Source: Nageia nagi (taxonomy: Eukaryota > Plantae > Pinophyta). Taken from it: a stretch of 64,000 nt of DNA. The position numbers were made by a program, and so were the translations under genes. The notes under the pieces are model-generated. The model was not told the DNA's origin. It ran no database searches and saw only the letters and a list, made by a program, of their open reading frames with translations. Below, piece after piece: positions 1 through 64,000 of this stretch (position 1 is its first letter; each line of letters begins with the position of its first letter). Location: assembly GCA_050084985.1 (NCBI GenBank), contig JBITNC010000001.1, positions 73,408,001 through 73,472,000 on the forward strand. The letters run 5' to 3'.

Positions 1-133
1 TTGCGCTTACCTCCCCAAGCTAGCCGACCACAATTTGAGCACCAAGTTTGCCTTGAAAGTTGCATCCATCCTCAACAGGCATGTATCTCTAGGTAGCTAG
101 CCAACTTGCCCTAGAAAAACCCTAGAAAATGCC

Positions 134-140
134 TATAAAA
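134..140 (+). promoter_or_regulatory. TATA box upstream of ORF A
   Basis: CCTATAAAA followed ~20 nt later by pyrimidine-rich TCATTTTCAC. The same arrangement occurs at 5665 in element B. Confidence 0.55.
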
Positions 141-283
141 GGGGGGAAGTTCATCTTCATTTTCACATCACAAGTGTGCTCTCTCCTCCCAAACTCGCTA
201 GGGCATTAAGGTGAGCGAATTCTTTCGATGTCTTTGAAGTGAGTCAAGAAAGCTTATCTTCTTCATTTGTTAAGGCGTTGGAG

Positions 284-806
284 GTAAGTCATCTTTGAGT
301 CTTATTTAGCATTTCATTTGAGTCATTCATGCCAAAAGACACACCCCTTTGCTAGGCGCATCCCTTCAAAGAGACACCATCCACCATACATGCTAGACTT
401 GCTTCATCACTCTCACACATACATGCATCCCTCTTAGGCGCATATATACCATGACACATGAATCCTATCTTCTCCAAAATTTGTGCCATACCCTCTCTCT
501 CTTAGGCGCAAGTTCCCCTTGAGACATGGAGCGAGTCCTCCTTGAGATGTGCGCCATGGTCTTCCGTTACATTTGCGCCATGATAATAATCCCTTCCCTC
601 ATACATACGTCGTGTCCAAAACCCAAGCGTGAGACCTCTGAGGCATGCAAATTAATTCTAGGGCCCCATCTTCTGCTTCGCTTGCCTCCCAAGAGCCTCA
701 TAGTCACCTTTGCACCTAGACGTTTCATCCAGGGACTCAAGCTTCAAGATCATACCCTTACCCTTGGCTTTAACTTTCTTAACTTATCCTGTTGGGTGAC
801 TTATAG
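284..806 (+). other. Putative 5'-leader intron of ORF A
   Basis: Donor GAG|GTAAGT at 284, branch-like CTTAAC at ~778, acceptor TTATAG| at 806, ATG at 818. Confidence 0.5.
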
Positions 807-817
807 GTAAATCATTC

Positions 818-2899
818 ATGGAGAAATTGCAACTTACCTCAGACAGTTGGGCAAGGAGTTTAAAGAATCTCATGAGACCTAGCGCACTTGAGCTGGAGAA
901 GTTTGGTGAGGATCCACTACCTATGGAGAACATAGCTCAAATTCCGAAAGAGAACCTACTCATTGACTTGATCTACCATTCCAAACTAGTCAAAGCAGCA
1001 ATGATACCATTTGTAGTCCCATTTCCAGAGTTGTGTTATGAGGTGGCAAAACAGTGTGATGTTGGATCAAGAAGTCTTTGTGATACCCAAGATGAGATCA
1101 TCATGAGATTCACTCCAGAAGGTGTAGAAGAAGCATTTAGATGGGAAGGAGATGGGATAGAGTGCATAGAAGAGGATTCCATATCATTCTATGAGTCGCT
1201 ATGAGGGCAAAGTAATCTAATTCGAGATAGGCTCCTTTCGAATGCAACAGAACTTAAAGGCAAAGAACAAATTTTCACCCCATTGTATTCAAGTTGATTA
1301 ACATATTGTCCAGAGTGATGGGGAAGGAAGATGACTTAAAGTTCAAGAAGGAGTTCTTCACATTCATATACCTCATAGGGCAAGGAAAGAAGATAAGATG
1401 AGGCAAGATGATTAGCAATGCCTTGGCAAATCAAATATCATCCATTGAAATAAACAAGAAATTTTACATGAATTCATACCTAGTCTACTTGCTCCTAGCT
1501 GGAAAAAACATAGTTATAGTGCATGGCAATGAGAAGTTATTGAAAAGGTTGGGTACCCCAATATGAAGATGTTATCTGAAATGGTGGATTGGAAGTAGAT
1601 ATGCCCATTACTATATGAAAAATGATGGGTGGGAGTACTATATACACAGAGTTCAAAGGAGAAGCACAAGTGAAGAGAATTTCAAATGCTACTATAGATG
1701 CTCTCAAAGGCCACATTGATTTTTATTTGCATAACTCAAACTATACATACATCAGATTGTATGGATCTCAGGAAGCTCCACACATGCTCCCTAAGCACGT
1801 CAACAACAAAATAATTTTGATGGAGTTTTGTACTCATTTTGTCATATTTGCATGATAATGTGTGGAGGAAGAACGCTGCCACAATGACTTTGCCTATCAC
1901 TGTCAGGGAATACACTTGTTCTCAGTGGGTTGATATTGAAACTATTAAAGTAGAGTTGATTGAGTATAGATTTAAAGAGCTTCCCATAGCTGAAAATTAT
2001 GACCCAGAAGGAAGAATACCAAAATTTATGGAGAATAATAAAAGACCACCTTATGAGCACAAATCTCTTGAATCAAAGGAGAGATTCAGGAATAAAACTC
2101 GCTTGGAAGATATCAAGAAAATACAAGCTGCCACAAATAAAGAAGAAAGGAGAGGAAACCAAAGACATGTGGAAGAAGAGAAAGGGAAAAGAATACAAGA
2201 GTCACCATCAGCTATACCAGTGGATCCAAAGATGGTGGAAGAATCCATCTCTTTGCTAAGAAGAAGACATGGACACATAGGACAATATGCCACCATGGGA
2301 ACATCAAGATAACCCATTCAGGATACTATGCATGCTATTGAGATGGAAATTGACAATTTGACACTAGTAGGGTATGCCCATCCATCCCAGGAATTGAATG
2401 GGATTGCTCATAATCAATGTGGTGGATTAAATAGAGAAGGACTTGCATGAGCAAGAGCTTCTAGGCCAAGTCCACAAGTGAAAAGGTAAGTCTTTCATAG
2501 AGTTCTAGCTCCAAGTATGGTCCTGAAAGCTCCCACAGAGATAGTGAATCTATTGGAGGATAGGGTGACCTTGAAGAGAATATGACTAGAGATAGCCATG
2601 AAGATATTGCAACAGGAGACACCGAAATGGAAGATGATTCTATGCAAGGAATCATTGCACTTGTGGGAAAATTCTCACAACCCACGCCTTCCTAGTCATC
2701 CTCACATAAAACCACAAAGAAGACTCCTACACCTCAGTTAAGAGGTGATACATCTCACCAAAAGAGATCTCCAAGAATGTTAAGGCAAGCACCTACTTCT
2801 AGAGTAGATGGTGTAAATGAAGAGGAAGGAGTACCAAATGATGAGCCACAAAAGAAGTTGACATAGGATATAAGAAAAGAGGTGGTTATTGTTACAGGT
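818..2899 (+). pseudogene. ORF A, 5' part: degenerate retroelement accessory protein of unknown function
   Basis: ORF-track pieces 818-1204, 1622-1855 and 1839-2312 are joined by stops and frameshifts. Contains the block IPKENLLIDLIYHSKLVKAAMIPFVVPFPELCYEVAKQ, then YMNSYLVYLLL and YTYIRLYGSQEAPHMLPK, then a charged low-complexity region. No gag/pol motifs. Confidence 0.65.
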
Positions 2900-3189
2900 T
2901 GTTGTGCCGCACAACACACCCCAAGATGCTACATTTTGAGGACTCTACTTTTTTTGAAGGCAATGGATGACATTGCCTGAAAATGACTAGACAACAATCA
3001 GAATGCAGAATCAGAGTGGCCAAGTGATGAAGTAGTGCACACAAGTACCCACAAAGGCACCAAGTTAGTTCAGTGCGTCCAGGGGCCATTCATGGCCTAG
3101 TTTCAAGCGACATCAAGCAGGATGCAATTTTGGATCACGGTAGCGACCAGGAAGGGAGTTTTACACCAAGTGGCCAACATAGCAGAAAA

Positions 3190-3830
3190 TGGCGCGTTTT
3201 TGTAACATTTGAGTGCAAGAGTGACAGAGTTGGCAAAAGGGCACGTTCTTGTAGAAATTGAGCTCACAGGTACTTAGCGCAACAGAAAGGTGCATTTTTG
3301 TAGAATTTGGGCGCTAAGGTACCCAAGGTGACAAAAATGAGTGTTTTTGTCAAGTTTGAGTCTAGGTGTCTTGAAAATGACAAGGATGACAAAAATGGAT
3401 GTTTTTGTCAAAGTTGACCCCGAAAAGTTGGAAAAGGACAAGGTAGAAAAGCGCGTTTTGGTCACTTTTGAGCCTGAAAATGGTCAGTATGGTAAAAAAG
3501 TGTGTTTTTGCACGATTTAAGTCCGGGAAGCTTGGAAATGACCAAAAGTGATGAGTTAAGCCCAGAATGGCCAGAAATGCTCGAAAATGCCGGAAATGCC
3601 AGAAAAGGTTGTTTTTTCACACTAAGGGCCCAAAAATGCTGAGAATGGGCAAGATTGGATACTTTGAGCCTAGAAGTGCTGGAAATGACAGAAAATAACA
3701 ACTTTTAGCCTAGAAAGCCAAAAATGATCGTTTTTGCACTATTTGAGCTCGAAAATTATTGAAAATGTATAGTTTGAGCTTGGAGGTGCCGTAAAGGGTG
3801 TTTTGATCGAGATTGAGCTAAGAAAAGCTA
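3190..3830. repeat. Degenerate ~50-58-bp tandem repeats
   Basis: Recurring GTTTTTG...TTTGAG...AAATGAC...AAAA units. Confidence 0.6.
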
Positions 3831-5600
3831 GGAGTGGACGAAAATGCATAGATTGAGTCCGGAATGGATCAAAAGTGGAAGATTGAGTGCCCTTAGCTTA
3901 AGGCATGTTTTTCCAAGTTACTGAAGATCCAAGTTAGGGGAAAATAGTGCTTGTTTCTCATAGATAAATACAAATAACATCGGAATTCGAGTCTAAGAGC
4001 ATATTTGGAGAGGTAAGATGAATTCTATCATGTTTAAGACTCGAAATTTCCAATTTTGAACAAGCCTAAGGCACTCTAAGCCTAGGTGTAGTTTTTCAAG
4101 CCTATGGGAAATCCATAGAAGTGCATTTTGGTGCCTAGGAAGTGGAGAAAAGGTAAAATGCATCAAAGATAAAATCTAAACGCATGAACAAGAGGAAATG
4201 ATGTTTCTAAGCCACATTAGGTCTCAAAATGTTTAGTTTTGGGCAAGTAAAGACCCCCAGAATGCTAGGCGCAAGTTTCTCTAGTTTTCCAATTCCAATG
4301 GAGTGAATAATGGCACCTAGAATGACAAGATCTAATGTTTTTTGACAAAAAATCAAGTTTAAGTGCTTGGGACCAAGGAAAACAAGATTATAAGCACATT
4401 TAGGTTTCAAAATTTTCGATTTTGAGCACATTTGGGCATCCTAAAGGCTAGGTGCAGGTTTTGAGAGCTGTGGAAATGCAATGGGATGAAATCTAGCGTC
4501 TAGAATCATAAAAATTTGAGAAATTTTGGTCAAAATTCAAGTTTGAAGGGTCTACAAGGTGTAAAACATGATTTCTAGCACATTTAGGTCTTGAAAATTT
4601 GGATTTTGAGCAAGTTTTGACCCTCCAAAGGCTAGGCACAGGTTTGCTAATGTTTCTAAATCCATAGAGGTGAGAAATGGCGCCTAACTTGGAGAGATAA
4701 GTGAAAAATGTATTAAAAATTCATCCCAAGGTGTCCATTAGGTGGAAAACCCCATTTTGAGCACATTTAGAACTAAAAAATTCCAATTTCGAGCAATAGA
4801 AAGGCACCTAAAGGCTAGGCGCAGGTTTTCATGCCATTGGAAATCCAATGGAGTGAAATCTAGCACCTAAGATGAAATTATTTTGCAAATTTTGTTCAAA
4901 ACTCAAATATGAAGGGTCCATTGGGTCAAAAACACCATTCCAAACACTTATTAACTTGCAAAATTTAGATTTTGAGCAATTTTAAGGCACCTAAAGGGCA
5001 GGCGCAGTTTTTCATGCCATTGGAAATCCAATGGAGTGAAATCTAGTGCCTAGGATGAAGAATTTTGTAAATTTTGCTCAAAATCCAAGTTTAAAGGGTC
5101 AATTGCAAGGAAAACATGATTTCTAGCACATTTAAACTTGCATTTTTTCGAAATTGAGCGAGGGAAGTGGCCCATAATCCTAGGCGCTGGTTTGCTAAAT
5201 TTTCTATTTCCATAGGAGTGAAAATTGGCACCTAACATAAGAAGTCAAAAATTTTGCAAAAATTCCATTTTTTTCACATGGTTGCATGGAAAAGGGCATT
5301 CTAAGCACATTTAAACTTACAAATTTTTGAAATTGAGCACTAGAAATGCTCCAAAAAGTCAGGCGCAAGTTTGCAAGCCATTGGAAACTTCAAAAAGATA
5401 AAAAATGGTGCCTAGATGCAAGGGGAAAGTCTCAAAATTCGATTTTTTGCACTTAATTGGGTGGAGAAGGAGAAAATAAGGATGTTTAAACTTTGAATTT
5501 TTCAATTTTGACCAAAGAATGTGCCCTCCAAAAATTAGGCGCTGATTTTCAAACCTATGGAGTGTTTGAAGGCTCCTAAACCTTAACAAACATGCAAAAT
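3830..5600. repeat. ~183-bp tandem array (~10 diverged copies)
   Basis: TAGG(C/T)GC anchor recurs at 4083, 4266, 4449, 4633, 4816, 4999, 5181, 5360 and 5536 (spacing 176-184 bp). Confidence 0.85.
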
Positions 5601-5664
5601 GCACCATTATAGCACTTTTTAGGTCAAAAATCCACTAAAGAGCATGCAAAAAGCACAAAAAACC

Positions 5665-5672
5665 TATAAATA
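5665..5672 (+). promoter_or_regulatory. TATA box upstream of ORF B
   Basis: CCTATAAATA followed by CTCTCATTTG, immediately downstream of the tandem array. Confidence 0.55.
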
Positions 5673-6421
5673 CCCCGAAGCCTCTCATTTGCTCCACAAC
5701 ACTCTCTTTGAGCCTCCATGCACCCATTTTTAACCAAAATCCTCACAAAACCTCACAAACTTGCTCAAAACTTGAAATTTGCTCACAAGATCTAAAATAA
5801 GCCCAAATCTTTTCAAAATTTCTCAAGAATCTTAGAATCTCATCCCCTATCCATCCATTAGGTCAAATCCACTTTTTTAAAATTTTCCAAATTTCGGACC
5901 CCCTATCTTTTGGCCATTTTCACCATTTTCAAGCTTTACGAAAAAACGTGAAAAAACAAAAAAATACTTTTTTGAGGCCAAAATCGTCCCAAATTTTGAA
6001 AGATCCAAACTTCGAAGTGAATACCAAAGTGATAGACTTCATATAGGAGAGCAGCCTCCATCATTCACTTCCCCAAAACAAAGCTTGAAAACCCACTTTG
6101 CATCCCCATCTTCGCAAGCTTCGAAGCTGCCAAAACCTGTCAAAAAACGAATACATGGGCTAAAAAAACAGCGAGTTAATTCGAACCTCGAAAAATCGAA
6201 ATGTTTCTTTGAGACTTGGCCACAAACCTCCTAGATTTATTTGCCAACACCCCATGTACTTGTTTCCCACTTTTAATGAACTTCAAAATTCTCAAAAATC
6301 CACAGCTTCTGAAAAACCCAAAAATAGGCCAAAAATTTGACTATCTTTTTCCCTCCAAAATCGCTTCAAAGATACCCAATATCACTCCTAATACCTTGTT
6401 GTGTTCCACAAGGCATAAACG

Positions 6422-8503
6422 ATGAGTATTGCTAAGAAAAACAAGGAACTCCAGATGGAAAGACGCATGAAGATCAGCCTGATCACCCTAGAAAAAGGAG
6501 GAAGAACTGCTTTCCCTACGGCCACATTAGTAGATGACCTTTGTTAGATCAGAGAAATAGATTGGGCATCCACTGATCCCGTAAAGTCATTAGAGAAGAT
6601 GTCCAAGATCCCATATGAACGGTTGCTCAACGACACACTTGCTCAATCCAGAATCGTTGAAGCTTGTATGATCCCATATACCGCTTCATTCCCAGAATTG
6701 TGCCTCGGAGTAGCCAGGATACATCCTTTGATAATCCTTAAAGGGAATTCCCCAGTTTCATATGTGCCTCTATCAATCTCACCTTCTGTGAGATTGACAC
6801 AAGGATAGTCTGCTCAATATGCTACACTCATTGTTCAACCAGGGCAAACCATTGACCAGACCATACGAGGATTATCACAAGAGATGAAAAGCACTAAAGA
6901 GACTAGTAGCACTTCGCACCTATACAAACACTTGAAGAAGCTGGTGGAAGTCCCTCCTAGAGGTCCATCCCGAGATGGACAATTATATCATTCTGGCCCT
7001 AGTTCTCCTCCACCTCCTCCTTCTAGTGATAACGAGGATGAATATGAGATTGACAAAGGAGACCTCTTAAGAGAACCCTTGGAAGTGGTCAAATATTAAA
7101 AATACCTTATATCTCAGACAATGAATCAGATTCATCAGTTGAGGAGATACCGACCATAGATCCTCCTACCATGGAAGAACCCGTACAAGCTACAAAACCT
7201 ACCTCTACACAGGCTTCCATACCTTGACAACTGAAGAAGACACCTCCACCTCAGAGAAAACTTCCACTGATTGCTTTAAGAAGGACCTCAGTGACCAAGG
7301 GAATAGCTTCCTTATCAGGAGGCGATGGAGGAAATGAGGAGGATGAAGGTGAAAATGAAGACCAGAGGAAAAAGAGGAGAGAGGATGAACGTCAAGGCAA
7401 TCCTAAGAGACAGGTGGCTACAGTTGCCAATCCTAAACTCGGTTACAATTTTGACGTGAAGGCACTCTTGAACAATTTGAGAGCATACCACCCATTTGAA
7501 GCCTGTGCTGACATTGTAACCGATCAAGATTCAGATACTGAACTTGAACATATAGCCACTTACGTCTCAATGAAGGATAACTCCATTGTCACCGATACTG
7601 TTGCTGCAGGAAGGAAAAGAAATGCCAGTGGGGAATTTGCATTAATGGTGAAAGCAAGAGAGGAGCTGTGTAAAAAGATAGGCACTCTGGGTAGGCAACA
7701 TGCAATCGTCACCAATGTTGCGGCGTTGACAGAGGAGAACACATCACAAAAGGTAGAGCTCAGGGAGCTTAAAAGAGAATTGGCTAGATTGAAAAGGTTG
7801 ACCGTTGATATATGAGTTGCTAACCTAACAGTTGAAGACATCAGGAAGCTGATTTCCTTGAATATTGGGATTCAAGTGGTCAAAGAAGAGTGGGTAAGAG
7901 AAACCAAAGAAACCATCCAAGAGTTATTCCTAGGAATAACTAATTTCTTTATCGAGGAAGATGGATCATTCGTCGTACAAGACATGATCCATGAACTATT
8001 TGCTAGGTGGGGCAACAATTATCAAGTGATGCATGAACTAAGAAGAAAGACTACTGGCATGCCAACACTACTGGAATATTGTCATCAATTCTTTTACCAG
8101 TATGATTGGCTATTCTACACTATTCAAGTTCGGGCAAATTTTAAGGTAGATATGAGGAAACAGCTAACAGAATACCAGTTTGATCTAAGACTGATTGAGT
8201 AAGATGGATGCAGCAGAGATTACGCTACAGTAATAGATGAGGTCTAGTTGATGATTACCACTTACCTCGAGACTAAAGATATCAATGTTCTCAAATCTGG
8301 CAAGTAGCTCAAATATGGCAGCGACATGGCTATGGTGTAGCGAGATGAAGAGGACTTCAAAAACCATCATTGCATATCTATTGGCCAATGAAGGTATAAT
8401 GGAAATTCTCAACATCGGAGTCAAGAACAGAGAAACCTTCATGGGCGCGGACTTAAAGGCCACCATCGCATCACATGTACACACCGCAAATCAGCCACCA
8501 TAG
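6422..8503 (+). pseudogene. ORF B: degenerate paralog of ORF A
   Basis: ATG 6422 is in frame with 6599-6808. MSKIPYERLLNDTLAQSRIVEACMIPYTASFPELCLGVARI aligns with the ORF A block. It continues through Pro/acidic-rich and coiled-coil-like pieces (6884-7099, 7291-7815, 7858-8202, 8285-8503). Confidence 0.7.
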
Positions 8504-8701
8504 TTTGTAGTCATTTTGAAAATTTTGTAATTAGTCAGCCTAGAAAGTTGAGCACCAAAACTCGACTAACCTTGCTCTCATGATCAATTAGCCTAGCTAG
8601 TAGAGCACCAAAAGTCAGCTGACTTAGTTGTAGGAGGCAAATATGTAATATTTTAATATTTTTTATAGAATTAGGGCAACACTTGGGAACCCTAGAAATT
8701 C

Positions 8702-8709
8702 TATAAATA
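8702..8709 (+). promoter_or_regulatory. Second (canonical LTR-type) TATA box of element B
   Basis: TATAAATAGACCCTAG, with context conserved in element A at 19061. Confidence 0.6.
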
Positions 8710-9673
8710 GACCCTAGGGGGTTACTTTTATGTAAGAATGAAAGTTTGGAACTTTTTCAAAGAGTGAAAATTTTGAGAAAAAGTTCAAAGTTTTTGTAAA
8801 AGGAGAAAATTGTGGAAACTTTTCTGTAACTCTTTTGCAAATCTAATACAAAGTGGTTACATATTTTTTCAAGAGAATTGTCATGTATGGAGTGGTGGTT
8901 TCATTTGTGGCTTTCTTTCACAATTCAAATATTTTCGCTTCTTTCCTTGAAAACTCAAGAGTTTTAAGAAAAAATAGTTGTTCAAACTTTTAAAAAATAT
9001 CTTGAATTGCTCTAAGTTTGCAATCTTTTGCCTCTTGCACATTTAAACAATTCTGAAGTTGTTTCTTTTCTACATCTTATTGGATGTTTTGTTCAAACTT
9101 AGTTCCAAAGTGTGCGTTCTATGTTGTTTCCTTTGATTGTATTGGTCCCGTCTACGGAATACCGACAATCGGCCTTGCTTCTTGCTCTAGATTCAAAGCT
9201 GATTGGACAATAATCATTCACTTTGAACTAGATTGAATGAACCGAAACTTCATAACCGATTAGAAAACGTTTCATTTTACACAATGCTTTGTTGTGACAA
9301 TCGCCTTGTGACTTAACCAATATTGGATCATTCTCACTCTTTTTCTGTTTTTATTTGCTTATTTTATCTTTCCTGCATTCTTTTTTTTTATAAAACCAGA
9401 GCAACTTTCAATCATCACAAAAATACCTTGTCACTATAAAAAATGTGAGTTAACAGTCTCTACCTCTATCCAAACCAGTTGAGTTCATTCTCTTGATCAT
9501 CATGTATATAAAATTGTGCAACTTCAATGGGAACATGAACAAACCTTGGGGTTTCAGTCCTTTCAAGAGGAGGTAAGTTACACTATCTCACCTAAATGCT
9601 AGGTGCTTTCCTCGTCCCAATCGTGTGCAAGCGATCATAGGCCTGTAGAAAAGTTTTCCATCCCAACATAGGT

Positions 9674-9819
9674 CATCCTAGAGAAAAGATGATGTAGAGA
9701 AAGACTACGATTTTCTTGATACATATCCTGAGCACTTGGAAACACAAAGAATGGAAGAAAGTGATGTAGTGATGAAGAATATGAGAGAGAAGTTCCAGAA
9801 GAAGGAGAATGTTCACAAC
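9674..9819 (+). pseudogene. ORF A middle segment between the two insertions
   Basis: Reads KDDVEKDYDFLDTYPEHLETQRMEESDVVMKNMREKFQKKENVHN and continues in frame at 17778 as HEIFKLFLNEWYLYCY. Confidence 0.7.
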
Positions 9820-10319
9820 TATTGGAATGTATAATGCATTATTGTAAAGGTTTGTATTAATTCTTTTTGTAGGTTCACTAATACTTAAGGGTATCATTAG
9901 ATACCTTAAGTATTTAAGTGAATATGATAATGTAACTTGTCCTACACTCCATGTCATGAGCATGCCCTTTGTGTAAAAGGATGTGCATGTCATGCTTTTG
10001 TGCATTGGGTAAAAAGGTGATCCAAAAAGGGATTTTGGCCTATAAATAGAAGGCTTTCTCTTTGTTATCAGACACCAATTTGTGAAGTAAAATTATGCTA
10101 TAGGATAGTGCTTAGGAGTTAAGATTAGGAGGATTGTAAGAGAGTTGTATTTGTGATTGAAGTAAAGATCTAGTTAGTGGAGGTACTCCTAGTTGGAGGA
10201 ACCGCATACATTTTGTGTTGTGTTGTGAGATTGCTTTGTGAGTTTGTTAGATGTGAATTGTGAGCTTTCATGTGATCTTGGGAGTTTAGAATTGTTCATG
10301 TTATAGTTCAATTCTCTCA
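9820..10319 (+). repeat. Copia 5' LTR
   Basis: TA(from TG)...CA. About 29 substitutions and no indels versus the 3' LTR by manual count. TATA at ~10041. Confidence 0.95.
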
Positions 10320-10321
10320 TA

Positions 10322-10333
10322 TGGTATCAAAGC
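10322..10333 (+). promoter_or_regulatory. Primer-binding site, tRNA-iMet
   Basis: TGGTATCAAAGC matches TGGTATCAGAGC at 11/12 positions, 2 nt after the LTR end. Confidence 0.9.
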
Positions 10334-10613
10334 TATTTGGAGGCTCCTCTTCACATCCTTGGTGTGGAGGCTCTTCATCTTCAGCTTGGAGGTCCTCATT
10401 CTTTATCCTTCACTTCCATTGTGAGGTAAAAGTGATTCATGGTATAATCTTACTTCACTTTATCTTGGATTACTAACATATTTTGTGTTATGTTAGCCTT
10501 TGTTTATGACAAAATTTGTTTAAAGTAACAATATATGTTGATACATATTTTTATACTAACATGTTTTATTGTTAGTTGCAATTTTTTTTTTTAAATTGCT
10601 CTGTGAAACCATT

Positions 10614-10945
10614 ACCATCAACCTCCTCTCACCGCTTGCGGCTCCGCATTCGTGTGGCTGGTGGCCATCAACCTCCTCTGAAGTTGCTTGTATTGATGAT
10701 GAAACCCTGTGAATTCTACTGCTCTTCTTTTTTACAAAAAACTTGAATGTGTGTGAGAATTTGGGGTTTATGACGAATGGTGGCAGAACTGGGTGTTTTG
10801 CCTGACCAGGTAGAGGGGAAGCTATAAATGGCAGCGCCATGGGAGCAAGACTCAGAGACCTCCTGCTGAAATGAGATGTCCATCTCCCTCCTTGCAATAA
10901 GGCGCACCATAACCGCATGTTCTTAGTGACCATCAACCTCCTCTC
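10614..10945 (-). other. Probable captured host-gene fragment in the copia leader
   Basis: GC-richer island. The minus-strand ORF reads like a plastid transit peptide. Bracketed by the 17-bp direct repeat ACCATCAACCTCCTCTC. Confidence 0.45.
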
Positions 10946-12645
10946 TACATTTCTTTTGGGTCTCCTTCGTCGAACCCTACGCCTCGTCCTTTTTTTTTTT
11001 CACGCACGACCACCCACTATCTTTACTATTTTGTTGATTATTGTTGCTCAATCTAGTCTCAATTTTTTTAGCCTCCACACACACTTTTTTTCTTCTTTAG
11101 TTGGTGAGCATTTAATATTTTGTGATTACTTGTAAGCCACTTACACCTAGTAGCTAACGCATATTCTCTTCTTTGGTAGGCATTTAATTTTCTTTGCTTG
11201 CTTACAAGTCACTTCTTCCTATTTAATGCACTTAGAAGCCTTATACTCTACATTTAAAGTATTATCATAGTGAGTTTACTTACCTTACTTTAGAGTATGT
11301 TGTTGGTCACAAATTCATCATTACCCTTTTGAAGGCATTTAATTTCTTTTCTTTGCTTGCAAGCCACTTCATTTACACTTCAAAAATGATTTTTTAAATG
11401 AGGTATTTTTTTAGTACGCTTTTAAGTAAAAAGATTTTTTTTTTTTTACAAATTGTTGGCCAATATACATTATTTTTTATATAACTATGAAATTTTCTTT
11501 AAGTGATAATCAAATTATTAAGGATTAAATTATTTTAAGTTAAAGGGGGAGATATTTGTGAATGTCTTTACTTAAATTTCTTTTTAGATCCTTTATGATT
11601 AAAATACATTTTTATCATTTAGAAACTTTTTAATGCATATTTATTACTTAGAAATTTTTAATGTTGCATGCTAAGGACTTAAATCTTTTAAGATGATGCA
11701 TGCTTAGTACTTAAATTTTATGCATGCTTAATACTTATTTGTTAAGTTAATGCATGTTTATGCTTAAATTTCTTAAGTTAATGCTTAATACTTAAAAGTT
11801 GAAAGCATGCTTAGTACTTATGTTTAGTATTTAATTTTTTTATGATGCATTTGATGATTCCTTAATTTTTTACTTCCTTAAGCAAAGTATGGAATGGACT
11901 TGTGCAAATAAGGAATGATGTAAAGATGTCCTTTAGGGGTTAGTAAACAAAACTCATTGGACTCTTAGGTTCCAAGTTATGAATGGATGTTTTATTTATG
12001 CTTTTTTACTTCATGTTTCGTATTTTGATTTATTTGCTTATGCAAACAAAAACGCAAACATTGAAATAAACAACCTCTTAAAATGAACACATCCGCACGT
12101 ACATTCCGCAACATGACTTGTTTGGAGAGCCATGAGGTGAGGACAGGTGGATTGGACATAACTCCAATAGGTGGACATGCATGTGTGTAGTGATGCCACA
12201 TGTCTGCATGTCCATTCAAGGATTATCTTGATAACCTAGGAGGACAACTTGAAATCTAATCAAAATTAATAATTTGGCTGATCCAATAAACGTCATAACC
12301 TTGGAAAATAGTAGGTACTCCTTGTGAGAAAATATGATACTAACCAAAGCGAACTGGTTGAGGATTGGTAGTACTTGGGCTCCTCTTGTGTAGGCATCCA
12401 GGTGAAGATCTAATTTTAGACAAGAAAACAAACTTCAACAATGTCATTCTTCATCTATGGTTCTTGAGATGAGAAATGTATTTGGGTACATGGATTATTA
12501 TTGTAAAACATTTGCACTTGTGAATCAAATCAAACATGTGTCTAGTTTTAAATTTAACATGTATTATTTACTTGGTTAAAACTTAACATATAATGTTGTT
12601 TTTTGAACCACATGCTTATTACTTTTTTACATCCTTGTGTAGCAA

Positions 12646-15600
12646 ATGGGAGACTCCTTTTTACCTGAACACATTCTTGATGGTTCCAACTTTGGTATTT
12701 GGAAACCTCGGATGAGAGCTGAATTACAGGCAAGGAAGCTTTGGCAAACAATAAATGAGAACCTTGTACCTCCTACAGATGAGAAGGCACTAGAGGCTTA
12801 CAACACAAAGAATAAGTTGGCAACCTCCATGATCTTCTGTGCAGTTTCAGATGATGTGCTCCTAATGATTTCCTCTTCAACCTCGGCAAAGGAAGCTTAT
12901 GATAAGCTTAAGCAAATCTACCTTGGTTCAAATTTTTTAAGAAGGTTTACCATTCTTCAAAAGTTGCTTTAATCTCGTCAAGGGGAAGATGAAAATGTTG
13001 CCATCTACTTGAACAAAATCATTGACCTAAAGACCCAACTTGTTACTTGTGGGTGCAATTGGATCAATGATGAGTTCATGGTCTTCATCATTCTGCAAAG
13101 TTTGGAAACTTTGTAACGATTATAGAAACAAGGCTTGATGATGAAGAAGAAGTCTTCTCCCTTGAAAACCTTTCTAGGCACCTTTTGAAGCATGAAGAAA
13201 CCCTTAACAATAAAGTGTTGATTTCTTCTCCTAAAGATAATAACGTTGCTCTTGGAGCAACCAAAACTCCTTTCAAGAAGAACTTCAACCATCAAAAGAA
13301 ATTTTATCCTTTTTCCTCCAAGAGGTTTGAGAAAAGAGATAATGGCAACAATAGGAACTATATCAACAGCCGGAACAAAGGCAACAACAACCACTTCAAG
13401 CAAAGAAATGGAAAAAGTAAAGCAAACAATCCATATCCTAAGGAAAAGTTTGATGGTAATTGTAACTATTATGGCATCCAAGGTCACAAAGAAGTTGATT
13501 GCTATAAAAAGAAAAGAGAGGAAAAGAACAAAGGCAATATTAATGTAAAGAACTTCAAAGGAAAGAAGAATATTCAAGCTGGTTTTGTTGCGGCATTCTA
13601 CTCCTTGTCTCGCACTTTTTCATCTAATTGGATTGTTGACCCTGGTTGCACTAATCACCTATGCTTTGAAAGCGCTAAGTTTAAGAACTTTCACAAGTAT
13701 AGAAAAGATGCAGTTGTGATAGGTGATAACTCTACCTTTGAAGTCCAAGGAATTAGAAGTGTATTGATTCACGGGAAGGTTTTTGACAATGTGCTCTATG
13801 TTCTTAAGCTTAGGATGAACATTCTCTTCGTGATCCAAGTTGCTAAAAAAAGGTACTCATTTGAGTTCGACTCAATCTTTGTGCATTAAGAAAAGGACTT
13901 GCCATGTTGGTTAAAGGATCAGTGAAAGATGATCTTTACATTGTGGATCAAATTCCATCAAAGATGTGTCTCACTACAAGTGTGTGTTCTAAAAGCAATC
14001 TTTGGCATCAACGTTTAGGGCACCTTAACCACAAGAGTATACAAGTCATGAAAGATCGAGAATTTTTGGAAGGTGCCTTCAATTACTCTTTCGATTAGTC
14101 TATGTGAGAAGTGCATTTTTGGCAAGATGCATAGGCAAAAGTTTGAAAAAGATAAGGCAATAAGAGCATCTTAACCTTTTCAACTTGTGCATTTAGATTT
14201 GATGGGTCCGTTTCAGACTAAGTTGCTTGGAGGAGCATTTTACGTCTTGACCTTCATTGATAACTTTAGTAGGATGACCTTTGGGTATCTACTTGAACAT
14301 AAGGATCAAACCTTTGAGAGTTTTAAGGTTTTTAAGGCTTTTGTTGAGAATCAAACTAACCTTAAAATCAAAATATTGAAATCAGATAATGGAGAAGAAT
14401 ATAACAGCAATGAGTTCAATAACTATTGTGTTAAGTATGGAATCAAGAGGCAAGTTACGATTCTTTACACTCCTCAGCAAAATGGTGTTATCGAAAGGAA
14501 AAACAGAACAATTATAGAAATGGCTAGATGCATGTTGGGTAATCTTCCTAGTTTCTTGTGGGGTGAAGCTATGAGCATTGCTATTTACACTTTGAATAGG
14601 TGTCCCACAAAAGCTGTTCAGAGTAAAACTCCTTTTGAAGCATGGTCAAGAAGAAAACCTAACATTTCTCACCTTAAGGTGTTTGGTTGTGAAGCATTCT
14701 CCTACATTGTTTCCTAGAAAAAAAAAAGTTGAACAAAAGAGCTGAAAAATGCATCTTTGTAGGTCATGACAGTCAGCATAGAGGCTACAGGCTCTACTTT
14801 TCATCCTATAAAGCCGTGTTTGTTTCAAGGGATGAAAAATTCAATGAACTTCTTTAAGACTTTGCTTCTAATGAGGATGTTGATGATCCAAAAGACTCTT
14901 TAGTTGCACTTAGTTGGTTAGATATTGATGTAAACAAGTCACCTTAGGAGCAAAATTCTCCAACACAAAGAGTAACAAGGAGCATGAACTTGAACATATC
15001 CTTAGTTGCCAAGTTTGACAACAAGCATGAGCCCTCAACCTTCAAAGAAGCTTCAAAGCACGAGTGTTGGATGGAAGCCATGAAAGTGGAGTATGAGCCT
15101 CTTATGAAAATAAAACTTGGGATTTGATTCCTTATCCCAATGAGAAAAATGTGATTGACAATAAGCGGATCTACAAGGTCAAGTTCAATTCTGTTGGAGA
15201 TATTGAGAAATACAAGGCAAGGTTAGTAGCCAAAGGTTTTGCTCAGAACTACGGTGTAGATTATGAGGAAACCTTTGCTCCCATGGCAAAGATGCCTACT
15301 GTGAGAATTATCCTTACTCTTTCTGCAGCTCAAGGATGGAAAATTTTTCAACTTGACATCAAGAATGCATTTCTCAATGGTGACTTAGATGTGGAAATCT
15401 TCATGAATCAACCAGAAGGGTTTATTGTGGAAGGCAAAGAATTCTTTGTGTGCAAGATAAAGAAGTTATTGTATGGACTTAAACAAGCACCTAGAGCCTG
15501 GTACAAAAAGATTTCTGGGTCTTTGCAAACATTGGTTTCTCCAAGTATTTTTTTGACTCCGATCTATATGTGCTCAATTAGGGAAAAGACATGGTCTTGA

Positions 15601-16550
15601 TTCTCCTTTATGTGGATGATCTTTTGATTATTGGAAACAATGATGAAATCATTTAAGAGTGCATATCCAAACTTAAAGCAACGTTTGAAATGATTGATCT
15701 TGGTCTTTTGCACTACTACCTTGGAATGCAAGTATACCAATATAAGGATTGTACTTATCTTAGTCAATTTAAGTATATATTAGACATTTTGCAGAAGTTT
15801 GGAATGGAAGAATGTAGATATACTGCAATCCCAGTCTCTCATGGAATCACTGTTTCACTGAACTTCAACTCTTAATTAGCTGATGCTACAGCTTATAGGC
15901 AATTAATTGGTAGTCTTTTGTATTTGACTATTTCCAAGTCAGATATTGCCTTTGTAGTGAATCTGATGGCACGATTCATGCAGAAACCATATGTTGAGCA
16001 TCTCAATGCTATTAAGCAAATCTTGAGGTATGTTGTAGGGACTAAGGATCTTGCTCTCAAGTATTCTAAGTTGCCCTTGTTTGTTTCTCTCTGGATTCTC
16101 AGATTTTGACTATGGGGGAGATAGAGATGATAGGAAATCAACTTCTGCGTATGTGTTTAGCATTGGTTCAGGTGCTATCTCTTGGACTTTTAAGAAGCAG
16201 CCTACTGTTTCTTTTTCCACCACAAAAGCGAGTACCATGACATGTCTGTTGCAGCTCAGGAAGCTATTTGGCTTAGGCATCTTTTGAAAGAAACTGGATA
16301 TTAGCAGGCTGGCTTATCTTTGATTTCTTCAGACAATTAGTCGGCTATTTCTTTGGCTAAGAATCCTGTGTTCCATCAAAAACTAAAACATGTGGAAATC
16401 CATGCCCATTTTATCAGGGAGAAGGTTTTTGATAACATCATACACCTGGAGTATTGTCCATCCATCTTAAACTCCGTTGATTTGTTCAGCAAGCCCCTCT
16501 TGGAAGCTTAGTTCTGTAAGCTTAGGGATGCTATCGAGTTGGTGAAGTTG
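12646..16550 (+). pseudogene. Copia gag-pol polyprotein, disrupted by stops and frameshifts
   Basis: Gag LDGSNFGIWK; zinc knuckle CNYYGIQGHKEVDC; protease WIVDPGCTNH; LWHQRLGH; integrase HLDLMGP/SDNGEEY/TPQQNGVIERKNRT; RT YKARLVAKG/LYGLKQAPRAW/YVDD; RNase [17 protein letters not shown]. Confidence 0.95.
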
Positions 16551-17264
16551 CACTCAAGGGGGAGTGAAGTTCGAATTCTTATGTTGAATTCATGTTTGTG
16601 ATGACAACTTCACCTCTAGGAGGATTTTGTGTTGTATAGTGTTGATTTTGTTGTACACCTTCGTGGTAAGTTTGCTCTGCATGAGGAACTTGTTGTACAA
16701 AATTTTAAAAAAGAAAAAGATTGGCCAATCTAACACTGTTCAGTTATCCATATGTGAGGAACTCTTATGTGTCTTTTGGCATTGTTCAGTTATTCATATG
16801 TGAGGAACTCGTATGTGCATGCTTTATTTTGTAATGATAATCAACACATGTTTTATATATAGTAGGAGACTATGAGTTTTTGGCATGGCATCTTTGTGAT
16901 GAATTATAGTGCACCATTAATTAGTTTATGATGGCATTTGTGTGATTCATCTATCCTTGTTGATATGAATATGTTGTATCTAACTGATCTTGTTATTTGA
17001 ACTACTTATCACCTGCAGGTTATTTACTTTGGGTATGCAGACTCTTGGAGACTCTTCATGACTTCCAGTTGGATGACTACTTCATGTACATTGAAACCGG
17101 TTGTGGTTAATGATTGTATTTGGCAAAGTAGTGAGTCTCAAATTAGATCTTTCTTACTTCACAAATATGTAAAAAGTTCTCATCTCCGTTGTATCTGTTT
17201 GGAGGAGAATTCTCTTACTTTCTCTCTTCCTTCTCTCTTATTCACTCTATCCCAATATTGCATT

Positions 17265-17272
17265 AAGGGGAG
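17265..17272 (+). promoter_or_regulatory. Copia polypurine tract
   Basis: AAGGGGAG directly before the TG of the 3' LTR. Confidence 0.9.
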
Positions 17273-17772
17273 TGTTGGAATGTATAATGCATTATTGTAA
17301 AGGTTTGTATTAATCCTCTTTGTAGGTTCACTAATACTTAAGGGTATCATTAGATACCTTAAGTATTTAAGTGAATATGATAATGTAATTTGTCCTACAC
17401 TTTAAGTCATAAGCATGCCCCTTGGGTGAAAGGATGTGCATGTCATGCTTTTGTACATTGGGTAAAAGGGTGATCCAAAGATGGATTTTGGCCTATAAAT
17501 AGAAGGCTCCCTCTTTGTTATTAGACACCAATTTGTGGAGTAAAGTTATGCTATAGAATAGTTCCTAGGAGTTAAGATTAGGAGGATTGTAAGAGAGTTG
17601 TATTTGTGATTGAAGTAAAAATCTAGTTAGTGGATGTACTCCTAGTTGGAGGAACCACTTACATCTTGTGTTGTGTTGTGAGATTGCTTTGTGAGTTTGT
17701 TAGATGTGAATTGTGAGCTTTCATGTGATCTTGGGAGTTTAGAGTTGTTCATGTTATAGTTCAATTCTCTCA
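17273..17772 (+). repeat. Copia 3' LTR
   Basis: TGTTGG...CTCTCA, a direct repeat of 9820-10319. Confidence 0.95.
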
Positions 17773-17777
17773 ACAAC

Positions 17778-18745
17778 CACGAGATTTTCAAACTTTTTTT
17801 GAATGAATGGTACCTCTATTGTTATTAGTAAGGCAACTACTGACAAGAGAAGGCCATAAAGTGGTTAGGATTGGAGAATTCAAATGAGGAGATTGAAGTT
17901 GGACCGATTCGCCTAGAAGGACATGAGTATAATATTAATGCTAATGCCTTTTCTTTGAGACAAGAAGGGACAAAGAAAGATCAAGAAATCTAGAAGTTGA
18001 AAAAAGAACTAGTTGTCAAGAATAAGTTTTGCAAAGAAATTGAAGCGGCACACATGCAATCGGATGACATCAAAAGGTAGGCTTGTCTAAACATGGGAAT
18101 GGAAGCCATGAAAGACGAATTAAAAAAGACCATTATGGAAGCTTTCAAGGACTTATCTTTTTATAAATCGCAAGCTCTATAGAAGAAGAGGCAAAGGTCT
18201 AGGCAATGAATGATAAACTGTTCCAACTATTTGAGATATGGAACCTATACTAGGATGACATAAATGAGTTGCATTGGAAGTTAGAAGACAAGCCAATGCA
18301 GCAGGAGTATTGCATGATTTTTGGGTATTATTTTGATTGGTTGAAGTATTCAATGAACAAATGCCAAGTCTTGGTCAAGAATATGACAAAAGAAAAAGAA
18401 GAGGTTAAGGCACTAATGGGTGATTTTCAATATGGTGTCACCTTCTTAGACGACTTTGGAGTACCAAGGAGAGAAGACTTAGTATCAAAAGAGGTCCAAC
18501 ACATGATCAACAACATGCTTTACATGCAGGATGTTAACATGCTCAAGATTGGGGGTCCCTTCAAAGATGAAAGAGAATTATTAGCATGGAAGTACCAAAT
18601 GAAACAAGTTTCAGCCAGGATTGCAAAGCAAAATAGAAAGAATCGAAAAGCCTTTGATATACTTGATGTGGGTCTAGAGAAGAAGGAAGCATTCATGGGA
18701 GATCACTTTGAAGAAGATGTTACACTTTTGTTGAGATTGCTTTGA
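17778..18745 (+). pseudogene. ORF A, 3' part (charged/coiled-coil-like C-terminus)
   Basis: Frame continuity across the copia TSD. ORF-track piece 18269-18745 ends just before a T-rich 3' region and the second TATA. Confidence 0.65.
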
Positions 18746-19060
18746 GTTTTTCACATACCGGAGGCCGTATTTTATTTGATTTTCAAACTTTGATATTTCT
18801 CACCTTGTGATGGATGAGGTTTTACTCTCAAGTGTGAATGAGACTTTTTATTTTTGGCTATTTTCAGTGCATTTCATTTCATTTTGCCGCCATTTAATTT
18901 GCATTTTCATTTCATTTTCAACAGTATTTGGGCATAATTTAGTTTAATTTCATTAGAATTTTGATTTTAATAATAATTTATGTGAATTTCACCAAGTTTG
19001 AGGTGAATTTTCATATAGTTTTAGGTGAATTAGGGCAACAACCATTAGGGTTTTGAATGT

Positions 19061-19068
19061 TATAAATA
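19061..19068 (+). promoter_or_regulatory. Second (canonical LTR-type) TATA box of element A
   Basis: TATAAATAACCCTAG preceded by TTAGGGCAACA, as in B. Confidence 0.6.
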
Positions 19069-20761
19069 ACCCTAGAGGGCTCATTTGTGGGAGGATGAAA
19101 ATTTTTTGCAAGAGGAGAGCTATTTTGTTGCAAGATTTAAAAGACTTTTTGTAAAACTTTGACATAATCTATTTGGAATTGCTATTGTTTTCATTGAATG
19201 GAATTGTGAGTTTGAGCTATATGCTTGATGTCTACTTGTGATGCTATTGATGCTTATTAGTATTTCCTTTTAAAATTGTTGGAGTTTTTAAGGAAATAAC
19301 ATTGAATATCATATGAAGTGTTGACATTGTTACTTGGTTAGACATTACTCATAGTTTGCATGCAAACTTATGCATTTTGGCTTGTTCTCTTTATGTCCTT
19401 TAATTTGAGGACAACATTCACAGTGTTTTGATCTATCTCATTCTACATCATTTTTCCAATTGCACTTCGCTTTGAGCTCCCTTCTACATGCCATTTGTGT
19501 TGTTTGCTGTAGGAGTGGATAAGTGAATGTTGAAATCCTAACAAACCCAAAGAGAAAGGCATCCAAACCCTACTAAGTTGGTGGAGAGAATATAGCTAAG
19601 AGCTGAATGCAAGTGCCCTCGTCATCCTTATACTTTGCTTTGTTTTCACTTTCTTTGTTTTACACTTTCTTTCAAACGCCAAGGAACACCTCTAAACGAA
19701 ATGCAAAGATAACTCCATGTCCTTTTAGAAACAAATTTTGTTTTGGGTGACAGTTAGTACCTCCACCATTTTTTGAGACCTATTCCAAGTCCTTTTTCTT
19801 GTTACAAGTCAAGCATTTCATGGTCTACCCCGTAGACTATTCATTTTAGGATGAGAACCTTGGGGTATTAGTCCTTTCAAGTGGGGGAGAGGAACACCTT
19901 GTCACCTAAGGTGTTTGGATGATCTTCAATTTTATCTCTTTAGCCATATGTTGGGCTAGGAAAGAAAAACATACGAACAGAATGTAGCTTTAGCATTTCT
20001 CAAATTGTGACAAGCGGTTAGAAGTACAGACAATCTTATCATATGCATCCTCAAAGTTTCTTCATTATAACTTCTAATGTTTCAATCCATATGGATTTTA
20101 CTAATTTAATTTGGCCATACGTTTTTGAATGGAGTGTAGTATTTATCGAAGTTCCAAAATTGCTCTACAATCTTTTGTCTTTATTGGAGACAATTAATTT
20201 TAGCAACTCAATGCTAACCCATACAAATTGCTGTACAATCTTTTATATTTTGGCAACTCAAAGTGAACCCATATATTAGTGAAAGTATGCAAGCTTCTTC
20301 CTGACCAAAAATACTCTTCTTGGATAATATGGATTCACACATATTGCTTATCTGTTCATCTGCAATAAACATGGAACTATATACTTGTGTCTCAAAGACA
20401 TCTGACAAAATTCATGGATATGTTTTCCATAGGTTGGTGGGAATAGTGTTGTGCAATTCATTCAAACTTCCTATTTCTTGGCTTGCTTGTATTACACATA
20501 ATTACAAGAATGGATGATCTGCAAAGTTTAAGACATCTAAGAATGTTTTGTTGATTAAGCTTAATCCCTAAAAAAATATTGCCCTTACGTTTCCATGCTT
20601 TTTTGGTCAGAGTGCTCATACCTTGACAAGTTGTTTACTTAAAAATGGACTGAAAAATGCGAGTTTCCGATTGCAGCCTTTGTGGTCTGAAATTTGAATC
20701 GCCTGTGTTTCAGAAATACATGAACATGAGTGATGTGAAACATTCATTGATTGATCCCCTT

Positions 20762-20831
20762 GGGGATACTGCATTGGTTGTGTTCATGTCTTGTTGCTGG
20801 GAGGTCCCAGGTTCGAATCATCCGATTTTTT
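20762..20831 (+). repeat. Possible tRNA-derived SINE head remnant
   Basis: B-box GGTTCGAATC at ~20810, weak A-box upstream and a T-run after. No cloverleaf. Confidence 0.3.
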
Positions 20832-22921
20832 GTAGTACTTGTCATGCATGCGTGACTGATTCGAATGTAAAACGGTTAGGATTCCATTCAAAAATCCATC
20901 CTCCAACCTAAAAATAAAAAATAAAACATTCATTCATTGGAAATGCTAACCAAGATAATGTATACGCATTTAGTAAACCTCTATGAACTCTTTTCAGAAT
21001 ATTTTATATATCAACACAGTATTTTTGGTGGTGAAAATCCTCTTTGGGACCAAAAAACTAAAAACCAAAGAAAACATGGGAGAAAGAGTATATGGCAAAC
21101 AATGGAAACATGTCGTAAAATACTTTTGTGAATCTATATTCATCCCATGCACTTATGTTTTAACTGCTGGTCAAAACTAGTCGTCATTCTTCAATAACCT
21201 TATCTGCATGTGCCAGAAGGCTCTCAATCTTCGTGAAAAGCAGGTTGTATGGTTTGGGATTTTACTTGCAAAGATGTCTTTTCAGTTTCCCATTTCATTC
21301 ACTGTCTTTAGAAATGCCTTAAAGACGTGTAACTTGTCAACTCCCACTTTTGTTGCATTCTGTGTTGTCAAATGTCTTGGACATACATAAAACTTGTACA
21401 AGAGGTCAATACTGCTAGCTGAATTTTGGTGCAAAACAACCTAAAAATGGCTGCATCAACATAGTTGGTTCGGTGGTCAATACATTAAACAGGGGTTTCA
21501 ATGCCACTGGTACATGCAACAGATATAGCAAAATCAATGTTTGTTCTTGTGACTTCAAATTAGTGTTTTGAATCTTTTGATTGATTGGATGTCTCAACTT
21601 TTTCTACTAGCATTGTTTTTGGTATGCCTAGTTCACTTGGTTTCTTTTTCCTTTTAATTTCAGTAAGTGCTCATTTCTCTAACAATCTCTAATGTGAAGT
21701 TATGCCTTGTGCATTGATCTAGGACCCTTTAAAACAAGCCATTTAGATCTTGTTGATCATCAGTTCTTTTGTGTATGTCATTAATTTGTCTTGGAAGTTT
21801 ACAGAATCATTATTGAGGTTAGGATACACCTATGTTTCAACTCTTTCTACGTTAAATGCTTTGGTTTCCATCTACTGAATTCCACCTTCTATAGGACCCA
21901 TTCGGATCATCATTTGGCAAATCCAGTTATCATATCTCATGCATGTGAAATTCAATTGCCTTTAAACATTAGGACGTGCTTCCCCATCATACAAAACATC
22001 TCTTGTTGAAATTTGGCATTTTCATGATGTTTCATATGCATCTCAGATACCCCCACATTGCTTTGGGTAGGCACACAAAAATGATCTGTGACTAACAACT
22101 ATAACTTGATCTTGTGTCTATTGGTCCTACAACTTACATGGTGCTTATTGAGAAGATTCTATTTCTGTTTTTGTCCATCTTGCTTGGCCTACAATAACAC
22201 TAACACAAATTTATCGTTTGCATGTATTATTATTTTTTCTTGATAATCCAAAACAAGCAACATCTTTTGCTTGCATTTGTATATATTAGTAAGGCAGGTC
22301 TTATCATCCTTTATCAAGTGGCACTTGTGCTCCCACTTTGAAAAATGGCACCTCTAACCCATAAACATTGTCTGTTTAAAAGGTACTACATTATACTTCA
22401 TTTTATTAATGAAATTATAGGTAATAGTAAATGTAAATTTGTGTTATCTTGTGACATGCAATTCAATTTCTTTACGCAGCCAAACCAAAGAGTATGGTTG
22501 TGGATCCTTGGCTTTGGCACCATACTCAGTTCTGTTGTGAACTCAAATCATCGAGAGCATTTACCTTGGTATTCTTGATTTGAATATTGAGAATCAATAA
22601 CACCTCCTTTCCTTGAACTTTTGCATCATCTTTTGAGTGTCCTTGGAATGTTTTTAATTTCTTCATTAAAGTATGTACTTGCTTCTGATACACATGTAAG
22701 CCATATCCCATCTCTTGCTCCTCCACTTTGGTGGATATTATCTTTTTGGCTTCCTTTTTGTTCTTGACATGCAATTCAGTCTACTACTTTCAACATGATA
22801 CTTTGATGTCTTCATGCATTTTTTTCTTTTTAGAAAAGTACCTAGCATTGTTCTTATTTTTGTCTTTAGGCTCACCGTTCTTCTTGTGAACCTTTCTTGC
22901 TTACATTTATTACATTGGAAG

Positions 22922-25190
22922 TGCTAGGAATTATTACATCATGTAGGTCTTGCGTGAGCAGTTTTAGTTGTTTGTATCTATTCATGGATGTCTTGTGAAG
23001 TGTCCATCGGAGTAAAAATATAGTCAAGTTGTTTGTAGATAACCAACCATTGGATGCATGAATAAGTTTGGTTGCATAATAAAATTTGTTCAGCCTGTTG
23101 GCTGTTACGATATGGTATCATAGATAGCACTGTCCATTTCTCCTCACATGCATGGATATATGTTCAAGCCATGAAGCATAGGAAGAGAATTCATGGGTTG
23201 CCCATTAGCTATTCCTTTTTATAATCTTGTAGGGCTCATGGTACTTGGTTTAATGACATTCTTGTTCATGCCAGGAACTTTCACCAACAAGTTCATATAA
23301 GTGTCCCTGTTTCTGGCTGGAATGTGCAGGTGTATTACCCTCTCTTTGATTTCCATATTCTTGGCCTTGAGTTTGAGAAGAAACAGGATGAGTATTTCAT
23401 TCTGTTTATAAAGATGTTGAGGGAGGTAGAAGAGACTTGGAATTTGTTTCAATTGGTGGATGAAGAGTTCCCTGTGATGGAGGAGCTTCATAAATACATT
23501 GGATTTGTGGTGACTTGAAGCTGTTCAATGCCCATGTCTGTTTTACTGGATATTTTAGTAAAATTCCCTTATGATTGGGTCTTTCAAAGATCAATATCTC
23601 AGACAATAATCTGTATGCATGCATTTGTTCTATTGGATATTTGGCAGTTTTTTAGTTCAATGGCTGATGTGTAGCTCACTAGCAACTGGTTGGTTGTCTC
23701 ATTGTTTGAATCTCTGGAGTATTAGAAATTTGAGATAGTAATCAGTCTGCATGCAGCTGTTCTATTATTTGTGGATATTGAAACTCTGCCATTTGTTGAA
23801 CACTCTCCACGCAATGTGCATTAAGGTCCTTGGAATCTGCTTTGGCCACAAGATTTTGTTGTTATGATGGTGGCATTGCCCCATATGATGTGCCAACAAG
23901 AAAACTCCATGTCTTGAAGTTCTTTTTATCTGTTGCACAGACATGCGATATGCAGCTGTTCTATTATTTGTGGATATTGAAACTCTGCCATTGGTTGAAG
24001 ACTCTTCATGCAATATGCATTAAGGTCCTCAGAATCTGCTTTGGCCACAAGATTTTAATGTTATGATGGTGGCATTGCCACATATGATGTGCCAACAAGA
24101 AAACTCCATGTCTTGGAGTTTTTATTTATCTGTTGCGCAGACATGCGATGCATGATTATGACAATGGCACATGTTGGCATAAAGTGAGAATTCAAAACTT
24201 ACGTGGCCACTTTTATAAAATTGTAGAATACTACAGTGCCATGTTGGAAGCCATGGAGGCAGTGCTGCCTGACCATGTTTTGGTGAGGATTGTGATGGAA
24301 AACATATATGTCACTCCAAAATTCCAGAAAATGTTTTCTACGTGCCACTGCAACCATAAGATAATTACTTATGTGAATGTTGATGAACTGCCTGGCAAGT
24401 GTTGATTCAGCTGTCATGGAGTTGGGATTAGTGAGGAGAACCTTTGGCAGGCGAGGGAGGTGATGAGTTTGAGCAGAGCCTTATGGTGATGAAAACACCA
24501 AAAATAAAAGCGATTATGAAAACAACATAAGTCGGGATATTTTCTAAGTGCATGCAAATAAGGAATTTGAAGATACTTCAGTAAGTCACAGGTGATAGAA
24601 TATCTAGAAGAGAAGACTCAAGGTGAATGGTTGAGTTTGTCCCTATTCACCAGATTATGGATGTGATTGGTTGTGTTTGTCCCAATCACAGTTATTGATT
24701 ATGATCAGCTGTGTGTTTCCAATTATAATTTTTGTGGACTGTAGTGTGCATTTCTGTTTGCAACTTTGATATTGGATTGTGTGTATCATGGATAGTTGAG
24801 TGTGCCCCTATCCGTGGTTAAATGTGCAGTATGGTCTGTCCTATTGAAAAAGCGTAATGAGGCTAGTTCCACTATTGCCCGTTAGTTATTACGAATAGAT
24901 GAGTGTCCCTATTCATACCCTATGTACTAGTTAATTATTGAGTGTGTCAATCAGGTAGTCATTAGTATTCTTATCCCTGTTTGGAGCATGATTTAATAAT
25001 GGAGAAATGTTAGGAATTATTACATCAGTAGGTCTTGTGTGAGTAGTTTTAGTTATCTGTATCTATTCATGAACGTCTTGTGAGGTGTCCATAGGAGGAT
25101 GAATACAGTCAAGTTGGTTGTAGACGACCACCTAGTGAATGTATAAATAGGTTTGGTTGCATAATGAAATTTGTTGAGTTTTTGCGATAG
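22922..25190 (+). mobile_element. Old small non-autonomous LTR element with ~170-190-bp terminal repeats
   Basis: Diverged direct repeats start TG(C/T)TAGGAATTATTACATCA at 22922 and 25008. PBS-like TGGTATCATAG at 23113 and purine-rich GGAGAAA before the second repeat. Confidence 0.55.
23751..24149. repeat. 2 x 199-bp tandem duplication
   Basis: ATGCAGCTGTTCTATTATTTGTGG starts at 23751 and 23950; copies are highly similar. Confidence 0.92.
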
Positions 25191-26341
25191 GAAGTACCTT
25201 CTTGTGTATGCTTATTTTGTCCATTGCTATTTAGTGTACATGCGCTCAAGCCTTATATAGTTATATATATACCCTTTGGCTTTAAGAGAAATACTTTCCT
25301 TCTTGCATGATTTTGAAGAACTAAAGGTAATTCACCACCGTACTTTGATTGTTTGGACTTTGGAAAGATGGCAAAGCACTTGCTTGAGAAGACATCAAAT
25401 TGGCTTGTATGCCTCCAACTCTATACATTGGCTTCTAGTTTTGAAAACCTTTCTTCATATGGGTTTGGATTTATTGTTGCCTTTGGTGTATTCAAATATT
25501 CTGGCCTCTATACTCAGTTATAGGGTTTTCCTTCTTTAAAGGATTGTTTCCAAGTCTTTTTGGGTTAGTGCCATACGTCATCTTGAAACTCCTGCAAATC
25601 AAGGAATTTTCTCTGATACCAAATATGATGTTAAATTGGACAACGCTTAGGTCAGATAATTTGTGACAAATATTTCTTTGAATTGCAATATGGAACTTCA
25701 TTCCCATGGCTGAAATGGTGAAACCTTTGCTCAAACTTAGAATTTATGTTCAAAGTGTCAAATAAAATGCTTCCAGTTCAAAAACAAATCGATATAACAA
25801 TTCGGTAAATTAAGAACAGGAGGAGACTCTGAAAAAGACACCACAATTACATGGAGACAACTGCCATGTTTTAGACATATGTAATATTTGGGGAGCTCTT
25901 ACTTGTAGAAAACAATGGTGTAAGGCTGTATGTCACGCAAGGTTTCCTTGTTTACATGAGAAAGGAAGACATTTTTTTAGATTTAATACATAACTTAACA
26001 TTACAACCAAATACAAGCTTAAAACAAAATAGCTTAGTACATTGCACAGGGTTGTGTATAGCTGCAAAACACCGAATATATCAGCTATACTTTCTCTAAA
26101 ATTAATCTCCCATCATCAGAGGTAATGTTGTTGCCTTATTGGGAGTAGGAAATACTGTAGCTTTTCAACCATGTTTTCAACTATTATTTTATATCTTACT
26201 TCCCATGATAGAAATCATGCAAAGTAGTTTGAATGACAATCAATTTAGTCATTTTTGATCTATCTATCACTATTGGGCATTACTTTGTTGTGGCAGTTAT
26301 CTCTCTTCTGAAATAAAAGACATGCAATTTTTTTTGTGCAG

Positions 26342-26505
26342 GCTTGTAAGGACTTCCATGCATGCAAATGGCCGTCAAAATTATTGAGTTCTGACCTTTC
26401 TTTACCTAGATACTTCAACAAACTGAATGTCAAACATATTGATGCAATTCAGGAAATTAAGGCGACAAATTGTCAAGTTATCACATTCTCTCACTTTCTT
26501 CCAAG
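26342..26505 (+). CDS. Calcineurin-like metallophosphoesterase family gene, internal exon
   Basis: TGCAG| acceptor and |GTAAC donor. Encodes ACKDFHACKWPSKLLSSDLSLPRYFNKLNVKHIDAIQEIKATNCQVITFSHFLP(R), and its phase matches the next exon. Confidence 0.9.
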
Positions 26506-29329
26506 GTAACGTGTTCTTGATGCAGAGGACCCTTTGAAAAGATACCTTTTTTCATGACTTTTTCCTATTTGTAGTTTACTGGATTTGCACACGATATGTT
26601 CTCAGTTATAACATGCATATTCAACTTTCAAGTGAACATTATAATGCACATAATGTAATTCAGAATATGTCCTCTAATGAGAAAAAGGGAATCCCTGTAT
26701 TTTGATTTCGAATTAAAAATTAAAAACCCTTCTCAACTTTCAGTTTCTTCCTGAAGCACAAGAAGACAGTCCAAATTCAGAACTGTTTATATGATGCTTT
26801 AAAGAATTGACTGTTTTACCATTATTTGTAAAACGTACAAATGTTGAGAGATACAAGGTTGTCCTTGCAATGAGAATAAGCGATAGGAGGTAAGAGAACA
26901 GAAAGAAGGAAGTAAAATAAAGAAAGAAATCAAATAAACTAAAATAATGAAAGAAATCAGATTATTGTCCATGATTGTGATGGTGATGCATCTCTGAGAC
27001 ACCAGGAAATTCTATTAAATGTTTCCTTTGTTTCTCCTGATATCTGGAAGAAGTCTCCATGCAAGGATGATGTCTTCGCTTTCAATACATGAAAAAACAA
27101 GAAAAACAAGTCTAACCCTAAAATCTACTATAAATGGCTATTGAGACGAAAAGAGCTTTAATATTACAAGAATTTCATATGCAGTAACGAGGAGAAAAAG
27201 GATAAATCTTAAATTGATATAGTTTTGATACTCAGTTATGGAAATCTAAAGAAGCCACCTAGAGTATTTTTTGGATTTAAAATATACAATCCTTGCTTAT
27301 TACAACTTAAATATTTTATCCAAAACATGGAAAGTTTGATGATAACATTGATAGAAACGACCTCACAACACAAAGCACATGTGATGTTTGGTGTGTATAA
27401 TGATGTACAGCTTGATTTTTATTATTCTTAAATATTTGGTGTATAAGGCCAAAGAGTGTTTAGAAATCCAGTGCATGTGCATATGATCAACATTTCCTAA
27501 AGATAGGAGTATAAGTACAACACATTAGATTACATTGCAGCTCGACCATACCCAATAATTGTCTTGACCCTCCAAGGCTGTTTCCTTCCTCTTCAACCAG
27601 ACTAGAGCGAGTCAAAGGATTACTAGATCACTAGGGTGGATAATCAGGAGGTACTAGGTTCATGTTTTTTTCTGGTTCATGATTTTTAACATGGTTAGGT
27701 TAGCATAAGCTGGTGTGATATTTGACAGGGGTTGTTTTATTGTTAATATAACCTCCAAGAAGAAGCTAGACCAAAAAGGTGCAATATCTGAATGGTATCA
27801 TATGAGCTCAGATAAGAGTACAAGACGTTCAGAAGTATGATGCATGTCTCTCCTAGCTTTTATCCAATTACCATTCGCTTTCCTTATCCATCATCGATAT
27901 TAGATATGACTTCATATACCATGCATTATTGGAGCCTTGCTTGATGACTCATAAATGATCCCAAACCCTAAATTGACCTGATCCAACAACTTATCGTATG
28001 AATTATTGGTATGTCAATGAATGTATATCCATGTACAAAATTCCTTTATGTCATAGTCCACAAGCCTGCCTTCATCCCTTGTAGAGTTTATAAATATCTC
28101 CTTTTAATGAAGTAACTGAAATTTCTCTCCTTGAGATGTTTTGAAATCATTAATGAGCTCCATAATTCTCCAAGGAACTTTTGGTATACCCTTTTCACCA
28201 ACAAAACATTTTCTTTCACCATTTATCCCCAATCATAGTCATTTGTGCTGCTTCTCATTGCAGTGTTCCTAATCAAACTCTTATTCATGTCTCTTCTTGG
28301 CCAACTTCTTGTTACTTCTTTCCTTCTAAGGTATATCAAGAGACCTATTAGAATGCTCAATACCCGCAGAGCAACTAATGTGAATGATTTCAATCCAGGT
28401 TCCTCAAATTTGCCATTGAATCACCATCACGAATTTGTTTAAAGGTTTCGGTGCTTTATTCTCTCCTCATATGCAACATATCTTTGTTCTTGTAGACTAA
28501 AAAAGAGAACAATGTATTAAAATATGTATAATTAATCATTTTTATAGAATTAAAATAGATTCATAACTAAATGAGTATAGGATGTAGCAATTAAGATCAT
28601 GTGGTATGAACAAGGGGAGATACATATAAAACTTATTTGAAATTGGAGGATCAGAGATAGGATGATGAACAAGTTGTGACCTTGGAAGACGAATCCTGGT
28701 GTTTTGGAGTGAACCAATGACAAACTTGTGCTATGTTGGTAAGACTCTTGACTCTTGGTATTAGTTTGGGGTCAATTTAGGCTAGGGATCAAATCCCTTA
28801 CTTTTTGGTGTGGGCGTCCCAAAATGCCCATGTTTCGGGCTTGGTGGATTTTTGAGGCATGATGACATTCGAGGGATATGTTCTATGATATGATGCCTGA
28901 TTTTGCTGATCTCCTTGCGAAATTTTGTTGCGATACCTAAGAATATGACTTACAGAAAAGCTTGGAAGAATACGACGAGTCTTACAAAAAATATTAGCAT
29001 TAGGGCATTTTGATGAGCATTTATAGCCTTGTATGTGAGATCCTAAGATATCTTTGTATATCAAATGAGCTTTTATTCTTTTCTTTATATAGATGTGGAA
29101 AATCTAATTTTGAATTCACTCAAGTCTAATCACCTAGGTCGGCATATGCATGAGATAATGTGAAATTAGAAGAAATTACTTAATTTTCAAAATGACCCTA
29201 AGTGGATCCAAAATTGATATTTTGTATGAATCAAATAATCACTTAAAATAAAAATTATTTCAAATAGCTAAAATGCAAATTTAAGTGCCTACTATTTCTA
29301 TTGACAAATATGAGGATAACTTGATCTCA

Positions 29330-31150
29330 AATAACTACAAAAGTTGGATACACTTTTGCCAAGCTCTTTGCTATTGTCCTAGACATGAAGCTCTTGAAAA
29401 AGTTGGAGGAAAGTAGACTTTGAGCAAATGGATGAGATTGATTTTTAAATGATGACAAGATCAATGACCACAATGTCTTTCTTTGTGATGTTATTAAGAA
29501 TGTATGCTATCTTCCAAAATCATTGTTGTTTTGTGGATATGATAAAAGCTTTTGATATTATCCCCAACACTTTTTATTCTAATGGATGTGTGGCATAGGA
29601 ATATTTGAGTCCTTTGTCAATGCCATCATGAGACTAGTAGGTTTTGGTTTGTTGTTTTCGGACTACCTTCGTATTTTTTGATGAGGTCAAAAGAATTATG
29701 GGGAATGAAGGTATCCTCTTTCACTAGTTCTCTTCAAGACATACATTGATGAACTTGAAGACCATTTGTTGATAAATGCATGCATATGATGATTAACTAT
29801 TGTATCATGTTATTTTTCATATTATTCATTGTTGACGATATGGTTCTTGTCCATTCTTTTGAGGATCGCATTTTTTCTATTTTCTCCATCTGAGTAGTGG
29901 AGTCTTGAGTACCACATTATTTTCAGATACCTTGTCTATTATGAGATCGATGGAAGGTTCGATTACTTATTCAAAGACTCTAACAAATGTCTCTCCACTT
30001 TCTTCCTGGATCTCAATCAGTGGTGCTTGGCCCTTTATATTCGAGAGGTTGTCTCTCTTAGGTGCAAATCTCTATAAGAGGCCACCATAAATACCGAGCT
30101 GATTACTTCCTTCTTTCAACCCATGAAATCTATTGGGGGTGTTAATCGCCTTCGAGACACTACCAGCTCCTGCATTGAAAGTGATAGTTTAGTTTGTCGA
30201 CATTCTTCACTATGCACCACTACCCAGGTTCTCCAACAATTTTCCCACCCTAGACATTACATAGTTATTTCAACGAGCAACAAGGTTCTTCCTTACATCT
30301 ATTGTTAGATCAACATAGGCACTCTCTTATTAACACTTTCTCCTTTCTCACTAGTCATCCTTCGGGCTTGGATGTTAGGAGTGGTTTGAGCAACAACTTT
30401 CAGTTTCTCCTTAGGATCCCATTTGAGGGCTTTCTCCCATCGCAATTCTCAGTTCTTGCATGAGACCTTTGTGGCTATCAACATCACATTTGATGGTTCC
30501 TCAAACTCGCATTCCACTCTAGGTTTTTGACAACACTTGGTTTCTTGTTGTGCTCCTCTTTAGTGTCTCTTTTTTTTCTTTTCTTCATTTCTCTTGGAAG
30601 GGCCCTCCCCTCTTGATTTTGTTATTTTAGGGTTAAGGTTCAAGGATTATCTCCCTTTACCTCCTTACCCCTTTGTTTGATATAATCAACTTTATTTCTC
30701 TAGGGTCTTTTTCTCTAGTTCTGATCTATTTCTTTGGTTGTACTTTCGAGTCCCTTTGACCTTTTTGGTCACCTGAGGACATTAATATAATTTCTTTTTT
30801 TGTTTCTCTTTTTGAAGGCTTGAAATAACAACTTGATGATCTTGCACATTTTTTTGAATTTTGGCAGCTTATAATTAACCTTAGGAAAGCTAAGATTATG
30901 GTCTTCAACATGTCAAAAGACTCTCACCAATTTTTAGTTCTTCTATAGATGTGAGTTGATTAGGATTTCTATGGCCAATACTTGTTTGGGAGGTCAATTG
31001 ATGGCTCCTCTCAATCTCAAGGATGTCACTCAATCATGTCTTTGAGGGCATGCTTCCTTTTCTACACTAGAGCATTAGTTTTCTCTTACATTATCAAGCT
31101 TACAATTTGTAGTCTTTATTCTTTAAGAATAAGCCTAAAGGATAAATTTT
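29330..31150 (+). mobile_element. LINE reverse-transcriptase remnant interrupted by a ~950-bp insertion (~29863-30813)
   Basis: HCCFVDMIKAFDIIP (29521), YIDELE and LFIVDDMVLV (29822), then resumes EGLK*QLDDLAHF...INLRKAKIMVFN (30814). Confidence 0.75.
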
Positions 31151-33179
31151 TGTCTTTGGAAATGTAGTTTTAATTCTTCATTCTTTGCAAATAAGATTAA
31201 GGAATTGCATTCTTTATTCTTGATATTTTGGAACATTTTGGAGATAATATTAGCTAGCCAACTAGTTAGCTCTAGTTTAGGAATGAGCTGTCATTTCTTC
31301 AAATCGGAACTTGGTTAGGATGATGTTAGCATAAAGCTAGGTGTTTGAAAAAGTATAAGGTCAGAACTTTTAAGTCGACATCAGCATTGTTTGCTATAGG
31401 TTTCAACCCTTCAACAAATCTAGCAGAAGCTCGGGAAGATGAAAGTTCGGAACTCCTACAAATCGACTTCAACACTCTCTCCACTGAGTTCCATCTTGGG
31501 AAAGTGAAAGGTCAAAAGAGCTAGCATAATATCGAAAAAGCATAGATGCCAAAAGTTTCAAGAGTCAACATCAACATTGCTTCCTTTAAGTTTCAACCCT
31601 TCAGATAAATAAAGTCAAGATCGGAGATGCTAAACCTAGAATTAAGCTGACCTGTGTATTTAACAATCACATCACTTTCGGAATAAAGTCAACATTATAA
31701 TGCAAAGATAAGCCTCCTACATGCAAGCCTTGACACCCAAGTTCTTATTGAGGAGAATGACATCAGCTTCCTAAAATAGTCATAAGAGATGGAGATCAAA
31801 CAAACATTAAGCTCACATGACTGAAACTCCTAGATGATACTGTCGAGGATTGACATGCTTGCTTGAATTGCCAGCATTGCTAGAAGACAAAGAAGATGAA
31901 CCAATACTGCAAGACATGTGAACCGATTTAAAGAAGATGAACTGATGTTGCATGGCATGTGAACCAACCAGAAATAGCCAAGATTGCAAAAATTACTGAT
32001 TGTCTTGGCGGAAGTCCAAAAATTACTTTTGTAATTGATGCGCACACCAGTTTCTTGCCCGACATGCATCTTGCATGTGTTGGAAGATTGTAATTTTAAT
32101 AGTTTTGAGTTATTTCTATCATTTTAAAAAAACTATGAAAAGGAATAGAGGTCTTGGTATCAAGGTTTGAAAGTTCAAAATTTTGCCCTTTCATAAACCA
32201 AGCTTGTATTATTTTCTCAATATAATTCAAAGTTGTTTGACCTCCTCCAATCGGTAGTGTTGGATATATCTATCATTTATAGGTGTAGGTGGATGTTATT
32301 AGTATTTAGGCTTTTGCTAGCAAATGCTTAGCTTTGATTGAGATTTATCTATTAGGCAATGGATTATTGTAGGATTGAAAATTGTAATGCTATTTAGTTG
32401 AATTTGTGGTTGTCTGTAACCTGTCCACTTGGAATCTACCAAGAAGTAGATTGGTTGAATTGGTCTCTCTCTCTCTCTCTCATCTTCAAAACAAGTTGTA
32501 AAGGACCCAACTTTCTCCAATGGTTGATTTGATTAAATATCGAATCATCCAATGTTACTAAGGTCAAGGGCACATATTATTTTCTTAGGCTGATCATCAC
32601 AATCCTTGGTGGATCCATGGATTGAGCAGGTCCAAACTCTCTTCTGGTAGTACATGATTAGTTGTAGGAGGATAGTCCTATAGTATGTTGTTCCAAATTA
32701 GTTCTTTGCTTAACCTCTGTAGGTCGAGAGCATGAAGCTTGTAGTAGTTAAACACAAATTCTGCAAGCCTTTGGCTTAGTAAATACTTAAATTGGCAAAA
32801 AGGTAGTTAAAGACTTGCCAAAAACATGGGGATTAAAAATATTAAAATATTGATTTTTTGAACAATTTGATAAAAGTCATGACTTGCGAAAAAAACTTGG
32901 TAAAAACTAGAAAGCTCAACTACAGAATCAACGAAAATGTATTAACCTTAAAAATTCATGAGTTAAATGTGAGTGTTTGTTTTGATTGACAAGATCACTT
33001 GTGAGTTCTCGCTAGACTTGAAGAGTTTTACTACTATGATTAGGATCATCTTTCATCTCTAGACACTTATGTCAATGGGAAACTATGAGCTAGGTAGAAA
33101 GAGGGATGTTTTTTTTGGCCCTTTGCTCATTGGAATGGGTAGCTTCCAAGAATATGGGTGGTCCTTGATGTGACTACTA

Positions 33180-33760
33180 ATGGGAAGCAAGATTTCTTTG
33201 TTCCATTTGGAATTGTGGACATCCTTCCTTCATGTACCATTTGAACACTCTTCACCCTTTTCTTAAGAAGAAGATATCAATAAACTAGACAAGGAGGATA
33301 TATGTTGAAAATAAATTTTGTTCATCTGTATCACTTCATCCCAACCTCTTAGCTCCAAATTGGCATATCCTTTCTAATAGGTGGAGGATGACATTCTTAC
33401 ACTCTTTGACCATATTTGAAGGAATGGACTCATGGCCTTGTGGTTCATCTTGGCCAACTCAAAGTTTTTCCTCATCAAGTATGTGTTCAAACAAATCTCT
33501 ACATTGCTACAGAGGTCATAGTTTTTCAAGTTTTCTCCCTTTAAGAGGTGGAGACTAAGCACCATTTCATCTTTAGATGCCTCATTTATTATAAAACTCA
33601 AGAGAGGTGCTACTACTTTTTTAGAGACTTCGATAGGTCATTGTTTGCCTTTTATTCTACACAACCAAAGAGACTTAGCTTTTTTAACTTAGTTAAGAGT
33701 CCACTCACAGGTGCCAAAATGTGAAAGAAGTTTCCAGAGCTATCGGATTACTCTTCACTT
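33180..33760 (-). mobile_element. Highly decayed Ty3/gypsy pol fragments (RT-RNase H/integrase-like)
   Basis: Weak resemblance to the RT-RH connection region (LKKVVAPLL, INEAS) on the minus strand. Confidence 0.3.
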
Positions 33761-33839
33761 TCTTCCCTCTTACTCCACTTTTATGGGCACTAGGAGTTCA
33801 TTTGATGTCACTTTTTCTTAAACTAGAGATAATATATCA

Positions 33840-33993
33840 ATGGATTGGCCTATAGGCTATGGTTAAGAAGCATGTACGCCTTTGCGAGCTACCTCCAAGT
33901 TCTCTACGATCTCTCCTACTCGAGCAAGGCAGTCTAGATATATTGGTCTCCAATGTTGTGGGATAGATGCTTCTTAACCATAGGCCAATCCAT
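33840..33993. repeat. Inverted repeat / MITE-like hairpin
   Basis: ATGGATTGGCCTAT(aggctat)GGTTAAGAAGCAT pairs with ATGCTTCTTAACCATAGGCCAATCCAT. Confidence 0.7.
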
Positions 33994-34142
33994 CTTGAGA
34001 AACATTTATCATCATTTTCTTACCTCCTTTGACTAGAGTATCTTGCATTGGATCTTTTGGGATGGTTGATGATGGTTATGCTTCTATCATTTGACACTCC
34101 ACCATAAAGTAAAATTGACCATTTTATATTTGCAGAATGTTA

Positions 34143-34310
34143 GTTTATGCTTTGTTCCCGGAAGTTTCCTTTTAGTTCCATCAAACTACTGACACATGAA
34201 GTTTATGCTTTGTTACCGGAAGTTTCCTTTTAGTTCCTTGTAGAATTGACTATTTTTTATGTCTGATGTGTTAATCTATGCTTTGTTCCCGGAAGTTTCC
34301 TTTTAGTTCC
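34143..34310. repeat. Three copies of a ~35-bp motif (local tandem duplication)
   Basis: TATGCTTTGTT(C/A)CCGGAAGTTTCCTTTTAGTTCC at ~34146, 34204 and 34277. Confidence 0.85.
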
Positions 34311-36199
34311 ATTTGAGGACATTAATAAATTTTATTTTTTCTTATCATCTGTACTAACATTATTGGTTTCAATGCAACATTAATGCCATCTCTTTATTTC
34401 ACTTTGCTCAAGGATATTTGATGCCCTTATTTTGAAGCTGCAAGCTATATGACCTTTGCCTTCGATAGGGTTGAAACTTGAGACTTACAATTATAAGAAG
34501 ACACTCCAAGTCCTGAGCTAAATCAAGGCTGCTAAGTGCAAATGACTAGACCCGCATCTTTCCTAGATTTTGTGAGTTTTTACAGCTCTTGTTAATCCAA
34601 TGAATCTATCTGAGTTTCTACGAAGAAAACAAGAGAACAGAAAATAATATATATGTATAGGTACATTTCTCCATTTTGCTCATAATGTGTATGATAAGTT
34701 TGGGTAGTTTGGTATGTTATTGATGCTAATTTGTTGATGAATTTATGTAACATTTCTTTTGTTGAATTTGTTAAATTTTAAATGTTCGTCTAGTTTAATA
34801 TGTCAAAACTAGCTGATTCTTTGTCAATTTTTTGCCGAATGGGAGTCTTAACACTATGGTTACCAGTTACCTCAATAGTTCCATTGAATATAACCCCTCT
34901 TAATTCAGCTGATTCTTTTTTTGTTAATTTTGACTTCTGCAGTAAGGGAGGATTCAACAACCACTCTCAACTCTCTAGAAAGTCATCATCATTGATGCTT
35001 GAAATACCTAGTTAATGAAGCATTTGGCTATTAAATCTTCCTAGGTTTTCAGTGGAATCTTGCTTACTTCATATCCATTTTTTCATTATCTTCTTGTATC
35101 TTATTTCTCGTGTATCTTTGTCAGATGTAAGAGTGAATGACATTCCTGAGGATTATTTTGTGGAAATCGAAGCTTTTTGCATCATGGATAGATTCAAATA
35201 TACTTAATTTAAATTGTATTCATGATGGAGATGATCCGTGGATGAATGCCTTTCCGTTGATTGTTCATAAACTATTAGTACCTCTTCAAAAAACAGTGAA
35301 ATGTTGGGAAAACTATTCCATTTTTACTTCTAGCCTTTTAAACAAAAAAAAAAAAAAAAAGAAAGAAGAAAGAGATTTCCTCAACTCTGCACTTTTAGTT
35401 CAGCATTCTTCTTTGCATCTATTGTTGGCGAAATGTTTGTGGCCAGTAAAATCACAATAGCACCAGTTATCATAAAGTTATGTTGGAAAGAGGGACATTG
35501 GAGCTCATATCCAGTGAACAGCTTATTTACGTTTTTATTTTCTTTCAATGATATTAACCCAACAACAGAAAATAGAGTGCCTTGCATGATATATATTTAA
35601 GTATGCAAATATTCATCCCCCGAAGAGCACTGTTTAGTTTTCTTGAAAGCAACTGCATGTGGGTAATTGTTCTGTTATTGGCTGCATGTAGTACAAACTT
35701 GAAATCATCTTTATGTAATCATTGTTTAAATTTTAACACAAAAATAATACACGAATTCCCTTTTAAGAGGACATGTTTTTAGGATATGGCACCTACAATA
35801 TTTATTTTAGTTGGATATAAGTCTTTATTGATGCTTCAGTGATCAAAATTGAAATCTATAAGGATTTTTGTGCATATTCCTAATTTCCTACTGATTGTAG
35901 TTTTGGCAAATGAGCTACAGGTATGATTTTTTCAATTATTAACCGGAGAAAATGAGAGGAAAGCATTATCACATGCTGAACTAAAAATGTAAAATACTGG
36001 CTCTTGTCATTAGGTAGCTGCTCATGCTTCTGTGTAATTTATTAGGGAATATTACTTTTACTGTGACTGTGAACTTGGGTAGATGGGGCTTTCCGGTAAT
36101 GCTTCATTTTTGAAATTTCTCAACTAAGCTCTGCCATTGGACATTGTTAGTGAAAACCTTATAATTGCATGATGTATCTATGAGAACGGATGTATGCAG

Positions 36200-36376
36200 G
36201 CCAGAACTATGTCCAGAGAAAAGGATGTTGTTCTACCCAAATCTTCCGAAGATCATTGGTTCTGATTTTCTGGAGCCCTGGTTGAGGAATATACATGGAC
36301 CAAATGGAAACCCAACAGCTTGCCATGTTTTTGGACATACTCATTTCTGCTGGGACTCTGTATTGGATGGGATCAG
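36200..36376 (+). CDS. Metallophosphoesterase gene, penultimate coding exon
   Basis: GCAG| acceptor and |GTAG donor. Encodes PELCPEKRMLFYPNLPKIIGSDFLEPWLRNIHG...CHVFGHTHFCWDSVLDGI(R), including the GHxH metal-binding motif. Confidence 0.93.
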
Positions 36377-36471
36377 GTAGCATGTTAGTTGTATTTAGTC
36401 TATGAAATGATAATTATATATTTTAATTTTTATATAATATCAAATCTATTGCTTTATTTATCCATCTGCAG

Positions 36472-36691
36472 ATATATCCAAGCACCTTTGGCATATCCCC
36501 GTGAAAGAAAAAAAAGAATGAATGGAGGTGAAGCATGGCTACCATTTTGCATATATGACTCTGACAATGGAGGCTTATATAGTAAATTGTTACCCTCCTA
36601 CTGGTCTGAGTACTATCGAATGGAAGAAAGAGAGCCACAGAACACAGAACTTGCTCCATGGGTTGCCAGATTCTATAATAGGACCAAGTGA
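36472..36691 (+). CDS. Metallophosphoesterase gene, last coding exon
   Basis: Follows a 95-bp AT-rich intron with CTGCAG| acceptor. Encodes YIQAPLAYPRERKKRMNGGEAWLPFCIY...ELAPWVARFYNRTK*. Confidence 0.93.
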
Positions 36692-39600
36692 TATTGATGT
36701 GCATATCTAGGGTTCCCATTAACAACAGCACATTTTAAGAGAGTTTTAACCTGCTATTGTGACATAGCATTCATTTCATTTAATTTATCTCTAGAAGCTA
36801 TAACATTATATTCACATTGGTTTTGTATCTATAAGTTTTTTCCCAGTTAAAAAATTCGTGATCAGGCAGGTGATGCAATCCCTTGCTAATAATCCTTATG
36901 CTTGCATTTTGTGTAGCATGAAATACTGTTGCAGGTTCTGTTTGTAATGCCCTCATCAATATCTCATTTCATTATAATCCGTAGTGCATCTGTTATCTGC
37001 TGTGACTATTTTCAGGGTGAATGAGATAGGTCATATATGTATTGAATTGTCTACGGAACCAAATATTTGCATCGTAGGGAAATGATTCTAATGGTTGCAA
37101 ACAAGATGCCTTGTACACCACAGGTACATTACAAATATTTGGCTTTATATACTCTTCCTATATTTGTTTATGTTGGCAGGAAAACGTGGCATCTACCGTT
37201 TATTTCTTCCATTTAGAATATAAACACTCGTCAGGAAGAAACGGATTGTGCATGAAAACATGCAAAATTAAGTTGATGCTGCATGTCAATTATCTATAGT
37301 TGCTTCCTTGTGGTTAAGCGACGCTAAAGTATGCTTGATCTGAAAAGAAGAAGTAGTAAAAATGATACGAGCTTCAGTCTTCTGTCTGGAGTTTTTTGCA
37401 GAATTCATTTTCCCGTAGAGATCTGTTAACAACTTTGCAGAGACAATGGTTACAAGAAACGTGTCCTATGTCAATTTCATGTCAGAAAACAATAAACCAG
37501 AGATGACAAGCCCTCATGCAAAACGCAACTAATGAAACCTGAAAAATATCTTTGTTAGAAAAATAAAGGTTTTCTTTTGCCCTGTGGAGATGTGTGCGAT
37601 CATTAGGTGAGGCATGTATGTAATCATCTCTTGGATGATGAACTTAATATGTTGAAGCATATGTGATGCTGCTATAATAAGTGTGCTCACTTAATCATGC
37701 AATACAAGATAATGAACCATTGACCTGTTGATACGATTCTTGATAGATAATGCCAGCGCTCTTTCTGTGTGCATGTGGTAGGATAAGTTGAGAATATTGA
37801 ATAAACTTAATAGTTTCATAATTGTTGTACTCCATGGAAACATGGGGATGTTTCCTTTCGGTGTGTTTCCCCTGTATTCTGCTGTTTTCCTTTTTGTTTT
37901 CGTCTATGTGAGATGCCCTCGTATTCAAAGAAGTCAGGATGTTTGAGAAAAATGTGGGAGTATTCCATGACGGAAGACCAGCTAAAACCTGCCAAAGAAG
38001 ATCGTTAGTCCGTGGAAAGTATGTTTGATCTTTCCACAAACAAAATGATTAATTGATAAAGAGTAACTATCATATGCATCGTGCTGATTGTACTTGAATA
38101 CAATATATAAATATGTTGTAAGAAATGTAGAAGTATATCACGATCATGTTATACATAAGACCATGGAAATTGTATGATATTCATTAAAGTCAAATTTAAC
38201 GTCCTTTTACATATCGATGCTTATTATAATTAAAATAGATGTTATACAGGTGGTGTGAGGGAACTTGGATGGGCGGAGTTGACACATTTTTATTTGTGTG
38301 TGTTTTTGATACCTGTTGTACCTCATTCTCAAGATTTGAAATCATATTCACATTGTGAAATACACTATCAACACCATAACAATTTTTTAAAATAGAAACT
38401 CACTTGTATTCAAAGTTATATTTTGGTTGATAGTAATATGTTTGATTTTTTTAATACCGAGTGATCAAAACAGTGAAATTGGATTGTGAGAAGAACTTGT
38501 CATGAATAAATGTCATCTTTTAATTTACTAGCTCTTGGATTTTAAAATTTAAATACTGTTAATTAATATTATATAGATATTTGAAATATGAGGTTAATGA
38601 TAACTACAGTATGTTTTTGGATATAATAAGCTTCTTTTGTATTACAGATTTGTAAAACATGAATGTATAAACAATATATTTCTATAATATTTGGATATAC
38701 ATTGAAAGAATATTATAAAATAAATCAAAAGAATTAATAAAAAAAAATGGAAGAATTTTAACATAATATTTAATTTAATTTGATATTAATGTCTAAATGT
38801 GATTCAAAATGGTTAATGGGGTTGTAGAAAAATACATATAATAAAGGTAAGGAAGTGCTTAAGTAGGCCAAAAAAGAGTGTTGAAATACAATAGTTAAAA
38901 TGTTAGGTAGATCCACTTGTATTTTTAGAATATGCAAATTTTTAGCATAAAATATGTTGCACCATTACCAAATCATGATGCCCTTGGTATGTACAATTTG
39001 TAGAAAATTCATTGGAAAAAAGAACGTTGCAAAGTAGGTGCATATAGGGAAAAGAGAGAAATTTATTAATAAATACATTTATCTATACCTATTGAATGAA
39101 AATAGATTAATAGCTAAAAGCAATATAGAGATTTAACAAATTAGGATTTCACAAATTGAAAAAAGAAGAATATAGAGAACTTGTCTACATGATGGAGGAT
39201 TGAAATTTAGTTGGTGGACAATTTATGTTTTCGAAGGGTAAAATTTAGTTGTAGTTAATCTAGACAATTTTGAGTATTTTGAAAACGATAATTGTAGGGG
39301 TTATATTGGAACTATAATATTCATGTTTTGAGCTTGTGTTGCTAATGTTACACATTTTAGTACTTTGTGCTAGAATGTTGGGTATTTTGTGCTGTGAGTG
39401 TTGGAACTTGGGCATTTTGGGCTAATATTGATTTTGTTTTGTACTATGCTTCTTTGATTATTTGGATGATTTTGATGACATTACCACAAAGATGGAAGAC
39501 AATTGTGTAATTGATTTCTTCTTATGATAATTATTTATGATATTTTCTCTATTTGGAATGAACAATTCATAGTGTTTTATAAAAAGATTCATAAATTTGC

Positions 39601-40189
39601 TTTCGAGGTCTTTTAAGTGGATCATTTAGAACAATGTAGATAAAGATAATGTTAAATAAGAAAAATTCACTTAAATGAGTGTTGATCTACTTAAAATGGG
39701 TTGGATATGATATTTTGCATTAATCAAATTAAATAATTTTAACTAGTTAAAATGCACATTTGAATGTCAACAATTTGCTCATTTTACAAACTTGTTAAAG
39801 GACAACTTGAGGCCATATGCCCAAAATAAAAAGGATACAAAATTTTGATGAAGTCTCACGCTTTTGCCCTTGCGAGGACTTTGTCACGAAATTTTATGTA
39901 AAAATAGAAAAATAATTTAAAAAAAATGAAATGATAAAATTGTTGTAATATGATAACGATTTGTCCTTCTCCTGAAGGTTAAAGAGGATATGAGAGCTTG
40001 GGTGAACACATTCTTTCTTATTGAGCAAATGATATTGTCTTTTTTTTGGGCTCCTTGGAAAGGCCTATGTTGAAATGTTGAGTTCAAAGCAAAATGTTTG
40101 TAACTTACAAAATAAAGATAATTGAGACCTTGGACCCCTCTTTGGTACTTGTGATAAAACATGCAATATGTAAAATATTAAACATAGAA

Positions 40190-41000
40190 AAATGGTAATT
40201 TTGTAGTGATAATTCAAAGATTGATATTTAAAAGATTAAGAATTCAAAAATGATATTAATTTAGAAATGATGTTTTAGGCATGATAGTTTCAAAAAAATG
40301 ACAATTTCATAGAATGATATTGCAAAAAATGGTGATCTCAAAAGTTAATTTTAAATGATGATTATAGAAATGATAATTTTAGAAGCTATTTTAGAATGAT
40401 AATTGTATTAATGATAGTTTTAGAAGCTATTTCAAAACGATAATTGTAGAAATGATAGTTTTAGAAGATATTTCAGAATGATAATTGCAAAAATAGAAAT
40501 GACAATTTCATAATGATATTTTTTTTGGTTGGCAAACCTCTTTTTAAATTTTAAAGAAGCTCAATAACATATTTGGGAAGAGTGTTGGGATTTAAAATTG
40601 ATCCTCCATAATGAAAACTACCCCCACTTTACCAAATTACCTTCCATGGATAATTGAAGATATTTCAAAATGATAATGAAAAAAATGATAACTTCAAAAT
40701 ATATTTCAAATTGATAATTACAAAAATGATGTTGTAGGAATGATAAATACAAAAATGTAATTTCAAATATGTTAAATGCAAAAACATCATTTTGTAAATG
40801 ACAAATACTAAAATAATATCTTCATCTATGATAGAAGACTACATGATAATTATGAAAATGAGAATTTCAAAAGATGTAACTTTAGACATGAGAATTTCAA
40901 AATAGATGCATAAATGTAGTTTTAAATATGATAATGCAAAAAATAACTTTGGAAATGATAGATATAAATATGTAATTTCAAAAATTACAAGTATAGAAAA
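40190..41000. repeat. AT-rich degenerate minisatellite (AAATGATAATT subunits; 3 x 41-bp higher-order unit at ~40365-40490)
   Basis: TAGAAG(C/A)TATTT at 40380, 40421 and 40462 within many AATGATA repeats. Confidence 0.7.
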
Positions 41001-41237
41001 GTTATTTCAAGAAATAAAATATGAAAATTTCAAACATACAATTAATCAATTTGTAGATATTTTCAAAAGATATTATTATAATAAAAAAATAATAAAAATA
41101 TTATTTAATTAGGGTTATTACAAAATATTCAATTAACCAATTTAACCATGAAATAATAGAAAAATGATAATACAAATGATAACAACGATCTATTCCACCT
41201 TGACCTATCAAAACTGGATTTACAAAATATACAAACT

Positions 41238-41963
41238 TATAGTTTACCTGTGAGGACAAATAGAGGTGATATTCAGATGAAAGGGGACTAATGACAAGCC
41301 TCTCCAAAAAACAAAGCCCAATATCTGACCTCAACCTAGCGTCGCTGCTAGGAACCCAACGACATCACTTGGCTACTTTACCAATTTAGCCTTGCCCTTT
41401 GCTTGATGTCATCATCTTGCCTTCAATGCTTAAAATACCACTCATAGATGAGTAAAAGATAGCAGGAATGCAAATATCAGAGTATAACAATTTCTAGAAA
41501 TGATAGGTGGTGTTAAGAAACACTAATCAATAATGACACAAGTAATCCCACCAATCAAGGATTTAGGATTGTGTTAGATCATGTCTCATCTATGATCATG
41601 CACACCTTTCCACCTTTATAGGTAACAAGTAAATTAGAAAGGCTCCTCCTTGGGCTTATTATGATGTCGATCAACTTGTTACCATAAAACATAAAGGTAG
41701 ATGAGACTACACATTGATAAAGATATTTATTTAATAAATCAAATAAATCATTTCAAATAACTAAAAAGGGTATTTTGATTAAATTAAACTCCTTTTTAAG
41801 TGTTAATAGATGCCCTAGTTTGAATATATTTTGAGCTTTTGGAACAAAAAAGGTCAAAGCATAATTCAAAGTATAATATAGAAAAAAAAGTAAGAGTAAG
41901 AAAATACTGTCTGAAAAGTTATCTCATGGCAACAATTTCAGATGCCCCAACATTTTGCCTATA
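41238..41963 (-). repeat. Probable 3' LTR of the minus-strand Tat/Ogre-type element
   Basis: Directly follows the minus-strand PPT AAGAGGGGGCA (41967-41977). Termini TATAG...CTATA (decayed TGTAG...CTACA). Minus-strand TATA at ~41617. Confidence 0.55.
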
Positions 41964-42204
41964 TTATGCCCCCTCTTTGACTTGGTTGCAACATGATGGA
42001 CCTCTCATCATAGGAGCAATCCAAGGCAAAGAACAAAGAACTTGAGAAGAACTTAGACAAGAAATGTTTTTGTACGAGATATCTCAAATATAAACATTAA
42101 CATTATGATATGAATAATGTGATAAGTTTTATAGATGCAAACCTATCCTTGGTGACTTACCCACTAAGATTGATGAAAAAAGATTACCAATTTATGCTAA
42201 TAAG

Positions 42205-42378
42205 CTTGGTTTCCCAATCCACCATGTTGCCATGGATTTTTGAAAAGAATGACCCTTCCTTACAAAGGATTCAAATGATAAGAGTGACCAACTTGGTTTC
42301 CCCAAGCCACCATGTTTCCATGGATTTTTGATATGGATGACCCTTTCTTACAAAGGCATCAAATGATATAATTGACAA
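42205..42378. repeat. 2 x 87-bp tandem repeat in the 3' UTR of the gypsy element
   Basis: CTTGGTTTCCC...TTACAAAGG starts at 42205 and 42292. Confidence 0.85.
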
Positions 42379-42581
42379 GAGAAATGCATGATAAATAACT
42401 TTTGATGAAAATAAGGGTAGATATATAGGCAAGTTACCTTTTTCATTTTCTTACCTTAATGTGGATTGTACTGAATGCAGCGATGATGCTAAAAGCACAG
42501 CGTCATTGCTAAGTTATTGCTTTTACTAACCTACAATGTTAGTATCCAAAAACATAGAAAGATATATTTGCTTGAAAAAGA

Positions 42582-45112
42582 TTAGACGAAAAACTTTGTT
42601 AGATGCATGACATTAATTAGATTACGTTCCTCTTTACCTTCAATTATAGATAGTTTATATGCACCTTTTCCATAATTTGTAATGACAATGTAAGGACCTA
42701 TCCAGTTAGGTTTGAACTTATCCTTCTTTTCATTTTCAAGTGCTTTAGTGTTGGCAAGATTTTATTTTAAGATAAGGGAACTCTTTAGGGATGATCTTTT
42801 TGCTGTAGGCTTGTTGAATTTGAGAATGATAAGAACAAAGGTGTTCCAGAGAGTTAACCCTTTTCTCATCTAGGACCTCTAATTGGGCTAATCTAGCTTT
42901 CCATCTATCTTCATCAGAAATGAGACCATCTATGGATACACAAAGCGATGGGATTTCTAGCTCTAATGGGACCACAACTTCAATTCCATACTTTAGGGAA
43001 AAGGGGGTGGCACCTATAGATGTCCTAATACTTGTCCTATAGCCCACAAAGCATAGGGGAGTTGTTCATGCCAATCTTTACCATGTTGTGCAATAGTTTT
43101 GGATAGGATACTTTTTATGACTTTATTTGATGCTTCGAATTGACCATTATGTTGGAAATAATAAGGTGTAAAGAATTTCCTTTTAATATGATATTTTGAA
43201 AAAAATATCTAATTTCATTACCTTTAAATCTAGGACCATTATCCATGAACAATTTAGAAGTAACACCATATCTAGAAATGATATATTCAATAAGAAAATC
43301 AACAATTTTACCTCCTTTTGCTGACTTCATAGGTATAGCCTCCACCCATATAGTGAAGTACTTTGTAGCTATAATAATAAACTTATGTCCATCTCTTGAA
43401 ACATGGTTAATTTTGCCAATAAAATCAAGTGTCTAAATGGAAAATGGCCAAGGGGATACAATAGAGTGCAAATCATGAGAAGAAGAAGGTTGAAGTCTAG
43501 CATTATTTTGACATTGTTCACATTTTCTAACATGCTATTCATAATCTTCAAGCATAGTAGGCCAATAATAACCTAGTCTAAGAAAATTTTGATAAACAAA
43601 TTTACCGTTGAAGTGACTGCCACATTTACCATCATGAGCTTGATCCATTTCTATTTCATTCCTCATTAAACATCTAAGGAGAGTACCATCAAAAGATCTT
43701 CTATATAGCAAATCACCAATAATGACATCTTTTGCAACTAGCTTTTTAAGTCTAATTCTTGCATGATAATCAAAAACAATAGGGACAATACCATTATTAA
43801 GATAATTGAAAACATCTTGATACCATTCACATGCACTAATACAAGTTGAAAAATAATGATCTTGAATAAAATTTTGAACAACAAACTCATGAGAAGGCTT
43901 ACTGATACTTTTGATTATGAATATGGTGTGTTCATCTTCTATGTTAATGGGAGCAAGAGAAGCAACACTATCCATAGCATCAACATGCTTATTATTATCT
44001 CTTGGGATGTTGTCAATTTGATATTCAGTGAAGTAAATGAGGATATTTTCCACCATTTCCTTATACAGTTGCAACTTGGGATCCTTGGTGTTGTAGATGT
44101 TGGACACTTGCTTTATTATTAATTGAGAATCACCAAAGACATTTATCCTTTGTACTTTGATAAGTATATAAGCCTTCAATACTAAAATAAGAGCCTCATA
44201 TTCTACCATGTTGTTAGTACAATCAAAACCTAAATGATAAGACATAGGGATAACATCACCATGAGGACTAATTAGAATAATTCTTTCCTAAGCTCTATGA
44301 ATGCACTTAGAACCATAAAAAAATAATGTCTACTCATCATCTTCTATGAAGCTAATGAAAAATATGAGGGTACTCATGCTTTGTATCTGAACGATGATGC
44401 TGAACTCCAACGATGATGCTAGCACCATGGTTGGTCTGGAACTCCACTTCATTTGAAAACTCCTCTTGTGTTCATAATACTTCATTCCATGGATGATTGA
44501 TGATGAAGTATCTATAACTTATCCTTTAATTAATTTCTGAGTGATAAAGACCAAATCAAATCCTTGAAGCAATATCACCCATTTTGCAACTCTTTCAGAT
44601 AGGTAGGGTTTAGCCATAAGATATAACAGTGGATCATCCTGATCTGTGACATATGTTGTATTTCCAAGTATGTAATGTATTAAATTTTCTATTGAGAAGA
44701 CTATTGCAAAGCACATATTTTTTATTGGAGTATATCTTATTTCATATTCAAGCAAATTCTTACTGATGTAATAAATTGCTCTTTCCTTATTGTTGTTACC
44801 TTTTTGAGCTAACATTGGTCCTAAGGCACTTACGGTTGCTGAAATATTAAGTAATAAGCTCTTTTTTGAATCATAAGGGGTTAAGATCAAAGGATTATTA
44901 ATATAACTTTTGATTTTATCCAAATCTTTTTTACACTTTTCATCCCACATGAATTTCTCACCTTTCTTCAATAAATGAGAAAAAGGAGCGGTCATATCTG
45001 CTAATTGAGTAATGAATCTTCTAACTACTTGCACTTTGCCTAAAATACTTATCAAGTCCTTCAAACTTCTTAGAGGTGGTAAATCAACAATAGCTATAAA
45101 CTTCTTAAAATC
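42582..45112 (-). pseudogene. Ty3/gypsy Tat/Ogre-type pol remnant (RT C-terminus, RNase H, additional archaeal-type RNase H, integrase)
   Basis: RRFITQLA...FMWDEKC; AIYYISK...YTPIK; aRH CTNNMVEYEALI...GDSQLIIKQV; AHDGKCGSH...GYYWPTM; DNGPRF; YRTSIRTSIGATPFSL; NWIGPY. 5'-truncated at 45112. Confidence 0.92.
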
Positions 45113-45905
45113 TATTAGGATACTTACAACCATAACATTGAATTTAGAAGCACAAACACATCCATACACTCAAATAAGGGTTTATGGGTATTTTAATAGT
45201 GAAGTTCAAAGCTCCTCCAATATAGGATATATGACCAATAAGGTCAATAATACATGCGTAATGATTCATCCCAAGAATAATGTAATAAGAGTCACTCATG
45301 CTATTAAAGTATTTCCAACCCTTTTCCACTAGAACTGTATCGTTGCATGCAAGTAGAACACATACAAAGGTTATGATAAGTATTAACAATAATTATGTTA
45401 TTATTTTAATTAATTATGCTAAGTATAAAAGTATGCTTTTTTTTTTGTTTGGTTAAGTATTACAAGCATGCTTTTGCCAATTTACCACATTGCATTCCAT
45501 GAAACATTTTCTACATCATCAATCTTGTCAAATGATTTTTAGGCCTTGTGTATTGTTCCATATTTTTCATACATGTCTATCAAGGTAGTCACAACCATAA
45601 TATTTGATGTAAGACCATTTTCAACTACTCTTTGATGGATGTCCATACCTTCTTCTAGAGCTCCCATGGTGGAACATGATGGAAGAATGCTATCAAAGGT
45701 TACAAAGTTTGGATTTATATCTAACAACTACATCTACTTAAAGGTATCTATAACATTTAAATAAAACCATTTTATGCATATCCTATGATCATTGAATTCC
45801 ATGAAATTGTGTCTACATCATGCAACTTATTAGATAATTTCTGGGCTTTTTGTACTCCTCCATATTTTTCATACATTCCTTTCAAGGAATTAACAATCAT
45901 AAAAT
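45113..45905 (-). pseudogene. PLS-class PPR gene fragment, copy 1
   Basis: PNFVTFDSILPSCSTMGALEEGMDIHQRVV...NIMVVTTLIDMYEKYG; FVCVLLAC...VEKGWKYFNSM...HYACIIDLIG. Contains stops and frameshifts. Confidence 0.9.
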
Positions 45906-46205
45906 TTGATGAAATGATATAAATGCACCAACATATGATATGAAACCTCATGAAGTGATAGAATAATTAAATATGTTATCTAAAATCTACAAGAATAATA
46001 GTCCATGAAACTGTACCTACATCATGCATCTTCATATTTTGTATTCATGTCTATCATATTTTATGTTCCATTACAATTTTTTAAAAAGTACTTCTTGGGT
46101 GTGTGGATGTGTCTACTTGGTTATTGTGTCATGACATAATTAAAATACACCTTTTAGGTATTTTAAATGCATTATTTATTTAAGTGATTTATTATTATTT
46201 TATTA

Positions 46206-46435
46206 GGGGAAAGCTATTCTACCTCAAAATTGGAGCATATACACCTCAAGTATATAGCTTAAAATCGTCAAACCAAAAATCCATGTTGCTTGCATACTAG
46301 CGGTTAATTGGGTTGAGGAAGGAAAATTTGTAGATGGATGGTCCTAATTCATCTCACATGATGCAATTTTGGTTGTTTTTGAGCTATATACTTTAGGCGT
46401 ATATGTTCAAATTTGGAGGTAGGATAGCTTCATCC
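46206..46435. mobile_element. Mutator-like MITE (230 bp)
   Basis: ~60-bp TIRs (GGGGAAAGCTATTCTACCTC... / ...GAGGTAGGATAGCTTCATCC) and perfect 9-bp TSD ATTTTATTA. Confidence 0.9.
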
Positions 46436-47155
46436 ATTTTATTATGCACTCTTACTACCTTCATAATTTATTAATAATAGGTTATCTAGAAGATAAGCCT
46501 AATAAGGTGTCTTGGAACAGATAAACCCAAGAAGTTGTATTGGCATTAGAAATTGATAAGCCCAATGTAAAATTCTTAGCATAGGCCTATTGTTTATAAA
46601 GGAAGGGAAGGGTTGTGCATCATGTATCATGACATAATATGGATCCTTGAGAGGTGATACATATATTGGTTCTATTGATAGGTATTTCTCAACACCACCT
46701 ATCACATATATATTTTGTTATACTTCATAAATACTAAATCCTTGCAATCTTTCGATCCATCATGCACATGCAATCTAGCTTTGGAGAAGAATCCTCAATG
46801 ATGAATTAAGGTTTTGATATTTTCTACATGATATGTCGACCAACTATGCTCCATCTTGAGTGATGATGCTTTGCAAAGGTTATGTCTAGTGGTCCCATTT
46901 ATGGGAATAATTAGTCATTTAATTCTTTGAGATAATTGTGAGCTATGATCCTTGTGATAGGTAAACTAATAAGTTTATAAGTTCATTTGAATATATATTT
47001 GATAGGTTAAGGTTAATTGAACATCATGGATTATTATCATATTCATATTGAATTACTTTAGTCAGTAATATGACTATGATATTTGAATTTCACTATTTTT
47101 AGTTGTAATTCAATATTATAATTAACCAAAAATTAATTAATTTGGTTATAACAAT

Positions 47156-47169
47156 TGGTGAACCCAACA
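47156..47169 (+). promoter_or_regulatory. Primer-binding site, probably tRNA-Trp (copy at 54846)
   Basis: TGGTGAACCCAACA versus the complement of the plant tRNA-Trp 3' end as recalled (TGGTGAACCCGACG); the differences fit CpG decay. Confidence 0.65.
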
Positions 47170-47193
47170 TTTTTTTCAAAACATCATTTTTTT

Positions 47194-48315
47194 GGGAAAA
47201 TATATAAAATACCCTTGTAATTTCACCTAATATAAAAAATACCCCTATTTTTTCATAGATATCCAAAACACCCTTTATCTATTCTACTCATCTCATAGAT
47301 GGATTTGGACAACCTAATGTTGCACAACTAGAATTAGAGATCGAGCTATGGTATAATGGATCGTATAGAATCCTACATCCCCATGTTCATGGAACCAACT
47401 ACATGTTTGTCATGTTGTTTCATACTTCTATCATTATACTACTCTAGCATTCTTATGATTATGGGACAAATATAGCATTTCTAGTCTAATGCCTTTGACT
47501 CTTAGCTCAATATCTAGCTTAGTGTTCAGTTATTGGTGAAGTTATTCTATTTTGCTTTGGTTTATTTGAGATGTGCTTAATGATTTGTGTGAGTGTAGCA
47601 TTCTATTGTTCAATAATTTGAATTTGTGGCTGCTCAAGATTGGTGCCTATGTAATGCAAAGCCACATGATAGTACTCATGTATTGTCTATGCTTATACTT
47701 ACTTCGATGAGTGAAGACTTGTATGACTAGAATAATAAAAAAACCAAATCACGATAACATTAGATTCTTTAACTATGCTCTTATAAAATTGTGATTAGAG
47801 TTTTAGTGCTTTTCTTGGTATTTGACAACCTTCACTTATTTTTGTTCACTGGGTTTTTTGTATTTGAAAAAAACTTGCACTATAATGTTCTTTGGAGAAT
47901 ACAAATTTTACAACCTTAATGTTTTTATTGTGCATGGGGTTTCATGGGCTCATGAGCTTACGATAGAATAAGAAAGGGTAAATGGTATCTCTTTACAAAA
48001 TTTGATACAATTATGAAGAATAACTTTTGTATTCATATGACTATCCACGTTATGGATAGAGAAAGAGGGTATTAGTAAGCCTTCTATAATAACCTACTCC
48101 AACTAGCTCCATTATATAAGAAGTCATGGCTCCATAACTAATTCTTTTCATGTGGCATCTACTTGGGCAGAGGGTTGCTTTTGAATCCATGTTTGAGGTC
48201 AAATTGAACAAAGGTTATATATCAGGGGTATTTTTGATATTTTGGAAAAAGTAGGGGTATTTTCAATATTACTCAAATTACAAGGGTATTTTAGATATCC
48301 CCCCCCCCCCCCCCC
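47194..48315. mobile_element. Non-autonomous Mutator-like element (~1.1 kb)
   Basis: TIRs of at least 80 bp: GGGAAAATATATAAAATACCCTTGTAATTT... versus the reverse complement of ...AAATTACAAGGGTATTTTAGATATCCCC. T-run flanks consistent with a CATTTTTTT-like TSD. Confidence 0.8.
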
Positions 48316-49534
48316 TTTTTTTCTTTTGATCCACTAGTTGTGCCAAAATCCCTAGAGTTTTTGGATAGGATCAATATTATATCTTAAATATTACAGAAAT
48401 GGATATAATTCATACTCAAGTTGTCCCTAAGTGTCATGTTACTAGACCAAAGAAGAAACGAATAAGAAGGAATTATGCTAGTAACATGCCTCAAAGATAA
48501 AGTCAACATGAAAATTATATTATCGTGAATAATATGATACTGTATCAGAAAAATATTATCATTCAAAGGATAAAGGTGACATAAAGGAAGAGGCTAATCA
48601 AATTCATTCAAGGGTTAGCATGGAAAATGTGGGATCTAAAATAGATAATAACAAGATTGTGAAGTAGTAAATTTGCAGGTTTATGGACTAGCTCTAACCA
48701 AATCAAAGTCACTTCCAAATTATAGGATATTATTTCTTGATAAGTAATATTACCATTATGTTCTTCAAGTATTGCAAGAGGCACTTATTGATCTTGAGCA
48801 TTTGGTAGGAGATACTTTGGAGACTAATCTTGAGTATTTAAAATAAATAAGAATGATCCATAAAAGTAGAAATAATACCCTAACATCTTATCATCTAACA
48901 TATAGATACTTTGAGTTACCTAAATGAATTACACCCTTGCATTTTTAAATACTTATGATAGTTGTAGAATCATAAGTAGAAATGATGGTTCTCAAGGTTC
49001 CTAAGCTAAATGAATAAATGATATTACATATAACATTCCATTACCAAAAGATGATGCTCCATTGAGTGACAATGCTCCACCAATACAAACTATTATGAAT
49101 GATAATCCTTAGACATCAAGGGTTAACGACCATGTAGAACAACTACTACCTTAGGAGGTATTTTAGATGAAAATGATGAATAATAGTATAATTAAGACCT
49201 TATCATAAAATATGATCTTAGGGAGGATGATTTAATTGATATTATAGATACCAAACCAGTTAAAGTAATAAGTATGCAAGATAAATAACATGCAGAAGTA
49301 GATCAAGTAGTTGAGTTTGGTTTAAAACATAAACCTGGTTGGAATGATGAAGAATGTAAAATTTGAAAGATAAAATTAAATTAGTTTCTTCATGATATTG
49401 ATTTTAAAATAAATTTATTTATTGATAAAATTGAAATGGTGGATGATTTGATCAAGAGATTAAAGTAGGAAAAATATCATTGATTTGGTCTATTTCAAGC
49501 AGTATCTAAAGATAAGGGAATTTCTACAGGAATA

Positions 49535-50570
49535 TTGATGGGTAATAATTCACAACCATGTAATGATCACTATAATATATCTCAATTAAAAGTACAAAAC
49601 TATTCCTTTTTGGTATTCATCAACACATTTGCACCTACAATTATAAAAGGACTAGAGGCTAGTAGTAATAATCCTTTTCACTACTACATTCATCAAAAGA
49701 GATATGAAAAATATATAACTTTTACAAAATTTTATGGGCATTCATATTATAGTGAGTATTTAAAAAAAAATCATTTAGAATATTTTTCATTTGAAAATGA
49801 CACAAATTTCTTGGCTAGATTATTTTCATTAAGTTTGGATCATGACATCTTTTTATGGTTCATAAGTTTTCCTAGTGCAATAATTCAAAGTTACTTTGAT
49901 GATTTAATAAAGGTATTTCTTGAAAGATATGCATTACATGTTCAATAATAAGTAACACCCTCGACATGTATAAATTAAAACAAAGATAAGATTAGTTTGT
50001 TATCAATTTTATAAAGAAATGGAAGAAGATAGTTAATTTGATATAAGTGCATGATAATAAAAATAAACATGTTGTCTTTCATTCTTTACCCCTATCATGT
50101 AGAAATGTTTTTTTTCATATTTTGAGAATTTACCTTATGAGGATATGATAATATAAATGGCCAGAAATGAATATATGCATGATACTTTTAATCAACCTTT
50201 AGATCATATGAAAACTAAAGTTGTCTTAAAACCAAATTTTCCAAAAAAACCTAAGGTAGTTCAATAGTAAAAATCATAAGAGGTAAAAATGATAACATGA
50301 GTTAGTCATGATAATATTGAAGTAAAATATAATATAAGACCTCTATAATAATACATAAAATTTTTAGAAGATATTGATGATATGCTCAATACATCAGTTG
50401 ATAGAAATTTTATCAGATATCCCCCATATACAGAACCACTAGGAATAAAACCACTTGGATATCAGGCTCATCTCTTTTACAATTTTCATAAAAGAGAGTA
50501 ACATTCAATGAAATATTACAACCATTTAAAAAACATAATTGAAGATATGCATGATGAAGAAAAGTTTAAA
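49535..50570 (+). pseudogene. Retrotransposon Gag remnant (Tat/Ogre-like)
   Basis: LFSLSLDHDIFLWFISFPSAIIQSYFDDLIKVFLERY (retrotransposon Gag core) and the decayed zinc motif FYNFHKRE*HSMKYYNHLKNIIED. Confidence 0.75.
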
Positions 50571-52798
50571 TTTGATCATGAAGTAGAGGGTATAACTTTG
50601 CAATAAGATAAAGGAAAGGGTATTCAATAAGATGGATCAGTGCATGGTCAAAATCAAAGATTGAGAATTTTTAACAATCTATTTTTGCAATTTACAAATG
50701 CATAACTTGATGATAATGTAAATTCTCTTCCAACAAATAATGTAAGTGTTATACAACCATAACCACAACAACCATTAATGCCAAGCATGTTCCTTGATAG
50801 TGATGGAACTTAGGACATCCCTTAGAATGTATTATTGTATTTATGTTTTCTTGTGTCTTTGTTTTATTTTCCATTAGTTTTTCATTGAAATTTTTTTTCT
50901 TCTTTTATGTTATTTTTCAAGTGACATCTCTCTACCTAAGTGGTGCTACTTTATTAAGGTATATTCTATATATCTCTTTTGGTTACAAGGAATTACATTA
51001 GTTTTTTAGTGATATTTTTATCTTTAGTGAGTGTTACTATTAGATTTTTTCTAAACAAGTTTAAGTGGTCTTTATTATCCCCTTCATATTTTTTAAACTA
51101 TTGCATATTTTTACTATAATATCTACGTATTAGTTGATATATATCTTTTTTTTAGGTTCGATTTCATGTTGTTGATATGCATGTAATTTTTAGGGCTTTT
51201 TAATGATCAAAGTGGACTATGCCACTTTATTTCAAGTGACTTCACTTAATTTTTAGCTTATTATTTTTTTACAAAGTCTACATTTGACGTAGGCATAAGT
51301 TTGGGGACATTTTGTTATAGGTTTTTGTAAAATTAAGACTACCTATTTTGTGATATGCTAAAATGGTTTGAAACATGTATTTTGTAATTTATTATTTATG
51401 AATTTAGCATTATTATTTTAATGAATATAGAAATATGGTTATCATGTTTCTTACTTTATTTTCTTTAGCTTATATTTACTTATTTTTGGATGTGGGTTAT
51501 GTAAGATAATTGCATTTTATTTTTTATGGTACACGTTATTTATGCTTATGAATTTTGTGATAAAAAAGACATGTATATAGACATGTATAGAGTAACATCA
51601 CTAGACCTACTCCTAGACCTCTCGATTAATGATATCATGGTCTTCTACATATGGATCCTTCTTATCCACTATCTCTTATAGTATTTGTATCTCCTAATGA
51701 TGGTATACATGTAGGAGGGCATATAAGGCCTCTATCTACTAATACCAACTAGTGACCTGTACGTGCAATGTAATGATATGAGCATATAGTGTAGCTACCT
51801 AGTCATGTAGGGCCTCCTTTTATGTATACATATCTATTAATAAAGAAAATGTAATTAGTGTTTAGTTATATATTTTTTAATTTATTTATGATATACATAT
51901 ATATAATGCATCCATCTATTCTTGATAACATTTTCACTTATTCTCGATAGCCAAAAACCCTAAAATTCTAGACCTAATTTTATTTTGATTAGTTTAACAC
52001 TCAATAATCTAGGAATGGACCAGGTGATCCACATGAGCATGTCAACACTACTAGTTAGTCAACACTCACATGAAAAGATTGGCTAGAATCCATATTAACC
52101 AACCCTAATCAAATCTCTTCTAGTGTTCACTCCTCAACGCTCATCCCATTGAGGATACACCTCATATGTGACCCCACCATTTCTGCTTCATGAACTATGC
52201 AACAAAAATTTTGGACATGACATAGTGGTTTCCTACTCGGGTCCATATCACCTGAGAGAACACACATCCACTAGGTTATGCATACTCACCTGATGATAAC
52301 CTTCTGATTGATAGGAGTAGATAGTTTGTCCTAGGAAAACTTCCTTATGAGTGGGTAATGTCATTGCTTATGGAATAGTTATCATACTCCTATTTACTAA
52401 ACTAAAAGTAGTATGAATACTAAATTACCCTCACCCAGTAACCATAGTTTTGTCAACTACAACCTTCATCTGGTAGCCTATCAAGTATATGAGACACTAG
52501 CCTTCCCATACCTATTGGCTAGGCTCACCATGGGGTCTAGCATCCCCATGCTAATATCTTGGGGAGCTATGGGTATTGAAGTAATACCCTCAAGTGGTTT
52601 ATATATTCTTATTAATTTTAAGTATAATTATAAAATAATACCATCCATATTCTATCAATCCTAAAATAATTGAGTCCCAATTCAATTATTAGGGTTACCA
52701 ATATCGTATGCAAGAAGATTCAATAATAAGCTTATTTAGGAAGTTGCACAAGATGTTTTTAGGTACTACAATTATCCCATATGAATGGTACTACATAT

Positions 52799-53595
52799 TA
52801 TCAGGATACTTACAACCATAACATTCGATTTAGAAGCATAAAGTAACACATCCATACACTCAAATAAGGGTTTATGGGTATTTTAATAGTGAAGTTCAAA
52901 GCTCCCCCAATATAGGATATATGACCAAGAAGGTCAATAATACATGCATAATGATTCATCCCAAGAATAATGTAATAAGAGTCACTCATGCTATTAAAGT
53001 ATTTCCAACCCTTTTCCACTAGAACTATATTGCTGCAAGCAAGTAGAACACATACAAAGGTTATGATAAGTATTAACAATAATTATGTTATTATTTTAAT
53101 TAATTTTGCTAAGTATAAAAGTATGTTTTTTTTGTGTTTGTTTAAGTATTACAAGCATGCTTTTGCCAAATTACCACATTGCATTCCATGAAACATTTTC
53201 TACATCATCAATCTTGTCAAATGATTTTTAGGCCTTGTGTATTGTTCCATATTTTTCATACATGTATATCAAGGTATTCACAACCATAATATTCGATGTA
53301 AGACCATTTTCAACTACTCTTTGATGGATGTCCATACCTTCTTCTAGAGCTCCCATGGTGGGAGATGATGGAAGAATGCTATCAAAGGTTACAAAGTTTG
53401 GATTTATATCTAACAATTACATCTAATTAAAGGTATCTATAACATTTAAATAAAACCATTTTATGCATATCCTATGATCATTGAATTCCATGAAATTGTG
53501 TCTACATCATGCATCTTATTAGATAATTTTTGGGCTTTTTGTATTCCTCTGTATTTTTCATACATTCCTTTTAGGGAATTAACAATCATAAAATT
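52799..53595 (-). pseudogene. PLS-class PPR gene fragment, copy 2
   Basis: ORFs 52810-53079 and 53228-53416 are near-identical to copy 1. Confidence 0.9.
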
Positions 53596-53895
53596 CAATG
53601 AAATGATATAAATAAACCAACATATGATATGAAACCTCATGAAGTGATAGAATAATTAAATATGTTATCTAAAATCTACAAGAATAATAGTCCATGAAAC
53701 TGTACCTACATCATGCATCTTCCATATTTTGTATTCATGTCTATCATATTTTATGTTCCATTACAATTTTTTAAAAAGTACTTCTTGGGTGTGTGGATGT
53801 GTCTACTTGGTTATTATGTCATGACATAATTAAAATACACCTTTTAAGTATTTGAAATGCAATATTTATTTAAGTGATTTATTATTATTTTATTA

Positions 53896-54125
53896 GGGGA
53901 AAGCTATTCTACCTCAAAATTGGAGCATATACACCTCGAGTATATAGCTTAAAATGGTCGAACCAAAAATCCATGTTGCTTGCATACTAGCGGGTAATTG
54001 GGTCGAGGAAGGAAAATTTGTAGATGGATGGTCCTAATTCATCTCGCATGATGCAATTTTGGTTATTTTTGAGCTATATACTTTAGGCGTATATGTTCAA
54101 ATTTGGAGGTAGGATAGCTTCATCC
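53896..54125. mobile_element. Mutator-like MITE, duplicate
   Basis: Same TIRs; TSD ATTTTATTA/ATTTTATTG. Confidence 0.88.
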
Positions 54126-54881
54126 ATTTTATTGTGCACTCTTACTACCATCATAATTTATTGATAATAGGTTTTCTAGAAGATAAGCCTAACAAGGTGT
54201 CTTGGAATAGATAAGCTCAAGAAGTTGTATTGACATTAGAAATTGATAAGCCCAATGTAAACTTCTTGGCATAGGCCTATTGTTTATAAAGTAAGGGAAG
54301 GGTTGTGCATCATGTATCATGACATAATCTGGATCCTTGAGAGGTGATACATATATTGGTTCTATTGATAGGTATTTCTCAACACCACCTATCACATATA
54401 TATTTTGTTATACTTCAGAAATACTAAATCCTTGCAATCTTTCGATCCATCATGCACATGCAATCTAGCTTTGGAGAAGAATCCTAAATGATGAATTAAG
54501 GTTTTGATATTTTCTACATGATATGTCGACCAACTATGCTCCATCTTGAGTGATGATGCTTTGCAAAGGTTATGTCTAGTGGTCCCATTTATGGGAATAA
54601 TTTGTCATTGAATTCTTTGAGATAACTGTGAGCTATGATCCTTGTGATAGGTAAACTAATAAGTTTGTAAGTTCATTTGAATATATATTTGATAGGTTAA
54701 GGTTAATTGAACATCATGGATTATTATCATATTCATATTGAATTACTTTAGTCAGTAATATGACTATGATATTTGAATTTCACTATTTTTAGTTGTAATT
54801 CAATATTATAATTAACCAAAAATTAATTAATTTGGTTATAACAATTGGTGAACCCAACATTTTTTTCAAAACATCATTTTT

Positions 54882-56005
54882 GGGAAAATATATAAAATAC
54901 CCTTATAATTTCACCTAATATAAAAATACCCCTATTTTTTTATAAATATCCAAAATACCCTTTATCTATTTTGCTCATCTCATAGATGTATTTGGACAAC
55001 CTAATGTTGCGCAACTAGAATTAGAGATCGAGCTATGGTATAATGGATTGTATAGAATCCTACATTCCCATGTTCATGGAACCAACTACATGTTTTTCAT
55101 GTTGTTTCATACTTCTATCATTATACTACTCTAGCATTCTTATGATTATGGGACAAATATAGCATGTCTAGCCTAATGCCTTTGACTCTTAGCTCCATAT
55201 CTAGCTTAGTGTTCAGTTATTGGTGAAGTTATTCTATTTTGCTTTGGTTTATTTGAGATGTGCTTAATGATATGTGTGAGTGTAGCATTCTATTGTTCAA
55301 GAATTTGAATTTGTGGCTACTCAAGATTGGTGCCTATGTAATGCAAAGCCACATGATAGTACTCATGTATTGTCTATGCTTATACTTACTTCGATGAGTG
55401 AAGACTGGCATGACTAGAATAATAAAAAAACCAAATCATGATAACATTAGATTCTTTAACTATGCTCTTATAAAATTGTGATTAGAGTTTTAGTGCTTTT
55501 CTTGGTATTTGACAACCTTCACTTATTTTTGTTTACTGGGTTTTTTGTATTTGAAAAACCTTGCACTATAATGTTCTTTGGAGAATACAAAATTTTACAA
55601 CCTTAATGTTTTTGTTGTGCATGGGGTTTCATGGGCTCATGAGCGTACGATAGAATAAGAAAGGGTAAATGGTATCTCTTTACAAAATTTGATACAATTA
55701 TGAAGAATAACATTTGTATTCATGTGACTATCCATGTTATGGATAAAGAAAGAGGGTATTAGTAAGCCTTCCATAATAACCTACTCCAAGTAGCTCCATT
55801 CTATAAGAAGTCATGGCTCCATAACTAATTCTTTTCATGTGGCATCTACTTGGGTAGAGGGTTGCTTTTGAATCCATATTTGAGGTCAAATTGAACAAAG
55901 GTTATATATCAGGGGTATTTTTGATATTTGGGAAAAAGTAGGGGTATTTTCGATATTACTCAAATTACAAGGGTATTTTAGATATTCCCCCCCCCCCCCC
56001 CCCCC
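54882..56005. mobile_element. Non-autonomous Mutator-like element, duplicate
   Basis: Same TIRs and poly-C end as 47194-48315. Confidence 0.8.
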
Positions 56006-59000
56006 ATTTTTTTTTTCTTTTGATCCACTAGTTGTGCCAAAATCCCTAGAGTTTTTGGATAGGATCAATATTATATCTTAAGTATTACAAAAATGGATAT
56101 AATTCATAATCAAGTTGTCCCTAAGTGTCATGTTACTAGACCAAATAAGAAAAGAATAAGAAGGAATTATGCTTGTAACATGCCTCAAAGATAAAGTCAA
56201 CATGAAAATTATATTATCATGAATAATATGATACTGCATCACAAAAATATTATCATTCAGAGGATAAAGGTGATATAAAGGAAGAGGATAATCAAATTCA
56301 TTCAAGGGTTAGCATGGAAAATGTGGGATCTAAAATAGATAATAACAAGATTGTGAAGTAGTAAATTTGCAAGTTTATGGACTAGTTCTAACCAAATCAA
56401 AGTCACTTCCAAATTATAGGATATTATTTGTTGATAAGTAAAATTACCATTATGTTCTTCAAGTATTGGAAGAGGTACCTCTTGATCTTGAGCATTTGCT
56501 AAGAGATACTTTGGAGACTAATCTTGAGTATTTAAAATAAATAATAATGATCCATAAAAGTAGAAATAATACCCTAACATCTTATCATCTGACATATAGA
56601 TACTTTGAGTTACCTAAATGAATTACACCCTTGCATTTTTAAATACCTATGATAGTTGTAGAATCATAAGTAGAAATGATGGTTCTCAAGGTTCCTAAGC
56701 TAAATGAATAAATTATATTACATATAACATTCCATTACCAAGAGATGATGCTCCATTGAGTGACAATGCTCCACCAATATTACAACCATTTAAAAAACAT
56801 AATTGAAGATATACATGATGAAGGAAAGTTTAAATTTGATCATGAAGTAGAGGGTATAACTTTGCAATAAGATAAAGGAAAGGGTATTCAACAAGATGGA
56901 TCAGTGCATGGTCAAAATCAAAGATTGAGAATTTTTAACAATCTATTTTTGCAATTTACAAATGCATAACTTGATGATAATGTAAATTCTCTTCCAACTA
57001 ATAATGTAAGTGTTATACAACCATAACCACAACAACCATTAATGCCAAGCATGTTCCTTGATAGTGATGGAACTTAGGACATCCCTTAGAATGTATTATT
57101 GTATTTTATGTTTCTTGTGTCTTTGTTTTCTTTTACATTAGTTTTTCTTGCTGATAAATTTTTTATTGAAATTTTTTTGCTTCTTTTATGTTATTTTTCA
57201 AGTGACATCTCTCTACCTAAGTGGTTCTACTTTATTAAGGTATATTCTATATATCTCTTTTGGTTATAAGGAATTACATTAGTTTTTTAGTGATATTTTT
57301 ATCTTTAGTGAGTGTTACTATTAGATTTTTTCTAAACAAGTTTAAGTGGTATTTATTATCCCCTTCATATTTTTAAACTATTGCATATTTTTACTATAAT
57401 ATCTACGTATTAGTTGATATATATCTTTTTTTTAGGTTCGATTCCATGTTGTTGACATGCATGTAATTTTTAGGGCTTTTTAATGATCAAAGTGGATTAT
57501 GCCACTTTATTTCGAGTGACATCACTTAATTTTTAGCTTATTATTTTTTTAACAAAGTCTACATTTGACCTAGGTATAAGTTTGGGGACATTTTGTTATA
57601 GGTTTTTGTAAAATTAAGACTACCTATTTTGTGATATGCTAAAATGGTTTGAAACATGTATTTTGTAATTTATTATTTGTGAATTTAGCATTATTATTTT
57701 AATGAATATAGAAATATGGTTATCATGTTTCTTACTTTATTTTCTTTAGCTTATATTTACTTATATTTGGATGTGGGTTATGTAAGATAATTGCATTTTA
57801 TTTTTTATGGTACACGTTATTTATGCTTATGAATTGTGTGATAAAAAAGACATGTATATATTCATAACATAAATTTATACATGTATAAGATCAATGAATA
57901 TATATATACTTGGGAATGTTGGTATAGAGTAACATCACTAGACCTACTCCTAGACCTCTCAATTGATGATATCATGGTCTTCTACATATGGATCCTTCTT
58001 CTCCACTATCTCTTATAGTATTTGTATCTCCTAATGATGGTATACATGTAGGAGAGCATATAAGGCCTCTATCTACTGATACCAACTAGTGACCTGTACA
58101 TGTAATGTAATGATATGAGCATATAGTGTAACTACCTAGTCATTTAGGGCCTCCTTTTATGTATACATATCTATTAATAAAGAAAATGTAATTAGTGGTT
58201 AGTTATATATTTTTTGATTTATTTATGATATACATATATATATATTGCATCCATCTATTCTTGATAAAATTTTCACTTATTCTCGATAGCCAAAAACCCT
58301 AAAATTCTAGACCTAATTTTATTTTGATTAGTTTAACACTCAATAATCTAGGAATGGACCAAGTGATCCACATGAGCATGTAAACACTGCTAGTTAGTCA
58401 ACACTCACATGAAAATATTGGCTAGAATCCATATTAACCAACCCTAATCAAATCTCTTCTAGTGTTCACTCCTCAATGCTCATCCCATTGAGGATACACC
58501 TCATATATGACTGCACCAATTCTGCTTCATGAACTATGCAACAAAAATTTTGGACATGACATAGTGGTTTCCTACTCGGGGTCCATATCACCTGAGAGAA
58601 CACACATCCATTAGGTTATGCATACTCACCTGATGATAACCTTCTGATTCATAGGAGTAGATAGTTTATCCTAGGGAAACTTCCTTATGAGTGGGTAATG
58701 TCATTGCTTATGAAATAGTCATCATACTCCTATCTACTAAAATACAAGTAGTATGAATACTAAATTACCCTCACCTAGTAACCATAGTTTTGTCAACTAC
58801 TACCTTCATCTAGTAGCCTATCAAGTATATGAGACACTAGCCTTCCCATACCTATTGGCTAGGCTCACCATGGGGTCTGGCATCCTCGTGCCAATATCTT
58901 GGGGACCCATGGGTATTGAAGTAATACCCTCAATTGGTTTATATATTCTAATTAATTTTAAGTAGGATTATAAAATAATACCATCCATATTCTATTAATC

Positions 59001-60879
59001 CTAAAATAATTGAGTCCTAATTCAATTATTAGGGTTACCAATATCATATGCAAGAAGATTCAATAATAAGCTTATTTAGGAAGTTGCACAAGATGTTTTC
59101 AGCTACTATAATTATCCCATATGAATGGTACTACATATTTAATACTACTTTATAAAAATTCTCATGCGAAAGTCTAGTAACATGCCTTGAGATGACACTA
59201 AAGTCAACTACTTTTAAAAAGGAAGTACGATGTAAAGTGGTCCATAGTTAAGGTATATTCTTTTGAATTATTATTTAGCAAGTATGAGTTGGACTAACAA
59301 ATATTCCATATCATTTTCCTAAAACATTCCAAAATTTCTCTTTTTAAGTTGATTATGTCATATTAGGGTTTATCCTATAATTTGGATCATTCTTGAAATT
59401 TAATTGCAACCTTCGTTGATAGATCCATTATTTATTTAGGACTATAATAGGGTTTACCATCGAACCCATGTATTAAAAGTTGAACAACTATTCCTAGAAA
59501 TATCATTGATCTCAATCATATTATAAATCTTCCCTCTTTCCTCTTTTTGTTTAGTGACACTCATTAAGAGTATTAAATGTCTCTTATCTTATCATCATTA
59601 GGCTAATCCAGTGATCTATTCATGATAGAATTAATTGATTAGTCTCATCACTATGATAAAATGGACTTCCCAAAAACATATTAAAATTAAAGGAAAATAA
59701 TAAATTACACTCCTTCACTTTTAAAAAGATAAATGGTATCAAGCCATCACATGCAATATGTCAAATAAAACAAATAGCATGTCCTTAAAATAAAAGAGAG
59801 ATTAATATCATCAATTAACATTTTGTAAACCTTCATTAAACATTCCTTTTCTTATAACATACTAAATAACACCAAAGAAATCCATAATTTAACTAGGCAT
59901 TTTAGCTTTAGTATCTAAAATGCAAGGGCATGCACCTAAGCTTGAGGGAAGGGAATCTCTTTCTCCATGGGACTCTATTCAAATTTGAGAAAAATAATAT
60001 GATATGAGATAGTAGTAGTGTAGTGATGATTTTTCCTAAGGTTCCACCCTCTTTTTATAGCCAAGGTGGATAGAATATTTCCAAATAAATGTCTACTCAT
60101 CCCCTTTAATAATTTTTTTGTGGGGAAGATGTAAGTATTTTATTTTTTTATGTGGTGGGTCTAAATTAAATTTGTTGGCAAGTGTGGTATCATAAAATAT
60201 TTTGGACTCTTTTATATTAGCTTACAAATTGAAGCCAATTATTTCCTACACCTAACACAAAGAAACAAGGTAGATGGGGATCCTATGTCAATTATTTTCA
60301 CAACCTAACAAAATACCCTTGTAACATCCATAAAATGATAATAGTCCTTTTAACTATCAATTTTGATTTTCACCCCATTTTTACTAAAAACCTTGAGTAA
60401 AAAATTAAATTCAAAAGAATAGAATATTCCTTATCTCTTTCGAAATAAGTTTTGAAAATATACATAAGGGTTTTCACACTCATTTTTACCTATGGTGATC
60501 CCTTCGTCCTACATGGTAAAGTCATTAGTGCACAAACACACATTCATTATCAAAATCGATAATCATGTTTAATAATTATGTCATGCATCTATATGATATA
60601 CGATGGTCATTAGGGTTTGTCAGAGAACCAACGCTAATTATTTCCTCACTTTTACCCTTCCGTTCCTATCACAAACTCACCCTTGGTCCCTTAGGTCTTT
60701 ATCTGCACTTTCCATCTCGAGTCAACTTGTAACCTATATCATAAAATATCAAAGCTAATATCAAAATGAAATAAATATAGCATATCTCTATTCAAAATTA
60801 GTCATCATATAACATAATTCAAACTTAATCTCATTATAATCCTCGATGGTACTCTAGTCTTAATAGTGTAATTGGTGGG

Positions 60880-62268
60880 TCGTTACAATATATGTGTAAC
60901 TAACAAGGAGGTGAAGAAAGGTATACTTATGGTGGATGCAAGTGGTGTAGGTGTAACATGGGATAATGAAGCTTCAACAAGATCTGTGGCCTTGATAGGT
61001 GTTCCTCAGAATTCTCCCCCCATGCTTAACATTTCTATATCCTACATAGCCTCCTCCTCATCCTCTTCTTCCTCCTCCTTCTCCTCTTCATCCTCTTTTT
61101 CATCCTCTCTCTCCTCTTCCTCTAATCCTTGATGGATGTATCATACACTATGCCATCATATATGATACTCTCATGTATGCTAATGATGTATCCTCAAGCT
61201 CAATATAGTTGGATGCCACTCTTGAATAACTAGGTGCCTTGGGAGCATAAGTCACTTATCAATGATAGTACCAGATGATAGTGGACCATACCCATGGTAT
61301 GATATATCCTATATGATACTAAATTGCCTCAAAACCCTATCCAAATGATATAAATTTGTAAAGCATGAATGGAATTGGATGTGTCATGGAGTCATACTCC
61401 ATGAGAGCTCATCATTTGACTCATCCTAAGTTAAAAGATCAAAATATGAGCCCCACACTATATCCTCTTCATCAAGGTGGTTGATGAGACATCTCCATTG
61501 CCCAAGACTACAAGGAGTGCTCACCTAATGACCAATATACGATCAAAATCAATGTGAATCCTCAAAATCATGGAAAATAACTACAAATGGATAAGAAATA
61601 TTAATATCCTCATATTCCCAAACCTATAGCAAGAATGAATGTACCATGATCTTTACCCCCTTATTCATAAAGATAAAGTTGTGAAGATATTGATATAGCT
61701 ACATCATAGTGCAAGGATCCAATGTATATCTCACTTCCTATAGGTAGATATTATAAACAATATTAATAAAATTAGTGTAAAACCATTCATGGTTCTTATC
61801 ACTATACAAGATCATATCAATAAGAATGACCATAAAAAAGTGGAACCACATAGCACTATTTGTCTCATCTAGGGATATGCATATTTTATCATGAAGGGGG
61901 GCACCCTTCTTCTTCTTCTAATATTCATGCACTCCTATGAGCTAACAATAAAAGTCCTCCATATAATCCATAAAGGGAATGTTATGTTGAAGAAGAGTAC
62001 CCTTGATGGGTACATGGAGGATCCTATGTACATCAGTGAGGGTAATGGTGATCTACCCTATTAATAAGTGAAATATGTTGGTGTCATCACATCAATGTTC
62101 TATCAAGATAGTAAGGAATTATTTATCTCTAGGAACTTTTAGGGAATGTCTTATGTGTGCAAGGCCTAAAGAATCCATATGCTCTCTCTCCTCGATAGTG
62201 AAGACATACTCATTGATGATGCTTATGGCAGGACTTCATGGCTAACACTTCATCAAATAAGCATGATC
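60880..62268 (-). pseudogene. Plant mobile domain (aminotransferase-like PMD, MAIN-like) pseudogene
   Basis: LTILIEH*CDDTNIFHLLIG*ITITLTDVHRILHVPIKG (cf. ERWxxETxTFHLPxGExTITLxDV), LL*VWEYE, IVWGSY, YHLDRVLRQF, then a Glu/Asp-rich tail. Acceptor TGTAG| at 62269. Confidence 0.85.
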
Positions 62269-63533
62269 CTACATTCACAAAGGTAATGAAAAGGTAAGAT
62301 CTTAGGTATATAATAAAAAAACTTGAAGTAGAATGTGTATTTTGACATAAAAATATGCATTTATTTTTATAAAATACACATATGAATCTATTTCATCAAA
62401 ATTTAAGTATTAGTATGTTTTATTCCTCTATTTACTGAGCAATGACATCTAACTTGGAGTGATGTTGCCTAAAAATTATCATCATTTTCTCAAAAAATTG
62501 AAAACCCACCTAGTTTTTTATATACTTTATGGTAAAAATGTATTTTATTTTCTTTCATGCATGATAAATACTACCATACATTTTCTTTTTTAAATAGCCA
62601 ATAACTTATTAACTATGCTAAAAACTAGCTTAATTTAAAAATTACTCCTCTAGAAATGTTCAATTATGAGTAAAAATAAGGAAAATGAAGAAAGTTTTGG
62701 TACCTAATGGCCCTTGCTGGAAGAATGAACAACTAAAGCCTAATGTCCTTGAATTGCCTTAGTTCATTCTTTGCCTAGAGCTCAGGATTGTAAAAATGTG
62801 AATGTATAAATAGATGATGATTTGGTATATTTATAAAGTTGATATTAAATGCTTTTCGATGACAATCATGTAGATGCACATAATATTAAATTTTGGAATA
62901 TATTTTGATGTAAACATCATAAATATGGATATACAAATTATTTTTTATTTTGTTTAACTCTTAATATGGAAGCAATGTCACTAAGGCCCAAGTGATGTAG
63001 CTAATTGCAGGTATTTTTTTTTTTTTTAAATTTAATCCCAACAATCATTGAAAGTGTTGAATTGATGAAAATTGATAATATATTGTAAATTGTTAGCATT
63101 TGTTAGAAAAATTCAAACTAGGGCAAGTTGGCCCAATTTTACAAAAATGATCATAAACATTTCATGAAAAGTAATGGTATTGATAAGTGAGAATGCATGT
63201 TCACTTGTTCTTGATTTTTTTAGAATATTCAATTCAAAATTTAGAGTATTTCTATAAAAAAATATTGAGTGGCACTGCTTAGGATATGATGCTTTTTTTA
63301 AAAAATATTTGATATAGGGGATTCGTAAGAGGTTCATCATGGCTTATGATGCTGATATTAATGGTTTTTATGATATGATTGATACATAGAAGTTGATCTT
63401 GGCCAATGCATGTAACTAAATAATGTACACCAAGCTTAGCTTTCTTAAGATATGATTAATGATTTAGGGGTTGTTCTTGATCAATGCATGCAATTGGGTG
63501 GTGTACATCAGGTTGAGATTTTGAAATATAATT

Positions 63534-63777
63534 ATTGGTAAGACCTTATTAGTAAGTTGAAGTAACAAGTCCTTCTCAAAAGGGGAGGCAATTTATTAGT
63601 AATCCCTCATAAATAAGTTGAGGTAAAAAGTTTTTCTCAAAAGGGTAGGTAATTTATTAGTAAGCCTTCATCAATAAGTTGAGGTATAAAGTCCTTCTCA
63701 AAAGGGGAGATAATTTATCAGTAAGTCCTCATCATTAAGTTGAGGTAGCAATTCCTTCTCAAAAGGGGAGGTAATTT
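63534..63777. repeat. 4 x 61-bp tandem repeat
   Basis: Units start at 63534, 63595, 63656 and 63717; core TAAGTTGAGGTA...TTCTCAAAAGGG. Confidence 0.92.
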
Positions 63778-64000
63778 GATTCCATATTTGATTCCTTTTT
63801 CCAAGTTAAGATACATTGAAATGAAATTTAATGTCTATATTTAAGATATTATATGTAGAAATAGTTTGTTGTTTTGAGATAATTACAAGTTCATTTAGTC
63901 TTAATCTTTGGTTATTTCTATGATAAATCCTTCACATTCAAAACAAAGCTAAAAAGGGGTCAATATATTGGTAAAATCTAAAGGAACAAGCCTACTAAGC

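What the first reader, a model, noticed from the sequence alone, without database searches (positions are those of the whole stretch)
2900..9668. A 6.8-kb solo-LTR-like unit containing its own promoter and protein-coding gene ('gene inside the LTR')
Seen in sequence: TGTTG...CAACA termini, 5-bp TSD (CAGGT/TAGGT), no internal direct repeats of the termini, and no PBS, PPT, gag or pol. The internal order is tandem arrays, TATA (5665), acceptor-like site (6412), a ~2.1-kb ORF (6422-8503), a second TATA (8702), then ~960 bp of R/U5-like sequence. Established: TG...CA ends with a 5-bp TSD and no PBS/PPT is the signature of a solo LTR. Extra ORFs of plant Ogre/Tat/Athila elements normally lie in the internal region, while LTR-encoded proteins are known mainly from retroviruses (MMTV sag, lentiviral nef). 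Inference: this family carries an accessory gene in U3, so each element has two copies and the gene survives solo-LTR formation.
Basis: partly seen in the sequence, partly recalled or inferred. Interest (0 to 1): 0.88.

Follow-up and report, generated by a model that had tools for sequence, protein, structure and literature searches.

The report
Giant LTR carrying a VANC-like gene
A 6.8-kb piece of a highly repeated plant (likely conifer) mobile element, likely a lone terminal repeat (LTR), holds a broken copy of a gene whose protein is predicted to fold like a known anti-silencing protein, which would put an accessory gene inside the repeat itself, where surveys of plant retrotransposons do not place one.

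The parts
2895..2899 (+). left target-site duplication CAGGT
   Evidence: host ORF in frame across the site
2900..9668 (+). unit B: inserted TG...CA element, inferred solo LTR; about 7.95 kb before an internal deletion
2900..2943 (+). 5' terminus TGTTG..., shared by many independent insertions with different flanks
   Evidence: depth 0-5 on the flank versus 700-20,800 at 2908-2943; unlike loose ends in 4 of 4 runs
3186..3480 (+). 49-58-bp degenerate tandem array (looser copies run on to about 3850)
4044..5553 (+). 183-bp tandem array (7.4 copies by TRF to 5393, a further partial unit to ~5550) with the CpG motif TAGGCGC or decayed forms, often twice per unit in inverted orientation
5665..5672 (+). 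TATA box 1, likely promoter of the accessory gene; conserved in L002
   Evidence: function inferred
6395..6413 (+). splice-acceptor-like site just before the ATG (TCCACAG in relatives, TCCACAAG here); no canonical donor found in this copy's leader
6422..8503 (+). broken copy of a ~1,090-codon accessory ORF (length estimated): predicted PMD/VANC-like N-terminal domain (mostly deleted here), Pro/Ser/acidic linker, likely coiled-coil C-terminal part
6707..6714 (+). junction of a ~1.18-kb internal deletion at a short microhomology
   Evidence: a loose end at 6709 in run X2 matches the L002 sequence missing here
8632..8648 (+). weak PPT-like purine run followed by TGTAA, possibly the vestige of an older LTR start
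   Evidence: sequence, compared by eye with the Tat PPT at ~41975; untested
8702..8709 (+). TATA box 2, likely the promoter of the genomic RNA; conserved in L001 and in host A
   Evidence: function inferred
8710..9668 (+). R/U5-like tail with a donor-like GGAGGTAAG at 9569 and the CAACA end; 89% identical to L001 up to 9361; similar to host A's tail
9669..9673 (+). right target-site duplication TAGGT
133..2899 (+). host element A, left part: TATA (133), donor-like site (284), 3 TAGGCGC motifs, acceptor-like site (~806), homologous broken ORF from 818
9674..9819 (+). host A ORF, middle piece between unit B and the Copia insertion
17778..19912 (+). host A, right part: ORF end (to 18745), TATA (19061), tail similar to B's

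Best explanation
The unit is an integrase-type insertion from a highly repeated plant family, likely the solo LTR of a gymnosperm Ty3/gypsy (Tat/Athila-like) retrotransposon whose ~8-kb LTR carries an accessory gene predicted to fold like PMD/VANC. Shown: the ends, the target duplication, the family-wide 5' end, the shared layout, purifying selection, and the decay of this copy. Inferred: TATA2 (8702) would start the genomic RNA, so everything upstream (arrays, TATA1, ORF) would be U3. TATA1 would make a subgenomic mRNA ending in R. The LTR likely grew when plus-strand priming shifted to an upstream PPT and drew a 3' extra ORF, its promoter and its arrays into U3; the purine run at 8632 may be the old PPT. 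The protein would likely be nuclear, bind the CpG motif repeated in the arrays and keep the family's LTRs unsilenced, as VANC does for VANDAL transposons. That functional step is about 0.4 likely even if the architecture is right. Recombination between two LTRs would leave this unit as a solo LTR, which later decayed.
Confidence: 0.6

Rival explanations
1. The family has ordinary short LTRs made of the unit's two ends, with a PMD-like extra ORF in the internal region (as in TatIII, Ogre and Athila). B is a deleted, non-autonomous or recombinant copy that kept the outer halves of both LTRs.
For: This is the known placement of extra ORFs and tandem arrays (PMC4408406; PMC11963269; PMC7264820). 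Deletions are common in this family (B's 1.18 kb; larger ones in L001). There is a PPT-like run at 8632 and two LTR-type TATA boxes.
Against: It needs two deletions that remove both inner LTR halves, the PBS and the PPT. L002, L001 and host A share the colinear plan. There is no PBS between TATA1 and the ATG. No shortcut joint appears among the 15 shown.
Confidence: 0.2
2. The ~8-kb unit is the whole mobile element: a non-autonomous unit with integrase-type ends but no paired LTRs, which spreads using another element's integrase and carries only its own regulator.
For: Two such units are nested in one window, the 5' end has many different flanks, and no PPT, PBS or pol was ever seen attached.
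Against: Retroviral-type reverse transcription needs R at both ends (established knowledge, recalled), and none is present. The inverted terminal match is only 5 bp. Contigs spanning a PPT junction would overlap the reference too briefly to be laid, so their absence is expected (inference).
Confidence: 0.15
3. The ends and TSD are partly chance, and the region is a patchwork of fragments with a decayed ORF of no function.
For: The TSD has one mismatch, and this copy's ORF is broken.
Against: Family-wide 5' end, in-frame host ORF, colinear relatives with 758 open codons, dN/dS 0.25.
Confidence: 0.03

Closest known systems
Tat-clade extra ORFs with PMD or PMD plus coiled coil (TatIII, Ogre = TatIV/V; PMC4408406 passages, PMC6317226 passages and supplements)
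   Same: A large extra ORF with a PMD-like globular domain followed by a likely coiled coil, tandem arrays, a 5-bp TSD, and a gymnosperm relative.
   Different: Those ORFs are described 5' of gag or 3' of pol (antisense in TatIII). Here the ORF is in the sense of both TATA boxes and lies between the two termini of one unit. There is no Pfam PMD hit, and the unit (~8 kb) exceeds the 'up to about 5 kb' LTRs reported.
VANC anti-silencing proteins of VANDAL (Mutator-like) DNA transposons (PMC5735166 abstract and passages; PDB 9LNK)
   Same: Best structural match to the N-terminal domain; a conserved domain plus a variable low-complexity region; a short motif multiplied in tandem repeats in the element's own non-coding DNA.
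TatII elements in REXdb (PMC6317226, supplement 5)
   Same: A gymnosperm lineage listed with sense extra ORFs both 5' (23%) and 3' (26%) of the polyprotein, the pattern an LTR-borne ORF would give.
   Different: The paper does not say they lie in LTRs, the table's columns may be shifted (the Athila row looks so), and the per-element file could not be read.
LTR-encoded genes of retroviruses (MMTV sag, nef in U3; recalled) and 5S rDNA in Cassandra LTRs (search listing)
   Same: A gene or captured promoter inside the terminal repeat, and so duplicated at both ends.
   Different: Those are small; here about 3.3 kb of coding sequence with its own promoter and arrays would make up the repeat.

Membership tests
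solo LTR | TG...CA termini | tested here: met
   TGTTG...CAACA
solo LTR | 4-5-bp target-site duplication | tested here: met
   CAGGT/TAGGT, one mismatch; host ORF in frame across the site
solo LTR | no PBS, PPT, gag or pol attached | tested here: met
solo LTR | termini shared by other copies | tested here: met
   5' end in 4 of 4 runs; 3' end in one listed contig only
solo LTR | the same sequence occurs as paired direct repeats around PBS-gag-pol-PPT elsewhere | tested here: inconclusive
   no genome held; the two loci fetched do not reach either end; loose ends show no PPT, but such junction contigs would be hard to lay
Ty3/gypsy Tat or Athila (OTA) | RT/RH/INT phylogeny and extra RNase H | not testable with these tools
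   no pol linked to the unit; the Tat-type pol at 42735-45110 is a separate element
Ty3/gypsy Tat or Athila (OTA) | lineage-typical PBS and PPT | tested here: inconclusive
   none seen
PMD / DUF1985 (VANC) domain | profile match to PF10536 or PF09331 | tested here: not met
   no such family for the L002 protein or for 30 relatives; none among the 25 of 41 families shown for 95 alignment members
PMD / DUF1985 (VANC) domain | shared fold with VANC21 | tested here: inconclusive
VANC-type anti-silencing system | short motif multiplied in tandem repeats of the element's non-coding DNA | tested here: met
   TAGGCGC 8 versus 0.59 expected, all in B and A; 16 in L002's array; motif chosen post hoc
VANC-type anti-silencing system | sequence-specific DNA binding and demethylation | not testable with these tools
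   needs experiments
env-like ORF | transmembrane segment | tested here: not met
   max 19-residue hydropathy 0.93-1.48 in 4 sequences; a rough test

The most novel reading that the evidence does not exclude
A gymnosperm retrotransposon lineage has built an ~8-kb LTR that packs a VANC-like anti-silencing gene together with its own tandem target motifs. Every element would carry two copies, and every solo LTR would remain a self-contained anti-silencing module. Such a lineage would be invisible to LTR finders capped at 6 kb and could help explain how these families keep spreading in heavily methylated giant genomes.
Probability: 0.3. Interest if true: 0.9.

Novelty: new variant of a known kind. 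Interest (0 to 1): 0.74.

Why it matters
Extra ORFs of plant retrotransposons are described in the internal region, and their function is a long-standing open question. An ORF inside the LTR would survive solo-LTR formation, the main route of element removal. A VANC-like fold next to a repeated CpG motif gives a direct test of whether such ORFs are anti-silencing factors. The REXdb survey capped LTRs at 6 kb and LTR distance at 20 kb, so an abundant family with ~8-kb LTRs would have been missed, which would affect repeat annotation, solo-to-intact ratios and gene counts in gymnosperm genomes.

Tried and rejected
No whole genome is held, so LTR pairs could not be sought. Scans of viral contigs and genome contigs found nothing. 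The single metagenome scan gave 2 loci from 248 pattern matches, and neither reaches a terminus. Contigs of 14.5, 17 and 23 kb that encode relatives could not be fetched. Summed contig depth was not used as copy number or to compare ORF with flanks; only the boundary step and coverage of all 30 bins are cited. Pfam found nothing at a curated threshold for B's or A's ORF pieces. Foldseek against PDB and BFVD gave no match at E<=0.001, and 9LNK was not among the rows shown. Sequence searches of PDB gave no meaningful hit. The Atlas gave no usable hit for the L002 protein. A search for longer homologs found none among 3,347 candidates. dN/dS between A and L002 was saturated. P0156 (838 aa) is identical to P0003 over its first 553 residues and was not counted as independent. 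An env-like reading was rejected for lack of a hydrophobic segment. The TATA1 and TATA2 regions are not detectably homologous (score 67, shuffle maximum 75). Four look-ups of earlier findings returned nothing. Two VANC papers were not held.

Full report
Observation. The window reads CAGGT | TGTTG… at 2895-2904 and …CAACA | TAGGT at 9664-9673. The one-mismatch duplication is only moderately unlikely alone (about 0.02). However, the unit sits inside the ORF of another element whose frame continues across the site (VVIVTG | HPREKM). Self-BLAST shows no second copy of either end. There is no PPT before 2900 and no PBS after 9668, and no gag or pol family in the unit's ORF. Arrays of 49-58 bp (3186-3480) and 183 bp (7.4 copies, 4044-5393) precede a TATA box at 5665; a second TATA lies at 8702. 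The '2.1-kb ORF' is not open: it has 8 internal stops and frame changes near 7090 and 8350-8390.

The ends belong to a family. Ten runs from 10 studies hold part of the unit, each sharing under a fifth of its words. Four were laid on 2700-9900 and covered all 30 bins. On 2800-3130, summed depth was 0-5 over the host flank and 700-20,800 at 2908-2943 in 4 of 4 runs. Loose ends there end in the family's TGTTGT-like start but differ between runs, with agreement 0.58-0.95 in the 7 rows at that place (24 of 120 rows shown). Depth is not a copy number, but the step marks 2900 as a terminus with many flanks. No PPT consensus was visible. For the 3' end, one listed contig matches 9451-9668 and then runs on for 95 nt whose letters were not shown.

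The layout is shared. The metagenome scan gave 2 loci. L002 is colinear with 3594-8162 at 78-80% and carries an ORF open for 758 codons, then broken. It has 1.18 kb that B lacks at ~6710, at a short microhomology, and run X2 shows the same missing sequence as a loose end. The intact unit would be about 7.95 kb with roughly 1,090 codons (estimate). L001 holds two rearranged copies with larger deletions. One links the ORF start and end to the tail, which is 89% identical up to 9361. The host element A has the same plan: TATA (133), leader, ORF (818 to 18745, 3,196 nt once B and a Copia insertion are set aside), second TATA (19061) and a tail similar to B's (score 261, shuffle maximum 162). Its protein is 35-54% identical to L002's in the N-terminal part and 28-31% to B's in the C-terminal part. 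A's 5' end lies outside the window.

The gene was functional. B versus L002 over 480 codons gives dN/dS 0.25 (0.19-0.32); all 6 pairwise segments tested were below 0.5. Because methylation inflates transitions, I checked transversions alone: 0.083 at 4-fold sites versus 0.028 at 0-fold sites, p=0.0017. The N-terminal 481 residues have 187 relatives at E<=0.001, including a 1,010-aa protein with the same overall plan. Of 20 proteins looked up, one carried an organism name, Taxus chinensis hypothetical protein. 'Gymnosperm' rests on that name; 'conifer' is inference.

Mechanism. Most likely (0.6) the unit is one LTR. TATA2 would start the genomic RNA. U3 would hold the arrays, TATA1 and the gene, expressed as a subgenomic RNA ending in R. 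A shift of plus-strand priming to an upstream PPT would explain how a 3' extra ORF entered U3; the purine run at 8632 followed by TGTAA may be the old PPT, but this is untested. The protein would protect the family from silencing (about 0.4 given the architecture). The rivals are a deleted element with short LTRs and an internal ORF (0.2) and a stand-alone unit with no paired LTRs (0.15). None of the 15 joints shown of 108 supports short LTRs, but no full-length element was seen, so the point is open.

Comparison with what is known. Extra ORFs are described in the internal region (PMC7264820, part 1 of 3 read; PMC11963269, passages; PMC4408406, passages). REXdb reports LTRs up to about 5 kb and searched only up to 6 kb (PMC6317226, passages). 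Its supplement 5 lists TatII with sense extra ORFs both 5' (23%) and 3' (26%) of the polyprotein. That fits LTR-borne ORFs but is only a lead, and supplement 1, too large to read, may bear on it. Solo LTRs are 1 per 4-7.5 complete elements in Pinaceae (PMC5751070, passages) and 2.8 per intact element in Cupressus (10.64898/2026.07.23.736688, passages). Nine paper searches that ran for this arrangement or its lineage (listings and abstract starts only) and passages of PMC13477047 showed no report of a protein gene inside a plant LTR. The library lacks most subscription journals, and bioRxiv supplements were closed. MMTV sag and nef as precedents are recalled, not checked.

Verdict. A real, family-level feature, with a broken gene in this copy. 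It is a new variant of a known kind, and the claim 'inside the LTR' is likely but unproven. Interest 0.74.

Noticed in passing
window 9820-17772: Full-length decayed Copia element (gag, integrase, RT by Pfam) with TSD ACAAC and 500-bp LTRs 5.8% apart, inserted in host A's ORF 146 bp from unit B.
   Followed up: partly
window 1-19980: Host element A, a distant relative of B with the same promoter-ORF-promoter plan; its 3' end may lie near 19972-19980 with no PBS after it; its 5' end is outside the window.
   Followed up: partly
window 41930-45170 (minus strand): Tat-type pol fragment with RNase H, a second RNase H-like domain and integrase, followed ~750 bp later by a PPT-like GAGGGGGCATAA.
   Followed up: partly
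window 45113-59139: Large tandem duplications: 45113-49085 with 52799-56779 (96%) and 50512-52799 with 56776-59139 (94%).
   Followed up: no
window 36189-36691: Two exon-like stretches that read as the end of a host gene; from recall they look like a calcineurin-like phosphoesterase, but Pfam gave no hit.
   Followed up: partly
L001 1157-1860: Fragment of a different LTR-like sequence ending CCCCAACA on the minus strand, between two deleted copies of B's family.
   Followed up: no
window 2908-2943: The first ~45 bp are covered several times deeper than the sequence behind them, suggesting that several subfamilies share the terminus.
   Followed up: no
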